Shown: positions 1-64,000, counted from the stretch's first letter. The stretch is 64,000 nucleotides of DNA from Patescibacteria group bacterium (GCA_041742135.1 JBGSJG010000004.1:171773-235772); one strand, 5' to 3'. Notes: generated by a model not told the origin, from the letters alone. Program-made: numbers and translations.

Positions 1-773
1 TAGGCAGACCCCGCAGCGGGGCTTTCGATATGGATAAACGCGCGGAAGCAGTCAGAGGAGAGTGCCATTACTGTTGTTTGGAAGGTGTGTGTTGCCCCAG
101 TACCGATACGGACGTTCAAGGTATAGTTGGTAGCGGTGCTCGTGCCTTCGTCGTTGCCTTCAATGACAAAAAACTCTTGACGAACCACGACATTGGCTAC
201 GTTTTCAAGAAGTCCACCAGAGCCTGTAAGTTGAGGGACCTGATTCGTACCAATCTCGGACTCAGTTGTTCCCATAGCTCCGACCAAAGACTCCATAGGG
301 ATAATTGCCGAGGCGTATTGAGTAGCAGTGGTGTCATCAAACTCGTAGGTGACTGCAATCAGAGCTCCAATGTTATTAGTAGTTAAACCTGTCCCTGTTG
401 TAATATCAAAATAAACTGAAAGATCAAGTGTTGCGCTATTTGCTGCCGGAAAGTTTGTAACGAAATGAGAGGTAAAATCAAATGGCCCCAGCCACCCGCT
501 CATATTCTCACCGGAGTTAGAAATGTCGTCAGTTTCAGTAATTGTAGTTGACCCAGCGCCGTTTACTGAGCAGGCAACTCGATGCTCACCAACCGTTGCA
601 CCAGTTACTGTGCTCATATCAGAATAGCTAATCCAGACCATAACCGAGCGGAACGTCCGCGTAGCATTTTCAGCATAAACTGTGATTTGAGGCAAGGCGG
701 TAAGCGATGCGTCAGCAACAGATGCATCGCTTTTTTCAGTAGCGTACCAAAGTGTTTTGACTCTTTGCGCCAT
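1..773 (-). CDS. Thr/Ser-rich beta-rich hypothetical protein. The 5' end (ATG at 773..771) is in the window; the 3' end runs off the window edge. Paralog of the 636-aa protein at 1054..2964.
   Basis: Manual minus-strand translation from 773 (MAQRVKTLWYATEKSDASVADASLT...) stays open to position 1. It is absent from the ORF track because no in-window stop exists. It shares the MA[TQ]R N-terminus and VTYEFDD / F(L/F)xIxGNE motifs with the downstream paralog. Confidence 0.5.
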   Translation of the reverse strand, partial: MAQRVKTLWYATEKSDASVADASLTALPQITVYAENATRTFRSVMVWISYSDMSTVTGATVGEHRVACSVNGAGSTTITETDDISNSGENMSGWLGPFDFTSHFVTNFPAANSATLDLSVYFDITTGTGLTTNNIGALIAVTYEFDDTTATQYASAIIPMESLVGAMGTTESEIGTNQVPQLTGSGGLLENVANVVVRQEFFVIEGNDEGTSTATNYTLNVRIGTGATHTFQTTVMALSSDCFRAFIHIESPAAGSA

Positions 774-775
774 AA

Positions 776-961
776 TTAATTGTTAGGCCTAGGCTCCATT
801 GTTATTAATATTGTTCCCACTCTCCAGTCTGGATTACTTAGCTGAACCCGGAGTTTGTACTTTTTGCCTTTATAGTCAAGACGGGCGGAGGATTGCTTGT
901 CAGGAGATTTTTCGGCATCGTCGTATACCTTCTCGATACTGCTTTTAAGTTTTACATCCAT
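776..961 (-). CDS. Small basic hypothetical protein (61 aa) between the two Thr-rich paralogs.
   Basis: ORF track. It lies on the same strand, and its stop sits 2 nt upstream of the next start. There are no recognisable motifs. Confidence 0.3.
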   Translation of the reverse strand: MDVKLKSSIEKVYDDAEKSPDKQSSARLDYKGKKYKLRVQLSNPDWRVGTILITMEPRPNN

Positions 962-1053
962 AGTTTTCTATGTTTGTATTCTATCAAATAACGGGGACTA
1001 TTGGAGAACCTAGAAGTTCCTCGTGTTGTTGCATCTAATTTTAGGTGCAAGAG

Positions 1054-2964
1054 TCAAGCTGCTGTACCATGATCGCTTCTGCCCTGATGTGTGGAGTCCT
1101 CATAGGCTGTAACATACATGTCTTCCACGTCACCATACCAAGTAAACGAATATGCCCCGTCGCCAGATCGGCTGGTTGTGGCCATCACTTCGTGTGTCCC
1201 CGCATCGTGAAGGTAGAGATTAATTGTTCCTCCACCAGAGCCAGAGATGTCTCCAGCAATGGTAAAGGTGATAGTGTGATACGTAACCCACAGGCCATAC
1301 CAGCTAGTTGATAAAGTCGGAGTATCCATCCTGAAAGATCTCGAAGTTTCTATGTCAAGGCGTGTGGGGTCCATATCGTTGGGGTGGCGCTTCCAAGTCT
1401 TTCTTGATGCATATCGAGCGGTAATGTTGCAGTTTTCATTGTCGCTTCTGTATTGTGTAACTCCGAAAGTTTCCCAGCCTTCGCCCTCACCCTCACCCGA
1501 TTGGCGCTCAGCTTGCAAACACAGCGATCCGGAGGTTGTGTTGTCTGTTGTTACCCCTCCTTCAGAGCAAACTCCAGTAAGCCAATAGCTAGACTCAGGG
1601 ATGGGGACAGATTTGCTGTCAACTTGATCACAATAGTTGTCATTGGTGCACTCAGACAGCAAATGAAACCGTGATTGATTGTGTGCACCAACACCATCAG
1701 TTGCTTTACCGCTTGTATAGTTTAAGATTAAAAATCCATTGACGCCCCAGCCATCATTGGCAGTAGAGGAGTAGATTCTGCATTCATACGGCATGCGTCC
1801 GCGTGCCAGCGTTGTAAAAGCTGTTCCTTGCTGGCCTCCAGCATCAATGCGGTGGACGAACATCCACTGTCCGTTTTGTGAACTTCCCGCTGTACAAGTG
1901 TATGTGGTGTAGCTGGCCTGGTTTCCCACAGCAATGTTCATAGATGTTGTGGCTGCGCCGTTTAGGCCAATTACACACGCACTCTCCTTGAGTGTAATAG
2001 TTGTTGGCTCTTGGATAAAGATGTCGCGCCCCCATGAGTCTCCATCTCCAGAAGTAGTTCCTCCAGCCCATCCTGTGGTATCAATCGCTCCGAGAATTAA
2101 ACTATTCCAAACAGTTGTAGTGGAAGAAGGATCAAATTCATATGTGACAGTGACCCATCCTCCTGGGTTGTCACCGCGACTGGTCACAGTAGCGCTCATC
2201 TCAAGCGAGCTGGCAGAAGTTAGAGTTTCTCCTGTGATGTCATAGCATAAGTTAATCCAACAAGATGCTGATAATCCTGCTTCCACATCCCAAACAGTAA
2301 CTGTACTGCCACCGTTTATGCGTAGTTGAATAACAAAGTCTGTGGTGGTGGCCACTACCTCGTTTCCAGTTATTTCCAGAAACGCCTGCCGAAGTGTTAC
2401 AGAGCCTTCCGGTAAAACACTACTGCCCCCAGTTAAAGCGGGGATTGCCGTGGCGCCACCGATAGTTTGCATAGAAGTTGTTAGTACAGATCGGGTAGAC
2501 TCGATAGGGATTCTGATAGTCTTTATGTGGGTACTGCTCGTGTCATCGTAGTCATAAGTGATAACAAGCTTAAATGAGTGATTTATAGTATTGGTCAGCG
2601 TTGCCCCATTAAAGCGCACGTACCAAGTGTTGCTTGTTCCGGACCAATTACTAGCAAAAAAGGCTGTAACGTCGGCCGCATACCACCAGGCTTCATTGTC
2701 GCCCGAGTTTGCTACTGGTGTTCCAAGTGCGTTGTTGTCTTGAGTACCAAACCCGCTGTCTGTCCCAATTGCCAGCTGTACATTCGCTAGGTTTCCAGCA
2801 GTCGTATTATCTCCACGAAACTGACACAAGAGGGAAACACTGCGAAATGCCACGACTGTTTCGGGGATATAAATCGCAATCGATTTGTCTCTGTTTGAGG
2901 CAGCGGTGAGTGTTGTTGCATCTACAGAGCTTGCAAATTCGATTGTTTTTTGTCTTGTTGCCAT
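1054..2964 (-). CDS. Hypothetical 636-aa Thr/Ser/Gly-rich protein with internally repeated beta-modules and no signal peptide.
   Basis: ORF track. Composition is low-complexity and T/S/G/N-rich. Internal module ends recur (KLVITYDYDD, VTVTYEFDPS). It is paralogous to the partial gene at 1..773. Confidence 0.6.
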   Translation of the reverse strand: MATRQKTIEFASSVDATTLTAASNRDKSIAIYIPETVVAFRSVSLLCQFRGDNTTAGNLANVQLAIGTDSGFGTQDNNALGTPVANSGDNEAWWYAADVTAFFASNWSGTSNTWYVRFNGATLTNTINHSFKLVITYDYDDTSSTHIKTIRIPIESTRSVLTTSMQTIGGATAIPALTGGSSVLPEGSVTLRQAFLEITGNEVVATTTDFVIQLRINGGSTVTVWDVEAGLSASCWINLCYDITGETLTSASSLEMSATVTSRGDNPGGWVTVTYEFDPSSTTTVWNSLILGAIDTTGWAGGTTSGDGDSWGRDIFIQEPTTITLKESACVIGLNGAATTSMNIAVGNQASYTTYTCTAGSSQNGQWMFVHRIDAGGQQGTAFTTLARGRMPYECRIYSSTANDGWGVNGFLILNYTSGKATDGVGAHNQSRFHLLSECTNDNYCDQVDSKSVPIPESSYWLTGVCSEGGVTTDNTTSGSLCLQAERQSGEGEGEGWETFGVTQYRSDNENCNITARYASRKTWKRHPNDMDPTRLDIETSRSFRMDTPTLSTSWYGLWVTYHTITFTIAGDISGSGGGTINLYLHDAGTHEVMATTSRSGDGAYSFTWYGDVEDMYVTAYEDSTHQGRSDHGTAA

Positions 2965-3242
2965 CTATTTGAAATCCAAAAAAATAGCTAATCGTGAGAA
3001 GTTAACTTGTCTAGTGGAATCGATAGCTATATTTACTGGTATCATCGCTTTCTTCGAGCAAAAAATAATGACCCCGTATTGCCGTACCCAGCGCATGTGG
3101 ACACCCCAATTCGGCACGTGTAGACGACTAATTTTTGCGTTTACACCTGTTTACTTTTTAACTTAATAACTTTATATCGTTTGAGTATAGTGCTTGTCAA
3201 CATTTTGGCGCACCATTAGCCTTGAAGAATTTTTCCTCAAAC

Positions 3243-3755
3243 CTAGACGTTCCACTTTTTCGTAAACCACCAATTTTTGTCGTCAGTGAGGTTAAGCCTA
3301 AAAGAATGACCCTTTGTATATCCATTGACCGCAGAGATGACTCCGTTTTTAGTTCCAGCTCGATAACCGTTGCCTGCCACAATTCCACCCTTCTTAACTT
3401 TTTTGGTCCATTCGATAATGTCTCGAGCCACTTCGTCAAAGCGCTTGTCTGCATCAATATAAACAAAATCCAAAGAAGAATCTTTAAAATCATGTACCGC
3501 TTTGAGGCTGTAGTTTTTAACGAGTCTACTTGAAAAAGGGGAGAGATTTTTACGGGCAAGGCTATTTTGTGCTCTGGTTTCAGCAGTGGATCTACCGTCT
3601 ACTTCCCAAGAGTCAATTCCGGTGTATTTTAGCCCGGGAATGTTCTTACAAAGAACTTTTCCAAACTCACCGTTTCCTACGCCAACCTCAACACCTGTCT
3701 TGTAGCCTTGGCTACCTAGATACTTTGCCAAATCAACACGATTTTTAAGAGACAT
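3243..3755 (-). CDS. Class I SAM-dependent methyltransferase (Methyltransf_24 / TylF-CmcI-like).
   Basis: Motifs VEVGVGNGEFGKVLC (Gly-rich SAM loop), LDFVYIDADK and GGIVAGNGY. It is paralogous to three other methyltransferase domains in this island. Confidence 0.75.
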   Translation of the reverse strand: MSLKNRVDLAKYLGSQGYKTGVEVGVGNGEFGKVLCKNIPGLKYTGIDSWEVDGRSTAETRAQNSLARKNLSPFSSRLVKNYSLKAVHDFKDSSLDFVYIDADKRFDEVARDIIEWTKKVKKGGIVAGNGYRAGTKNGVISAVNGYTKGHSFRLNLTDDKNWWFTKKWNV

Positions 3756-3800
3756 TTATAAACTAACATTAGCAACTGGCTTGCTACTATGCAAGATGTA

Positions 3801-5498
3801 TTAATTGAATTGCTTGATTATTTCGCTGGTTTTTCCCCATCCAGGGATGTCGTCTGTTGTGATAAACCCTTTGGCCGTGTCTTTGTCTCGAAAATCATTT
3901 ACACTCCATTTATTCTTGCTCAAATTGTGCCCGTGCTTGATGTCAAGCATTGGGAAAGGAGCTTTCCAAGACGCAGTTAGTTTAGTGTCTCGGCCACCGG
4001 GCTCAAAGCCCATTGAGCTTTTGTAGCCGTATTTTCTAACTTCGACGACGCGTTTTCGATAAAACTTAAGTAGGTGTTCGCGGTAAGCACACAAACCTGA
4101 AACTTGGTTTGCGTCCCAATGTACCGCAAAGCCATCGGTTGATCTTACTCGCCACCAGTTATGGTCGTAATAAAAAATATCTTTTTTGGGTGGGGTAAAT
4201 TCAAAGTGGGACGGGTGATAAATACAATCGTGTTCGCAGAAGTAAATTACTTCGGCGGTGCTTGCTTCAAGGCCCGCGAGAATTTGCTCAAACATTGCTA
4301 AATAGCTTCGTGTGAGGTGTTTAAGGTGGATGTTTTTAGTTCCAAAATGAGGCATGGGTTTAAGCGACACAGAGACAATTGGAATGCCCGAATCTTGGCT
4401 AATGTGGCGCAGCTGTCTTTGTACGGCATGGGCAATTTTGAGTTTCAACTGGTTGTCTGTATAAAACACAATGCCTTTTGTGGGCGTGGCAGAGTAGACA
4501 ACACCATTGTCGGAGATGTCTTCTGTTGGCTCAGCTTCGTCGGGCTTTGTGGTAAATTCCGGAAAAGAAAAAGTATTTGCTTTAAGGTTTGCCAAGTCTT
4601 GTTCTGTCCAGCCCTTGACCGGCCAAAACTTTTCTACTAGCCAGGAAAACGGGTGTTTTTGCAAGGGCCACTGATTATTAAAAAATAGATTTTTTGCATA
4701 ATTTTTGGCTTTCTCCTGGTCCCTGCCACTCATCGGGTATGGGAAGCCAAAGTCTCCACCTTGAGTGCGAAACATGTGTGCATACCATGTTTTTTTATTA
4801 ACCATAACTCGGCCACCAGAAAGCCAAGTTTTTGCCGCAACCTCTATGCCTTGAGAGCCCCAACTGCCAAAGTTTTCATCGCAAATGCCCAACTCCCAGT
4901 ATTTTTCGCGCGTTAGCATAAAGCACGATCCCTGAATTGACATACTCTCTGTTAGCTCTCCCTTGCCTTCTGGGCGCCTGCTATATTCACCAAAGTACTG
5001 AAAATGAGGCGAAGAATCAAAACAATAAGAAACACTTTCAGGCCGCGGTTTTGCTATCCACACCACATCTCGAGTTGTTGGCTTTCCACAAACAGTACAA
5101 GGTCCACTAGGGCTTTGGTATCTGCGGTGGCCATCTGGGCATACCCAGTCAAAAGCGTGGAGATTTCGCATCAGAGGGATCATCGTCCAATCATCGTGCA
5201 TCTCATTCATTAGTTTGACGTCAAAGCCTTCGTCAAACGCACAGTGAGCATCACACTTCATTACATACTTGGCGGTGGATAATCTAGCAGCTTGGTTTGT
5301 TGCAGCTCGTTGGCCGATACTTTCTTGATTATGGACGAGTGTTACTCGTTCGTGATCAATCACGCCCGGGTCAGCCCAAGCGCCATCAAGCACGGCAATA
5401 ATCTCTGTGTCGCCTCGCATATTTTTAAGAATGTCCTCAATGGTGCGCGCCAAGAACATCTCGTTTCTGGCAGGAATTAATATTGAAAGATCAGCCAT
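3801..5498 (-). CDS. Two-domain glycosyltransferase: N-terminal GT2 (GT-A fold) fused to a C-terminal domain that is paralogous to the upstream standalone gene.
   Basis: ILIPARNE...IAVLDGAW...KCDAHCAFDEGFD matches the GT2 pattern (DxD-like DAH). The C-terminal half (IYHPSHFEFTP) parallels ORF 5491..6195. The start was moved to the internal ATG at 5498..5496, which gives an ATGgcTGA 8-nt overlap with the upstream stop. The ORF-track start at 5765 would overlap the neighbour by 275 nt. Confidence 0.75.
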   Translation of the reverse strand: MADLSILIPARNEMFLARTIEDILKNMRGDTEIIAVLDGAWADPGVIDHERVTLVHNQESIGQRAATNQAARLSTAKYVMKCDAHCAFDEGFDVKLMNEMHDDWTMIPLMRNLHAFDWVCPDGHRRYQSPSGPCTVCGKPTTRDVVWIAKPRPESVSYCFDSSPHFQYFGEYSRRPEGKGELTESMSIQGSCFMLTREKYWELGICDENFGSWGSQGIEVAAKTWLSGGRVMVNKKTWYAHMFRTQGGDFGFPYPMSGRDQEKAKNYAKNLFFNNQWPLQKHPFSWLVEKFWPVKGWTEQDLANLKANTFSFPEFTTKPDEAEPTEDISDNGVVYSATPTKGIVFYTDNQLKLKIAHAVQRQLRHISQDSGIPIVSVSLKPMPHFGTKNIHLKHLTRSYLAMFEQILAGLEASTAEVIYFCEHDCIYHPSHFEFTPPKKDIFYYDHNWWRVRSTDGFAVHWDANQVSGLCAYREHLLKFYRKRVVEVRKYGYKSSMGFEPGGRDTKLTASWKAPFPMLDIKHGHNLSKNKWSVNDFRDKDTAKGFITTDDIPGWGKTSEIIKQFN

Positions 5499-6195
5499 AA
5501 ATTCGTAGTACCTCCTCGGCAGTTCCCCAAGGCGCGACATGGTCCGCCCGGATTTCGCTATGAGCTTTTCTGTTACCAAGTTCTGTATAGCCCAGAGCTT
5601 CTGATGTCGAAAACATAATATTTGGCTCTTCTGATTTATACTCCTCAGCGGGAACAGGGAAGATGCCAAGGTGGTTTTCGAATCTGCCAGGCTCACCCCA
5701 ATACATTCGCAAAAGCCCGGGAGGAGTTTCTTCAAGCGATGGATATTTGCTGTAGCGCTCTTCAAGCGTCTTAACTAGGGCGCTTTTGGTAGTGATCAGG
5801 CTATTCATAAGCTTTCGTTCGCGATAGGAAAATATTGGAGGCTTCACCCAAGAAAATATTGACCATTTATTAATGTTGTAAGAAAACATGTTGTCGTCAG
5901 CTGGGCGATAGTCAAAGTGAGAAGGATGATAAAGCATGTCGTCTTCAGCCATGGCAACGTACTTTGTTTGGGCGGCTCGGGCTCCAAGAAGCACTTGGTG
6001 GTAGATCATATAATTGGATCTTTTTTGTACTCCAATACAGATATTAGTGCAATTGTTTCCGATTACTGTTGGTTTAAAAGAAACGCTAACAATAGGCGTG
6101 TCGCCGATGGCTTTTAATAAATACTCTTGAGTGTTGGCCATAAAATGGTCACTGTTCATGTTTGCTGTGTAGTAGATGATTGTCAGGTCGTTCAT
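5491..6195 (-). CDS. Hypothetical protein, homologous to the C-terminal domain of the adjacent GT2 fusion (unknown, sugar-transferase-associated domain).
   Basis: The shared motif EDDMLYHPSHFDYRP parallels CEHDCIYHPSHFEFTP in the neighbour. It is coupled to neighbours on both sides by 4-8 nt overlaps. Confidence 0.55.
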   Translation of the reverse strand: MNDLTIIYYTANMNSDHFMANTQEYLLKAIGDTPIVSVSFKPTVIGNNCTNICIGVQKRSNYMIYHQVLLGARAAQTKYVAMAEDDMLYHPSHFDYRPADDNMFSYNINKWSIFSWVKPPIFSYRERKLMNSLITTKSALVKTLEERYSKYPSLEETPPGLLRMYWGEPGRFENHLGIFPVPAEEYKSEEPNIMFSTSEALGYTELGNRKAHSEIRADHVAPWGTAEEVLRIYG

Positions 6196-7049
6196 ATATT
6201 TTGGTTAATAAACTCTTGCCATATTTTGTATTTTTCTTTGTATATTTTGAAGTATGGATGATCTTCTTGGCCTTGCCAATAGGTTTCGTTAAGTTCAATC
6301 CCCGGCGCTTCATCTGTAAGGTTTTTAATTGGATTAGAAGCTCTTTTGTGCTCAACTGTGGCAAAGCCCGAAACAACTGCCCAGCCAAGTTTATCTAATT
6401 CGCGCTTGCTTGTGATCCCCGCGAATATATCATCGAAACGATTGATACCCAAAGCCCACGGCGCATGAAAGATATAGGGGAGAACTTTTCGTTTGAACGC
6501 AAGATTCATGCTACACATTGGGTAGTAAACACCTTTTGGAATGGGGCCTTTATAAAAAGTCGTTTTTCGTTTGTCACCAAGAACGAGCTGAGTTGGGGCA
6601 TCCCAGTCTCCCGAGCCTTCCCATACGCCGTGCGAGATAACAACTTCAGCTTCGTTTCTAATTGAGTAAGGGAAGCCTCTTGTGTAATCTGTGGCTGTGG
6701 AAATCCAGCTCACAGGGACATTTTGGTTGAGCGCAATAAGGTGGTCGGCGATAGTGTCGCCAAGAGGGAAGACGTCGTCATCCAAAGTAATGATAGTGTC
6801 AATGTCTTTAAGATTTTTCGCGACATAGGCGAAGCCCAAGTTTCTGATTCCTGCATTAAAGTTGGTCAATGCTTGAGCGTGTTTGCCCATCACCTCTTTG
6901 ACGCCTTTGCCATTAACTGTAGGATTTTTCCCGTCTTCGACTACAACCAATGTGCAGTCGTGCGCCTCAAATAGCTCCTGCCATGCACTTTTAAAAGCCT
7001 TGAACATACTCGGCCTGATGGTTGGAATTACAATAGCGATATTTGCCAT
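6192..7049 (-). CDS. RGP / GT75-family protein (reversibly glycosylated polypeptide / UDP-L-arabinopyranose-mutase-like).
   Basis: I recognise similarity to plant RGP1. IAIVIPTIRP...LVVVEDG parallels DIVIPTIRN...LIIVQDGD. ISHGVWEGSGDWDAPTQLV parallels VSHGLWLNIPDYDAPTQLV. PMCSMNLAF parallels PMCGMNLAF. RFDDIFAG parallels RYDDMWAG. HKRASNPIKNL parallels HSKASNPFVNL. Confidence 0.7.
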   Translation of the reverse strand: MANIAIVIPTIRPSMFKAFKSAWQELFEAHDCTLVVVEDGKNPTVNGKGVKEVMGKHAQALTNFNAGIRNLGFAYVAKNLKDIDTIITLDDDVFPLGDTIADHLIALNQNVPVSWISTATDYTRGFPYSIRNEAEVVISHGVWEGSGDWDAPTQLVLGDKRKTTFYKGPIPKGVYYPMCSMNLAFKRKVLPYIFHAPWALGINRFDDIFAGITSKRELDKLGWAVVSGFATVEHKRASNPIKNLTDEAPGIELNETYWQGQEDHPYFKIYKEKYKIWQEFINQNI

Positions 7050-7051
7050 GG

Positions 7052-7714
7052 TTATTTGTGTTTGCTCACGAAAGTTAAATATTCTGTTTCGTATTGATTT
7101 TCGCTGATCTCAGCCACATTTATTTTTTCTTTATAGATCACATAGGGCAGTGCAATTTGGTCACAAGTAAAATATCTGGACTGATAATACCACCAAGATT
7201 TAAGCATGTCGTGAACATTTTTGGTGTTTCTGTAAACAAAAGCGGTTGAGGTGTAAAGCACGGTATCGCGAAAGCCTGTGTCTGCCATCGCCTCGGCTAG
7301 CTGCTCTTTATGGAGCCCATTTTTGTATCTGGAAGTGATATATCGGCCGCCCTCTTGCAGTTTTTCTTCGATATGGTTAGTTTCTTCTGTAATTGAATTT
7401 CTCCAAGGATGTTTGAAAAAAGCCATGTCACTTGAGCCTAGTTTGTCTAAAAGCCAGACGGTTGAGTCCGCCCTAAGCATCGAAAACGAACTATCAAGCC
7501 AAATGTAAACATCATAATCGGGAAGCATCTGCCAGCCAAAAAGCTTGGGGATTCTGTATTGGAAACGTGGCGTAAGCCCTGTGATCGGAGGGAAGTCGTG
7601 GTCGGTGAAGCGGTGGAAATGTACTTTGGTAAAACCTGTTGGTGTGTCTTGGGAAACTGGGTCAATAGGTACATCGAAACTTCCTAAATTGGCCGACAAG
7701 ATAGCAATTTTCAT
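7052..7714 (-). CDS. Hypothetical protein in the glycosylation island (possible nucleotide-sugar transferase-like; function unassigned).
   Basis: ORF track. The gene is tightly packed between the RGP-like gene and the methyltransferase genes (2-nt spacers). It has no signal peptide or TM helix, and the YDVYIWLDSSF segment is acidic. Confidence 0.5.
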   Translation of the reverse strand: MKIAILSANLGSFDVPIDPVSQDTPTGFTKVHFHRFTDHDFPPITGLTPRFQYRIPKLFGWQMLPDYDVYIWLDSSFSMLRADSTVWLLDKLGSSDMAFFKHPWRNSITEETNHIEEKLQEGGRYITSRYKNGLHKEQLAEAMADTGFRDTVLYTSTAFVYRNTKNVHDMLKSWWYYQSRYFTCDQIALPYVIYKEKINVAEISENQYETEYLTFVSKHK

Positions 7715-7715
7715 A

Positions 7716-8972
7716 TTACTTGATCTTTACATACATCCAGCTATTTTCTCGATAGTCTGGAGGGTTTTTAAGCTCAAACAAGGGGTGGATCGCATAAGCC
7801 TCGCACCAGGCCATAACAACGTTTTTGACATGCCCAAACTGGCGATTCTTGCTGGTACTAAAATCGTGCCCCGCTATAATTCCACCCTTTCTTACCTTTT
7901 TGCTCCATACCGCGATGTCGTTGGTAACGGCCTGAAACGAATGGTCGGCATCGATGTATACAAAGTCCAAAGATTCGTCTGCAAAGTCTTTTGCCGCCTC
8001 AACGCTCCACGTTTTAATAATTTTATTATTTGGATATTTGGCAAGTTTATTTTTAGCTATCTCGTACGCACGATCGTGGTCTCTTTGTTTTCGAAAGTTT
8101 TTATAAACAGGGTAGAATAGCCATGGATCAACCGAGAAAAGCTTCAGATCTGGATTGGATTGGCAGAGTACTTCCGAGTAAGTTCCCTCCAAAACACCAA
8201 CTTCCACTCCGACTTTAAAGCCAAGTTCGCGAAACAACACAGGTAAATCTTTATATCGATTGCAGGAGATTTTTATAGGGGAAGGCTGGCTAAGATCGAC
8301 ATTAAATTTTTTGACGATGTATTCAAGAGTCGCGTCCATTTGAGGCTTAACGATTACCCAAGATCGATAGCGATCACGAACTTCGCCCGGAACAATTTCT
8401 TTTGTCCCAAGCACGTACCAAGTTTTTATGTTGTTTTGCATGGCAAAGCGGTTTGTTGCAGCCACGACATCGCAAAAATTGTTTTTTTGTCTTATGTAGT
8501 CATGCCCCGCCAAAATTCCGCCGGGCTTGATTTTTTTGTACCACTGGTTAATGTCTTCAGACACAAAAGGATCTCTGTGGTTGGCATCAATGTATACAAA
8601 ATCTAACGAGTCGTCTTCAAAGCGGCGCAAGGCGTCTACGCTAAACTCTTGAATCAGCTCGTAATTTTTATATTTTGAAAGTCGCGCTACGGCATCTGAT
8701 TTTAATTTTCCGAGGGTTGTTGTGGATGTGTAATCACGGTAGCCGCGGTAGGGAGTATAAGGATCGACGCCAATAACTTTCATGTCTGGGTTATTGCGGC
8801 AGAGAACCTCTGAGTACTCGCCCGAAGCCACGCCAACTTCCACTGCGGTTTTGAAATTAAGTTTTTTAAGCCACGCGGCAAGATCGTCACGCCCGACATT
8901 GGGTATTTCAAGCGGCATGCTTTCGTCTAACTTTAGCTTGTAATTTTTGGCTATAAACTCTGAAACGTTCAT
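7716..8972 (-). CDS. Tandem-duplicated class I SAM methyltransferase (two Methyltransf_24-like domains in one polypeptide).
   Basis: Domain 1 has AVEVGVASGEYSEVLC...DFVYIDANHRD...GGILAGHDY. Domain 2 has GVEVGVLEGTYSEVLC...DFVYIDADHSF...GGIIAGHDF. The start was set at the ATG 8972..8970, which forms an ATGA overlap with the upstream stop. The ORF-track start is 8999. Confidence 0.75.
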   Translation of the reverse strand: MNVSEFIAKNYKLKLDESMPLEIPNVGRDDLAAWLKKLNFKTAVEVGVASGEYSEVLCRNNPDMKVIGVDPYTPYRGYRDYTSTTTLGKLKSDAVARLSKYKNYELIQEFSVDALRRFEDDSLDFVYIDANHRDPFVSEDINQWYKKIKPGGILAGHDYIRQKNNFCDVVAATNRFAMQNNIKTWYVLGTKEIVPGEVRDRYRSWVIVKPQMDATLEYIVKKFNVDLSQPSPIKISCNRYKDLPVLFRELGFKVGVEVGVLEGTYSEVLCQSNPDLKLFSVDPWLFYPVYKNFRKQRDHDRAYEIAKNKLAKYPNNKIIKTWSVEAAKDFADESLDFVYIDADHSFQAVTNDIAVWSKKVRKGGIIAGHDFSTSKNRQFGHVKNVVMAWCEAYAIHPLFELKNPPDYRENSWMYVKIK

Positions 8973-9538
8973 ATTTTTACCCACATCCAAGACCGCCATT
9001 TGTCACGGTACATTCCCGGGAGGCTTTGGCGAAGTCCCCAAATAATCAGTGGGCTGATACCATGCTTTTTAACATATTTGTTTATCGTTGTCTTCACCAA
9101 AAACTGACCGTTCTTGGTTGGTATCGTGTCGTAATAATCGTGCCCTGCAACAATTCCGCCCTTTCTGACCTTTTTGCTCCAACAATCTATGTCGCTCACA
9201 ACAAATTCCGGTTGGTGATTTGCATCAATATATACAAAATCCAAAGACTCGTCATCGAATCTATTTGCGGCATCGATGCTGTATTCTCGGATAAACTTAT
9301 AATTAGGGTAAGGACTAAGGCGATCATATGCCTCTTTAAAATATTGCTCTTGCCGTTTTTGAGACGATGAGTTCTCTGTACGCTTGTCCGCTGGGTTTTT
9401 CCTTGAGTTTTCCTCGGACTCCCAAGGATCAATGCCATAGATTTTCATTTGGGGATTTTTTTTGCACAAAACCTCAGAATAACGCCCTCTTTCAACGCCG
9501 ATCTCAGCACCAACTCTAAAATCAAGCTCATGCAACAA
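8969..9538 (-). CDS. Class I SAM-dependent methyltransferase (fourth paralogous domain).
   Basis: Motifs EIGVERGRYSEVLC, LDFVYIDANHQPEF and GGIVAGHDY. It has a Lys/Arg/Glu-rich insert. Confidence 0.75.
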   Translation of the reverse strand: MLHELDFRVGAEIGVERGRYSEVLCKKNPQMKIYGIDPWESEENSRKNPADKRTENSSSQKRQEQYFKEAYDRLSPYPNYKFIREYSIDAANRFDDESLDFVYIDANHQPEFVVSDIDCWSKKVRKGGIVAGHDYYDTIPTKNGQFLVKTTINKYVKKHGISPLIIWGLRQSLPGMYRDKWRSWMWVKI

Positions 9539-9632
9539 GCTTGCAAGGTCTTCTCTTCCTGTGTTTGGGATTTCTACCTTCCAGTCGGGCTTGAGTTTGT
9601 ATTTTGTGAAGATATGCTCAAGGGTGTCTATT

Positions 9633-10640
9633 TTAATCTGCCTCCTCTCGAGCTTTGTCGATTATTATTTGCTCTTTCCAGTTTGCGGGCCAAGTAGGTA
9701 CTGGCCAGAATTTCTCAATTAGCCAGTCAAAATCGTGAACCTTCTTGGGGAATCGGTTGTTGAGCCAGTAATCAATACAATTTTTGCGTCCTCGGTCACG
9801 CTCTGCTTGATGAAAGGCGTAACGTGCATTTGAAAACCCGTAACCCTTACCAGCCTTACCTTTGTGCCAGTGCGCATACCATGTTTTTTTATTAACTATC
9901 ACGCGGCCGCCGCCAAGCCAGGTGTTGTTACAGACTTCTTGAGCTTCCTGGATGAAAGAACCATACAGTTCAATATTCATTGGGCCGATCATCTTGAACC
10001 ACCAATCCCGTGTGGTGAAGTAGAGCGACCCTTGTGCCGACATGTTGTCGTCAATCAGGATGTCTTTGCGGTCAAAATACCTCTGCCTCCAGTCATCACC
10101 ATGGAGGCCGCACGCAGGATCGTGAGTTTTTATGTAAGGGTAAGTCAGGTACATATAGTCTATTGGAGGGCGTGCGTCTGGAGCTACCTCCCATTTTTCG
10201 GGGTCAAGCCGTAGCCTTCGAGGGATAACAACCCAGTTGTCATCACAGTCCGCCTTGAGCTTCGTATCAAACCCTTGATCGAACAAACAGTGGCCGTCAG
10301 ACTTCATAACATATTTTCCTCTGGCAATGGCCATGCCAGCGTTAATACACTGTCTCATGCCTTTGTTCTCATGAATTGTTCCGTGATGAAGAATAATGAG
10401 ATTTTTGTGTTCAGGAAGTGGGGGATCAGGCCAATAGCCATCAAGCACGACGATCACTTCAATTGAGCCTTCGGCCTTGGTAAAAAGATCGTTGACTGTT
10501 TGTTCGAGATACTTCTCGTTTCTGGTTGGAATAATAACAGACACGTCCGGCATGATCATCCCAAAAATACCACACTTCTTGGCATAAGTACATACATATT
10601 TTATTAAACTAGAAGAGGCTACTGTAGTAATCGTAAGCAA
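9633..10640 (-). CDS. GT2-family glycosyltransferase.
   Basis: VSVIIPTRNE...IEVIVVLDGYW...KSDGHCLFDQGFD. It is paralogous to the GT2 domain of 3801..5498 (VNKKTWYAHW parallels VNKKTWYAHM). The track start is a TTG at 10640 overlapping the upstream gene by 32 nt. The real start is probably the internal Met near 10554-10560 (MIMPDVSVII). Confidence 0.75.
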   Translation of the reverse strand: MLTITTVASSSLIKYVCTYAKKCGIFGMIMPDVSVIIPTRNEKYLEQTVNDLFTKAEGSIEVIVVLDGYWPDPPLPEHKNLIILHHGTIHENKGMRQCINAGMAIARGKYVMKSDGHCLFDQGFDTKLKADCDDNWVVIPRRLRLDPEKWEVAPDARPPIDYMYLTYPYIKTHDPACGLHGDDWRQRYFDRKDILIDDNMSAQGSLYFTTRDWWFKMIGPMNIELYGSFIQEAQEVCNNTWLGGGRVIVNKKTWYAHWHKGKAGKGYGFSNARYAFHQAERDRGRKNCIDYWLNNRFPKKVHDFDWLIEKFWPVPTWPANWKEQIIIDKAREEAD

Positions 10641-11235
10641 GTTTCTCTCGAGCAGCCCATTTACCGGGGAAGTCAGAATCGCCTTTAGTATAGCGGAATG
10701 AACTCGATTCAGTGTCTTCTCTCATAATCAGCCAACCGCCATCCTTGTTTGTAAATCCATAATAGGTAATTACGTTATCGTCGATTTCAGAAATTTGATA
10801 GCCATCGAGTGGCTGGCGTTCGGCTGGGGAGATTTTTTTACCTTCGCTGTTTTCAAGAGACGTTAAGCTGGGTGTGCTCGCTTGGCCCGGCAGAATGTTG
10901 CCGACTTTTCCTCGGAGTAGTGAAAACAGGAAGAAGGAAAGTCCTGCAGCACCCACAAGTTTCAGAAATGCCCTCTTGTCAATGTCTGCCACCTCGACAG
11001 AGGTTTTGCGGGCTTCTTCAGGTGGCTCTACTGTTTCCGGCTCCGCCCTGGATACCTGAATGGAAACCTCTCTGACTTGTTTTTTGTGTGGCAAGAGCTT
11101 GACCGCCAAGATGGCGAGTAGAGGATACAACAGTGTGGCAACCCCCAACTGTGTGTACGTTCGAGCGGTTAAAAACAAAATAACAACAACAAGGAAAGCT
11201 ACTGATAAACTGGTATAGGTGAGGGTCTTTCGCAT
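10609..11235 (-). CDS. Hypothetical membrane protein (two N-terminal TM helices, charged linker, third TM, ~100-aa C-terminal extracytoplasmic domain).
   Basis: ORF track. Hydrophobic stretches are LSVAFLVVVILFL, ATLLYPLLAILAV and LVGAAGLSFFLFSLL. No motif is recognised. Confidence 0.5.
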   Translation of the reverse strand: MRKTLTYTSLSVAFLVVVILFLTARTYTQLGVATLLYPLLAILAVKLLPHKKQVREVSIQVSRAEPETVEPPEEARKTSVEVADIDKRAFLKLVGAAGLSFFLFSLLRGKVGNILPGQASTPSLTSLENSEGKKISPAERQPLDGYQISEIDDNVITYYGFTNKDGGWLIMREDTESSSFRYTKGDSDFPGKWAAREKLAYDYYSSLF

Positions 11236-11238
11236 GGC

Positions 11239-12378
11239 TTAATAAATAAACGCGTAATCTGCGGATATAAAACCAGTATCGTCAAGCAGCTTTATTTCAA
11301 GCCACCCGGGATGTAAAGAGACCAAGTCAAATACATCTCCAGATTTCGCTTCTCCAATTTTCTCTGATTGTGCCGTCGGCTCTTTGCGAATGTTTACGCT
11401 CGCCAAGGCACTTTCTGCAATTACTGTAACTTTTGCGTAACCTAACGGGCTTGGAGTCTCTAGGGTCTCCACCACTTCCTCAACAGGTTCAAGTGGGGCA
11501 GGTGAGGGTGTTTCTACGGTTGTAACTGCCAACACTTGCGTTTCCTGCGTGTCTTGAGCAGAAGAAATTCTTACGTTACTGTACCCCACGCCGACAAGCA
11601 TAAAAAATAATACTATTAGGCTAACGTACTCAGGAGTTCTTGATAAACGCACTATTTCCGCATTTAAGGCCTCATGCTTGCGAGGACTACTTGCAAGGAT
11701 CGGTTTTGTATCAGTCTTTGCAAGTGTATGGGGGATATTCTCTAGAACTATGTCTAAAAGCAAATCGCCGTTTTCTAACTCGGCCTGATGCTTCTTTTGC
11801 AAATCTACAAAACTTTTAGCGCCTTCCTCTTTTAAGGCAGAAAGGACAATTTTTGTGTTCACCCACGATGTTTGCTTTTTCCCCGAATATTCGGGATATG
11901 TTGAGATGCGAGCGCCGTTTTGGATGTGCGCAGTGAGATGAGCAAGTTGCGCCGATGTTTCAATTTTCGCAGACTTATAAGGCCCTTCAAAGAGTGCTCC
12001 TGAGTGTTTATACTTTCTGTTGAAGTAAATTGAATAGCGTGTGCAAAGCGATCTGATAAAACTCTCGATTGCTTTCTCCTCAACTTGGTGGAGGAGAAGA
12101 TGGAAGTGGTCTGGGAAAAGGCTAAACGCCAAAAGTTGGATTTTTCCGAAGTAGTTTTTTGGCAGATGCGGCGTTCCTTTGTATGTGCGGCCTTTTACTG
12201 TAAAATCTTTTTTGAGGCTACTTGGGTCGTGAGGTGCGCTCAAATACTCGCCTAAATAGGCTACAAATACGCTGTAATCATCGTCATCTCCGAAGATGAT
12301 TCTATTCGCTGCACCTTTGTTGTAGACGTGCGAATTTGTCCCTTTTTCAGGCGACCTGAGCAGGCTCTTGGCAGGCAT
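11239..12378 (-). CDS. RAYT / IS200-like HuH tyrosine-transposase domain fused to a TM helix and a C-terminal SH3b-like domain.
   Basis: The HuH motif is PDHFHLLLH. YFNRKYKHSGALFEGPYKSAKIE matches the Y1-transposase/RAYT signature (YFNRRxGRSGxLFQGRYK). This is followed by the hydrophobic LIVLFFMLVGVGY and then GYAKVTVIAESALASVNIRKEPTAQSEKIGEAKSGDVFDLVSL..WLEIKL (SH3b-like). Confidence 0.7.
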   Translation of the reverse strand: MPAKSLLRSPEKGTNSHVYNKGAANRIIFGDDDDYSVFVAYLGEYLSAPHDPSSLKKDFTVKGRTYKGTPHLPKNYFGKIQLLAFSLFPDHFHLLLHQVEEKAIESFIRSLCTRYSIYFNRKYKHSGALFEGPYKSAKIETSAQLAHLTAHIQNGARISTYPEYSGKKQTSWVNTKIVLSALKEEGAKSFVDLQKKHQAELENGDLLLDIVLENIPHTLAKTDTKPILASSPRKHEALNAEIVRLSRTPEYVSLIVLFFMLVGVGYSNVRISSAQDTQETQVLAVTTVETPSPAPLEPVEEVVETLETPSPLGYAKVTVIAESALASVNIRKEPTAQSEKIGEAKSGDVFDLVSLHPGWLEIKLLDDTGFISADYAFIY

Positions 12379-12490
12379 AATTAAACTTAGCTTGTAAGAA
12401 GAGACTTTGCAAGTATCAGTTTGATAGCATGAATAGCCATTAGAGATACGCTATACTATTTAGAGAATCCGCTCGAATTGGTAGAGAAGC

Positions 12491-12563
12491 GGGCCTGTAG
12501 CTCATCTGGTAGAGCGCTGCATTCGCATTGCAGAGGTAAGGGGTTCGATTCCCCTCAGGTCCA
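12491..12563 (+). tRNA. tRNA-Ala (anticodon CGC).
   Basis: It forms a cloverleaf. The acceptor is GGGCCUG/CAGGUCC with the G3:U70 Ala identity pair. The D-arm is GUAGCUCAUCUGGUAGAGCG. The anticodon arm is CUGCA-UUCGCAU-UGCAG. The T-arm is AGGGG-UUCGAUU-CCCCU. The discriminator is A and CCA is not encoded. Confidence 0.9.
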
Positions 12564-12688
12564 CTAAATGGTGGTTGAGCACATCAAGCCCAGAAGGATT
12601 AGTGGAGTTATGGAAAGGTATGTCTTCGCAAGCAGAAGTGGCTTAGGATTCAAATGACGGGCATAGTTATTTAATCTCTTCAAGTTAA

Positions 12689-14737
12689 CTAGGGGAGCGG
12701 ACTAGGTGTGACTGAAGCTTCAGGCGTACCAGTAGCTTCAGGTGCGGGTGTTACTTCTGGTTGAGGTGGCTCTGCATCTTCAGGTAACTCGATCGGGGGA
12801 GTAAGCGTTTCTTCCTCGCCAGATGGAGGCGGAGTTAAATTGGTTGAGCTTTCGTCCGTGACAGTTTGTCCCGCCTTGAGGTTCTGCAAATCTTCTAATG
12901 CTTTGGAAGCGACACTAAAGTCATCTGAATTGCGATCCACAAGTGCCAAGACCTGACTCATGGAAGCAATGGCTCGGTCAATATTGCCATTCTCTCTGTA
13001 AGCTACAGCCAGGTTGTAATGAGCATTTGCGTGGTTTGGTTTGGTAGCGACAGCCAGTTTAAAGACATCTATGGCATCTTCGTATGCTTTGGCGGAGTAA
13101 TAGATTCCACCCAAAGCAATTCTTGCATTGGTGTTTAGAGGGTCAAGTGCGATGGCCTGAGCGTAAGTCTGTACAGCAAATGCATCTGCGCCTTGAGCGA
13201 GTGGCATAACTGTTCTGTATATTGAGGCCAAAACCTCCCAATTGCCGGCACGAGCTGGGTTAAGCGTTACCGCCGCTTTTCCCTCAGCGATAGCTTGCTG
13301 AATAAGTGTTGCAATTGCACTTCTGTCTTCTTCAGTCAATTCTTCTTTTTGGGCTAGGGAGTTAGCAAGTGCCAAGTTGATCTGCGCATATGTAATTCTG
13401 TAGCGGTCAACGTAAAGATTTGTAGTAATTGCAGCTCGAAGAGTGTCATACGCTTTAGCGCCATCATTTCTAACTATGTGATCCAACGCCTGCTTATAGG
13501 TAAGATCAGCAGCAACAATCCTTGTAGCCTGCAAGCCAACGTAGCCTACGAACACGATTATCGGCAAGCTAGCGAAAATTACGGGGAGCCTTGCTGCAAA
13601 TGGAATGGATGCCCCGTCGTGCTCAGTATTAAACAAACCCATTTTAACGGACGTGCTTTGGCTAATTACTGCCAATAAGACAAAAAAGATGAATAGTACG
13701 GTCGGAGTTACAGGGAATAAAAGCATTGAGACTGCGAGTATGATAGCGGAAAGCTCTGCAGCTCCTTCTGGCTTTATAAAATGTTTAGTACCTTTCTTGG
13801 CATTGGAGACGACCATTCTCGCCAAGAAGTAAAACAAAAGGATCAACGAGGCGGTTCCTACTAAGCCAGTTTCAGTTATAGCGGTGAATAGATAATTTTG
13901 GCCAGAGGTGAATCTGGTTGACCAAAGATCACTGGCATTATACGAAGCGGGTCTAAATTGATTAAATGCTGACAAGTAGTTTCCAGGCCCCACACCCAAT
14001 AGGGGGTTTTGTTTTAGTGAGTCGACGGCTATGGACCATGAAGTGTCGACTCCAGGTAGTGCTAACGATGTATCTTTTCCTGGAAGGATATTAACTAGAG
14101 ACATTAAAGCGGCCAAAACCATCAATGCAAAAGTGATTCCCGAAAGAGCCTTAACAGCTACAGATTTTTCGCTTATAACATATGACAAAGCTAGGGGGGA
14201 CATGGCAACTAGAATTATTAATGCAGGCAATGGACCACCAAGCGTTGTAAATCCGGCTGACTGCATAAAAGCCGGTAGCCCAAGCCCTCGAAATACCCCC
14301 GCGGAGGCAAAAAGAACAACTACTGCAAGGATTGCGCTCGAGCCGAGCATTACCATTTTGAGCACATCTTTTCCTTTTTTGTTCATTTGGCTAACGATAA
14401 AGAAGCCAAGTCCTGAAAGTACAACTGCAGTGGCTGTGCCGGGGAGGAAAAAAGCCTCCATTTTGTTTGGCGTTTGGAGTATTGCGCTTGCAATGTAGGC
14501 CGCGGCAATCAGTATCACAGGAAGATCAAAAGCGCTTGCAGAGAAGGTGAGTGAATTTTTGATTAAGTTGCGAGCGCTTTTAATCAACAACACTATACCA
14601 ATAGTAATAGTTAGAAACGCTAGCTTGGGTGTAACGAATGCATTGGCGAATTGTGGTAGGACCAATAAAGGTAGCAAACCAACCGCCGCATGCATTATGT
14701 AGTTTTCAAATCTGCTATTAGTTGTTTGATTATCCAT
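12689..14737 (-). CDS. Polytopic membrane protein, O-antigen-ligase/Wzy_C-like, with C-terminal TPR repeats and a Pro/Thr/Glu-rich tail.
   Basis: There are more than 10 predicted TM helices in the first ~400 aa. The C-terminal segment has TPR-like repeats (AYEDAIDVFKLAVATKPNHANAHYNLAVAYRENGNIDRAI). The terminal low-complexity tail is TPPPSGEEETLTPPIELPEDAEPPQPEVTPAPEATGTPEASVTPSPLP. The Wzy_C assignment is by architecture, not a verified motif. Confidence 0.6.
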   Translation of the reverse strand: MDNQTTNSRFENYIMHAAVGLLPLLVLPQFANAFVTPKLAFLTITIGIVLLIKSARNLIKNSLTFSASAFDLPVILIAAAYIASAILQTPNKMEAFFLPGTATAVVLSGLGFFIVSQMNKKGKDVLKMVMLGSSAILAVVVLFASAGVFRGLGLPAFMQSAGFTTLGGPLPALIILVAMSPLALSYVISEKSVAVKALSGITFALMVLAALMSLVNILPGKDTSLALPGVDTSWSIAVDSLKQNPLLGVGPGNYLSAFNQFRPASYNASDLWSTRFTSGQNYLFTAITETGLVGTASLILLFYFLARMVVSNAKKGTKHFIKPEGAAELSAIILAVSMLLFPVTPTVLFIFFVLLAVISQSTSVKMGLFNTEHDGASIPFAARLPVIFASLPIIVFVGYVGLQATRIVAADLTYKQALDHIVRNDGAKAYDTLRAAITTNLYVDRYRITYAQINLALANSLAQKEELTEEDRSAIATLIQQAIAEGKAAVTLNPARAGNWEVLASIYRTVMPLAQGADAFAVQTYAQAIALDPLNTNARIALGGIYYSAKAYEDAIDVFKLAVATKPNHANAHYNLAVAYRENGNIDRAIASMSQVLALVDRNSDDFSVASKALEDLQNLKAGQTVTDESSTNLTPPPSGEEETLTPPIELPEDAEPPQPEVTPAPEATGTPEASVTPSPLP

Positions 14738-14823
14738 GGCTGTATTTATAAATTAGATTGATTGATTTGTTTTGTCAATATGCTTTTTGTATTAAAATAC
14801 TATCAACTATAATTATCTATATA

Positions 14824-15579
14824 TTAAAATATAGAATGATATACTTCTGTATTATCAACTTTCCACTGAAAGTCGCATTCCCATTCAAGTGAGCTTTCAA
14901 TTGCAACAACAAAGTATCCTTCACCTTGGCTTTTGACATACAGACTTTGACCGTTTGTGGGAGAGTTTGCTGTAAGACTAATAAATGATTCATCGTTCAC
15001 AAGATTACTTAGCACGAGTGCTTCCTTTTTATTGGCGGCAATTTCGCTCTTACCAACGGACACGGCATAGCTTTCAATCGACTGACTGGTTGTTGTCTCG
15101 AGTGGGTCAGTAATTGAATTATGGATATCGTCTGTAAGTGGTGGAGTTTTTAAGACTATAAAATCGTCCGTACCAGAAGAAGCGAGTCTAGCAATTGCCT
15201 TGCTGTTACTATTAATAGTATTGCTTTCCGGAACCATTGCGGGATTATTTACTTCTATGTAAGAAACTGAAGGGGAGGCGCTTCGAAAGAAATGGCTTGA
15301 CACTGCGGAAAGAGAGAGGATAGATAAAGCCGCCAGGGCATATACCCCAAATGATTGGTAACGTCGTGAATTAGTGAATTCTAAATATCTCTTGATAGCG
15401 TAATTTCTCCTTTTGATGGTGGCTGGGCTGTAAGCTTTTTCTTCATCGCTAGCCAAAAAGGAACGAACATCGCTAATATAATTTTTAACTGTTGTTTCTG
15501 AGGCGCCAGATTTTTCAAGCGATCGCTTAAAGTCGGCTAATACTTTAGGGGTACTGTGAGAGTGTAACTTTATAATCAT
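14824..15579 (-). CDS. Hypothetical membrane-anchored protein with an N-terminal phage-integrase-SAM-like (core-binding-type) helical domain.
   Basis: N-terminus is FKRSLEKSGASETTVKNYISDVRSFL...IKRRNYAIKRYLEF (integrase N-terminal-like). It has a single TM (VYALAALSILSLSAV) and a Ser/Thr/Asn-rich C-terminal region. Confidence 0.45.
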   Translation of the reverse strand: MIIKLHSHSTPKVLADFKRSLEKSGASETTVKNYISDVRSFLASDEEKAYSPATIKRRNYAIKRYLEFTNSRRYQSFGVYALAALSILSLSAVSSHFFRSASPSVSYIEVNNPAMVPESNTINSNSKAIARLASSGTDDFIVLKTPPLTDDIHNSITDPLETTTSQSIESYAVSVGKSEIAANKKEALVLSNLVNDESFISLTANSPTNGQSLYVKSQGEGYFVVAIESSLEWECDFQWKVDNTEVYHSIF

Positions 15580-16115
15580 TTTATTATATCTAGTTATACT
15601 TCATTAAAATCCAAATGGTATATCTATGTCAAGATATCAATTAGGCAGTTGTTCTAATGCAGTAAATGTTGCGGTTATTAATAGCTTCTTTGGATTGTAT
15701 CCTGCGGTTGGATGGGGAAGTCGTTGACTAATAAATTAGGGCAACTGGCGTTATGGCTCAATGCTAGTTTTCATAAGTTTGTATAATTAATTTCCGATAC
15801 ACTTTTCGAGTCTGAGTAAGTGAGCTAAATACTATATTCATGCGTATAACTATTTAATTTCCGCTTGATTATTGCAAATTCCTTAGCCTCAAATAGTATA
15901 CATCGGTTAACACGCTAATTAACGCAAGAGTAGCGGTAGAAAAGTAAGTAATGCGATCGCTTTTCACAAATTATTACTTAGTGTTTTTCACAGACAGTCA
16001 AGGGTGCTATTTCTAGTTGGCAAGCAATTAACAGTCCAAAGTGAAGAGTGATACCATATCTGTTGATTAGATCGTGGCAATATTACGCCAATACTTGTTT
16101 AATGAGGGTATTAGT

Positions 16116-16126
16116 TGTGATAAAAT
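16116..16126 (+). promoter_or_regulatory. Candidate extended -10 promoter element (TGtGATAAAAT) for leuS, giving a very short or absent 5' leader.
   Basis: TGn + TAAAAT ends 14 nt upstream of the leuS ATG. There is no Shine-Dalgarno sequence before the ATG. Confidence 0.3.
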
Positions 16127-16140
16127 CGTTTATCTAGCAT

Positions 16141-18672
16141 ATGTCAGCTAAATACGACCACTCACAGATAGAAAAAAAGTGGCAAAAGACTTGGGAGGAG
16201 CAAAAGCTTTACTCGCCAGACATAAACACGCGCGATAATAAGTTTTATAATCTGTGGATGTTTCCTTATCCTTCAGGTGAAGGACTTCATGCTGGGCATG
16301 CTTTTGCTTCAACTGGGAGTGATGTCTACGGCAGATTTATGCGAATGCAAGATATGAGCGTGTTTCAGCCTATTGGGTACGATTCTTTTGGAATTCACTC
16401 TGAAAACTTCGCAATTAAAAACTCAGAGACACCCAAAGTGATGCTGGCTCGAACCACGCTCAACTATGAAAGGCAACTAAGAAGCCTCGGCCATAGTTAT
16501 GATTGGACTCGTACAGTTACCACCTCAAATGTTGATTACTACAAGTGGACACAGTGGCTTTTTATTCAAATTTTTAAGGCAGGCCATGCTTATAAAAAGA
16601 AAGCTTGGGTTAATTTTTGCCCGGGGTGTAAGACCGTATTGGCGGACGAGCAAATAATGAGCCCGGCTCAAGCTGGTAAGCTACCACCAGGATACGACAA
16701 GCTCGAGGATGTGCCTGATGGGGTGCGTGTCTGTGAGCGCTGTGGCAATATTCCCGAGCGACGTGAGCTTTCGCAGTGGTTTTTTAAAATCACCCAGTAC
16801 GCCGATCGACTGCTTTCAAACTTGGACATTATCAATTGGAGCGAGAGAGTGAAAGTGGCACAACGCGAGTGGATCGGTCGAAAAGAGGGGATAAACATTA
16901 CTTACCCTATTGAGAGCACTAGTTCTTCTGTAACCTGCTTCACAACGCGGCCAGATACCAACTTTGGAGCAACGTTTGTTGTGGTATCTCCAGAGTACGC
17001 ACGCGACAATTTAGTAGATGTGGTATCTGAAGAAGTACAACATAATATAACTAAATATATCGAAGAGTCTCTGGCGAAGACTGAACAGCAAAGAAGAGAA
17101 GATGGTAAAACAAAAACTGGGGAATTCACTGGTCTTTATGCGATTAATCAGCTCAACGGCCATAAAATGCCTATTTGGGTGAGCGATTTTGTCTTAAGTG
17201 GCTTTGGAACAGGAGCTGTTGTGGGAGTTCCTGGCCACGACAAGCGTGATTTTGACTTTGCGAAAACATTTGATATACCAGTGGTTCGAGTGGTTGTAGG
17301 TGCAGACGGGGACAAGTCAGACATTCACGATGCTAATCAGGTTCAGGAGGAACAAGGAACTATGATTAACTCCGAATTTCTGGATGGGATGGACATCAAT
17401 AAAGCAACGGTTGCGATGATGGATCATCTAGAGCAACAAGGCTGGGGCAAGCGCGAGACGACATACCATCTTCGAGATTGGCTAATTTCCAGGCAAAGAT
17501 ACTGGGGACCTCCGATTCCAATGGTTTATTGTGAGAAGTGTGATTGGCAACCGGTTCCGGAATCTGATTTGCCTGTGATTTTGCCTGACATTGCCGATTA
17601 TAAACCTAAGGGCGAGGGGAGCGGGCCGCTAGCAGATCACCCCGAGTTTTACGAAACAACTTGCCCCAAGTGTGGCGGAGCAGCCAAGCGAGAAACTGAT
17701 GTTTCTGATACATTTTTAGATAGTTCGTGGTATTTTCTAGCCTATCCAAATGTGGGTACCGACGAATACAAAAATGGTCCTTCGGCAAGCTCAGGACAAG
17801 ACGTGTTTTTAAATAAACAAATATTGAAGTCTTGGTTGCCGGTTGATTTGTATTTCGGCGGAGCTGAGCATTCTGTGCTTCACTTGATGTATGCCAGATT
17901 TGTCACAATGGCTTTGTACGATCTTAAGCTTTTGAGTTTTGAGGAACCTTTCCCAAATTTCTTTGCTCACGGGCTCATGATCAAGGATGGTGCCAAGATG
18001 AGTAAAAGCCGTGGCAACGTGGTCAACCCAGACGAGTACATTGCAAAATATGGAGCAGATACCCTGCGGCTTTATTTGATGTTTATGGGTCCGATGGACG
18101 GCTATCCTGACTTTCGCGACACCGGAATTGAAGGAATGCATAAGTTTGTGGCCCGCCTCTGGAGAGTTATTGGTCAATACAATAAGGATGCTAAAGCGGA
18201 TGAAAAGACGCTTCAGAAACTTCACAGCACCATAAAGAAGGTAACAGAAGACTTAAAAATATATCACAATAATACAGCTATCGCGGCTATTATGGAGCTT
18301 GTAAACTTGATCGTAGAGGCTAACGCTTATGGCCGAGATATTATCGAGCCTTTGGTTGGTCTTATTGCCCCGTTCGCACCACACTTGGCAGAAGAAGCTT
18401 GGGTGAGCGTTTTGGGTAATGAGGGGTCGGTTCATACATCTGTTTGGCCAAAGTATGATGAGGCCAAGCTAGTTTTGAGCCACAAAGACATTATTGTCCA
18501 AGTAGATGGCAAGATGCGTGCGTCTATATCTATTGAAAGCAAAAGTGCCGAGCTTGAGGAAGAAGTTGCCAAAGCAGCCAAGGCTGATGCTAATGTTGCG
18601 AAGTGGCTTGAGGCAAAGCAGTACAAAACAATTTTTATTCCCGGAAGGCTACTTAACTTCGTTACACTGTAG
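16141..18672 (+). CDS. leuS: Leucyl-tRNA synthetase.
   Basis: 843 aa. HIGH-type motif PYPSGEGLHAGHAF and KMSKS motif GAKMSKSRGNVV. It has the class Ia editing/CP1 architecture and a Zn-knuckle (CPGC...CERCG). Confidence 0.95.
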   Translation: MSAKYDHSQIEKKWQKTWEEQKLYSPDINTRDNKFYNLWMFPYPSGEGLHAGHAFASTGSDVYGRFMRMQDMSVFQPIGYDSFGIHSENFAIKNSETPKVMLARTTLNYERQLRSLGHSYDWTRTVTTSNVDYYKWTQWLFIQIFKAGHAYKKKAWVNFCPGCKTVLADEQIMSPAQAGKLPPGYDKLEDVPDGVRVCERCGNIPERRELSQWFFKITQYADRLLSNLDIINWSERVKVAQREWIGRKEGINITYPIESTSSSVTCFTTRPDTNFGATFVVVSPEYARDNLVDVVSEEVQHNITKYIEESLAKTEQQRREDGKTKTGEFTGLYAINQLNGHKMPIWVSDFVLSGFGTGAVVGVPGHDKRDFDFAKTFDIPVVRVVVGADGDKSDIHDANQVQEEQGTMINSEFLDGMDINKATVAMMDHLEQQGWGKRETTYHLRDWLISRQRYWGPPIPMVYCEKCDWQPVPESDLPVILPDIADYKPKGEGSGPLADHPEFYETTCPKCGGAAKRETDVSDTFLDSSWYFLAYPNVGTDEYKNGPSASSGQDVFLNKQILKSWLPVDLYFGGAEHSVLHLMYARFVTMALYDLKLLSFEEPFPNFFAHGLMIKDGAKMSKSRGNVVNPDEYIAKYGADTLRLYLMFMGPMDGYPDFRDTGIEGMHKFVARLWRVIGQYNKDAKADEKTLQKLHSTIKKVTEDLKIYHNNTAIAAIMELVNLIVEANAYGRDIIEPLVGLIAPFAPHLAEEAWVSVLGNEGSVHTSVWPKYDEAKLVLSHKDIIVQVDGKMRASISIESKSAELEEEVAKAAKADANVAKWLEAKQYKTIFIPGRLLNFVTL

Positions 18673-18677
18673 CGAAA

Positions 18678-19265
18678 CTATTTTCTGGTAATTACGAAGA
18701 TCACGAGGATGACTCCAAAGATTGCGATAAATGCTAGAATTCCGCCTGCTGCAAAAATCCTACCTAAGTTTCTTGGGGCTGATGCAACCTCTGGAGTTGG
18801 GGTTGCCGATTCACTTAATTCTTCTCCTGCCTCAGGTGTTGGTGCCGGACCGTACAAAAATTCGTTTGGCTGCACCGACCCCTGCATCACAACTTCTGTA
18901 GAAGGTGTCCGCGGGTTTGCGCTACTTTCTATCGTAACAAATAACGTACTAAACTGGGTCTTGGTTTTAAATATTGCTCTGCCCAAGCCTACAGTACCCA
19001 ATCGGACTGGGTTTCCACCAGCAGAAGGGGAAGCCCAGACAACATAATTCACGATTGTCCGGCTGTCTCCTGGATACAAAATATCTTGACATAGAAGTAG
19101 AATGTTATAGTTTGAGTCTGCCATGATGCCCGAATAGGCCGTACAACGAGCATCTTCACCAACACGGTTTCGAAGGTCAAATGTGCCCTCAGACGCACTT
19201 GCCGCTGCCGAGCCCCCAAAAATAAGCACAACCGCAAAAGCTAAACCCAAAAGTGTCTTCTTCAT
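18678..19265 (-). CDS. Hypothetical secreted protein with a signal peptide, Pro/Thr-rich linker and C-terminal TM anchor.
   Basis: The signal peptide is MKKTLLGLAFAVVLIFGGSAAASA. The C-terminus is GGILAFIAIFGVILVIFVITRK (TM + basic tail). Convergent with leuS, 5 nt apart. Confidence 0.5.
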   Translation of the reverse strand: MKKTLLGLAFAVVLIFGGSAAASASEGTFDLRNRVGEDARCTAYSGIMADSNYNILLLCQDILYPGDSRTIVNYVVWASPSAGGNPVRLGTVGLGRAIFKTKTQFSTLFVTIESSANPRTPSTEVVMQGSVQPNEFLYGPAPTPEAGEELSESATPTPEVASAPRNLGRIFAAGGILAFIAIFGVILVIFVITRK

Positions 19266-19294
19266 ACCAATAGTTTACTATAGATGTATAAGAA

Positions 19295-19930
19295 ATGACA
19301 AATGAAGAGCCAGCTGCCCGCTGGGGGCAAGATCTGCTTATTCGCTTCAGATGGCAGATTGTTATTCTCTTGGTTGGCCTTACTTTGGTTGGTGTGGGTT
19401 ACTACATTTCAAATACTCCCAAATCACCAGAAATTCAGATACTCGACGAGGCAGAAGGAGGAGACTCGGCATCTGTTGTAACTGTTGAAATTGCGGGCTC
19501 AGTAAATCGCCCGGGAGTCTATAGCCTTGCGGCGGGAGCCAGAATTGATGATCTGATAAATAACGCCGAAGGTTTAAACGATTTGGCGGATGGCCAGTGG
19601 GTGGAGAAGTACCTAAATCGCGCTGCGATACTAATTGACGGTCAAAAAATTTACATTCCATCGGTTGATGAGCAGTTGCCACCATCGAGTGCCAGAAGTG
19701 ACATGGGGGATCAAAGTGTAAACCAGGTGTTTGGGAGCAGTGACACAAGAGTGATAAACGTCAACACTGCGAGCCAGAAGGAGCTGGAGGAGTTACCGGG
19801 AATTGGCCCTGTTTACGCCCAAAAGATAATTGATAACAGGCCTTACTCAAGTGTGGAGGATCTTCGCACCCGCGAGGTTTTGAGGCAAAACGTTTTTGAA
19901 GAGATTAAAAACGCAGTAACAGTTTACTAA
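19295..19930 (+). CDS. comEA: Competence protein ComEA (SLBB domain + tandem helix-hairpin-helix DNA-binding domain).
   Basis: N-terminal TM helix. The SLBB-like segment is VTVEIAGSVNRPGVYSLAAGARIDDLI. The C-terminal HhH segment is VNVNTASQKELEELPGIGPVYAQKIIDNRPYSSVEDL. Confidence 0.85.
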   Translation: MTNEEPAARWGQDLLIRFRWQIVILLVGLTLVGVGYYISNTPKSPEIQILDEAEGGDSASVVTVEIAGSVNRPGVYSLAAGARIDDLINNAEGLNDLADGQWVEKYLNRAAILIDGQKIYIPSVDEQLPPSSARSDMGDQSVNQVFGSSDTRVINVNTASQKELEELPGIGPVYAQKIIDNRPYSSVEDLRTREVLRQNVFEEIKNAVTVY

Positions 19931-19937
19931 AAAGTGC

Positions 19938-20993
19938 ATGCCAAAAATTATTTTTGTGCTTCTAGCGGCTTTTGCTCTACTTCGAATACTTACTTTCGGC
20001 TACGAGTACCCAGAGGGCAAGCTTGTCAGAATATCTACGCGACTGAGTAGCGAGCCTGGGGTGTATGGAAACTCGCGTTTTATTATCCTTCACGGACTTA
20101 AAGCCTATGTGCCAATTTTGCCCGAAGTAAGTTACGGTGACTACGTTGTTGTGGAGGGAAAGGTGAATGGCGACAAACTTGAAAACGTTAAGGTAGTTAG
20201 CATTAAAGAGGGCGGCGGGCTTTTTAATCTTCGCCGAAAAATTCTTGCGATTTATCAGAAAGCTTTGCCCGAGCCCCACGCTTCACTTGTGGCTGGCATT
20301 GTCTTGGGAAGTAAAAGCTCGCTACCCGAAAGCTTTTGGGAAAAGCTGAAACTCTCGGGGACTGCCCATGTAGTGGTGGCTTCGGGCATGAACGTCACTC
20401 TTGTTATCTCTTTTTTGCTAAGTATTTTATTAAATGTAACAAAAAGATATAAAGCTATATGTTTTGCAATATTTGGGGCGTGGGTTTATGTTGTCTTGTC
20501 TGGGCTTGATGCGCCTTTGGTTCGAGCTGCCATTATGGGAACAATTGCGTTTGGAGCACAAGCGGTGGGACGGCTTTCAAGCGCAATCCGTGCGCTTTTT
20601 CTCTCGGGACTTGTCATGTTGATTGTAAAGCCCGAGTGGGCGCGCGACCTGGGATTTATCCTATCATTTGTCGCAACATTGTCATTGGTACTATTTGAGG
20701 CCAAAATTGCCAAAGCACTAGCTCGCCTGCCTTTAATTTTCAAGAAAGACCTTGCAACTACACTTTCGGCTCAGATTGGAGTAGCGCCAATTCTTCTAGC
20801 AACGTTTGGGACTTTTAACCCGCTTTCACCTTTCATAAACGCTCTGATACTTTGGACTGTCCCGCCTATCATGATAGTTGGAGCATTTGCTGGCTTGGCT
20901 GGTATGGTTATCGAGCCTTTGGGGATACTGATTACATATTTGGCTTTTCCTTTTACTTTCTGGTTTGTTAAAGTTGTTGAATATTTATCGTGA
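19938..20993 (+). CDS. comEC: ComEC/Rec2 N-terminal part (DUF4131-like + polytopic competence membrane domain).
   Basis: N-terminal TM + OB-like region, then multiple TM helices. It ends in a GTGA overlap with the next ORF, which carries the metallo-beta-lactamase domain. Confidence 0.8.
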   Translation: MPKIIFVLLAAFALLRILTFGYEYPEGKLVRISTRLSSEPGVYGNSRFIILHGLKAYVPILPEVSYGDYVVVEGKVNGDKLENVKVVSIKEGGGLFNLRRKILAIYQKALPEPHASLVAGIVLGSKSSLPESFWEKLKLSGTAHVVVASGMNVTLVISFLLSILLNVTKRYKAICFAIFGAWVYVVLSGLDAPLVRAAIMGTIAFGAQAVGRLSSAIRALFLSGLVMLIVKPEWARDLGFILSFVATLSLVLFEAKIAKALARLPLIFKKDLATTLSAQIGVAPILLATFGTFNPLSPFINALILWTVPPIMIVGAFAGLAGMVIEPLGILITYLAFPFTFWFVKVVEYLS

Positions 20994-21841
20994 CCAATAA
21001 ATCCTGGTTGTTTACATTTACAATTCTTTTTCTGGCTGCGCTCATTGTTTGGATTGGTGCACTGAATCGCCCGACTCAAAAGCTTAAGGTGATTGCTTGC
21101 GATGTGGGGCAAGGGGACGCGTATTTAATAACACTCGGAAACTTTCAGGCTCTTATCGACGGCGGCCCTAATAACAAAGTTCTTGATTGTCTGGGAAGAT
21201 ACGTTTCATTTTTTGATCGTGATATCGAGATCGTAATTCAAACTCACCCGGACGCGGACCACTATACCGGGCTTGTTGAGGTCTTAAAAAGATATAACGT
21301 CAAACACCTTGTTTATAGCGAAGCTCGCAAAGATAACGACGCTTATAGCGAGTTTCTTGATGCTGCCAATGCTGAGGGCGCAAATAGGGTAGTGGCAGTA
21401 AGTGGCAAAAAAATTGTATATGGAGATTTACATTTTGAGATAGTAAGCCCTATTAATTCGATGTTTGTAGCAGGGGAGGAAATTGACGAAGATGAGTCAA
21501 ACGACTATTCTGTTGTAACTCACTTGGTATATGGGGATTTTAGTGCTCTTTTTACCGGGGACTTAACACCAAAAGTAACCCAGAAACTTGTGAGCTTAAA
21601 CCAAATTCCAGATGTTGATTACTTAAGCGTTCCGCATCATGGATCAAAAAATGGTTTAACACAGATACTACTACAAAAGACTACACCTAACGTTACTGTA
21701 ATCTCAGTGGGACTCAAAAATCGCTACGGCCACCCGCACGAGGATGTTTTGAAGTTACTTGATGGTTATAAGTATTTTAGGACAGACCAGGTAGGTGAAG
21801 TGGTTTTGCAGGGTGATGGAAAAATTTGGGATATTTATTAA
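20990..21841 (+). CDS. comEC: ComEC C-terminal metallo-beta-lactamase (MBL-fold nuclease) domain as a separate ORF.
   Basis: VIACDVGQGDAYLI...IDGGP...IQTHPDADHYTGL is the MBL HxHxDH-type motif. GTG start at 20990 overlaps the upstream TGA (GTGA). Confidence 0.8.
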   Translation: MTNKSWLFTFTILFLAALIVWIGALNRPTQKLKVIACDVGQGDAYLITLGNFQALIDGGPNNKVLDCLGRYVSFFDRDIEIVIQTHPDADHYTGLVEVLKRYNVKHLVYSEARKDNDAYSEFLDAANAEGANRVVAVSGKKIVYGDLHFEIVSPINSMFVAGEEIDEDESNDYSVVTHLVYGDFSALFTGDLTPKVTQKLVSLNQIPDVDYLSVPHHGSKNGLTQILLQKTTPNVTVISVGLKNRYGHPHEDVLKLLDGYKYFRTDQVGEVVLQGDGKIWDIY

Positions 21842-22203
21842 TCCTCTGGTTTATCCAGGAAACTTAACATGCTATCCAATCTTTTTTTCTTCTCATCTTC
21901 TTTTGGGAATATTTTTGCGTCGACTTCATCAAAATACTGTTTAATACGTTTTTGTTCTTCGTCTGTAAATAGTGGTGGACTATCCGGATTATTCTGCTTG
22001 TGATTATGCCATGTCGCGATGGCTGCAGTGTATGATAGTTCTGGGTCTCCCTGAACGTTCATGAGCGCTTTTTGATATGCAACTTTTAAACTGCCAATTA
22101 CGATTAGCCTCTGTGCTTTGTCTGGTGCAGTTAAAAAATCTGCATCAGTGTTATAAATATTTTCAATATCTTCAACTGGATTCGGTTGATCTTCCTCAGT
22201 CAT
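21838..22203 (-). CDS. Hypothetical acidic protein (~121 aa).
   Basis: ORF-track ORF 21838..22290, trimmed to the internal ATG at 22203..22201 because the longer form overlaps the argS start by 59 nt. No motifs. Confidence 0.4.
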   Translation of the reverse strand: MTEEDQPNPVEDIENIYNTDADFLTAPDKAQRLIVIGSLKVAYQKALMNVQGDPELSYTAAIATWHNHKQNNPDSPPLFTDEEQKRIKQYFDEVDAKIFPKEDEKKKRLDSMLSFLDKPED

Positions 22204-22218
22204 GCGTCCATTATAAGG

Positions 22219-22224
22219 TATAAT
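22219..22224 (+). promoter_or_regulatory. TATAAT -10 hexamer 7 nt upstream of the argS ATG, implying a leaderless argS mRNA.
   Basis: Exact TATAAT at 22219..22224. The ATG is at 22232 with no SD. Confidence 0.3.
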
Positions 22225-22231
22225 CAATTTA

Positions 22232-23935
22232 ATGGTAAGAGAGACGTTGCTGAAAGTACTACAATCCATAACCCAATCAGAAGACATCAAATTGGACGTG
22301 CCTCAGGACTCGGCACATGGAGATTATGCTACAAGTGTAGCACTCGTAATGGCTAAGCGCCAAAACAAAAACCCTCTTGAGGTGGCGGAAGAGCTGGTGG
22401 GGAAACTTCGAGATAACAAAGAGCTTGAAGGACTAATTGACAGAATTGAAGTCGCACCTCCTGGATTTATTAACTTTTGGGTTGCAGATTCTTTGCTCGT
22501 TTCCGAGACGCTTAAGTTTGCAGACAAGATTGATGTAGCTAGTAATGATGTTTCCGGCAAGAAGGTGCTGGTTGAATATAGTTCCCCAAATATTGCCAAG
22601 CCGTTTGGTATTGGCCATTTTAGAAGTACCGTTATAGGTGATGCTGTAGCAAATTTGCTTGAAGCAGTTGGCTACACGGTCTACCGCGATAACCATCTTG
22701 GAGATTGGGGGACACAGTTTGGCAAACAAATATATGCTATCAAAACTTGGGGAGATGAGGCGGCAATCGATAAGTCTGATAATCCAGTTCACGACTTGGT
22801 TGAGCTTTATGTAAAGTTTCACGAAGAGGCTGAAAAGGACAAAAGCCTCGAAGATGGTGCTAGGGGGTGGTTTAAGAAACTTGAAAGTGGGAACCCTGAA
22901 GCCAGGCGAATTTGGCTTAAGTGCGTAGACTGGTCTCTTGATGCCTTTAAAGGAATATACGAGATATTAAATATTAGATTTACCGAGAACGATGGAGTTG
23001 GATATGGAGAATCATATTTTGAGACGAAAATGAAAGATGTTCTTGACGAGCTTGAAAGCAAAGGATTACTAAAAGAAGGAGAAGAAGGAGCAAAACTCGT
23101 ATTTTTTGACAACGAGAAGTACCCGCCACTCATGATTACCAAAAAGGACGGGACTAGCTTGTATGCTACACGCGATTTGGCGGCGGACAAATTTAGACTA
23201 GAAACTTACGGGCAGGGCTTGACTATTATTAATGAAGTGGGAGCTGAGCAATCGCTTTATTTTACACAGCTATTTGAGCTGGAGCAGATGCTTGGCTGGG
23301 TCAAGGATGGCCAGAGAATTCATGTTAAGCACGGCTTTTTTAGATTCACCGATCGCAAGATGTCTACTCGCAAGGGCGATATCATTTGGCTTTCGGATGT
23401 AATTGACGAGGCGATAGCGCGAGCGAGTAAATTTGGAAGTGATGACAAGCTTGCGAGAATCGTCGCCGTGGGGGCTTTAAAATGGAACGACTTAAAACGT
23501 GAGCCTGTAAAAGACATAATCTTTGACTGGGACCAAGTGCTTTCCATGGATGGGAACTCTGGGCCATACATGCAATATACATATGCCCGAGCAATGTCGA
23601 TTCTTAGCAAAAGCGGGAGCCAAGTGCCAGACAAATTAACTGTATCAAACCATTTTGGGGCATCAGATGCGGTCTTTGAATTATCGGAAAAAAACGTCGC
23701 CAGAAAGCTTTTTCACTACCCCCAAACTGTTCAAGATGCGGCAATAAATTACTCACCACACGTTTTGGCAACTTATTTATTCACCTTAGCTCAAGGGTTT
23801 AACACCTTTTATAATAACGAGCGCATAATTGGAAGCGAGCGAGAGCAAATACGCTTGAGCCTGACCGCGAGTGTGGCGAGTGTGATTAAGCACGGCCTTG
23901 GCCTTTTGGGCATAGAAGCTCCACAAAAGATGTGA
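22232..23935 (+). CDS. argS: Arginyl-tRNA synthetase.
   Basis: 567 aa. N-terminal Arg_tRNA_synt_N-like domain. HIGH-region SSPNIAKPFGIGHFRST. C-terminal DALR anticodon-binding region. Class I fold. Confidence 0.95.
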   Translation: MVRETLLKVLQSITQSEDIKLDVPQDSAHGDYATSVALVMAKRQNKNPLEVAEELVGKLRDNKELEGLIDRIEVAPPGFINFWVADSLLVSETLKFADKIDVASNDVSGKKVLVEYSSPNIAKPFGIGHFRSTVIGDAVANLLEAVGYTVYRDNHLGDWGTQFGKQIYAIKTWGDEAAIDKSDNPVHDLVELYVKFHEEAEKDKSLEDGARGWFKKLESGNPEARRIWLKCVDWSLDAFKGIYEILNIRFTENDGVGYGESYFETKMKDVLDELESKGLLKEGEEGAKLVFFDNEKYPPLMITKKDGTSLYATRDLAADKFRLETYGQGLTIINEVGAEQSLYFTQLFELEQMLGWVKDGQRIHVKHGFFRFTDRKMSTRKGDIIWLSDVIDEAIARASKFGSDDKLARIVAVGALKWNDLKREPVKDIIFDWDQVLSMDGNSGPYMQYTYARAMSILSKSGSQVPDKLTVSNHFGASDAVFELSEKNVARKLFHYPQTVQDAAINYSPHVLATYLFTLAQGFNTFYNNERIIGSEREQIRLSLTASVASVIKHGLGLLGIEAPQKM

Positions 23936-23955
23936 GATCTCTGCTAATATGATTT

Positions 23956-24510
23956 ATGGCTAGGTCTCGAGTAAAATTTGCGGATGATGATAGACAGTCG
24001 ATTGGAGTACTTTTGGGCCTTCGCACACCAGCGTTAATAGTAGGTTTGATTCTTGGACTGCTCCTATCATTTGCGACTTCTCAGTTTGAGGAGGTTATTT
24101 CTCAAAACATCTCGGTTGCCTTTTTTATCCCCTTTATTGTCTATCTTGCAGCCGCGGTCGGAGCACAGACTCAAAGTATTTACATTCGTGATTTAAAGAC
24201 CGGCAAGGCAAGTTTTAGGCGATACCTGCTAAAAGAAAGCATAATGGGTTTGCTGTTTGGGTTATTGTTTGGAGCTATTGCAGCTGCGATTGTCCTTGTG
24301 TGGTTTAAGTCTACAGAGCTTGCGCTTGCGGTCTCTTTGTCGCTTTTTGGGGCAGTCGCGCTTGCTCCTGTCATCGCCTTGACTGTTACTGAGGTCCTTG
24401 AACTGGAGCACACTGACCCGGCTACCGGCTCGGGTCCAATCGCCTCGGTTATCCAAGACACAGTAAGCGTGTTGATCTACGGATTCATCGCTAGTGCTAT
24501 CATTTTGTAA
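23956..24510 (+). CDS. MgtE-family divalent cation transporter, membrane domain only (no N-terminal MgtE_N/CBS regulatory domains).
   Basis: 184 aa with ~5 TM helices. The segment AFFIPFIVYLAAAVGAQTQS resembles the MgtE TM signature (AFFIP...GNxGxQ). Confidence 0.6.
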   Translation: MARSRVKFADDDRQSIGVLLGLRTPALIVGLILGLLLSFATSQFEEVISQNISVAFFIPFIVYLAAAVGAQTQSIYIRDLKTGKASFRRYLLKESIMGLLFGLLFGAIAAAIVLVWFKSTELALAVSLSLFGAVALAPVIALTVTEVLELEHTDPATGSGPIASVIQDTVSVLIYGFIASAIIL

Positions 24511-24524
24511 CCTTCAAATATATA

Positions 24525-25808
24525 ATGCTTGGGATGGGATTTAGACGAACAGTACTTCCAAACGGCATCAGATTTGTTCACTACGATGTCCCCGGTCTGG
24601 CCTCCGCCACTTTTACAGTTTGGTATGGAGTGGGTTCACGCTTTGAAGCCGAAGGTGTTGCAGGCATTAGCCATTTTTTGGAGCACATGGCCTTCAAAGG
24701 CGGCAAGAAATATCCTTCCGCGAAAGCGATTTCGGAGACCCTCGATGCTTTGGGGGTTGAGGATAATGCCTCGACCGGCCAGGAATATACTAACTATTAC
24801 GTTCGAGCAGCTTCGGCACTTTTGCCTCAAGCAGTAGACGTATTAGCCGATTCGCTTTTGACTCCACGCTTGGATGCCAAAGAGATAAATAAAGAACGGG
24901 GAGTGATTATCGAGGAAATTAATATGTACGAGGACGACCCGAAGGACTTAGTGAGCCTAATTTTTAATAATTTGATTTTCCCGAGTAATCCCTTGGGCCG
25001 CGACATTGCTGGGAGCCGTGAAACTGTCAAAGCTATAAGCCGTCAGGATTTCTTGGATTTTCGCGAAGTTCACTATCGGCCAGAAAATATTGTCATCACT
25101 GTTTCAGGAGGAGTTTCTTACTCTGACGCGCTTGATCTTGCAAAGTCCTATTTCGGCAAGCTTAAAAGCTCAAAGTACCAAAAAGCATACGAGGGCTTCA
25201 ATTTTGATCAAAAAAAGCCAGCTGCTGTGATTCGCAACAAGCCAACGGAACAAACCAACCTCATTTTGGGTTTTGTGGGCAAAAAGCACGGCGATAAAAC
25301 TCGCTATGCCGAGGCACTGCTGGCCATAATTTTGGGCGCTGGGATGAGTAGCCGGCTGTTTCGTGAAGTGCGCGAGAAGCGGGGATTGGCGTATTCGGTT
25401 TTTGCTTCAAGTTCTCACTATATTGACACTGGAGAATTCTCGGCTTACGCAGGTGTTCCAGTAGCCAAGGCCCAAGATGCCATTGCCGTTATGCTCAAAG
25501 AAATTTACAAGATGAGCTCAAAAAAGCACGGAATTACTAAGGCTGAGATTAATAAAGCCAAGGCTTTTTATAAGGGACACATGGCGCTTTCGATGGAAAA
25601 TACGCGTGCGATCAACTACTTTTTTGGCCACGAAGAGATAAAAGGCGGGGAGCTCAAAAATCCAGAGGAAGTCTTTAAGCTTATTGATAAAGTGACAGTT
25701 GATGAAATAGTTGCTGTCGCCGGCGATCTTTTTGTTCCCTCTCGAGCAAACTTGGCAGTAGTTGGGCCATACAAAAATCCCGAAATCTTTGAAAAACTTA
25801 TTAATTAA
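24525..25808 (+). CDS. M16-family zinc metallopeptidase (insulinase/pitrilysin-like).
   Basis: Inverted zinc-binding motif HFLEHMAF (HxxEH) plus downstream E. About 430 aa with two M16 halves. Confidence 0.85.
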   Translation: MLGMGFRRTVLPNGIRFVHYDVPGLASATFTVWYGVGSRFEAEGVAGISHFLEHMAFKGGKKYPSAKAISETLDALGVEDNASTGQEYTNYYVRAASALLPQAVDVLADSLLTPRLDAKEINKERGVIIEEINMYEDDPKDLVSLIFNNLIFPSNPLGRDIAGSRETVKAISRQDFLDFREVHYRPENIVITVSGGVSYSDALDLAKSYFGKLKSSKYQKAYEGFNFDQKKPAAVIRNKPTEQTNLILGFVGKKHGDKTRYAEALLAIILGAGMSSRLFREVREKRGLAYSVFASSSHYIDTGEFSAYAGVPVAKAQDAIAVMLKEIYKMSSKKHGITKAEINKAKAFYKGHMALSMENTRAINYFFGHEEIKGGELKNPEEVFKLIDKVTVDEIVAVAGDLFVPSRANLAVVGPYKNPEIFEKLIN

Positions 25809-25822
25809 GGTTATAATCAGCC

Positions 25823-26878
25823 ATGAAGAGTTTGGAATTCCCCATCGTAGGCACCAAAGTAAAGGGCCTTACAAAATCCTTTGATCTTTCAAGCCCAGTT
25901 GAGCGCAAGAAATACTTTGATGCAAAAGTCGGCGATGAGATAAAAACGATCAAAAAATATCTCAAGAAGGGAACTTTTATTGCTTACTTCTTGGGCAAGA
26001 AAAACTCCGGCAAGGGAACTTATTCCAAGCTCATTACAGAGATTTTTGGAGAGGATAAAATTGCCCACGTTTCAGTAGGCGATGCCGTTCGGGAATTGAC
26101 CTCAAAAGACTACAAAAAAGTTGAAAAGCACTACCGCGGCTATGTGTCTTTTGATGAGTGCATCAAGCGCTTTGAAGGCCGTAGCACGCAGGGAGCACTT
26201 CTGCCAACTGAGTTTATCTTGGCACTTCTTAAGTATAAAATTTCGACGCTTTCAGGCAAAGCCATATTTATCGACGGGCTTCCTCGCGACATGGATCAGG
26301 TAAGCTATTCTTTGTATTTTCGTGATTTGATCAACTACCGTGAAGACCCAGATTTGTTTATCTTGATTGATATTCCTGAGCGTGTAATTGACGCTAGAAT
26401 CAAGGACCGAGTGATTTGCCCGAAGTGCAACACCTCCAGAAGTACTAAGTTTTTTATAACCACTAAACTAGATTACGACGAAAAAGCCAAAAAGTTTTAT
26501 CTCTTGTGTGATAACCCAGATTGTCCGGGAGCCGAGCGAATGGTTCCCAAAGAAGGGGATGAGCTTGGAATTGAGCCTATCCGTGAGCGACTTGTAAAAG
26601 ACGAGGAGATTTTGCGAAAAGTATTTGAGCTTCATGGTGTGCCAAAAGTATTACTTCGTAACCATGTTCCGGCTGATCAAGCTAAAAAGTATTTTGACGA
26701 ATACGAGCTGACTCCAGAATACATACTAAGTTGGGACGCAAAAGATAAAAAGGTCAAGGTTTCTCAAAAGCCTTGGAAGATGAAAGATGACAACAAAACA
26801 GAAAGTTACAGCCTCATGGCAGCTCCAGTTGTAGTAGGGCTTATTAAACAGTTGGTTGAAGCTCTGGAAATTAACTGA
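25823..26878 (+). CDS. Adenylate-kinase-family nucleotide kinase, long form with N- and C-terminal extensions.
   Basis: P-loop GKKNSGKGTYSKLI (GxxGxGKGT). NMP-binding-like VSVGDAVRE. Cys4 zinc LID CPKCNTSRS...CDNPDCPG. 351 aa against ~215 aa for a typical Adk. Confidence 0.6.
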   Translation: MKSLEFPIVGTKVKGLTKSFDLSSPVERKKYFDAKVGDEIKTIKKYLKKGTFIAYFLGKKNSGKGTYSKLITEIFGEDKIAHVSVGDAVRELTSKDYKKVEKHYRGYVSFDECIKRFEGRSTQGALLPTEFILALLKYKISTLSGKAIFIDGLPRDMDQVSYSLYFRDLINYREDPDLFILIDIPERVIDARIKDRVICPKCNTSRSTKFFITTKLDYDEKAKKFYLLCDNPDCPGAERMVPKEGDELGIEPIRERLVKDEEILRKVFELHGVPKVLLRNHVPADQAKKYFDEYELTPEYILSWDAKDKKVKVSQKPWKMKDDNKTESYSLMAAPVVVGLIKQLVEALEIN

Positions 26879-26940
26879 TTTTGCTCTATTGATTTGCACC
26901 TCAATTCGTAGTTAACTGTAATTATTGTTACACTATAGTA

Positions 26941-28566
26941 GTGCCAAAGAATAAAGCAGCTACCAGCCTGAGAAAAGTTACAACAAGTGCCTCGGTGATC
27001 ATTTCTGCAGTCGTGCTGATAATTCTTTTGGTATGGTCGCAGGCAAATAGCCTTAGTTCGCGTATTGGTGCTCAGACAACTAGCTTTGTTCAAGTTTCAG
27101 GCAGAAACCTAGTTTACAATGGGCAGAACGTTACCTTAAAAGGCACCAATTTTAACAACCTTGAGGCTCTAAATGCTGAGTGGGGCGAAGGTAGCGGGCA
27201 GTGGATTGGTGGAATCAATTCTAATATCGGCGAGCTAACGATTAACGAGGCGGATTATCAATTGTTGTCACAACTAGGCGCTAATCATGTCCGCTTTGGC
27301 ATTAGTTTTAGCTGGTGGAGGGACAACAGGACCGAGTTTTTTCGCGTAATGGATCAGCATATCCAGTGGGCTAGAGAGAATGACCTATGGATGGTTCTAA
27401 ACTTATTTACGACCCCGGGGGACTGCTACGAAGGCTACAGTGCATACTGCGACTTATATATAAACTCCACTGAACAGGAACAGCTTCGAGATTTTTGGAG
27501 AGATGTGGCGGCACATTATGCGAATGAACCGGTCGTTGCGGGGTACGATTTAATAAATGAACCTGTCAGTAGAGCCGAGGCAGGCTGGGGTTCCGGTTGG
27601 AAGAATTTAGCACAGTCTGTGGTAGACGTAATTCGCGAGGTCGACCAAAATCACGCGATATTTTATATGACGACTCCAGACCAAAGTTTCAGTAATGGTC
27701 AACTTAACGACAGCAATGTGGTTTACCAGATACACGATTATGCGCCTTTGGCTATGAGCCACTGTGGAACTAGTCCGGGGAGGATTACATACCCAGGAAC
27801 AGCTCAAGGTGTGTATTGGGATTTGGATAGCCAACTAAATGGAAGAGCGCTTAAAGACAGGTTGCCGGCCATAGAATGGACTATGGCTAATAATTTGCCA
27901 TTATATATTGGTGAGTGGGGAGCACAAGGAGATTGCTTGGCTGGAAGAGAGCAATACACTGCCGACAAGGCGACCATTTACAACGCGTGGGGATTGCACC
28001 ATGCTCACTTTGTTTGGCAAGGCAGCAGCCGGCACTGGGGACTTTTCCCTGCAGATAGTTCAAATCCTCACTCTTCCGCGATGCTTGCTGCGGTACAGAC
28101 GAGTTGGGCCGGTAGTGTAAGCCCAAATTTCTCTGGGACTGCTCCTGAATATCCGCCTGTCGGCACATTGCCTACGGGCCCTGGCGCACCTGTTGTTCCC
28201 GTTCCGTCTGGCGCGGGGCCTTTGGAACCCGGTACACCTGCGGTGACCACGCCTTCCGACACGGCCGGGGAAGTTGTTGGCGATTGTGCTCCCGAGCACA
28301 TCTCTACTGCAATTGGCTGCGTGCCTTTGGCTGATGTTCCAGAAATCGCGCGATTTTTTCTGCAGTGGGCACTAGGGACCGCTGGCGGAGTCGGAATATT
28401 TTTGATAGCCTTTGCGGCATATAGAATTTCGACTTCTCAAGGTGACCCGAGAAAGCTTCAAGGCGGGCAAGAGTTGTTACTTTCTGCAATTGGAGGCTTA
28501 GTAATGCTTGTCTTGTCAGTGTTTCTGCTCCGATTTGTGGGGGTTAATTTACTGGGTCTTTTTTAG
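26941..28566 (+). CDS. GH5-family glycoside hydrolase (cellulase/mannanase-like) with N-terminal signal anchor, Pro-rich linker and C-terminal TM segment.
   Basis: Catalytic acid/base in LINEPVS (NEP) and nucleophile in LYIGEWGAQGD (GEW). N-terminal hydrophobic VIISAVVLIILLVW. C-terminal PVGTLPTGPGAPVVPVPSGAGP linker + GLVMLVLSVFLLRFVG. Confidence 0.8.
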   Translation: MPKNKAATSLRKVTTSASVIISAVVLIILLVWSQANSLSSRIGAQTTSFVQVSGRNLVYNGQNVTLKGTNFNNLEALNAEWGEGSGQWIGGINSNIGELTINEADYQLLSQLGANHVRFGISFSWWRDNRTEFFRVMDQHIQWARENDLWMVLNLFTTPGDCYEGYSAYCDLYINSTEQEQLRDFWRDVAAHYANEPVVAGYDLINEPVSRAEAGWGSGWKNLAQSVVDVIREVDQNHAIFYMTTPDQSFSNGQLNDSNVVYQIHDYAPLAMSHCGTSPGRITYPGTAQGVYWDLDSQLNGRALKDRLPAIEWTMANNLPLYIGEWGAQGDCLAGREQYTADKATIYNAWGLHHAHFVWQGSSRHWGLFPADSSNPHSSAMLAAVQTSWAGSVSPNFSGTAPEYPPVGTLPTGPGAPVVPVPSGAGPLEPGTPAVTTPSDTAGEVVGDCAPEHISTAIGCVPLADVPEIARFFLQWALGTAGGVGIFLIAFAAYRISTSQGDPRKLQGGQELLLSAIGGLVMLVLSVFLLRFVGVNLLGLF

Positions 28567-28578
28567 GCTATCCGTCTC

Positions 28579-31500
28579 TCATTCACTGAAATTGACACTC
28601 GCTCCACCGTTATATAGCTTTTTGACTTGTGCAGCAGACAGGGAATAGTTATAAATCCTAACTTCGTCTATTAGCCCAGCGAATAACTCCGTAGGGCTTG
28701 AACTCGCTCTAGCTCCAACAAGAGGAAGCTCTGCAGTTATGGCGCCACCATTTGCGGTGGTGTTAGCGCTAGTCGCTGCTGAAATGCCGTCGATGTAAAT
28801 TACCGAGCCAGATGCTGTGGAAAAAGTTGCCGTTATGTGGTGCCAGTCTCCATCGTTCACGGTACGTGTAGTCGCGATCCCCTCGATAATGTCACCAGAA
28901 GAATCAAAACGAATTAACCTAACTGTCCCCGCCGAATCAACTCTAAATTGCCACTGCCTCGAGGTGCCTGCAGAACCAGAGTCCTTGCCTACAACTTGCC
29001 CAATTGATTCGGAAGATGTTTTTACCCAGGCTGAAAAGGAGTAATCATTAGTTACTGCCAAACTGGCAGGTAGGGATACATAGTCATTTGTTCCATCAAA
29101 TTCGAGTGATGAGCTGAATTTTCCGTCTGAACCGTCTGCCCACATTTCTCCGGCCGCGCCAGCACAAGTTCCAACCGAATCATTAGTGCCTGATGTGTCT
29201 CCGGCTGTAATAGTTCCATTTAAGCCATTGCCGCTTGCGTCGTAAGCTGTGCTTCCTTGGCATTCATCAAGCCGCCAGTGGGCGATAGGCTCACCACGAT
29301 TGTAGTCATAAGCGATTTGAGAAGCTGTGCGAGCATAGTCGTATATTTTGAGATCATCGATTTGTCCATTAAAGTCACTAGCGCAAGAGACTCCACCTTT
29401 TTGGCCTAGGACGAGTTGAGGAGAGGTGAAATTGTAAGTTGAAGCGGCCGTGGTCCCTGTGGCCACAAGCTGGCCGTTTACCCAAAGTTGGGTACTATTT
29501 GCACCGACAAAAATCCCCGTAATGTGGTACCAAGTGTTTGCTTGCAGTCCAGTTGTGTATGTTGTGCGCTCTTGCGCGCCATCCCAGACGTAAAACGACA
29601 ATCTGCCAACATTGTCGATCATGAACCCTTTGTCTAGAGTGGTACTTGAATAACCGGTTTCAGTGAGCATTACTGGGCAGCTATATGAGCTACCGGGAAT
29701 CGCAGATAGCTTAATCCAGGTACTGAAAGTGATAGGAGAAGTTCCGGAAATATCAAGAGCACTTGCATCACCAGACTGAACATAGTCGCCAGAGGCATCA
29801 AAATTTAAGGCATTTCCTACTTTTCCTCTGGTCCATGTTGCATTTGTTATCGCGCCATCAATCGCATTACCGCTTCTGTCGCATACATCGTTTGCTCCGC
29901 CGGTGCATGTGTTGTCTTGCTTCTCGTCCATTGTCCAGTATGCAACTGGGGGGTTTCCGGCACCATCTGCAAGTTGGCTGGCCTCACTTGCAGCTGTAAC
30001 CCCAAAGTCTACTGAACTGCCTGCATTTAGGTCTTGGAAAACTTGGTCTTGCGACAGGGGAACATTGTACAGTCTGACATGATCGATTGACCCTTCGTGA
30101 TACCCCACACTTTCGACTCTGCCAATATCAAAATCGCTCGCACTAAGGCTTGTTTGAGTTGTTACTAAAACATGCGACCATACACCTGCGGCGATTGTAC
30201 TAGTTTGCTTGCCGTTTACGTAAATTGTCGGCGTGGTGAACCCTTGTGCTGTTACTGTCCCTGAATTTATCCAAACATACGCCGTGCCGTTTATGTCGAT
30301 CGGGTATTCGGTTGTTGTGGTTGGGTTAACCCAAAAGGAAACTGCATTGACAGTTGTAGGCCCAGTGCCTACGTCTACATAGTCGGCAGAACCATCGAAC
30401 AATAAACAACCTTGGATTTTGCAATCAGCCTTTGTTTTCCAAGTCGGGTCGTCAGTTGTTGCTGTCGCGTTTGCGCCCCGCGTACCGTTAAACGAAGATG
30501 TCAGTTTGCTTTCGTTATTGATAGTTTGCCCTTGCTGTTCATCAAGCGCATAAAACACAATTGGGTCAGGCAGAACATTTCCAGAAGCCAGAGAAGAAAA
30601 CCCAGCCATGTCTTGAAGAATTTGTTCGTTGGTTCTTGCGTAATTATAGATTCTGACATCGTCTATGGCGCCATCCATAGAATTGACGGTGCCTGAAATG
30701 TTCTCTCCGCCTATAATCAACTTGTCTTCACTTGATATATCATCAAACCAACTCGCGGTGGTGGAATCCCCAGTCACATATGTTAATGTAACTGGACTTC
30801 CATTAACAAAAAACGCGTTGCCTGTGCTGCTTACTCGAAAAGCAATGTGATTCCATGTTCCGTCGCTACTGGCGGCTCCCAAATCATACGAAGCCCTAAA
30901 CAGAGTTGACGTAGTTTTGAGTAGGATTTCCAGCGTATTGTTACTGCTAAACTGCATCCTGAATAAATGGTTAACTGTCCCGCTGTCTCCATAGTAGAAA
31001 AGTGGTTTGTTGATTCCGACTGCGGGTCGTTTAAACCATAGCTCAACCGTCCCACTACTGTTTGCTCCAATTACAGACGAGACATCCCCAAAATCAATAT
31101 GCTGGGTAGACCCACTGAAGTTAACTGCCGATCCATATTTACCCTGTACCCAAATTGGGGAATTGGTAAGAGTTCCAGTTATCCCACTACTTGAAGAATC
31201 CGCCACACTGGTCCCAGTTCCTTCTTCAAGTTTCCAATACCCAACAGGGCCTGGTGAAAGATTGTATAGATCTACCACTTCTCCCGGTGATAAATACCTC
31301 ATCCATGCTCGAGCTTCATCGATTGTTCCATCCATGTAGCTGGATGAAGCCCGTCCGATATAAAATTGGTTTGAGGTCGTGATGGCAGTCTCGCTTGTTA
31401 CTACTACATGCTGCCAGACATCTGCTGTGATGGTTTGGGTTTCAACGCCGTTTACATAATATTTGGGTAATGAAAAACCAGTCGCTGACAAGGTGCCTGA

Positions 31501-33540
31501 TGAGGAGCTTATGTATGTTGAGGCATTTAGGTTCATATAGTAGTTTGTATTACTATCAGGGTTTACCCAGAAAGCCACAGATTTTATTCCTGTCAAGGTT
31601 GATGCTGTTGAGAAATATTGATTCGAAGCGGGGACAAATTCTGCGGCATTTGCGTATTTTCCTCCAACGTATGTCGCAGTGCCGTTGTTTGTTAAGGTAA
31701 ATGGTAAGCTAGAAGAGTCAGCAGCGTTTCCGCTAGTTTCATCAAATTTCCAGTATCCAATTAATCCATTGGATAAATTACTGTTGCTTGCTCCGAGTAC
31801 GGCGGCGGCGCCGATTGCGTCTGCAAATACTTGACCGGCGCTTCTGGCGTATGGATATATTTTGACTTCGTCAATCACGCCATCAAAGTAAATAGTGCCT
31901 GAGTTGTTAATACTTCTTCCAATTGTTAGGCTTGAGTTATCGTAGGTTATTGCGTTGGAGTATACTGTAGTCGTCACCTCCGCACCGTTAATATAAAGAC
32001 GATATGTGGTGCCATCATATGTACCCTCAAGGTGGTACCAACTACCAGAGAGTAGCGATGTAGCATATGTCGCTCCTCGCCAAGCTGTGCTTTCAGCTGT
32101 CCAAAAAGCTACACTCCCGCCCGAATATCCAAGATAATAACCCTTCCCTGTGATGTTGGAGTTATTATTGTTTTTTATGACAAAGCCTTTCATGGTTGAT
32201 GCTCCAGACAAAGTGGAGCCGGGCTTTATCCAAGCGCTTACGGATAAATTCTGCGGCTCTAGTGTGTCGGAATCAGTAACGCTGATATAGTCTGCAGTCC
32301 CATCAAAATCCAAACATTTACCGCTTTTGCACAAATCACCATCGCGCCAAAGTGGGGTACCTGTTTCAACCCCTTCATTCTTGTTGTCGCTGCTATCGCA
32401 TACGTCACCCCCGGACGGGCAGGTATTAAATGCGCCCTCATCAAATTTCCATTCTCCGATTGGTCCTGGCGTAGTTTCTTCCGAAGCTACAGCAGCACTG
32501 GGTTCAGTAGCGCTGTACTTTCTAACCTTTGCCCATTCAACATCTCGTGAACCTGAAGCGCTTTGTGCAATTCCTAAATACATGTATAGCGAGCCTATGG
32601 TGTTTGTGCTATCGGTGCCCGAAACACTTGCAGAATAGTTAATAAATGTTTTCTGATTTCCTGTTGCCACCCAAGAGATGCCCCAAACCGAGCTGCTGGG
32701 GTAAGAAATTGCTGAGCTTGATACAACCGCACCTGTGGCTGCCGTGTCCAAAACAAGTCTGAAAAGGGCAGAGCAACAAAAGTGATCTATTGAGTAATTT
32801 GGGTAATAGTTTTCGTTTGCTTTTTGTGTAGTGGCGGTACTTTGCCCCATTCTAATAACCGTATTGCCGGTAGTTGCTGAACCAGTTCTTGCCTCAAGTA
32901 AAACTGGGTTGGTGAATGTTTGTCTCGAGTATAGCCAGTAGCTGTGATCATTCGCTCCAGACGTAAATGTTACTTTACCACCGCTAACTGCAGCTGAACC
33001 GCCTCCGTCTTGAACACCCCATTTGGCAGTGTCAATTGCCGTACCACTAAAGGTGTCAAAAAGCATGAAAGTTTCTTCCGGGTTTTGACCATTTGTTGCT
33101 GAAGGATTGCCATAATATACATACACAGTTGCACCGGTTGTTGGGATAGAAGGGATTTTGACCCAAATATTAGTATCAGTCTCGTTGCACATAAAGTCTC
33201 CTTCTTCAATCCAGAAGGGGAGAGTCTTGCCGTTTGCATCAGTTACTCGTACGTCGTCACAATCGGATTGCATTTTTCCTGCAGTAACCAAGGCGTTTGT
33301 GTCCATAACGATCTTTGTTTGAAAGTCGCTCAAGGCACCGCCGCTTGCGTTTGCTACATCAATACGTTTGCGATAAGCATACCCCGGATCGAACCATCCG
33401 GCTTCTGAAGATGATGGTTTAAAGAGCGAAACAGCAACTATAGGTAATAAAATCACCAACAAGCCTAGGGCGATATAAGTGCGCAACTTTATCTTTTTGG
33501 GTAATTTAATTGCTCTTAAGCGTGGGTGAATATTTGTCAT
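28579..33540 (-). CDS. Giant secreted/anchored protein (1653 aa): N-terminal signal anchor, DUF2341-like domain, ~6 LamG/concanavalin-A-like lectin modules.
   Basis: N-terminus is KLRTYIALGLLVILLPIVAVSLF. The DUF2341-like segment is GWFDPGYAYRKRIDVANASGGALSDFQ. The LamG_3-type module ends IDEVKIYPYARS, IDEARAWMRYLS, IDDVRIYNYART, IDHVRLYNVPLS, IDDLKIYDYART and IDEVRIYNYSLS recur. It lies 20 nt downstream of the previous giant gene. Confidence 0.8.
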   Translation of the reverse strand: MTNIHPRLRAIKLPKKIKLRTYIALGLLVILLPIVAVSLFKPSSSEAGWFDPGYAYRKRIDVANASGGALSDFQTKIVMDTNALVTAGKMQSDCDDVRVTDANGKTLPFWIEEGDFMCNETDTNIWVKIPSIPTTGATVYVYYGNPSATNGQNPEETFMLFDTFSGTAIDTAKWGVQDGGGSAAVSGGKVTFTSGANDHSYWLYSRQTFTNPVLLEARTGSATTGNTVIRMGQSTATTQKANENYYPNYSIDHFCCSALFRLVLDTAATGAVVSSSAISYPSSSVWGISWVATGNQKTFINYSASVSGTDSTNTIGSLYMYLGIAQSASGSRDVEWAKVRKYSATEPSAAVASEETTPGPIGEWKFDEGAFNTCPSGGDVCDSSDNKNEGVETGTPLWRDGDLCKSGKCLDFDGTADYISVTDSDTLEPQNLSVSAWIKPGSTLSGASTMKGFVIKNNNNSNITGKGYYLGYSGGSVAFWTAESTAWRGATYATSLLSGSWYHLEGTYDGTTYRLYINGAEVTTTVYSNAITYDNSSLTIGRSINNSGTIYFDGVIDEVKIYPYARSAGQVFADAIGAAAVLGASNSNLSNGLIGYWKFDETSGNAADSSSLPFTLTNNGTATYVGGKYANAAEFVPASNQYFSTASTLTGIKSVAFWVNPDSNTNYYMNLNASTYISSSSGTLSATGFSLPKYYVNGVETQTITADVWQHVVVTSETAITTSNQFYIGRASSSYMDGTIDEARAWMRYLSPGEVVDLYNLSPGPVGYWKLEEGTGTSVADSSSSGITGTLTNSPIWVQGKYGSAVNFSGSTQHIDFGDVSSVIGANSSGTVELWFKRPAVGINKPLFYYGDSGTVNHLFRMQFSSNNTLEILLKTTSTLFRASYDLGAASSDGTWNHIAFRVSSTGNAFFVNGSPVTLTYVTGDSTTASWFDDISSEDKLIIGGENISGTVNSMDGAIDDVRIYNYARTNEQILQDMAGFSSLASGNVLPDPIVFYALDEQQGQTINNESKLTSSFNGTRGANATATTDDPTWKTKADCKIQGCLLFDGSADYVDVGTGPTTVNAVSFWVNPTTTTEYPIDINGTAYVWINSGTVTAQGFTTPTIYVNGKQTSTIAAGVWSHVLVTTQTSLSASDFDIGRVESVGYHEGSIDHVRLYNVPLSQDQVFQDLNAGSSVDFGVTAASEASQLADGAGNPPVAYWTMDEKQDNTCTGGANDVCDRSGNAIDGAITNATWTRGKVGNALNFDASGDYVQSGDASALDISGTSPITFSTWIKLSAIPGSSYSCPVMLTETGYSSTTLDKGFMIDNVGRLSFYVWDGAQERTTYTTGLQANTWYHITGIFVGANSTQLWVNGQLVATGTTAASTYNFTSPQLVLGQKGGVSCASDFNGQIDDLKIYDYARTASQIAYDYNRGEPIAHWRLDECQGSTAYDASGNGLNGTITAGDTSGTNDSVGTCAGAAGEMWADGSDGKFSSSLEFDGTNDYVSLPASLAVTNDYSFSAWVKTSSESIGQVVGKDSGSAGTSRQWQFRVDSAGTVRLIRFDSSGDIIEGIATTRTVNDGDWHHITATFSTASGSVIYIDGISAATSANTTANGGAITAELPLVGARASSSPTELFAGLIDEVRIYNYSLSAAQVKKLYNGGASVNFSE

Positions 33541-33560
33541 GGAAATTTAATTTTATAATA

Positions 33561-36500
33561 TTAAGGCGTTCCACTAACAGGCCCGAAACGGCCGCCTGAG
33601 TTCTCGTTTACCAGCTTTTGAATCTGAGAGGAGGATAGAGCGTATTTATAGACCCGCACATCATCAATCTTGCCCGTAAAAAATTGACTACTAGAACCAA
33701 AGGCGCCAATCGTCGAGCTCAGAGTGTTTTCAGAAATTGTACCCGTAGCAGGCTCCGAACCATCAAGCTTACCATTAAGATAAAGTTTGACAGTAGTACC
33801 GTCATAAGTTGCAGCAATGTGATGCCACTGGTTGTTTGAAATTGTGGTTGAACTCGTGGTTGAGTCTGATGTTAAATCTGAAGATCTAAAACGAATTTTT
33901 CTGTCAAATACTCCTAAATAAAACCCCGATGTGTCTTTGTAGAAGACAACATCCAAGTCGCTTGAAGGCAAGGAAGTGCCATAAATCCAGGCAGATACTG
34001 TAAGTTGATAAAAATCTCTTAACAAAGACTGGTTGCCTAGGTTTATATAGTCGTTTGTACCATCAAACTCTATGGATGAGTTGTATTTTCCGCTCGCGCC
34101 ATCTGCCCGCATTTCTCCAGCACTCCCAGCACAAGTCCCAACGCTGTCGTTAGACCCTGTTGCGTCTCCGGGTTCGATTGTACCGGTCATCGCGTTTCCA
34201 CTCGAGTCGTAAACAGTTGTCCCTGTACACTCATCCATCTTCCACCAGCCTACTGGGTCACCGCGATTGTAGTCGTATGCAACTTGTGCTGGGGTGCGGG
34301 CATAATTGTAAATAATTACTTCATCGATAGCTCCATCAAATTTTTCACTGGGCGCGGTAGAAGGTGGCATAGAGCCTATCACAAAAGGAAGTGTGTTGTC
34401 GCTCATCAATTGAGTCACTGTGCCTTGATTTGAAATCATACCGTTTACGTAAATCCGTTCTGTGGTGCCATCCCTAGTGTAAACAATGTGGCTCCAGGTG
34501 TTTGCAGCGATATTTGCGGTAGAAGTAGCAAAGCTTTGCCAGCCGCTTCCGTTGAGATAGCTGACATAAATTTCGTCTTGGTCTAAGACTAGGCTATAGG
34601 CACGAGCTGACCAGTCGCCCGTGCTTCCTTTGTGTAGAAAAAGTTGATCGTCGATGGATACTGAATCTGGTTTGATCCAAGCTTCAAGGGTCATGTTGTC
34701 GCCAAGGCTGAGTACACTATTGTGGTTTACAGACACGTAGTCATTACTTCCATCAAAGCGAATGGCAGAGCCGTATTTGCCTAAATCCCAAGTTGGGCCG
34801 TTGGTCATGATCAGGTCGTTGCTGTTTTCCGAAGTGTCACAAGCGTCGTTACTGCCACCACTGCAAGTGTAGTTTTTGTTTTCGTCGAAACTCCATTTGC
34901 CAACTGGTGGATTGCCGGCACCATCGACAACTTGTGTGCTTTCACCCAATGCAGTAGAGCCAAAACTGGAAACAGAATTGGCATTCATATCTATCAATAT
35001 TTGGGGCGCAGTTAAATCATCCGAATAAATTTTGACATCATCTATAAAACCTGTGAAGCCGGTATTCGTCGCTTGGCTGTCATCGCTGTCGTAATCGCCG
35101 ACGGTAAAGTCAGCAGTAGTCCCGCCTTCAATCCCCAAGAAAGATCCGTTGGCTGTGTTTGATGCTACATGGTTTCCGTTTACATAAAGTTTCAGATCCC
35201 CAGCAGCTCCAGCTGCGCCTCCATTAAAAGTGAACGCAACATGATACCAAGTGTTTACTGCCGCGGTATTGTCGCTTGCTACAGCGGAGATCACTTGGTT
35301 GGCCGACTCGTCGTAGATTTCAATTCCAAAATGAGACGATGTGGAGTCGCCATCCATAAACATTCTGTAAGCCCGCTGGTCCGTGGATCCATCGTGTTCC
35401 CATTTTGCGATTATGGCGTCTTGGTCGCCCGAGGCGGGGAGAGTTGTTGAGTAAACCCAAGCACTGCCGCTAAATGCTTCACCTGCGTCAAAATCGACGT
35501 TGCTATCGGAAGCTGTAGCAATAGTTACTACGTCTCCAGTTCCGTCAAATTGCAAACAGCCGTTAATTTTGCAGTTTGCTTTCGATTTCCATAGTGCGTT
35601 AGCGACTGTACCATCAGTGCCCAAGTCGACATCGTTGTAAGCGGTTGCGCCTTGAGCCTCGTCAAATTTCCAAAAGATCGTCTGTGAGCCGATTGGTGAG
35701 CCTCCCAGAGGATGCCCGCCGTTCATGTCTTCGATGATTTGCCCATTTGTCCGTGGATAGTTATAAACCCTTACGTCATCGATGTAACCATTGAATGCTT
35801 GGGTCGGCGCATCGCTTCTGGCGGCTCCAATCGTTGTCCACTCATCTAGAAGCGGAGTAACCCAAGCAGTCCAAGCTCCATCGTTGTTAAAAATCTGCTC
35901 TCCGTTTATGTATGCAATCACATGTCCGTTTGGATTATCCCAAGTCAAAGCAACATGAAACCAATCCGTTTCAGCAGTGGAGTAATCATAGGCAACTATG
36001 TCAGAAGAATTGGTTCTAAAATAAAAACGTAAATCGTTACTAACCGAACTTTTAGCTATTTCAAATCGATCGACGTTACTGGGAACGAAGTGGAATATCT
36101 GTCTGTAACTTCCATCTGTCCAAACGTTGGCGTTTCTAACCTTTATCCAAGCCGCCAGAGTGCCGCTGTTACCATTAAAATCGTCGCTAAAACCTGTGCT
36201 ATACATGTCAATAGCGTTATCGCTGCCGTCAAAAGTTAGTGCTCCACCATATTTTCCTTGAACCCAGTCGGTTGTAGCAAAATTTTCACCTGTACCAGAA
36301 TTATTGTTTCCAGAACTATCTACTATGGTTTCGGTTGTTGAAGTTTTATCTAAGCGGTAATAAGCAAATGGCCCTGGTGCCCAGTTGTAAAGCCTTTGAA
36401 TCTCTGATCCCGATAACGCACGGTTGTAAACTCTTGCTTCATCTATGTACCCGTCATAGTATCCCGTAGCACCTCCTGTTGAGTCTTCGGCTCCGATATG

Positions 36501-38861
36501 GAACACTCCTGCATCATCGCCGATGGAGGCGGGGATTGTGCCTGTGGTTGTGCTAGCTGTTTCAACGCCATTTATGTATATTCTGGCAGTTTGCGAGGTG
36601 GAATCATAAACTCCGGCAACATGATAATAAGTGGAAACCGCGAGGTTGGCGGCGGAGGTTTCTTGATAATTTCCAGCTGAATCAAGCTCAAGCCTTATTT
36701 CGTCACCATTTTGGAACAATCTATAGGACTCATTAGCTCCGTCCCACTTGGCGATTATGTTGTACGACCCCGCTGAGACCGTTTCAGGGCGGATCCAGGC
36801 TGCTAGGGTGAGGCTTCCTGTGATTGATAGGGCTGAGTTGTCAGCTGCTGACAAGTACTCCGTATCTCCAAGTTCAAAATCCGCGGCGTTGTGAAATTTC
36901 CCGACCGCTGCGACAACACTGTCTGTAGCAGATTCTGTAAGCGTCGTAGCGTTTCCGGACGTGTCTAGTCGATCGGCGTCCGTCGCCTCATCCATCTTCC
37001 AATAACCCATCAGGTTCTTACTTAAAAATGAATAAGGGTCTGTGCCGAAAGCTGCAGATGCTCCTTCTGGGCTTTCTGAAATCATGTCTGAAGCAATTTC
37101 ATTAGCGGTTCTCTCACCAGAATATACTTTGAATTCATCAATGAGTCCATGATAGTTAGCACCAGAGCTGCCACCAATGGAAAGCGGATTTATATCTGTT
37201 GTAATGGGAGTTCCTGAGCCGTTTATACTTGTTCCTAGGACGCGCCCGTTAATGTAAACCGTAACTTCATCATCACCGTCGTCGGTGTAGGTGTAGGCAA
37301 CATGAGACCATTCGCCAATTCGAAGTCCGTCGGTAACTGTGACAGTAGCATCATCAGTGGTCAGGTCTAGGCTGACTTCTAAGTCGACATATCCATCAGC
37401 ATTGTTTGTAGTTCGCATGTATGTATTGCCTTTAGAAAATATCTGCCCAACACTAGATTCGCCATCGGATAGGGGTTTCACCCAACCCATAAAGGTATGC
37501 GCACCTGCCAGATCGTCAGCAAAGCTAATGCCTACATGGCTGCCAGCGGTTACTACATCGTCTGCGCCATCAAAGGAGAGGCAAAAATAATACTTACACT
37601 GAGTTGGGTCTGTGTGTGTAGCTCCAGAGATGGCTCCATCTGATCCTTCACCACTCCCGTCGTGAGCTGTTGAGCCCGCCTCTTCATTAAAAGGAAAATA
37701 TAGCTCAATGGCGTTAGTGACAGGTGAGGGGGCGGACTCTTCAGCGGTAATTGAGTAAAACCCGCTGGGAGAATTTTGATTATTATACTCAGCTGTAAGC
37801 CAATCTGAATTTCGATAAATTGAAGCCACTCTTGGCTCATCAATTATTGCGTCAACATAACTATCATTTGAGCCGGCATTCCTGCCAATATTCCAGCTGT
37901 AGGTGTTTTCTCTTAAATTACCTGTCTTGGGAGTTGAAGTAACTTGCGAACCATTTACAAAAAGGCGAATATTTGTGCCGTCGTAAGTGACGGTTGCATG
38001 GTACCAAGTAGACGTGGTCCAATTTGAGTCACCAACGAGCGTGGTTGTCCCCGATCCATCATCAGTCCCGGTTTTGATCCTTGTGCGAATGTCGAAGGAG
38101 CCATTATCAGTATACCCAAGCATTATAACGTGTCCTTGTTCTGCGCTACTGGTAGATTTTGAGATCACCCTGCCATCTACGCCGCCAGGGAAAGCGTTAA
38201 ACTGTACCCAAAATTGTGTGGTCATCTGATCTCCCGAGACACTCCAAGTGCCGATATCAACATAATCACTTTCTGAATCTTCAAAATCTCTTGCTTGTCC
38301 TACTTTACCTGCAATGTCCGCTGTGCCGCTATCTGTTCCATCCCTGCTGTTTATGGTGGAGTCCAGCACATCCCCGGAAAAGTGGTAAACAGCCTCGTAA
38401 TCTGCCCAAAGCGTGTCTGGATCTTCGGTGTTGCTTGCTCCAGAGTTACCATAATACATATAAATCTCTGTATTGTTGGCTGCCGATAATGTGGGAACCA
38501 GCACCCATGCAACCAGTGTACCCGAGCCACTTGTGTAGGATTCAATTTCATGCGCAAGCTGAATTCCTGTTGAATCTGTAAAAATAATATCATCGCCGCT
38601 TGCTAGAGCGTTAGCTTGAAGGTCGGAATCAACCAAACTCACAAGGGCAGGAAAGTTAGCCATGTCTGTGCTTCCAGGAACTTGGGATTCGTTTATTGTT
38701 ATTGTTTTTCGGTAGCCCCAGTCATAACTGAGCCACACGGCGTTTGTGGGATCTGGCTTGTAAAGGCGCAAAGCGACGATAGGCAGTAAAACCAAAATGA
38801 GGCCTAAGCCAATCCAAGTTCTTAGTCTGATTTTTTGCAATATTTTTTTAAGTTTTATCAT
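33561..38861 (-). CDS. Giant secreted/anchored protein (1766 aa): signal anchor, DUF2341-like domain, ~7 LamG/concanavalin-A-like modules. Paralog of 28579..33540.
   Basis: N-terminus is RLRTWIGLGLILVLLPIVALRLY plus WLSYDWGYRKTITINESQVPGS. Module ends are IDEPRVASIYRNSD, IDEFKVYSGERT, IDEARVYNRALS, IDDVRVYNYPRT, IDDVKIYSDDLT, IDEVIIYNYART and IDDVRVYKYALS. The start ATG (38861..38859) overlaps the stop TGA (38863..38861) of the upstream 4832-aa gene. Confidence 0.8.
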   Translation of the reverse strand: MIKLKKILQKIRLRTWIGLGLILVLLPIVALRLYKPDPTNAVWLSYDWGYRKTITINESQVPGSTDMANFPALVSLVDSDLQANALASGDDIIFTDSTGIQLAHEIESYTSGSGTLVAWVLVPTLSAANNTEIYMYYGNSGASNTEDPDTLWADYEAVYHFSGDVLDSTINSRDGTDSGTADIAGKVGQARDFEDSESDYVDIGTWSVSGDQMTTQFWVQFNAFPGGVDGRVISKSTSSAEQGHVIMLGYTDNGSFDIRTRIKTGTDDGSGTTTLVGDSNWTTSTWYHATVTYDGTNIRLFVNGSQVTSTPKTGNLRENTYSWNIGRNAGSNDSYVDAIIDEPRVASIYRNSDWLTAEYNNQNSPSGFYSITAEESAPSPVTNAIELYFPFNEEAGSTAHDGSGEGSDGAISGATHTDPTQCKYYFCLSFDGADDVVTAGSHVGISFADDLAGAHTFMGWVKPLSDGESSVGQIFSKGNTYMRTTNNADGYVDLEVSLDLTTDDATVTVTDGLRIGEWSHVAYTYTDDGDDEVTVYINGRVLGTSINGSGTPITTDINPLSIGGSSGANYHGLIDEFKVYSGERTANEIASDMISESPEGASAAFGTDPYSFLSKNLMGYWKMDEATDADRLDTSGNATTLTESATDSVVAAVGKFHNAADFELGDTEYLSAADNSALSITGSLTLAAWIRPETVSAGSYNIIAKWDGANESYRLFQNGDEIRLELDSAGNYQETSAANLAVSTYYHVAGVYDSTSQTARIYINGVETASTTTGTIPASIGDDAGVFHIGAEDSTGGATGYYDGYIDEARVYNRALSGSEIQRLYNWAPGPFAYYRLDKTSTTETIVDSSGNNNSGTGENFATTDWVQGKYGGALTFDGSDNAIDMYSTGFSDDFNGNSGTLAAWIKVRNANVWTDGSYRQIFHFVPSNVDRFEIAKSSVSNDLRFYFRTNSSDIVAYDYSTAETDWFHVALTWDNPNGHVIAYINGEQIFNNDGAWTAWVTPLLDEWTTIGAARSDAPTQAFNGYIDDVRVYNYPRTNGQIIEDMNGGHPLGGSPIGSQTIFWKFDEAQGATAYNDVDLGTDGTVANALWKSKANCKINGCLQFDGTGDVVTIATASDSNVDFDAGEAFSGSAWVYSTTLPASGDQDAIIAKWEHDGSTDQRAYRMFMDGDSTSSHFGIEIYDESANQVISAVASDNTAAVNTWYHVAFTFNGGAAGAAGDLKLYVNGNHVASNTANGSFLGIEGGTTADFTVGDYDSDDSQATNTGFTGFIDDVKIYSDDLTAPQILIDMNANSVSSFGSTALGESTQVVDGAGNPPVGKWSFDENKNYTCSGGSNDACDTSENSNDLIMTNGPTWDLGKYGSAIRFDGSNDYVSVNHNSVLSLGDNMTLEAWIKPDSVSIDDQLFLHKGSTGDWSARAYSLVLDQDEIYVSYLNGSGWQSFATSTANIAANTWSHIVYTRDGTTERIYVNGMISNQGTVTQLMSDNTLPFVIGSMPPSTAPSEKFDGAIDEVIIYNYARTPAQVAYDYNRGDPVGWWKMDECTGTTVYDSSGNAMTGTIEPGDATGSNDSVGTCAGSAGEMRADGASGKYNSSIEFDGTNDYINLGNQSLLRDFYQLTVSAWIYGTSLPSSDLDVVFYKDTSGFYLGVFDRKIRFRSSDLTSDSTTSSTTISNNQWHHIAATYDGTTVKLYLNGKLDGSEPATGTISENTLSSTIGAFGSSSQFFTGKIDDVRVYKYALSSSQIQKLVNENSGGRFGPVSGTP

Positions 38862-41800
38862 CAGTTCTTGTCGACTATGAACCAGTCAAATTCAACATCG
38901 TAGTTTTCTGGGAACTGGACGCTAACTGTAAAGCCAACACCTTCTTCTTTGGCTGTTACGGCCATTGGATAGGCGAGAGCAGCTTTTGGCGTAACTAAGA
39001 TCAGCGAACTTGCGTTTACCAGATCGCTTTCAATCTCAACTTCAGTCGTGCCTGAGAGCAGGATTCCTGTTCCAGCTGAAGCTCCAGCAACTTTATATTT
39101 CTCAGCAGTAACTGTCTGAGCTACTATGTTACCGTTTGTATCAAATGAGATCAGTCCACCCATGAACTCGATATTACCCAAGGCCAGAGGCTGGATCTTC
39201 AAAGCGCCAATTGCATCGATTGAATTATTCGCATTGTCAATTTGAATTGTTCCGATGTTAAGCTTGCCGTTTATAACTGTGTCTGATAATACTGCGTCTT
39301 CAAGTACCGTGAGCTGATTTACTGTCAGATCAGTAAACACTCCAGAGCTTGATGTTTCCTCACCCAGATCAAGCTGAGATTGGATCAAGCTCAGTGAGCT
39401 TTGCAGATCCAAAATTTGTTGATCATAGTTGGTTTGCGCAAACTGCGTTTGGTTTACATAGATTGGATTGACAAAAACTGTAACAGTTTCTTGTCCGCTA
39501 CCTGGGGTCCAGGCTTCCAAAGCTCGGCCGATTACCCAACCGCCGTCTACCTTCTTTGCCATTCCTGCGGTCGCGGCGGCTCCGACTAAGTCTCCGTTGG
39601 CGATAGCGGCAGAGGTGGGATCAACCTTAACAGGAACTCGGCCGGCGAGAGCTACTTGAGCATAAGGAATGCCTTCTTCAGCTTGGCCGAGGATTAATCC
39701 CGGGTCAGTTGAGACTATGCCAATCACCCTTTGGCCGTCTGACTCAAGCGCGCGCTGTACCTTGATTGGATCAGAGCCATCGATGCTTACAACTTCACCT
39801 GCTGCGATTTCTCCGTTTGCTGGGAACCACTCAGCCAAATCTGATCCTGTCTGGTCGCTATTGCTTTCCATAAAGTTGATCAAGTTCCAGACAGTTCCGT
39901 CATAAATCCAGACGAAGATGTCTCCGGCTGCGGCTGCAAGGTCGACGTTTCCACAGTTAATTGTGGCTTCGCTTCCTGCACAGTCAAAATCAAGATCAGT
40001 ATCGCTTGATTCGATTACAATAATTTGCCCCGCGGTGCCATCGTCAAAGGTGGTTACAAGCCTGTTTGTGCTATTGGCTGCTACAAAGTGTGAAGCGCCG
40101 CCAACTGATGGGGTGGTGCTGTCTTCCAAGGTTTCTTGAGCGCCAAGTGAGAAGCCGCCATCTGCGATTATCTTGCCTGTGCCGTAAGTTTTGAGTGTAA
40201 GGTTCTGGTTTTCAAAACTCTCGCCAGATTCAATTGTAAGTGGGCCATATGACTTGACTACGCTTGCTGTCTGGTTTGTAAATACCAAATCATAGGCCAT
40301 GGTCACATCTCCAGCGGCTGTAAATTGGTGGGGAAGTGCAGAAGTGATTTGTGTTTCGTTGACCGCAAACAAGGAAGAACCATTGTCTGTTATGTTAAAC
40401 AGATTGCCTACGTTTGAGCTTGCGCCGATATTGATTCTTAAAAGATCACCCGTTGCCGTTGCCGCGCCCGTGTATTCAATTAAGTTAAGATTACCGCTAA
40501 AGGCAGAAGCTCCAGACAAGCTTGAGCTAAACAGGCTACCTGTAGTCACTGCTGTGGAAGTGGATGTTAAGTTTATTCCTTTGCCTGCCGCGAGTCCATC
40601 AAAAGATAAATCAAATCCAGTTCCTGAAGTGATTGAATCGGCGACAAATGCAAACGATCCAGTTGTGCTGGCGCTAGATGTAAACGTCTGAGCCCCTGTG
40701 CCGGAAGTCAAGTTCAAAGCTGTTGCCCCATTGGCATTACCCAAATTAACTGTGCTGGCATCTTCGTCAACCAATAACCAATTATTTGTTCCATCCCAAA
40801 TTCTAAAGTCTCCTGTGTCTGTTCCACTGCCAATTTCAAAATCGATGTTTGCACTGACACCCGCGATCGTCAAAGCTCCGTTGGTTGAGTCAACATCTAT
40901 TGTTTCACCGGCCTCGTATGCTTGTTGCAAAGTTGGGGTAGTACCAGCTGCCAATAAGTCAACAGTTGTTGAGCCGTCTTTTCTAAAGTTTAAGTTCGTA
41001 CCATTAAACCAGAGGTCGCCAATTGCGGGGGATGAAACATTGACGGCACTTGAAGCGTTAAGTCTCAGCGAAGCAATTGCAGTTGTGTTGGCTCCAATAT
41101 CAAGCCATGTTCCAGACGGGCTTACGTCTGCAATTCCAACTCCACCAGATGTGTTAACGGTCAAGAATGGATTGGTTCCAATTGTTGTTCCATCACCAAT
41201 TTGGAACAAGTCATCATCATCTCCGCCTGCGTCTTCAATGACTGCCATCCAGAAGTCGGTATCAGTTGCGGTCAAGGTATCAAAGACAATTGCTGGGTCT
41301 GCACTGGAAACTACCAAGTTGCCTCCAATGTCTGCAACCAAATCTCCGGCATTGTAGGTCTTAAGTGTAAGGTCGTTACTTTCAAATGATTCTCCGGCCT
41401 CAAGAGTAATTGGCCCCAAGGAACTTATATTGGAAGCTGTTTGGTTGGCCATAATTATGTCGTAAGCAAAAGAGACATCTCCTGCGGAGGTGAACTGGTG
41501 GGGAAGAGCAGAGGTAATTTGGCTTTCTGATACAGAAAATAGCGTTGTGCCATTGTCTGTTATGTTTAAAAGGTTACCAATGTTCGAGCTTGCACCTAGA
41601 TTTATTCTCACAAGATCGCCTGTAGCGGTTGCTGCGCCGCTAAACTCAAACAAATTAAGGTTTCCACTAAATGCTGAAGCGCCTGACAAGCTTGAGCTAA
41701 ACAGGTTGCCTGTAGTCACAGCAGTTGAGGTGGATGTTAGGTTTATCCCTTTGCCTCCCGCGAGTGCATCAAATGACAAATCAAATCCAGTTCCGGAGCT

Positions 41801-44800
41801 GATTGAGTCGCCAACAAATGCAAATGCTCCAGTTGTTGCGGCGGATGACGTAAATGTTTGAGCCCCTGTGCCTGAGGTAAAGGCTAGCGCCGAAGCTCCT
41901 GTGTTGTTGCCTACTGTGATTGTTCTTGCAGCTGAGCCAGTGCCAATATTTATGGCTTGAGCAACTGCGTCGTTACCTATACTAATAGCTCCACCAGATG
42001 AGTTGATTTGAAGAGCACCGGTAGCATCGATATCTAAAGTTGTCGATGAGATTGCGCCTGTGTCTCCGCCGTCTCCGATTGTAAATACTCCATTTGCGTC
42101 AAGCGTTCCATCGACTGTTACATTGTCTGCTCCGGTTGCAGTGGTGAGCGTTGTTCCTGTTCGTGTCCAATATCCCACAGTCCCTGTGGCTGCACCAGTG
42201 ATGTTACCAGAACAAACTAAGTTTCCATTTGATTGGTCCAAGGTACAACCCGTATCTCCTGAGCCTCCAGCAAAAACTATGTTGCCAGCTCCACTTCCTG
42301 TCGGGCCAATGTTAAATGTGGTCGCAGCTCCGCCGAAGTTGATTTGGGTAGAGGCTGAGTTTAATAAATTGAATGTTGCCGGCCCGACGATTGTGTCCGC
42401 GGTTCCTACAAATGTTAAGTCTCCAGTTGCATTAAACTGCGCATAATTGGTGGCTCCGCCATCGCCAACAGATGTGACTCCAAGTAAGCCAATTGTGGAT
42501 GTGGCCAAACCTCCAATGTTAATATCATCTGCTGTTGATCCTCCTGTACCAATATTGATTGTGTCCGCGCCAGTTCCTGTACCAATATTGAAAGCACGGG
42601 TCAAAGCTCCGCCGGCTCCTAGATTTAGCGTTGTCGCTGCTGTCGTTCCCACCGATACCGTTGTTGCCGTGGTATATCCAAGCTGAAGTTCACCTGCGCC
42701 ATTGGTGTCTAGGCCAACCCCTGCAGCTACAGTAATGTTTCCCGTTGATGCAACATCAAAGTTATCAAAGTTAATAACAGCCGTGGTTCCAGCAATATTG
42801 TTTGCTCCAACATTTATTGCATTGAAAAATCCTGCATCAGATACATCAATTGCATCTGCTGTGGTATCAGTTGAAGCGGTGTTGAGTAGCAAGTAATCTG
42901 TAATTCCGTCGGCTGTAGTATCAAGATTGTCCAGCTGGAAGATAAAAGCAGAGTCAGTTCCTGTTGCGTCGGGATTGCTGAAGACGATTGAATCATCTGC
43001 AGCTGTAAATGCAATAGTTGTATTGCCGGTATCTGTGTCGTTGTTGTAAGCAGTTTGCAGTGTCACTGAGCTGGCACCAGTATCATCATCTCCACAAGTG
43101 ATGACTCCGTTTGCATCAGTTGTTAAAACACCGCCATTGGCGGAACCAGAGCAGTTAAGGGCTGCGCCACCATCATATAGTCGTATATCTCCAGACGCAT
43201 TTAAGATGATGTCGTCTTCGGCTCTTATGTCTACATCATTGCCATCCGCTACCTGTGAGGGGAGCGTATCACCTCCACCAAGAAGAAGATTCGCCGTGTC
43301 TGAATTTGCGAGAACACTTAGGTTTCCAGCTGTTGTTGACCATACACTGGCTGCATTTCCAGTTAAGGTTAACGCCTGTGAAGCATCACCTGCCACAACC
43401 AGTGCAGCGCCCGATGGGCCAGTGATGTTTCCACCTGAAACAACCAAATCTCCAGTTATTGAAAGATCACCAGCGTTGGAGTTGTCAGTCAATGTCAAAA
43501 GATCATTTCCTGCGGCATCTTCTAGCGTAAAGACTCCCGTGTCAGCTATGCCGATGCTTGTGGTTGTGTCATTAAAGAATAGATTTGAATCCCAGCCGCT
43601 TCCGATGTTGATTGCATTTTCAGTCGCTTGAGCGTCGCCGGTAATTGCTGCTATGTCAATTCCGTAGAATGCGTTACTTGTTCCAGCATGATCAGCATTG
43701 GTATAGTTTAGGTATAGTCCGCGGAAGGTGTCAGAGTTGTCAAAAGCCCCCAGTGTCCCTGAAAGCGTGGCTGCATTACTTGAGCCGGCGGCTGCGTTTA
43801 CATTTAACACTGAAAGGTTTCTGGAAGCAGCAATGCTTAATGTGGTGTCGTTGTCGGATAGTGCTGAATCAACAAGGTTTGATCCAGAACTGTCCCATCG
43901 TGGGAGGAAGTCTTCTGTTCCAGACCCTGAAACTCCACCACTACCAACAGTACACGTAACCACGTTATTTGATCCATCTACACATAGAGCGTTACCAGAT
44001 CCGCTGGTAAGGCCAGATATGTTTAGGTAAGAGCCGGAAGCGTTTGCTGTCACAAGTGTAATGTCCCCACCACCGGCAGGATCAAGAGAAATGTCGCCAG
44101 AAGTAGTAGTCGTCAGGGAGAGGTTGGCACCTGTTGAGTTTAATCCCAAAGCTCCGCTTGAGCTTAGTGAGTTTGCATCAAGAGTTGTGCTGTCCACTAG
44201 TAGAGATGCTAAGGTTCCAGCACCCGCACCAGTTATTGACCAGTTGGGATCAGTAAGCGCGAGATCTATGTTTGTCGCAAGACCGATATTTATAGTTTGA
44301 GTGACATTTGATGTTCCAATGTTTAAGGCAGAACCGGCTGTTCCGTTGATCGATATATCATCTGTGGCAGCCAATGTGATGTCACCGTTTGAAGCACCAC
44401 CGGCCGTGAGCGTGATTGAACCATCAGTGGTATCAACCGTGACGTTTCCTGCTGAGTTTATATCAATTCCGCCAGCGCTGGTGTTTAGCGACAATGCATC
44501 TGCTCCGGTTCCAGCCGAAGAGAGAATCAAGGATGAGTTGGTAGCTCCTGTTACTGAAATATCCAAATCATCAGCATCACCACTTGAAGCTTTAGTGATT
44601 AAGTCCCCTGTGCCCACGAAAGATACATCTCCAGTAGAGCTCACTTGGAACAAGTCCCCATTGCCTACGCTCAAAGCGGCGGCAGGCGAGGAATCTCCAA
44701 TACCAAAGTTCCCTGCGTGATACGACTGGCCACCTGCGGAGTAGATTGAGTGATAACTATCAGCTGGTCCTGCATTGGCGTTGATGTAAAGCCCATAGCC

Positions 44801-47800
44801 AGTAATAGTGCCTGCTCCACCACCGAATTGGGCATTTATGTGAACTCCGTAGCCGGTTATATTACTGCCAGTTGAATTTACCCCAGCTACAGAATCTGCA
44901 TAAAGGCCTTTGACTGTGGCAGTACCCGAGCTTGCGGTTCCAAGGTCATATGCTGAAGCATAAACTCCAAGCAAAGTCCTAGCTGAAGAAGAGGTGTTTA
45001 GGGCATAAGCATTAATAGCATTATTGTAATCTCCTCCAGAGGCTTGGGTGTAAATTCCATAATTATTTAATGCATTACCTCCAGCTGACTCAGTTGCTGA
45101 GTTGAGATAATAGCCGCCGTATGTCGCCAGGTTTCCTGCTGTTGTATCAAATGTGCCAGCATTTGTTACGTACAAATTCTTGAAGTCAGCCGTGGTTACA
45201 CCAGTATCAATATTATCAAGCTGAAGTACAAAGGCAGAGTCAGTTCCGGCAGATGCAGTTGGATTTCTAAATATTAATGAATCATCGTCTCCAGAGAGGG
45301 TGATAAGTGAGTCAGATCCATTAGCGTCATTGTCGTATGCGTTTTGTAGGGTAGAGGCGAGGGCGCCGTTACTTCCTGTTATTGTTCCGGAACAGTTTAG
45401 GTTCCCATTCGACTGATCGAGCGTACAGCCTGTGTCCCCAGATCCTCCTGCCAAAAGAATGTTTCCAGCTCCTGAACCTGTTGGACCAATATTAAATGTG
45501 GTGGCAGCACCACCGAGGTTCAATGTTGTAGCTGTTGTGTTTATCAAATTGAATGTGCTTTCGTCCGTTGCGAGTGTCCCGGCCCCTACGGTTATAGTAT
45601 TGTTTCCAAATATCAACTGCGGGTCTGTCCCGCTCACATCAAACGTCCAAGTATTACTCGCATTTGCGTTATCACTCCAGATAATATCGTCAAGCTCAGT
45701 GGCATTAAATGCTATATCGTCAGCATTTACTGTAATACCGACACCGTCGCCGACAGTTACTGTGCGGTCAACATCTGCTCCGACCAAGATATTGTCAGCA
45801 CCACCTGTGAGCCCAGCACCTGCAACTAAGTCACCCAAAAGGTTAACTGTGAAGTCAAGGTTTTCGTCTCCATCATCTCCGTTCGTAAGGTTTGTCAAGA
45901 CGTTTCCATCCGAGGAGGTGAATCTAAGAATATTTGAAGCTACGATCGCGTAAGTGTCAGTGTCGTCGTCAGCTACGCTCCAGCTTACATAATTGTCATA
46001 TGTTCCAGCGGCTTGGTAACCAGTACATACTGAACCAGTTGTACAAATTGTCCCGGTCTCGTTAGGGAGTGACCATGTCTTGTTGCTGCCAGTTAAATCA
46101 AGCGAGGTAAGTGTGCCTGTAAAACTTGCTGCACTAGTAGTTTGCGGTTTGATAGATATAGTATCGCTGTTCGCGGTAGTTGAGCTTAGACCAAATGTAC
46201 CATCAGCTTTTAATATGTTACTAATTCCAATGTCAGTGCTTGCTCCAGTTGCGGTCCAGGTAGGATTACCCAAAGCTGCTGCATTCGCAAGCGTCAACTC
46301 ATTAACAGCGGATCCAGTAGCAGTCAGGTTGATTAACTCGTTTCCGTTTGTATCTAAAATAGCCGTACCGATTCTTGGAGAGGTAAGAGTTTTGTTTGTT
46401 AATGTTTGCTGCTCGTCACGCCCTACCACTGTCCCGCTCGCTCCAGTGGCAGCTGGGAAAGTCCAAGTGTCACTATCTACACCTGCAAAAGTCAAAGAGT
46501 TATCAATATTTAGAGTTTTGCCGTTTGCAATATCTAGTGTTCCAGTTGAAGTCGTGATTGTAAGCCCTTCGTATGTAGCTCCTGTTATGGCTCCGGCGGA
46601 AGAGATCTCCCAGTCGCTTGAGAATATTGAAACCTCAGCTGAGTTGTCTCCAGTTGCCGCGTCCCCCAGAATCAACCCGTTTCCTGCAGCTGCTCCGAGT
46701 TGGATAGTGTCTGCGCCTTCGTCTACAAGGAGCCAATTAGTAGCTCCATCCCAAATTCTGAAGTCTCCTGTGTCTGTTCCCTCTCCAACCTCAAAATCTA
46801 CATTAGCTGTTTGAGCATCTATGTCGAGTGCTCCTTCTCCTGAGGTAATGTCGATAGTGTTTCCGGATGTATAGGCTTGCTGCAAAGTGGTGGAAGCGCC
46901 GGAAATGCTTGCCCAAGCTGACCCATCCCACACTTTTACAAGATTGGTATCAGATTCATAGGCTAGGTAGCCTTCGGCTGAGCCTCCAGGTCCTGTCGAG
47001 GATAGGGAAGTGCCGGTAGGAAGCTTAAGCCCATACGAGCTGGTGGACTCTGGGTCAATAGCAGACAAATCAAGAAGTGTATTGGCAGCGAGCGTAATGT
47101 TACTTCCTGAATAGATTCCGTTATCCCAGCCAGCGCCAATATTAAGTGCATTTTCTGTGGCCTCAGCGTCAGCTGTTATACCAGCTATGTCGATTCCGTA
47201 AAATGCGTTTGTGGATCCGGTATGATTTGCATTTGCGTAGTTCAGATACAACCCTCGGAAGGTATCTGAGTTATCGAAAGCTCCAAGTGTTCCCGAAAGT
47301 GTTACTGAGTTAGCGCTTGCTCCAGCTCCGTTTACTAGGCTAAATGTGTAAGCGCCTGTGCCTTCGTCGCCGTTATTCCTTAGGTAAATATCATCAATAG
47401 TTACGTCTCCGCTTGTCACGGTGAAATAGCTATCGTTGAAGCTGGCAACACCCTTTGTGCTGGTGGTTGCATCTACTCCTGCAATAGCCAAACTGTTTGC
47501 TCCTGCCGTAGTAGTAATGCCGTTTGAACCACTGAAATCAACAATGTAGCCTGTGGTTACGTTTTGGTTTGAGCCTGCATCTGCTTGGAGAACCCAGTTT
47601 TGGTAATTGTCCGAGGTTGGGATATCTGAGGTTAGTGCAATTGTTCCAGTGGTGTTGGGTAACGACCATGTTTTGTCAGAACCTGTTAGGTCAAGAGATG
47701 TAAGCGTGCCTGTGAAGCTTGCCGCTGCACTTGTTGTTTGTGGTTTGATAGCTATTGTATCTGTGTTGGCAGTGCTTGAGCTAAATGTTGCAGAGTTTGT

Positions 47801-50800
47801 AGTGCTCAATGTTGAGCTGAAAACTCCAGAGGTTTGGGTGAATCCTGTAACTGCACCCAAGGCTCCAGAGTTAACGTTTAATCCATTTAACGATCCGGTT
47901 GTGGCTGCAGTTAATGTGCCACCAGTGGAAAGGTTTCCGGAGTCATCGATCGTGACTGATGAGTTTTGGATAAGCTTGCCTGTTGTCAAATCAAATCTTG
48001 CAATGGCGTGATCTGTTGAGCTTGCTGGGCCGACCACGTCACCTGTTCCACCTACACCAGCGCAGTTTCCAGTTGATAAACAAAATTCTGCGTCGCTGCC
48101 CTCGTAGGGGATGGTGTAAGTTCTGTCCGCTGTTGGGTCTTCAGCAATAATGTATAAATCGTTGGCGTCGTCGGTTGAGCCTTCAATTTCAAAGATATTC
48201 TGCCAGTCTTCACCGATTCGGATTGCAGATTCAATTACGGTGGCATCAACTGAAGCTAGGTTATTGATGTTTATTCCATAAAGCTCGTCTGCGTCACCTG
48301 TGTTGGCTGAAGTAACATCGATATTCAAGGCTGAGACTATGTCTGCATCGGCATCTGCTCCAAGAGTCAGGTTGAAATCAAACATTGTGCCGGAATTGGT
48401 AATTGTCTTGGTTGTGTACAAATTGGTGCCATCATCCAAGAGGTTTGATGAGGTTATCTCGCCTGCAGTTGAGCTAAACTTTGTCAGTGCATTTGTTGTT
48501 TGGCTGGTGTAGCTCACTCCGCCCCCACCTGAGCCAAAACAGTTACCTTCGGTTGTACATACAGTTCGATTATCAGTGATAACTGGAAAAGTGAGCGTAT
48601 ATGCTCCGCTTGTTTGATCTGCAAAGGCAAGGGTCAAGTCGTTTGTGGCCAAGTCGACAGTTGTGTTACCAGAAAGAGTGGGTGAAACGAGTGTCTTGTT
48701 ACTTAGCGACTGCTGTAGTGTTGTAAATACGAAAGTGTCATCAGCAGACAGAGCGGGGATAGTAGCGATTCTTGAGGCTCCACTTGGTGCAGTAACGGAT
48801 AGTGTGAGATCGTTTGACCCTTTTTCAAAAAGGAAAGTTCCATCTGCTTGGATTCTAAATCTTTCAGTTCCTGATGCCCCTCCTGTTAAGAAACTTAGGT
48901 ATCCGTCTGTGCCGGAAGGGGAGTCGCCTGAGGCCAGTACCAAGTTTCCACCAGCACCTGTTGTAAGACCGCTTCCAGCTATTACGCTCAGAGCGCCGCC
49001 TGCATTGCCGTTTGTAGAAGCATCCGAGCCTGTGATTGCATAAGCTGTTCCGGTCGCTGCGTCTAGGAAGTTCAGGCTACTGTCAAATGAACCTGTGACT
49101 GTGATCGTGTCTGCCGCAGCGTCCCCAAAATTAAGATTTCCCTGAAATGTGTTTTCTCCAGTAAATATTTGAGTTACATCAAGAAGCGCAAACGTACCTG
49201 AACCGTCAGGAAGAGTATATGTTCTGTCGTCAGTTAAATCTTCTGAAGTAATTGTGCCTGTGAATGCATTGGTTGCAGTTAGATTCTGAGGCTCGATCGC
49301 GATAGAATCAGTATTGGCAAGATTATTGCCAAACGTGGCCTTTTGGCCGGTAGTTAAATCTACACTAAAAGCTCCTTGAGTCTGAGTAAATCCTAGAACC
49401 CCTCCGATTCTGTCTGTGATATTTACATCTCCACCGGAAGAATTGATGGTCAAGTCTCCAGTGTCGCTTACGCTGAAGCTTGTAAATGCGCTTCCATCTG
49501 TCTCTGTAAGCCTCAGTTTTTCGTCGCTCGTTGTCAAGATATCAAGTGCCGCATCGGGGCCTGCTGTTCCGACTCCCACTTTTCCATCTGTGAGTATTGT
49601 TAAAAATGGATTAGTACCGGGGGTTGCTCCGTCTCCAATTTGGAACAGATCATCATCATCGTTTCCATTGTCATCAACAACTCCTGCCCAGAACTTGGTA
49701 TCTGAAGCTGCTCCTGCATTAAAGATCAAGCTTGGATCTTCCTTTGTTAAAGTTATATCTCCAAGATCAGAGATGGTGACTGTTGAGTCTTGTATTAATT
49801 TGCCTGTTGTTAAGTTAAATCTTGCAATTGCGTTGTCTGTGGCACTTGCTGGGCCAACAACATCTCCACCTGTGCCAGTGGCTGAGATGGTCAGGGTCTT
49901 TGTGGAATTGTCTGTTGCTAGTGTTACTCCTGTTCCTGCCGCCACATTCAAGGCTGTGGTAGTTGAGCTGGGTGTAATTGTTGTTTGGGTTGGAACCACA
50001 ATTGAGGAGAACAAATTCTGATCTCCAGTGTTCGTGCCTGAGAGTGTGGCATCTCCGTTAACAGTCAATGTCCTTGAAGACCCAGTACCTCCAGCAATGC
50101 TAAACTGGCTTGCTCCTTCAGTTAAGGTTAGGGCGTTGTAGGTGAGGGCAGTAACTGCTCCGAGGTTGTCTACCTGGAATGGGTCTCCGCTTCCCACTGT
50201 GAATAAAGCGGCAGGCGAGCTGTCTCCAATCCCTACATTGCCACCGAGGAAAGAAGCAGCGTATGTAGTATCGTTTGCGTTTGCAGTTGTTACGTCAATG
50301 TATGCTCCATAGATTGTATTAGTTAAAGTTCCTGCATCGGTAAAGCCTATGTCAAGTCCTCGCAGGGTGTTGGCAGAGCTTGATGCGTTATTAGTTAGAT
50401 TGATATCTATTGCACTCTGTGTGCCACCTGCAGTTGGGATGTATGTAGCAGTCAAATCAAAGGCGTTTCCGGTTGTCAGCCCTGTACTTGCAAGGGAGAG
50501 CAAGTTTTCTGTATCAGCGTCTAAATCAAAACTAAAGTTGGCGCTTGAGCTTAAAACTCCGTCGCCCGTGAAGTATGCAATTTGTGTGTCAGCTTGAGTA
50601 CCGCTTTCAGTTACACCGCCACCTGCACCTGCACAGTTTCCCGTTGATAAACATAGATCTGCATTAGCAGTGAGGCTTGGAATTGTGAGTGTAAATGCGC
50701 CGTTTGTCTGGTCTGCCACTGCGAGAACCAAGTCGTTAGTGGCTTCATCAAAGGTAAGATTGCTATCAAATGTCCAAGCACCGTTAAAGTCTCCATCATC

Positions 50801-53359
50801 AATAGTGGTCGTGCCGAGGTCGAGGGTTCCCGCGGACAGGGAAGCGGTACCGTCTGAAAATGACGAACCAACAAATGCACCAGCTGTCGACACGGACCAA
50901 TCGTTGCCGCCAGTTATGGCGACCGTTGTGCTGGCGTTACTGTTTCCAATACTCAATGTATCAGCAGACGTACTATTAGTTGCTATATTGATAGTGTTTG
51001 TTAGATCTGTATCAACGCCGCCAATGTCTATTGTCCGAGCTGCTCCAGCGGATCCACCTGCCAGTGAGTCGCCAATGTTAAACGGGGAAGTGTGAGAGCC
51101 AAAATTGACATAGTCAATTGATACATCTATTTCGTCCGCAGGGTCTTCGTTAACCAAGAAATCGTAAGCATTGAAGCTAAGAACTGTCCCATCAACTTCG
51201 CTTCCACCTTCTTCTTTTACGCTTACAACGGCCGAGCTTAAGCCACCCGTGTCGTCAGCACAGTACCAGCCACCTGAAGTGCCAGCCCCGCCGTCATCTA
51301 AATCCGTGTCCCACTTAAGAACCTGACCTGCTGTACAGCCTCGGATTAAAGATAATCCGTCTGAAATCACCTCAAGACCAGATACGCTCGAGTTTGTGGC
51401 CGAGGCAGCAAAAGTTGTACCCGTGGCCAAGGTCAAAGCATCGGCATCAAGTTTGCCAGTCGCTAAGGTCAGCGCTTCATTCCCGCTACCTGCATATAAA
51501 ATGCCATCAAGTTCAAATGATCCTTCGACATATGCGTCTTCGCCGTTAAGAGACTGGGTCGGGGTGCCATTTCCAATTTTCAAATTGCCTGCTAAGACAT
51601 TAAGTAGGCCATTTGCTCCAACTGTAAGATTTACATTGCCTGATGCATCAGCTGTTAGGATTGGGTCTGTAACTCCTACCCCCGAAGAGTACAAGGTTAA
51701 GCTGCCATTTAGAGATTCGTCAACACCTGCGCTGAAGCTTCCGGTTGATACATCAAAGAAAAACGGAGCAGTAGATGATGTTCCCCCAAATGCCACATCA
51801 AAGCCAGCCGTGCTACTGCTGTTTGTCGGGTAAATTACATCGGGAGTGGGAGTTGTGTTTACTGTCCACTTTGAGGAGCCAGAGCCGACCGCGGAGCTTA
51901 TGTCTTCAAGCACAGTCTGCAGGTCAGTTGCTAGAGTCTGCGAAATGCTTGTGTTATCTACGCCTATTAGTCCGGCACCTGAGGCACCCGCCGCAAAATC
52001 ATTCAAGCCAATCGCGCCAATTGTGAGATCGGCTCCTGTGGCTAGTGTTAAATTACCACTGTTGTCTATTGTTACAACATTGGTTCCATCTGATTGTTCA
52101 AACACTGCAAGCAGGGAAGTTTGAGTCGCATTTGCCTGCACAAGCAATTGGATTTCATCTGTGTCCCCGTCAACGGCCAATTTTGCCAAATCGGTTGAGC
52201 CACCTATGTTGACATTGTCGGTTGTTGTCGTAAGAGCTACCAAGGTCCCGGAATCAGACCAAGCATTAACAACCGACCCTGCGACGTCCGTCCAGGTAAA
52301 TGCGCTGGTTGAAGAGTTGTAAGTAAGAACATAGCCGTTCGTGGGTGAGTTCGATGCGTTTAGATCTACTTCAGTAATAGTACCATCTGCTATTTCGCTT
52401 GTATCAATAGAGTCTCCCAAGGGTGAAACAGTTGCTGTTAGCGCGCCATCCACAATTGATATGCCAGTACCAGTAAAATCAGTGACTGTATCAGTACCGA
52501 GAGTAAAAGAAGCAGCTTGTGCATCTCCATCTATGGTTGCGTCAAGGGCTACACTTAGAGATCCGGATAACGTATTATTTACCGCAAAGAGATTTCCGTT
52601 GAACTCAGAATCTCCGGAAACAAACAAATCACCGTCTTCCAAATCAATATTTGCTGCTAAGCCGTCACCGATTGAAACTCCGCCGCCCAGAGGTTGAATC
52701 AACAAATCCTCGCTTGAAACAAGTTCGTTGCCAATCAAGTTAAGCGTACCTTCAATATTGACATCGTTCGTAAAGTTAGACTCTATGTTTACATTAAATT
52801 GGGTTGATAAAAGTGAATCGCGAGTGGCAAGAACTTGGCTTGTTTTATACGCAAAGTTAACATTTTCTGTGCCTAAAGACGTGCGGAAAAGAGGAAGCGA
52901 CTCTTTAGACCGATCAATAATGCCGGAATTTAAAATTAGCAGGCTTACGATTGTGAAGACGACTGTGAACTTAACACTTCTTGCTATTCTCTCTTGTTTT
53001 AAATGCAAAGGTCTAAAAATTCGAGGTTGATATTCCGCATTTGGTGCTTTTTGTGTTTCTTTGCGCTGTGGCAAGGGAGCACTAAAGCTCTGTTCTGGGT
53101 AAGCTTGAAACGGTTTTGGGGCAGGTGGTACATGCTTCGGAAAAGCCTGCACAGGAGTGAACGAGGGAGCCTGGATTGTGGCTTGCTTATGATGGCTTCG
53201 TTTAAACGAAATGAGGTCAGCTAATAGGTATCTGCGGTGGCCACCCTCTGTGCGCTGAGCATTTATCTTGCCGCTTTCTTCCCACCTTCGAAGAGTTTTT
53301 GAGGAGACTTTCAGGTAAGTGGCGGCCTGTTGGATTGTTAGATACTTTTGGGCTGGCAT
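38861..53359 (-). CDS. Giant 4832-aa protein: N-terminal excisionase/MerR-type HTH, single TM helix, very long Thr/Ser/Gly/Asn/Asp-rich modular extracellular region with internal repeats, coiled-coil-like segment and C-terminal module.
   Basis: The frame is continuous over 14.5 kb. The N-terminus YLTIQQAATYLKVSSKTLRRWEESGKINAQRTEGGHRRYLLADLISF matches the HTH_17/excisionase pattern. The TM helix is FTVVFTIVSLLILNSGII (aa ~130-147). Modules recur (e.g. DDDDLFQIGDG, GGAATTFNIGPTGSGAGN...GCTLDQSNGNL, GALDIDAQTANVDFEVGEGTDTGDFRIWDG). A 192-aa unit is repeated at ~85% identity. Confidence 0.8.
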   Translation of the reverse strand: MPAQKYLTIQQAATYLKVSSKTLRRWEESGKINAQRTEGGHRRYLLADLISFKRSHHKQATIQAPSFTPVQAFPKHVPPAPKPFQAYPEQSFSAPLPQRKETQKAPNAEYQPRIFRPLHLKQERIARSVKFTVVFTIVSLLILNSGIIDRSKESLPLFRTSLGTENVNFAYKTSQVLATRDSLLSTQFNVNIESNFTNDVNIEGTLNLIGNELVSSEDLLIQPLGGGVSIGDGLAANIDLEDGDLFVSGDSEFNGNLFAVNNTLSGSLSVALDATIDGDAQAASFTLGTDTVTDFTGTGISIVDGALTATVSPLGDSIDTSEIADGTITEVDLNASNSPTNGYVLTYNSSTSAFTWTDVAGSVVNAWSDSGTLVALTTTTDNVNIGGSTDLAKLAVDGDTDEIQLLVQANATQTSLLAVFEQSDGTNVVTIDNSGNLTLATGADLTIGAIGLNDFAAGASGAGLIGVDNTSISQTLATDLQTVLEDISSAVGSGSSKWTVNTTPTPDVIYPTNSSSTAGFDVAFGGTSSTAPFFFDVSTGSFSAGVDESLNGSLTLYSSGVGVTDPILTADASGNVNLTVGANGLLNVLAGNLKIGNGTPTQSLNGEDAYVEGSFELDGILYAGSGNEALTLATGKLDADALTLATGTTFAASATNSSVSGLEVISDGLSLIRGCTAGQVLKWDTDLDDGGAGTSGGWYCADDTGGLSSAVVSVKEEGGSEVDGTVLSFNAYDFLVNEDPADEIDVSIDYVNFGSHTSPFNIGDSLAGGSAGAARTIDIGGVDTDLTNTINIATNSTSADTLSIGNSNASTTVAITGGNDWSVSTAGAFVGSSFSDGTASLSAGTLDLGTTTIDDGDFNGAWTFDSNLTFDEATNDLVLAVADQTNGAFTLTIPSLTANADLCLSTGNCAGAGGGVTESGTQADTQIAYFTGDGVLSSSANFSFDLDADTENLLSLASTGLTTGNAFDLTATYIPTAGGTQSAIDINLTNNASSSANTLRGLDIGFTDAGTLTNTIYGAYIDVTTANANDTTYAASFLGGNVGIGDSSPAALFTVGSGDPFQVDNLGAVTALTYNALTLTEGASQFSIAGGTGSSRTLTVNGDATLSGTNTGDQNLFSSIVVPTQTTITPSSTTTALNVAAGTGVTLATDNSTKTLTISATGTGGDVVGPASATDNAIARFNLTTGKLIQDSTVTISDLGDITLTKEDPSLIFNAGAASDTKFWAGVVDDNGNDDDDLFQIGDGATPGTNPFLTILTDGKVGVGTAGPDAALDILTTSDEKLRLTETDGSAFTSFSVSDTGDLTINSSGGDVNITDRIGGVLGFTQTQGAFSVDLTTGQKATFGNNLANTDSIAIEPQNLTATNAFTGTITSEDLTDDRTYTLPDGSGTFALLDVTQIFTGENTFQGNLNFGDAAADTITVTGSFDSSLNFLDAATGTAYAITGSDASTNGNAGGALSVIAGSGLTTGAGGNLVLASGDSPSGTDGYLSFLTGGASGTERFRIQADGTFLFEKGSNDLTLSVTAPSGASRIATIPALSADDTFVFTTLQQSLSNKTLVSPTLSGNTTVDLATNDLTLAFADQTSGAYTLTFPVITDNRTVCTTEGNCFGSGGGGVSYTSQTTNALTKFSSTAGEITSSNLLDDGTNLYTTKTITNSGTMFDFNLTLGADADADIVSALNIDVTSANTGDADELYGININNLASVDATVIESAIRIGEDWQNIFEIEGSTDDANDLYIIAEDPTADRTYTIPYEGSDAEFCLSTGNCAGVGGTGDVVGPASSTDHAIARFDLTTGKLIQNSSVTIDDSGNLSTGGTLTAATTGSLNGLNVNSGALGAVTGFTQTSGVFSSTLSTTNSATFSSSTANTDTIAIKPQTTSAAASFTGTLTSLDLTGSDKTWSLPNTTGTIALTSDIPTSDNYQNWVLQADAGSNQNVTTGYIVDFSGSNGITTTAGANSLAIAGVDATTSTKGVASFNDSYFTVTSGDVTIDDIYLRNNGDEGTGAYTFSLVNGAGASANSVTLSGTLGAFDNSDTFRGLYLNYANANHTGSTNAFYGIDIAGITADAEATENALNIGAGWDNGIYSGSNITLAANTLLDLSAIDPESTSSYGLKLPTGTSLSSTGPGGSAEGYLAYESDTNLVKVWDGSAWASISGASTTLQQAYTSGNTIDITSGEGALDIDAQTANVDFEVGEGTDTGDFRIWDGATNWLLVDEGADTIQLGAAAGNGLILGDAATGDNSAEVSIFSSDWEISSAGAITGATYEGLTITTSTGTLDIANGKTLNIDNSLTFAGVDSDTWTFPAATGASGTVVGRDEQQTLTNKTLTSPRIGTAILDTNGNELINLTATGSAVNELTLANAAALGNPTWTATGASTDIGISNILKADGTFGLSSTTANSDTISIKPQTTSAASFTGTLTSLDLTGSNKTWSLPNETGTICTTGSVCTGYQAAGTYDNYVSWSVADDDTDTYAIVASNILRFTSSDGNVLTNLTNGDDGDENLDFTVNLLGDLVAGAGLTGGADNILVGADVDRTVTVGDGVGITVNADDIAFNATELDDIIWSDNANASNTWTFDVSGTDPQLIFGNNTITVGAGTLATDESTFNLINTTATTLNLGGAATTFNIGPTGSGAGNILLAGGSGDTGCTLDQSNGNLNCSGTITGSNGALASTLQNAYDNDANGSDSLITLSGDDDSLIFRNPTASAGTDSAFVLQLDNIDTGVTTADFKNLYVTNAGTFDTTAGNLATYGGYYLNSATESAGGNALNNYGIYTQASGGDYNNAINAYALNTSSSARTLLGVYASAYDLGTASSGTATVKGLYADSVAGVNSTGSNITGYGVHINAQFGGGAGTITGYGLYINANAGPADSYHSIYSAGGQSYHAGNFGIGDSSPAAALSVGNGDLFQVSSTGDVSFVGTGDLITKASSGDADDLDISVTGATNSSLILSSAGTGADALSLNTSAGGIDINSAGNVTVDTTDGSITLTAGGASNGDITLAATDDISINGTAGSALNIGTSNVTQTINIGLATNIDLALTDPNWSITGAGAGTLASLLVDSTTLDANSLSSSGALGLNSTGANLSLTTTTSGDISLDPAGGGDITLVTANASGSYLNISGLTSGSGNALCVDGSNNVVTCTVGSGGVSGSGTEDFLPRWDSSGSNLVDSALSDNDTTLSIAASRNLSVLNVNAAAGSSNAATLSGTLGAFDNSDTFRGLYLNYTNADHAGTSNAFYGIDIAAITGDAQATENAINIGSGWDSNLFFNDTTTSIGIADTGVFTLEDAAGNDLLTLTDNSNAGDLSITGDLVVSGGNITGPSGAALVVAGDASQALTLTGNAASVWSTTAGNLSVLANSDTANLLLGGGDTLPSQVADGNDVDIRAEDDIILNASGDIRLYDGGAALNCSGSANGGVLTTDANGVITCGDDDTGASSVTLQTAYNNDTDTGNTTIAFTAADDSIVFSNPDATGTDSAFIFQLDNLDTTADGITDYLLLNTASTDTTADAIDVSDAGFFNAINVGANNIAGTTAVINFDNFDVASTGNITVAAGVGLDTNGAGELQLGYTTATTVSVGTTAATTLNLGAGGALTRAFNIGTGTGADTINIGTGGSTADDINIGGLATSTIGLLGVTSVGDGGATNYAQFNATGDLTFVGTADTIVGPATFNLLNSASTQINFGGAATTFNIGPTGSGAGNIVFAGGSGDTGCTLDQSNGNLVCSGNITGAATGTVGYWTRTGTTLTTATGADNVTVDGTLDANGVFTIGDGGDTGAISSTTLDIDATGALQINSSGGAISIGNDAVAQAINIGTGSAARTITVGNNTGASALAFTSGTGAQTFTSSAATTGAFAFVGDSISSGTGFDLSFDALAGGKGINLTSTSTAVTTGNLFSSSLSGASAFSGNLNLFEFSGAATATGDLVRINLGASSNIGNLLNITDNGTTLFSVSESQITSALPHQFTSAGDVSFAYDIIMANQTASNISSLGPITLEAGESFESNDLTLKTYNAGDLVADIGGNLVVSSADPAIVFDTLTATDTDFWMAVIEDAGGDDDDLFQIGDGTTIGTNPFLTVNTSGGVGIADVSPSGTWLDIGANTTAIASLRLNASSAVNVSSPAIGDLWFNGTNLNFRKDGSTTVDLLAAGTTPTLQQAYEAGETIDVDSTNGALTIAGVSANIDFEIGSGTDTGDFRIWDGTNNWLLVDEDASTVNLGNANGATALNLTSGTGAQTFTSSASTTGSFAFVADSITSGTGFDLSFDGLAAGKGINLTSTSTAVTTGSLFSSSLSGASAFSGNLNLIEYTGAATATGDLLRINIGASSNVGNLFNITDNGSSLFAVNETQITSALPHQFTAAGDVTMAYDLVFTNQTASVVKSYGPLTIESGESFENQNLTLKTYGTGKIIADGGFSLGAQETLEDSTTPSVGGASHFVAANSTNRLVTTFDDGTAGQIIVIESSDTDLDFDCAGSEATINCGNVDLAAAAGDIFVWIYDGTVWNLINFMESNSDQTGSDLAEWFPANGEIAAGEVVSIDGSDPIKVQRALESDGQRVIGIVSTDPGLILGQAEEGIPYAQVALAGRVPVKVDPTSAAIANGDLVGAAATAGMAKKVDGGWVIGRALEAWTPGSGQETVTVFVNPIYVNQTQFAQTNYDQQILDLQSSLSLIQSQLDLGEETSSSGVFTDLTVNQLTVLEDAVLSDTVINGKLNIGTIQIDNANNSIDAIGALKIQPLALGNIEFMGGLISFDTNGNIVAQTVTAEKYKVAGASAGTGILLSGTTEVEIESDLVNASSLILVTPKAALAYPMAVTAKEEGVGFTVSVQFPENYDVEFDWFIVDKN
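40145..40720 (-). repeat. Intragenic direct repeat, copy 2 (576 bp; aa 4214-4405).
   Basis: The protein segment ALNLTSGTGAQTFTSS...LTLKTYGTGKIIADGGFSL. See copy 1. Confidence 0.8.
41315..41890 (-). repeat. Intragenic direct repeat, copy 1 (576 bp; aa 3824-4015 of the giant protein).
   Basis: The protein segment ALAFTSGTGAQTFTSS...LTLKTYNAGDLVADIGGNL aligns to copy 2 over 192 aa with no gaps. The nucleotide anchor cattgtctgttatgtt occurs at 41551 and 40381 (offset 1170 nt). Confidence 0.8.
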
Positions 53360-53400
53360 TTGGGCATTTATTGATTACTGAAATATTAGACTTTTAATCT

Positions 53401-53430
53401 TAGACATTAAGCTTGATTTGTCCAATTTCA
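53401..53430 (+). promoter_or_regulatory. Distal copy of a ~30-bp direct-repeat motif (ttagaCattaaGcttgaTttgtccaAtttc) in the divergent intergenic region upstream of the giant gene.
   Basis: It matches 53792..53822 at about 26/30 positions. It contains a TTGATT -35-like hexamer and the tgtcca core. Confidence 0.4.
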
Positions 53431-53791
53431 TTAAGACATATTTTGGTAGTGGTGTCAATGCTTTTTAGAGCAAAATGCACGGATTTAATGTGAGGTAAAT
53501 TGCGAGTGGCGCGTTAAACGATAGATATCTTCAGTGAGGACCTTTAGAGTGTAGATCAAGCTAATAAACTAGTAAGTAGAGTAGGTGATAATGAAATGTT
53601 GTTGTGCTGTGTAGAGATAAATGCCGAAATTCTTACCAAAATTGTTTTTAGTAACGAGGCTAACTTTAATAACCGCGAGGAAGCTTTAATTTCCGCATTA
53701 TAAGCTGAGCTCATATGCTTATTGTTTTGCTTGACGATGAATATTCTTGGTGATTCGTTTATGTGACTTTTATTGCTTAATTTCTGAGAGG

Positions 53792-53833
53792 TTAGATATT
53801 AACCTTGAATTGTCCATATTTGCTTTTTAAGTT
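53792..53833 (+). promoter_or_regulatory. Proximal motif copy (ttagaTattaaCcttgaAttgtccaTattt) overlapping a sigma70-like promoter TTGAAT-N17-TAAGTT for the 53855 gene.
   Basis: TTGAAT at 53805..53810, a 17-nt spacer, TAAGTT at 53828..53833, and the ATG at 53855. Confidence 0.35.
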
Positions 53834-53854
53834 CAGTTTAACTAGCATTAAAAG

Positions 53855-54613
53855 ATGAAACGAAGCATACTTTTATTAGTACTTTTGCTGGGATTTATTG
53901 GTGCAGCTCCGTCGTTAGCTCAGGTTGATAGTCTTGGGTTAGCTATTCCGATAGAAGTAGAAGATGAAACGACTGGTGGTGACATTATCTGCTCGCTAGA
54001 TGGCGGCTTAGGCCTTTGTAGGTCTGACTATGACCCCGCAATGTATGGAGTTATTACACAAAGCCCGTCGATTGATTTGGCTGCCCCAGATGAAAGTGGC
54101 CCGATGGCTGTAACTACTGGGGATGCAATCGTGCGAGTTTCTACAGTAAACGGGCCAATTGTCGCAGGAGACATTATTACATCATCTTCAAAGCCCGGTG
54201 TTGGGCAAAAGGCGACAGTAAACGGATTTGCTTTAGGTGTCGCAATGGAGGAGTACGCTTCCGAAGACCCTGACGACATCGGCGAAATTTTAGTGAGCAT
54301 CAATATTCATCCCACTAGTTCATTTGTTGGCTCAAGATCGAACTTGGTTTCAAGCATTCGCCAAGCTTTAAGCGCGCCAGTTGTGGCGCCTTTGGACTCA
54401 CTTAGGTATTTGTTAGCGTTTATTGTTGCGATGATATCTTTTGCACTAGGATTTATATATTTTGGTAGAGTAGTTCGAACTGGTGTCGAAGCGATAGGAA
54501 GAAACCCGTTGGCAAAAAGAGCAATTCAAGCTACTATCGCAGCCAACATAGTGGTCACGGTTGTTATTGTGTTAGCTGGACTCGGATTGGCTCTACTTAT
54601 TCTAATTGTCTAA
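53855..54613 (+). CDS. Hypothetical secreted/membrane protein (signal peptide, Gly/Asp-rich region, C-terminal TM helices).
   Basis: Signal peptide MKRSILLLVLLLGFIGAAPSLAQ. C-terminal hydrophobic segments. It overlaps the gpmI start by 8 nt. Confidence 0.55.
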   Translation: MKRSILLLVLLLGFIGAAPSLAQVDSLGLAIPIEVEDETTGGDIICSLDGGLGLCRSDYDPAMYGVITQSPSIDLAAPDESGPMAVTTGDAIVRVSTVNGPIVAGDIITSSSKPGVGQKATVNGFALGVAMEEYASEDPDDIGEILVSINIHPTSSFVGSRSNLVSSIRQALSAPVVAPLDSLRYLLAFIVAMISFALGFIYFGRVVRTGVEAIGRNPLAKRAIQATIAANIVVTVVIVLAGLGLALLILIV

Positions 54614-56285
54614 AATGAGTTTATTAAATCTGCCTAAATTTTTTGGATTAAGTTCGTCTAAAAAGCCCGAAAAACCTCCGGTTGTTCTCATATCTCTGGA
54701 CGGATGGGGTCTGGCTCCGGCTTCCGCTGGAAATGCGATAGCACTTGCCAAGACTCCAACAATGGACTCATTTTACGCTAATTATCCACACGGCGAGCTG
54801 ATCGCTTCAGGAGAGTCTGTCGGGCTCCCAGCAACAGAGGTTGGTAACTCCGAGGTTGGCCACTTAACTATGGGTGTGGGCAGGGTGATTTACCAAAGCT
54901 TAAAAAGAATAAACATGGCTATTGAAAACGGGACATTTTACGAGAACGAAGCCTTGAACCAAGCCGTTTTGGCTGCCAAGACTAATAAGTCAAAAATACA
55001 CTTAATAGGTCTAATTGGATCAGGTAACGTTCATTCAAACACAGACCATCTCTATGCACTTTTGCAACTATGCAAAACAAACGAGCTAAGCGAAGTTGTG
55101 CTTCATTTGTTTACGGATGGCCGTGATGCTCCACCAAAAGAAGCCAAGGAAATTATTGAGCAAATCGTTGCTCGCTTGAAAATCTTGAATATTGGCAGAA
55201 TAGGCAGTATTTCTGGACGCTTTTATGGCATGGATCGCGATGGTAAATGGGACAGGGTAGAAATGGCTTACAACGCCATGGTCCTGGGCGTAGGCCGCCA
55301 GGCAACGGACCCGATCCTGGCAGTTGAAACAGCTTACACAGCTGGTAAAACTGATGAGTTTATCGAGCCTACCGTAATTTTTGAGAATGGTAAAGCACAA
55401 ACCATTGACGACAATGATTCTTTGATCTTTTTTAATTTTAGAGTTGACCGAGCCCGCGAGCTTAGTATGGCTGTGTGCCTTCCTGATTTTGAAACTACTC
55501 AGCTAGAAAAGTATTCGCTGCAAGGAACTCCGTTTGCCAGAAAGAAAATTCCCAAAAATATCTTCACCGTTACTATGACGGAATATATCGCAGGCATGCC
55601 TGTAAAGGGAGTGGCTTTCCCTCCACAGTACAATTTTCCCGATTCTTTGCCTGAGATTTTCTCAAAGAACAATATCCCAAGTCTTCATCTGGCGGAAAGC
55701 GAAAAGGAACGCATGGTTACCTACTATTTTAGAGGCATGAGCGCGAAGCCGTTTAAAGATGAACACTCTGTAATTGTCCCGTCTCCCGGAGTAAGTACGT
55801 ATGATCTGAAGCCCGAGATGTCAGCCAAAGCGATATTAAATGAGTTTAAAAAAGAAATCCGGAAAAATTTATACCAGTTTGTGGTAATTAATTTCGCAAA
55901 TCCTGACATGGTAGCCCACACAGGCAATATCGCCGCAACAATCAAGGCTGTGGAGTACGTAGACGGGATACTCAAGGATTTGGTTGAAGAAGTGCTTGCT
56001 CGTGACGGCTTTGTAATCATTACGGCTGACCACGGTAACGCGGAGGAGTTAATAAGCTATCCTGCTCAATCTTTTTACTTCACAACGGACAAAGGTGTTA
56101 AAAATACTGACCACTCAAGCAATCCGGTGCCAGTTATTATTGTTGCAAATAGCCTCAATAAACGCTCAGACATAACATTCAAAGGAACACTGGCTGACAT
56201 AGCACCTACAATTCTTGGTATTATGAAATTACCAGTCTCGAGCGTTATGGCTGGCAAAAATTTACTTGGAGGTACAAATGAGTGA
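54606..56285 (+). CDS. gpmI: 2,3-bisphosphoglycerate-independent phosphoglycerate mutase.
   Basis: 559 aa. VVLISLDGWGLAPASAGNAI...TPTMDS is the iPGM metal-binding N-terminus. The phosphatase/transferase domain architecture and length are typical of iPGM. Confidence 0.9.
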   Translation: MSKMSLLNLPKFFGLSSSKKPEKPPVVLISLDGWGLAPASAGNAIALAKTPTMDSFYANYPHGELIASGESVGLPATEVGNSEVGHLTMGVGRVIYQSLKRINMAIENGTFYENEALNQAVLAAKTNKSKIHLIGLIGSGNVHSNTDHLYALLQLCKTNELSEVVLHLFTDGRDAPPKEAKEIIEQIVARLKILNIGRIGSISGRFYGMDRDGKWDRVEMAYNAMVLGVGRQATDPILAVETAYTAGKTDEFIEPTVIFENGKAQTIDDNDSLIFFNFRVDRARELSMAVCLPDFETTQLEKYSLQGTPFARKKIPKNIFTVTMTEYIAGMPVKGVAFPPQYNFPDSLPEIFSKNNIPSLHLAESEKERMVTYYFRGMSAKPFKDEHSVIVPSPGVSTYDLKPEMSAKAILNEFKKEIRKNLYQFVVINFANPDMVAHTGNIAATIKAVEYVDGILKDLVEEVLARDGFVIITADHGNAEELISYPAQSFYFTTDKGVKNTDHSSNPVPVIIVANSLNKRSDITFKGTLADIAPTILGIMKLPVSSVMAGKNLLGGTNE

Positions 56286-56919
56286 AGTATATATATTATT
56301 CGGAGCGACTTTGGCTGTAGCTTTTTTTGCGGTTGCGACATTTATTGTCGTAGTGTCATATCACAAGTCGCTTAAGCGCCAGCGCGAGCTTGAGGTGGAG
56401 CTTGAGAAGCTCAAAGAGTCGGGGAATGAAGCCGCACGAGCAATTATTGCTCAGGCGCAAACAAAGGCTAACGAGATTGTTGCTAGTGCGCAGATCAAGT
56501 CCCAAGAAATCGTGCGTGCCGGAGAAATATTTTCAAGCGATTTTAAAGCTAAGTTCCAGGCCGATTTATCACAGGTACCGGTATTAATTCAACAAGAGAG
56601 TGGAAAAATGCTATCTAATATATCAAACAATATCGGTTCTCAGTTTGAGAGTGAGATGAAGGTTTTCCACGATACTGTGATCGCTGAAACATCCAAGATT
56701 AAAGATTCGTTAAGTGCGGGAATGAAGGTGGCTTATGAAAAGGCGCAAACCGAGGTGGATGAATACAAAAAACAAATGATGGATCGGATAAACTCTTCAA
56801 TTTTAGTGATTGTTGAAGATGCTGCCAAGAAGGCTTTGGGCGCAAGTTTGAGCCGAGAGGAGCACGAAAAGATAATCCTTAAAGCCTTAGACGAAGCTAA
56901 AAAACAAAATGTATTCTGA
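56278..56919 (+). CDS. atpF: F-type ATP synthase subunit b.
   Basis: A single N-terminal TM helix (ILFGATLAVAFFAVATFIVVV) is followed by a long Ala/Glu/Lys-rich helix. The start was moved to the ATG at 56278, which has a GGAGG 6 nt upstream. The track start at 56266 lies inside that SD. It overlaps the gpmI stop. Confidence 0.8.
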   Translation: MSEVYILFGATLAVAFFAVATFIVVVSYHKSLKRQRELEVELEKLKESGNEAARAIIAQAQTKANEIVASAQIKSQEIVRAGEIFSSDFKAKFQADLSQVPVLIQQESGKMLSNISNNIGSQFESEMKVFHDTVIAETSKIKDSLSAGMKVAYEKAQTEVDEYKKQMMDRINSSILVIVEDAAKKALGASLSREEHEKIILKALDEAKKQNVF

Positions 56920-57367
56920 TATCCTCTCCCAGATTCATACAAAATATGATAGCGATGCGTTGCTTTTGGGTTTGGATGCGGTGAAGAAAGCTATTTATTC
57001 AAAAGATGGCGATCTATTTGCGGCAGTCAATCAAAACATCTCAGCTAACTTGGCAGCCTTGTTGAGCCAAAAGCTCGCCGCAAATTCCCCTGATAAATAC
57101 ATTGAGGGCTTGGAGATGGAGCTGAAAAACATGAAACTCATAAAACTTGGGCTGGCTTTTATGCCTACACAAAAAACTGTAGATAGTCTGTTCGAGTGGA
57201 TTAATACTAATTTGGGCGAAGGTTTCATTGTAGATATTATGGTTAAGCCTGAAATTCTCGGAGGGGCGCTGATAGATTGTGAGGGTAAATACTTTGATGC
57301 CAGCCTTGTTAAGCTCGTCGATGAGTTTTTTAAGACCAATTCAACATTTATCAATGAAAGACTTTAA
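56909..57367 (+). CDS. atpH: F-type ATP synthase subunit delta (OSCP).
   Basis: 152 aa. C-terminal LGGALIDCEGKYFDASL matches the delta/OSCP signature. It sits between b and alpha. Confidence 0.8.
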   Translation: MYSDILSQIHTKYDSDALLLGLDAVKKAIYSKDGDLFAAVNQNISANLAALLSQKLAANSPDKYIEGLEMELKNMKLIKLGLAFMPTQKTVDSLFEWINTNLGEGFIVDIMVKPEILGGALIDCEGKYFDASLVKLVDEFFKTNSTFINERL

Positions 57368-58798
57368 AAAATACCTAGACCAAACGGGCGAAATAGGCTA
57401 TGTCGCCAAGATAGTTCACTCAATAGTTTACGTAAAAGGCTTGCCGTCAGCGCAGACTTACGAGGTTGTATTGTTTGAAAACGGTGGTATGGGCCTTGTC
57501 CTTTCGCTCCGAGCTAAATATGTCGAAGTACTACTCTTGTCTAACAAAAGTGTCGAAGTAGGGCAGCAGGTTGCACGCACAAACGAGCTTCTTCAGGTTC
57601 CACTTGGACCTGAACTTCTGGGCAAGATGATCTCGCCTTTGGGAACTTCCATCAAAGGCTCGACCGTTATAGCTAAGCCTGCCGAACTTCGCCCCATCGA
57701 TAGTGAGCCTATGGGTATCTTGGGAAGGCTTGAAGTAAAGCGCCCTTTGGAAACCGGGGTTAAAATAGTCGATTTAGTGGTTCCGTTGGGTCGTGGCCAG
57801 AGGGAGCTGGTTGTGGGGGACAGAAAAACTGGAAAAACGTTATTTTTGATGCAGACCATACTATCCCAGGCAAGACTGGGGACTGTTTGCATTTATGCCT
57901 CAATTGGTAAACGCCAGAGCGAGCTTAAGGGAATTATTAAGTTTATTAAAGAAAACAATATAACAAAAAATACCATAATAGTCGCAACTGTAGCAGGAGA
58001 CCCTCCGGGGCTAATTTATTTGACTCCTTATACCGCAATGACCATCGCTGAGTATTTTCGTGATCAAGGCCAAGACACTCTTGTGATTATGGATGACATG
58101 TCTGCGCACGCGAGTTGTTACAGAGAGATCACGCTTTTGGCCAGAAGATTCCCAGGTAGGAGTTCTTACCCGGGCGATATTTTTTACCTTCACGCCAAGC
58201 TAATGGAACGAGCTGGGAGTTTTGAAAAAGCTGCCATCACATGTTTGCCGGTGGCCGAGGTGGCCATGGGAGATATGTCAGGATATATACAAACAAATTT
58301 GATGTCTATGACAGATGGTCATATATATTTTGATATAGATAGATATAATCGTGGTATTAGGCCAGCCATAAATCCGTTTTTGTCCGTTACTCGCGTGGGG
58401 CTTCAAGCTCAGTCGCCGTTGGTTCGGGATCTAAACAGGCAGCTCTCAAGTTTTTTAGTTCATTTGGAGGACTTAAAAGACTTTATGCACTTTGGAGCTG
58501 AAGTAAGCGAGTCTCTTAAAAACACGCTTAATTTGGGCGCCCGGGTTGAGGCGCTTTTGGGCCAAGCGCAGCTCGAAGTGATCCCTGTTAATATTGCCAT
58601 ATTTCTTCTGGCTGCCATTTGGGGTGGTGTAGCCAAAGATTCAGGTAAAGAGCAAGTTCGAGCTTTATACCAAAAGAGTACAGAGCGATACCTAAACGAG
58701 CCTGAGTTTGCAAAGTATGTCAACAACACCCTCATGGCAACTCCGTCGTTTTCTGAATTAGCAATAAAGATAGCAAAACAAGAAAGGGAGATATTCGC

Positions 58799-58802
<4 letters not shown>
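57354..58802 (+). CDS. atpA: F-type ATP synthase subunit alpha.
   Basis: Walker A GDRKTGKT. The start was set at the ATG 57354 (MKDFKKYLDQTGE...). The track ORF begins 75 nt earlier, inside atpH. Confidence 0.9.
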
Positions 58803-61309
<2,507 letters not shown>

Positions 61310-61318
61310 CTTCAATTG

Positions 61319-61390
61319 TCGGGGTGCTGGGAATTGAACCCAGTGTCTCTACGTCCCGAACGTAGCGTGTTACCGATCCACCACACCCCG
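61319..61390 (-). tRNA. tRNA-Pro (anticodon CGG).
   Basis: Minus-strand cloverleaf. Acceptor CGGGGUG/CACCCCG. Anticodon arm CUACG-UUCGGGA-CGUAG. T-arm CUGGG-UUCAAUU-CCCAG. Discriminator A and no encoded CCA. It lies 10 nt from the atpC stop. Confidence 0.85.
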
Positions 61391-61578
61391 ATGGTCTGCC
61401 CACATAATAGCCCAAAAGTGCATTAAGCACAAATCTTGTTCGATATAGTAATATTGATTCGTATCCCATAGTAACAGTGTTTTTGAAAGTTATCCACAAT
61501 TTCTGTGTACAAAAAATCGTATCCTATAGCACAAGCTCGACTTTCTTATTTCAATCCTAAGGGTGTAGAATAAGTACC

Positions 61579-62250
61579 ATGGCCACTTTATTCATTGTTG
61601 CGACGCCAATTGGTAATTTGGGAGACATCTCGACCCGTGCAATTGAAACACTTAAAAACGTAGAGCTGATATTGGCAGAAGACACAAGAGTTACCAAAAA
61701 GCTTCTTGATCGCTTCCAGATTGAAACATCACTTGAAAGCTATCACCAGCATTCGGGAGAGGAAAAAATGTATCGAATCCTTAATTTTTTGATGTCAGGC
61801 AAGGATGTGGCTCTTGTAACTGATGCGGGCACACCGGGAGTAAGCGATCCGGGGAACGAACTAGTTGATTTTATCAGTAGGAATTTCAGTAAACCTTCAA
61901 TTCAGATAATTCCAATTCCGGGCCCCTCAGCTGTTACAGCCGCTCTTTCTGTTTGCGGGTTTGATGTCAGTCAGTATATGTTCGTAGGTTTTTGGCCTAA
62001 AAAGAAAGCTTCAAAATATATCAAAATGCTTAAAGACTTGGAAATGCCGCTGGTGTTTTTTGAATCCCCGCACCGTATTGTAAAAACGCTGGACAAATTG
62101 GCTGGGCAGTTGGGCGAGCGCCAAGTTTTTGTCGGGCGAGAGCTAACCAAGATGTTTGAGCTCCACTATAGAGGCAGTTTGGCTGAAGTTTCAGCTCAGC
62201 TTAAGGCCGAAAAGAATTTACGAGGCGAGATTGTGGTTGTTATTCAGTGA
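61579..62250 (+). CDS. rsmI: 16S rRNA (cytidine1402-2'-O)-methyltransferase RsmI (tetrapyrrole-methylase fold).
   Basis: LFIVATPIGNLGDISTRAIETLKNVELILAEDTR and VTDAGTPGVSDPG are RsmI hallmarks. 223 aa. Confidence 0.9.
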   Translation: MATLFIVATPIGNLGDISTRAIETLKNVELILAEDTRVTKKLLDRFQIETSLESYHQHSGEEKMYRILNFLMSGKDVALVTDAGTPGVSDPGNELVDFISRNFSKPSIQIIPIPGPSAVTAALSVCGFDVSQYMFVGFWPKKKASKYIKMLKDLEMPLVFFESPHRIVKTLDKLAGQLGERQVFVGRELTKMFELHYRGSLAEVSAQLKAEKNLRGEIVVVIQ

Positions 62251-62333
62251 CGCTGGGAGGAGTCGGCGGCGATCCGGCCTTTGGCACAACCAACCTTTCC
62301 CTGTCGCGCTTTGCGCTTTTATGAATTACCCTG

Positions 62334-62405
62334 TGCCCTCAGAGGGAATCGAACCCCCATCTTACCCTTAGGACGGGTCTGCTCTATCCGTTGAGCTATG
62401 AGGGC
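62334..62405 (-). tRNA. tRNA-Arg (anticodon CCU).
   Basis: Acceptor GCCCUCA/UGAGGGC. D-arm UAGCUCAACGGAUAGAGCA. Anticodon arm with the 7-nt loop GUCCUAA (the stem has a 27:43 G-A mismatch). T-arm GGGGG-UUCGAUU-CCCUC. Discriminator A. Confidence 0.75.
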
Positions 62406-62410
62406 AATTC

Positions 62411-62476
62411 ATACAGGATGGACCGCTCTACTGCGCAGTAGCAAGCTTCGCTTATCCATTGAGCTACAGCGCCGCG
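62411..62476 (-). other. Degenerate tRNA-like fragment: acceptor-like 5' end plus a D-arm interrupted by a ~24-nt palindromic insertion, with no recognisable T-arm.
   Basis: The minus strand reads GCGGCGCUGUAGCUCAAUGGA[UAAGCGAAGCUUGCUACUGCGCAG]UAGAGCGGUCCAUCC. Removing the bracketed insert restores a canonical D-arm (UAGCUCAAUGGAUAGAGCG). No GGUUCGAAUCC follows. Confidence 0.3.
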
Positions 62477-62493
62477 AGTATATTTTACCAAAT

Positions 62494-63666
62494 TTACTTC
62501 AAGGCAAGCCAGTAGAGGTTGGTTGGTGAATCGGTCGCGCCAAAATTTGTTAGAAGAAGAAGCCGGTTGACGTTAGTGGAAGGGTAGGCAATCGGATAGA
62601 CATAATTACCTGTAAATACTGTTTTTCGATTTGTGCCGTCGTAATCAATAACTGAGATTTTGTCTTTCTCTGGGATTGCGAGATTGAGAGAGTTTGAAAT
62701 CCAATAAATTACTTCTTCTGAGGTAGCAATTTTAAAATTACGGTCCTCGCGAATGTCGTAAACGTACTTGTTGCCTTCGGATATATTTCTCTCTTGAGGC
62801 TGTGTTGAAGACCCCGGAAGTTGTCTGGCTACATCTTCAACAAGTGTGGCGCTAGCTGTGGCTGTATAGAGAATGCGGTTTTCGTCGGGGGAGAAATGTA
62901 AGTCTTTAGCACTGCTGGCGAATACACTCTCAATTTCGTCCGGCAGGGGGGCAATTCTTGCGGCGAGCCGTGCGGCTTTTATGTCTGCCCATTCTTTGGT
63001 AATAGCAGCAAGACTGGCAGATACATTCACCCGAGCAGCTTGGGGAGTGAATTGAGACGCATCCAGTCTATAAATGCCTGTATTGGTTGTTAGCAAAATC
63101 TCTCGAGCGTCAGGTGAAAATTCGTAAATCGCATTTGTTAAATCCCCGTCTGTGATACGCCTAGGGTCACGATTAAACCCCAAAGGCAGATTAATCGTCT
63201 CCATTATCCATAATCCCGAGCGCTCAAGATTGTCTTCTGATGGAGTAACTACGTAGGCAATTTTACTAAAATCCTCGCTGGCAATTGGGTTGACGGCGCC
63301 CGAGAAAGTAAGAGCGCTTAAAGATGGAGCAGTGGAAACCAAGAAGGCGTCCACCTGAGTTACTGTTTCTTTCTCGATTGTGACAGTCTTGCTCCAGGCC
63401 AAATAGCCTTCTTTTTTGATCGAAACCTCGTAGTTGCCGGGAGGAAGAGAGATCGCGTTATCGGTTGCGGTTTTGAGCTCTCCGTTGACAAACACCTGGG
63501 CGGCTATGGGATCGGAATTGGCTACAAGTAGGCCAGTTGGCCCCAGCGTAATGTTTTCCTCATTGTTTTGAATTCTGTAACCACGGGCATACATAATCGC
63601 GAGCGTGCCGATAAGGCCCACGACGATTATTGTCGACAAAAAAACCAATGCTCGGAAACGGGGCAT
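62494..63666 (-). CDS. Membrane-anchored PEGA-domain protein with a C-terminal beta-propeller/TolB-like region.
   Basis: N-terminal TM FLSTIIVVGLIGTLAIMYA. PEGA-like AAQVFVNGELKTATDNAISLPPGNYEVSIKKEGYLAWSKTVTIEK. The C-terminal region is beta-rich. Confidence 0.6.
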   Translation of the reverse strand: MPRFRALVFLSTIIVVGLIGTLAIMYARGYRIQNNEENITLGPTGLLVANSDPIAAQVFVNGELKTATDNAISLPPGNYEVSIKKEGYLAWSKTVTIEKETVTQVDAFLVSTAPSLSALTFSGAVNPIASEDFSKIAYVVTPSEDNLERSGLWIMETINLPLGFNRDPRRITDGDLTNAIYEFSPDAREILLTTNTGIYRLDASQFTPQAARVNVSASLAAITKEWADIKAARLAARIAPLPDEIESVFASSAKDLHFSPDENRILYTATASATLVEDVARQLPGSSTQPQERNISEGNKYVYDIREDRNFKIATSEEVIYWISNSLNLAIPEKDKISVIDYDGTNRKTVFTGNYVYPIAYPSTNVNRLLLLTNFGATDSPTNLYWLALK

Positions 63667-63694
63667 ATAATGTATTATATACTACACTTTGACT

Positions 63695-64000
63695 ATGCGA
63701 AAAAAGATAGCGATCGATTTGGGAACAGCTAACACTCTGGTTTGGATTGCTGGCGAGGGCATTGTGGCTAATGAGCCAACTGTTGTGGCTGTTTCTGTTG
63801 AAGACAATGTGGTCGTTGCCGTTGGCGAAGACGCCAAGAAGATGCTTGGGCGAACCCCGGAGACTTTGATGGCCCTCCGGCCCATGCGTGAAGGCGTGAT
63901 CGCGGATTATCAAGTCACACGCTCGATGCTTAAGTATTTTATAAATAAAGTCTCGGGCAGAGTCCAATTTATCAAGCCCGACGTGATGATTTGTGTTCCT
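63695..64000 (+). CDS. mreB: Rod-shape-determining protein MreB (N-terminal 102 aa; continues beyond the window).
   Basis: MRKKIAIDLGTANTLVWIAGEGIVANEPTVVAV...GEDAKKMLGRTPETL...AIRPMREGVIADY is the actin-fold phosphate-1 motif DLGTANT. There is no stop within the window. Confidence 0.9.
   Translation, partial: MRKKIAIDLGTANTLVWIAGEGIVANEPTVVAVSVEDNVVVAVGEDAKKMLGRTPETLMALRPMREGVIADYQVTRSMLKYFINKVSGRVQFIKPDVMICVP

What the first reader, a model, noticed from the sequence alone, without database searches (positions are those of the whole stretch)
53401..53833. Two direct copies of a ~30-bp motif in the 495-bp divergent intergenic region upstream of the HTH-giant gene
ttagaCattaaGcttgaTttgtccaAtttc at 53401..53430 and ttagaTattaaCcttgaAttgtccaTattt at 53792..53822 match at ~26/30 positions and have the same orientation.

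The proximal copy overlaps a sigma70-like TTGAAT-N17-TAAGTT promoter for the 53855-gpmI-ATP-synthase transcription unit. The distal copy lies ~40 bp upstream of the giant gene's start on the opposite strand.

The giant protein itself starts with a DNA-binding HTH, so these are candidate operator sites. That would make this a self-contained regulatory circuit.
Basis: seen in the sequence. Interest (0 to 1): 0.6.

Follow-up and report, generated by a model that had tools for sequence, protein, structure and literature searches.

The report
Conserved operator palindrome beside giant HTH gene
The two repeated ~25-bp sequences are real and are copies of an inverted-repeat DNA site (TTrGACA-N12-TGTCCAA) that sits next to this giant membrane protein's gene across a whole group of uncultured bacteria, most likely the docking site for the protein's own DNA-binding head, giving a rare testable regulator-target pair in these organisms.

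Summary
The repeat is real. It lies at 53400-53424 and 53792-53816 and is 22/25 identical. None of 2000 shuffles reached more than 20/25.

It is not simply a direct repeat. Each copy is an imperfect palindrome, TAGAyA-N12-TGTCCA. The family consensus half-site is AAAnTTrGACAwTT.

In about 80 syntenic Woesebacteria/Microgenomates loci:
- A strict palindrome lies within 200 bp upstream of the orthologous HTH gene in 44 loci.
- It starts 5-6 nt after a conserved promoter, TTGACA-N14-TGn-cTTAAT.
- Second sites on the ATP-synthase-operon side occur in 24/52 loci, against 1.8 expected.
- The motif is nearly absent from 609 kb of flanking DNA.
- It is absent where the HTH gene is absent.

The HTH is BldC-like, and the Lys, Arg and His that contact DNA in BldC are conserved. 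It is followed by a Pro-rich linker, one transmembrane helix and a ~4,700-aa ectodomain.

In an unrelated soluble family, four members with a Q/N recognition helix have a different upstream palindrome. The one K/R-helix member has the TTGGACA palindrome.

Best reading: these are operators of a membrane-tethered BldC-like regulator that controls its own surface-protein operon and the neighbouring ATP-synthase operon. Binding is inferred, not shown.

The conserved one is TTGCTT-N17-TAGCAT.

The parts
53400..53424 (.). Distal (HTH-gene-proximal) operator: imperfect palindrome TAGACA-N12-TGTCCA. It consists of half-sites 53396-53410 (+, AATCTTAGACATTAA) and 53415-53429 (-, GAAATTGGACAAATC).
   Evidence: An orthologous palindrome with at most 1 mismatch lies within 200 bp upstream of the HTH gene in 44 of ~80 loci. 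The same three-half-site layout occurs at +22/+37/+56 from the start codon in L003, L208, L008 and L004.
53382..53396 (+). Third half-site (AATATTAGACTTTTA), in direct orientation 14 bp from the left arm of the distal palindrome.
   Evidence: PWM score 12.3. It is conserved at the same position in L003, L208, L008 and L004. Direct pairs at 10-14 bp are common in the family.
53792..53816 (.). Proximal (operon-side) operator: TAGATA-N12-TGTCCA. It has one consensus half-site, 53807-53821 (-, AAATATGGACAATTC, score 15.8), and a degenerate left arm.
   Evidence: The orthologous site in L208 is a perfect palindrome at the identical distance (48 nt) from the operon start. Full sites occur in L004 and L209, half-sites in L211 and L005, and none in L003, L008 or L210.
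53430..53458 (-). Predicted promoter of the giant HTH gene: -35 TTGACA (53458..53453), 17-nt spacer containing TGn (53438..53436), -10 CTTAAT (53435..53430). The palindrome begins 5 nt downstream.
   Evidence: An exact TTGACA lies 33-36 nt upstream of the palindrome in 34/43 loci, followed by an A-rich spacer, TG and nTTAAT. CTTGACA is the second most enriched 7-mer in the intergenic regions. No transcript data are available.
53820..53848 (+). Predicted promoter of the operon starting at gene 53855: -35 TTGCTT (53820-53825), 17-nt spacer, -10 TAGCAT (53843-53848), then 6 nt to the ATG. The mRNA would be leaderless or nearly so.
   Evidence: TTGnnn-N17-TAGCAT is conserved in L003, L004, L005, L208 and L211 immediately before the start codon. 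This is an inference from conservation only.
53180..53359 (-). Coding region for the N-terminal BldC-like/MerR-type winged HTH (residues 1-60) of the giant protein.
   Evidence: Pfam MerR E 2.4e-10 and HTH_17 E 5.2e-10. PDB phmmer finds BldC 6AMA/6AMK at E 3e-8, with K-T-x-x-R-W and GGHRRY aligned. NCBIfam HTH_BldC scores 47.5 bits, below the cut-off of 77. TIGR01764 scores 37.8 bits, above its cut-off of 28.8.
52916..52978 (-). Coding region for the only hydrophobic (transmembrane-like) segment of the giant protein (about residues 128-148). It follows a Pro-rich linker (residues ~57-125).
   Evidence: Kyte-Doolittle scan of all 4832 residues finds one segment. The same layout of HTH, linker, TM and large C-terminal region occurs in 69/80 orthologues.
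38861..53359 (-). Giant gene (4832 aa). It is followed on the same strand by two DUF2341/Laminin_G_3 surface-protein genes (33561-38861 and 28579-33540).
53855..54613 (+). First gene of the divergent operon. It encodes a 252-aa secreted or membrane protein with a c-subunit-like C-terminus. It is followed by gpmI and the ATP synthase b, delta, alpha, gamma and beta genes.
   Evidence: Synteny with the HTH gene is conserved in ~75/80 loci.

Best explanation
The two repeats are operator sites for the BldC-like winged-HTH domain at the cytoplasmic N-terminus of the giant single-pass membrane protein.

Each protomer would recognise a half-site AAAnTTrGACAwTT. By analogy with BldC, the wing would contact the AT-rich flank and the recognition-helix Lys/Arg would contact the GGAC core.

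At the distal site, three half-sites are arranged -> -> <-. The inverted pair is about two helical turns apart. This site begins 5 nt after the -10 of the gene's own conserved promoter, so occupancy should block transcription. That would give negative autoregulation of the giant gene and probably of the two surface-protein genes downstream.

The proximal site has one good and one decayed half-site. It abuts the weak -35 of the near-leaderless promoter of the operon encoding the c-like protein, gpmI and ATP synthase. It would couple that operon to the same factor. The sign is unknown; the position next to a poor -35 slightly favours activation.

Shown here: the motif, its non-random occurrence, its conservation and linkage to the HTH gene, the homology to BldC, and the HTH-linker-TM-ectodomain architecture.

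Inferred: that this HTH binds these sites, that it does so while membrane-tethered or after release, and the direction of regulation.
For: 1. The repeat is non-random.

2. A palindrome TGGACA-N11-14-TGTCCA with at most 1 mismatch occurs 56 times in 707 kb of Microgenomates loci. Of these, 44 lie within 200 bp upstream of the orthologous HTH gene and 7 lie between the HTH gene and the operon. Only about 3 are truly elsewhere. Control hexamer arrangements give 3-13 hits.

3. The motif stays with the HTH gene when other DNA separates it from the operon: L017, L050, L071 and L082 have gaps of more than 1.2 kb. It is absent from L065, L072 and L074, which lack the HTH gene.

4. An unbiased 7-mer count ranks TTGGACA first, in 37/52 intergenic regions against 1.25 expected.

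5. Operon-side half-sites occur in 24/52 loci, against 1.8 in shuffles (maximum 6). Half-site density is 1.78/kb there and 0.07/kb in 609 kb elsewhere.

6. The proximal site is orthologous in L208 (perfect palindrome, same distance to the ATG), L004 and L209.

7. The HTH is most similar to BldC (6AMA/6AMK, E 3e-8), and the residues that contact DNA in BldC are conserved (Lys26, Arg30, His46; PMC5859096). BldC's whiI site...TGTCCGAATT..., resembles TGTCCAAnaTT.

8. Orthologues with the canonical helix KTLRRW[ED] have a strict palindrome in 44/73 cases, against 0/7 for divergent helices (Fisher p = 0.0026).

9. In a soluble 242-aa MerR/HTH_17 family, four members with helix TQTLRNWE carry TTTATAGGTTT-N7-AAACCTATAAA palindromes upstream. 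The one member with KTLRRWD (L091) instead carries AAAGTTGGACA-N12-TGTCCAACTT.

10. No other HTH of this family is encoded in the 64-kb window.
Against: - No binding, expression or transcription-start data exist for any of these organisms.
- Only 64 kb of this genome and about ±4 kb around one syntenic locus in relatives were searched, so a wider regulon or a distant trans-factor cannot be excluded.
- L091 shows that a soluble protein with the same helix and the same palindrome exists, so a paralogue elsewhere in this genome could be the binder.
- BldC binds direct repeats head-to-tail. Here the dominant arrangement is inverted, with 19-20 bp between equivalent bases.
- The domain scores below NCBIfam's BldC cut-off.
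- 29/73 canonical-helix orthologues lack a strict palindrome, though nearly all have at least 2 half-sites.
- The proximal site is missing in L003, L008 and L210, and its left arm in the window has lost the near-invariant C.
- The helix/palindrome association (point 8 above) is confounded by phylogeny, and the specificity-swap argument rests on a single K/R-helix case.
- A 4832-aa membrane protein reaching DNA is unusual, although transmembrane regulators are a known class (PMC10269533).
Confidence: 0.6

Rival explanations
1. The sites are genuine operators, but they are bound by a different, soluble regulator with the same type of recognition helix. This would be a paralogue encoded elsewhere in the genome, like the 242-aa protein of L091. 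The giant protein's HTH would then have another role or merely share the specificity.
For: In L091 a soluble 242-aa MerR/HTH_17 protein with helix KTLRRWD has the same extended palindrome 22 bp upstream of its start, in a different gene context (lepB neighbour). Only 64 kb of this genome could be inspected. Membrane tethering limits access to DNA.
Against: The motif is tied to the membrane-HTH gene in ~80 loci and is absent where that gene is absent. Among the 120 best relatives of the L091 protein, it is the only one with the K/R helix; 100 of the 118 whose helix could be read have the Q/N helix. The relatives that carry names come from Parcubacteria lineages, not Woesebacteria. No such gene lies in the window.
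Confidence: 0.15
2. The motif is only core promoter sequence. TGGACA would serve as a -35 and TAAGAT/cAAnAT as a -10 for the giant gene, and the second copy would be a duplicated promoter fragment. No dedicated regulator would be involved.
For: The only hit of the promoter scan in 53300-53900 is TGGACA-16 nt-TAAGAT on the minus strand, 9/12. A palindrome spacer of 12-13 nt gives a -35/-10 spacing of 16-17 nt.
Against: - Both arms are conserved symmetrically, including the outer AAA flank and an invariant C (83/84). A promoter does not require this.
- Palindrome spacers vary from 11 to 14.
- A separate, better conserved promoter (exact TTGACA in 34/43, then TGn and nTTAAT) lies just upstream.
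- Second sites occur upstream of the operon's -35 in many lineages, and arrays of direct half-sites occur in L085 and L078.
- The promoter scan found fewer hits than the shuffles did (1 versus a mean of 2.0).
Confidence: 0.1
3. The HTH binds the sites, but its role is to tether the locus or chromosome to the membrane next to the giant surface protein. This would be a RacA-like anchoring function or would assist co-transcriptional membrane insertion, rather than transcriptional control.
For: RacA, a chromosome-anchoring MerR-like wHTH protein that binds inverted repeats as a symmetric dimer, is a weak match (PDB 5I41, E 0.0019; NCBIfam E 0.0029). Both flanking transcription units encode membrane or secreted products.
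Against: The distal site begins 5-6 nt after the -10 of the gene's own promoter in most lineages, and the proximal site abuts the operon's -35. These positions are expected for regulation. Tethering and regulation are not mutually exclusive.
Confidence: 0.08
4. The palindrome acts at the RNA level, as a 5'-UTR hairpin that stabilises the mRNA or is bound by a protein.
For: If transcription starts after CTTAAT, the distal palindrome lies at the extreme 5' end of the giant gene's mRNA. The minus-strand RNA folds into the expected hairpin (-5.4 kcal/mol, z = -1.95).
Against: - The hairpin is weak, with a 12-nt loop, and the proximal copy does not form it on either strand.
- Sequence is conserved rather than pairing.
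- G-to-A variants at half-site position 2 are split evenly between the two arms (about 8 versus 9; my count from the sequences listed). On the sense RNA, half of these are A·C mismatches.
- Half-sites also occur singly and in direct arrays.
- The proximal copy lies upstream of the operon's promoter.
Confidence: 0.03

Closest known systems
BldC of Streptomyces (PDB 6AMA, 6AMK; NCBIfam NF033787; Schumacher et al. 2018, PMC5859096)
   Same: It is the best sequence match to any solved structure (E 3e-8). It has the same MerR-like wHTH without the MerR coiled coil. Lys and Arg on the recognition helix and the wing His (GGHRRY) are conserved. The BldC protomer site is an AT-rich tract plus a G/C a few bp away, and its whiI site TGTCCGAATT resembles TGTCCAAnaTT. 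Site number and length vary, and extra half-sites in direct orientation occur at about 10-14 and 21 bp.
   Different: BldC is a free 68-residue protein. Here the domain is fused to a Pro-rich linker, a TM helix and a ~4,700-aa ectodomain. The domain scores below NCBIfam's family cut-off (47.5 versus 77 bits). The dominant site geometry here is an inverted repeat, not head-to-tail direct repeats. BldC controls a dispersed developmental regulon, whereas these sites are local to the regulator's own gene.
Classical MerR-family regulators with divergent regulator/target operons (MerR, CueR, SoxR, HspR)
   Same: Shared features are an N-terminal MerR-type HTH (Pfam PF00376 above cut-off), a regulator gene transcribed divergently from a target operon, a palindromic operator in the shared intergenic region, and expected autoregulation.
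   Different: There is no coiled-coil dimerisation helix and no effector domain. The operator is not inside a 19-20-bp -35/-10 spacer of the target promoter. The distal site starts after the -10 of the regulator's own promoter, and the proximal site lies upstream of the operon's -35.
Transmembrane transcription regulators (ToxR, CadC, TcpP; survey in PMC10269533)
   Same: One polypeptide carries a cytoplasmic N-terminal DNA-binding domain, a single TM helix and an extracytoplasmic C-terminal region. The predicted targets are neighbouring genes.
   Different: The DNA-binding domain is MerR/BldC-like, not OmpR-like (Trans_reg_C). The ectodomain is 20-50 times larger than in known examples and has no recognisable sensor domain. 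The organism belongs to the CPR.
RacA chromosome-anchoring protein of Bacillus subtilis (PDB 5I41)
   Same: It is a MerR-like wHTH that binds inverted repeats as a symmetric dimer and links DNA to the cell envelope.
   Different: The match is weak (E 0.0019). RacA binds GC-rich sites and is anchored through a partner protein, not through its own TM helix. The sites here lie at promoters.

Membership tests
BldC family (NF033787; Schumacher 2018) | MerR-like wHTH homologous to BldC, with conserved recognition-helix Lys/Arg and wing His | tested here: met
   phmmer against the PDB finds 6AMA at E 3.1e-8. The alignment pairs KTLRRW with KTVTRW and matches GGHRRY exactly. The roles of these residues are taken from PMC5859096.
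BldC family (NF033787; Schumacher 2018) | Score at or above NCBIfam's curated cut-off for HTH_BldC | tested here: not met
   47.5 bits against a cut-off of 77. The generic excisionase-family domain TIGR01764 passes (37.8 against 28.8).
BldC family (NF033787; Schumacher 2018) | Small stand-alone protein (~68 aa) consisting only of the wHTH | tested here: not met
   The protein has 4832 aa with one TM segment at about residues 128-148. Orthologues are also long and membrane-anchored.
BldC family (NF033787; Schumacher 2018) | Binds head-to-tail to direct repeats AATTxxxx(C) as cooperative multimers | not testable with these tools
   Sequence evidence only. The half-site AAAnTTrGACA resembles the BldC protomer site. 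Direct half-site pairs exist at 10-14 and 21 bp, but inverted pairs at 19-20 bp dominate.
Classical MerR-family transcription factors | N-terminal MerR-type HTH | tested here: met
   PF00376 at 40.5 bits (cut-off 28.2) and PF13411 at 27.6 bits (cut-off 21.6).
Classical MerR-family transcription factors | Coiled-coil dimerisation helix and C-terminal effector-binding domain after the HTH | tested here: not met
   Residues 57-125 are Pro-rich and low in complexity, and are followed by a TM helix. PF13411 matches only profile positions 2-42 of 69.
Classical MerR-family transcription factors | Palindromic operator inside an over-long (19-20 bp) -35/-10 spacer of the target promoter | tested here: not met
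   The distal palindrome starts 5 nt after the predicted -10. Alternatively it spans a 16-nt spacer. The proximal one ends 3 bp upstream of the operon's -35. All promoters are predicted, not mapped.
Transmembrane transcription regulators (one-component, ToxR/CadC-like) | DNA-binding domain and at least one TM segment in one polypeptide, with the DNA-binding domain cytoplasmic | tested here: met
   The HTH spans residues 6-56 and there is a single hydrophobic segment at ~128-148. Topology is inferred from the need for the HTH to be cytoplasmic. The charge bias is only 6 versus 4 K+R.
Transmembrane transcription regulators (one-component, ToxR/CadC-like) | OmpR-type winged helix (Trans_reg_C), as in ToxR and CadC | tested here: not met
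   There is no Trans_reg_C hit. The domain is MerR/HTH_17.
Transmembrane transcription regulators (one-component, ToxR/CadC-like) | Regulates target promoters by direct binding while membrane-anchored | not testable with these tools
   Only positional and comparative evidence is available.
Autoregulatory operator of an adjacent transcription factor (general cis-element class) | The motif co-occurs with the factor's gene across genomes, overlaps its promoter, and changes with the recognition helix | tested here: met
   - 44 of ~80 loci have a strict palindrome within 200 bp upstream of the HTH gene.
- The motif is absent where the HTH gene is absent.
- It lies 5-6 nt after the -10.
- Helix and motif are associated (p = 0.0026).
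- Q/N-helix family members carry the TATAGGTTT palindrome, and the single K/R-helix member carries the TTGGACA palindrome.

The most novel reading that the evidence does not exclude
A widespread class of very large CPR cell-surface proteins (0.5 to more than 6 thousand residues) carries its own BldC-like DNA-binding domain on the cytoplasmic side. These proteins would act as direct, single-polypeptide transmembrane regulators. The state of a giant ectodomain (for example host or substrate contact) would be read out at a conserved TTGGACA palindrome, setting transcription of the surface-protein operon and the neighbouring ATP-synthase/glycolysis operon. This would be a minimal surface-to-energy-metabolism circuit in organisms with almost no described transcription factors.
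Probability: 0.35. Interest if true: 0.75.

Novelty: new variant of a known kind. Interest (0 to 1): 0.58.

Why it matters
Gene regulation in Candidate Phyla Radiation bacteria is almost unexplored, because the organisms are uncultured and have few recognisable regulators. My searches of the held paper library found no description of this element or protein class.

This work yields a regulator-operator pair defined purely by sequence. It comes with a position weight matrix, predicted promoters and dozens of orthologous sites. Short synthetic DNA and a 60-125-residue peptide would be enough to test it.

If the binding is confirmed, three things follow:
- BldC-type domains would be shown to work when tethered to a membrane and fused to enormous ectodomains.
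- The recognition rule would be extended (K/R helix with GGACA, Q/N helix with TATAGG).
- A giant surface-protein operon would be linked to control of ATP synthase and gpmI across Woesebacteria/Microgenomates.

Tried and rejected
1. A metagenome-wide scan for TTGGACAN{12,13}TGTCCAA was too unspecific for the size of the collection. It stopped at 120 loci, nearly all chance matches in unrelated organisms with 24-71% GC. Only L091 was informative. It does not answer the regulon question.

2. The search for homologous proteins with the N-terminal 160 aa returned only 2 hits, so no alignment-based structure prediction was attempted.

3. Rfam found nothing in the intergenic region at gathering thresholds. 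At E of 1 or less there was only a spurious U3 match (E 0.18).

4. Small ORFs: the 52-aa ORF at 53556-53714 (-) has its start codon replaced in L003 and L004, so it is not conserved.

5. A mobile element or target-site duplication bounded by the two repeats was rejected. The copies are separately orthologous in relatives: the distal spacer is of type TTAAGyT and the proximal of type TArCCTC. The DNA between them is conserved in blocks.

7. The window's own genome is not among the GTDB representatives and is held only as short Logan contigs, so the rest of the genome could not be scanned.

8. An RNA hairpin reading is weakly supported at best.

Full report
**Observation**

The sequence shows TTAGACATTAAGCTTGATTTGTCCA at 53400-53424 and TTAGATATTAACCTTGAATTGTCCA at 53792-53816, both on the + strand and 392 bp apart.

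In 2000 dinucleotide-preserving shuffles of the 495-bp intergenic region, the best 25-nt direct match never exceeded 20/25. Only two other 25-mer pairs in the 64-kb window reach 22/25 within 1 kb, and both lie in tandem paralogous genes.

The gene context is as described:
- A 4832-aa ORF at 38861-53359 (-) has its only Pfam hits in an N-terminal MerR/HTH_17 domain.
- It is transcribed divergently from a 252-aa gene, gpmI and ATP synthase b/delta/alpha/gamma/beta.

Homologues place the organism among Woesebacteria/Microgenomates in the CPR.

**What the repeat is**

I fetched syntenic loci through homologues of the 252-aa protein.

A divergent gene with the same N-terminal HTH lies upstream of the operon in about 75 of 80 loci. 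Its consensus is LSIxEAAxxLxVSxKTLRRWExxGxLxPxRTxGGHRRY.

Each window repeat turned out to be an imperfect copy of a palindrome, TGGACA-N11-14-TGTCCA. A weight matrix from 84 arms gives the half-site AAAnTTrGACAwTT, with the core C present in 83/84 arms.

A census of 707 kb found 56 palindromes with at most 1 mismatch:
- 44 lie within 200 bp upstream of the HTH gene.
- 7 lie between the HTH gene and the operon.
- 5 lie elsewhere, and 2 of those sit at contig edges where the HTH gene is cut off.
- Control arrangements of the same or scrambled hexamers gave 3-13 hits.

An unbiased 7-mer count of the intergenic regions ranks TTGGACA first, in 37/52 loci against 1.25 expected.

The motif follows the HTH gene when more than 1.2 kb separates it from the operon. 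It is missing in the three loci that lack the HTH gene.

**Fine structure in the window**

The distal site has three half-sites:
- 53382 (+), score 12.3
- 53396 (+), score 15.5
- 53415 (-), score 14.3

The same -> -> <- layout occurs in L003, L208, L008 and L004, at +22/+37/+56 from the start codon.

The proximal copy has one consensus half-site at 53807 (-), score 15.8. Its left arm is decayed to TAGATA.

In the family, inverted pairs are 19-20 bp apart between equivalent bases, which is about two helical turns. Direct pairs occur at 10-14 and 21 bp. L085 and L078 carry arrays of direct half-sites.

**Promoters**

In 34 of 43 loci an exact TTGACA lies 33-36 nt upstream of the palindrome. It is followed by an A-rich spacer, TGn and nTTAAT. 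In the window this is TTGACA 53458..53453, TGT and CTTAAT 53435..53430 on the minus strand, with the palindrome beginning 5 nt later. That position is typical of a repressor.

The promoter scan tool instead flagged TGGACA-16-TAAGAT inside the palindrome. Under either reading the site overlaps the core promoter of the giant gene.

For the operon, the element conserved in close relatives is TTGnnn-N17-TAGCAT, lying 5-8 nt (17 nt in L008) before the start codon. In the window this is TTGCTT 53820-25 and TAGCAT 53843-48.

The proximal palindrome ends 3 bp upstream of this weak -35. L208, at 73% protein identity, has a perfect palindrome at exactly the same distance. L004 and L209 have full sites about 25 bp further upstream. 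L211 and L005 have single half-sites. L003, L008 and L210 have none.

Across the family, operon-side half-sites occur in 24/52 loci, against 1.8 expected. All promoter assignments rest on conservation only.

**Who binds**

The N-terminal 66 residues match BldC (6AMA/6AMK) best among all solved structures (E 3e-8). The Lys and Arg of the recognition helix and the wing His (GGHRRY) are aligned. According to the BldC-DNA structures, these residues read a C-G pair and an AT-rich minor groove (PMC5859096).

The half-site, an AT-rich flank plus GGACA, resembles BldC's whiI site TGTCCGAATT.

NCBIfam ranks HTH_BldC first but below its cut-off (47.5 versus 77 bits). The generic excisionase-type domain passes.

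After the HTH come a Pro-rich linker, the only hydrophobic segment of the protein (about residues 128-148), and a T/G/A/S-rich remainder. In 69 of 80 orthologues the best hydrophobic segment after the HTH is TM-like. Where the end is known, lengths are 547 to 4832 aa.

A library-wide HMMER search shows the N-terminal HTH on many proteins of 1000-6172 aa.

Two further lines tie motif to helix:
- Orthologues with KTLRRW[ED] have a strict palindrome in 44/73 cases, against 0/7 for divergent helices.
- In a soluble 242-aa MerR/HTH_17 family, the four Q/N-helix members examined carry TTTATAGGTTT-N7-AAACCTATAAA upstream. The single K/R-helix member (L091) carries AAAGTTGGACA-N12-TGTCCAACTT.

This supports autoregulatory operators whose sequence follows the base-contacting residues. 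It rests on one K/R case, however. It also shows that a soluble protein could share the specificity.

**Rivals**

- Pure promoter reading. It does not explain the symmetric conservation of both arms and flanks, the variable spacers, the separate upstream promoter, or the operon-side sites.
- RNA hairpin. It is weak (-5.4 kcal/mol) and is not formed by copy 2. G-to-A variants are split equally between the arms.
- Mobile-element boundary. It is excluded because the two copies are separately orthologous in relatives.
- Distant soluble paralogue as the binder, or a tethering rather than regulatory role. Neither can be excluded with the data available.

**Comparison and novelty**

The system works like a MerR-style divergent regulator/operon pair and like ToxR/CadC-type transmembrane regulators (PMC10269533). 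It uses a BldC-like domain. It fails the defining features of each family in turn:
- It is not a small free BldC.
- It has no MerR coiled coil or spacer operator.
- It has no OmpR-type domain.

My searches of the held paper library found no description of it. I rate it a new variant of a known kind, of moderate to good interest. It gives a concrete, cheaply testable regulator-operator pair in the CPR and links a giant surface-protein operon with ATP synthase.

**Limits**

- There are no binding or transcript data.
- Only 64 kb of this genome and about ±4 kb of the relatives could be scanned.
- The metagenome scan was uninformative, apart from L091.

Noticed in passing
window 53664-53696 (also L003, L004, L005, L008 mid-intergenic): There is a second repeat, CTTTAATAACCGC / CTTTAATTTCCGC, with 20-bp spacing. 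TTwwwCCGCA blocks recur at the corresponding mid-intergenic position in close relatives. This may be a binding array for another factor or part of a leader.
   Followed up: partly
window ~53511-53520: A GCGCGT(T)AA block is conserved in L003 and L005 within otherwise diverged intergenic DNA. Its function is unknown.
   Followed up: no
window 53855-54613: The first gene of the operon encodes a signal peptide, a ~170-aa domain and a C-terminal hairpin with GVEAIGRNPLA. JGI names homologues 'ATP synthase subunit c', yet neither Pfam nor NCBIfam recognises it. It may be an unusual extended c-like subunit.
   Followed up: partly
window 28579-38861 (-): Two genes, of 1766 aa and 1653 aa, carry DUF2341 plus 6-7 Laminin_G_3 domains. 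They follow the giant gene on the same strand, with an overlapping stop and start, and probably form one ~24.8-kb surface-protein operon.
   Followed up: partly
library hits P0123-P0271: The BldC-like HTH heads many very large proteins (up to 6172 aa). It is often duplicated in tandem, and P0124 has 8 HTH copies in 623 aa.
   Followed up: no
L085 57-134; L078 3424-3596: Arrays of 4-5 half-sites in direct orientation occur with a period of about 21 bp. This is reminiscent of BldC-type multimer sites.
   Followed up: no
L212, L215, L217, L218 (about 130 bp upstream of position 2001): A soluble 242-aa MerR/HTH_17 family is widespread in the CPR; the named homologues come from Parcubacteria lineages (3228 proteins found). 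Its helix is TQTLRNWE. Its genes are preceded by paired TTTATAGGTTT-N7-AAACCTATAAA palindromes that overlap a TTGAC promoter. This is another candidate autoregulatory operator family.
   Followed up: partly
L091 954-979 and 1002-1730: A 242-aa soluble member of that family has helix KTLRRWD. It carries the TTGGACA palindrome 22 bp upstream of its start and lies next to a signal peptidase gene.
   Followed up: yes
window 16818-16832 (+): An isolated high-scoring half-site, AAACTTGGACATTAT (score 19.7), lies inside ORF 16141-18672. It has no partner half-site and is probably a chance match.
   Followed up: no
window 7942, 8578, 9215: A three-copy repeat with a spacing of about 637 bp reflects three tandem paralogous genes. 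They share a conserved ...VYIDA.H... motif on the minus strand.
   Followed up: partly
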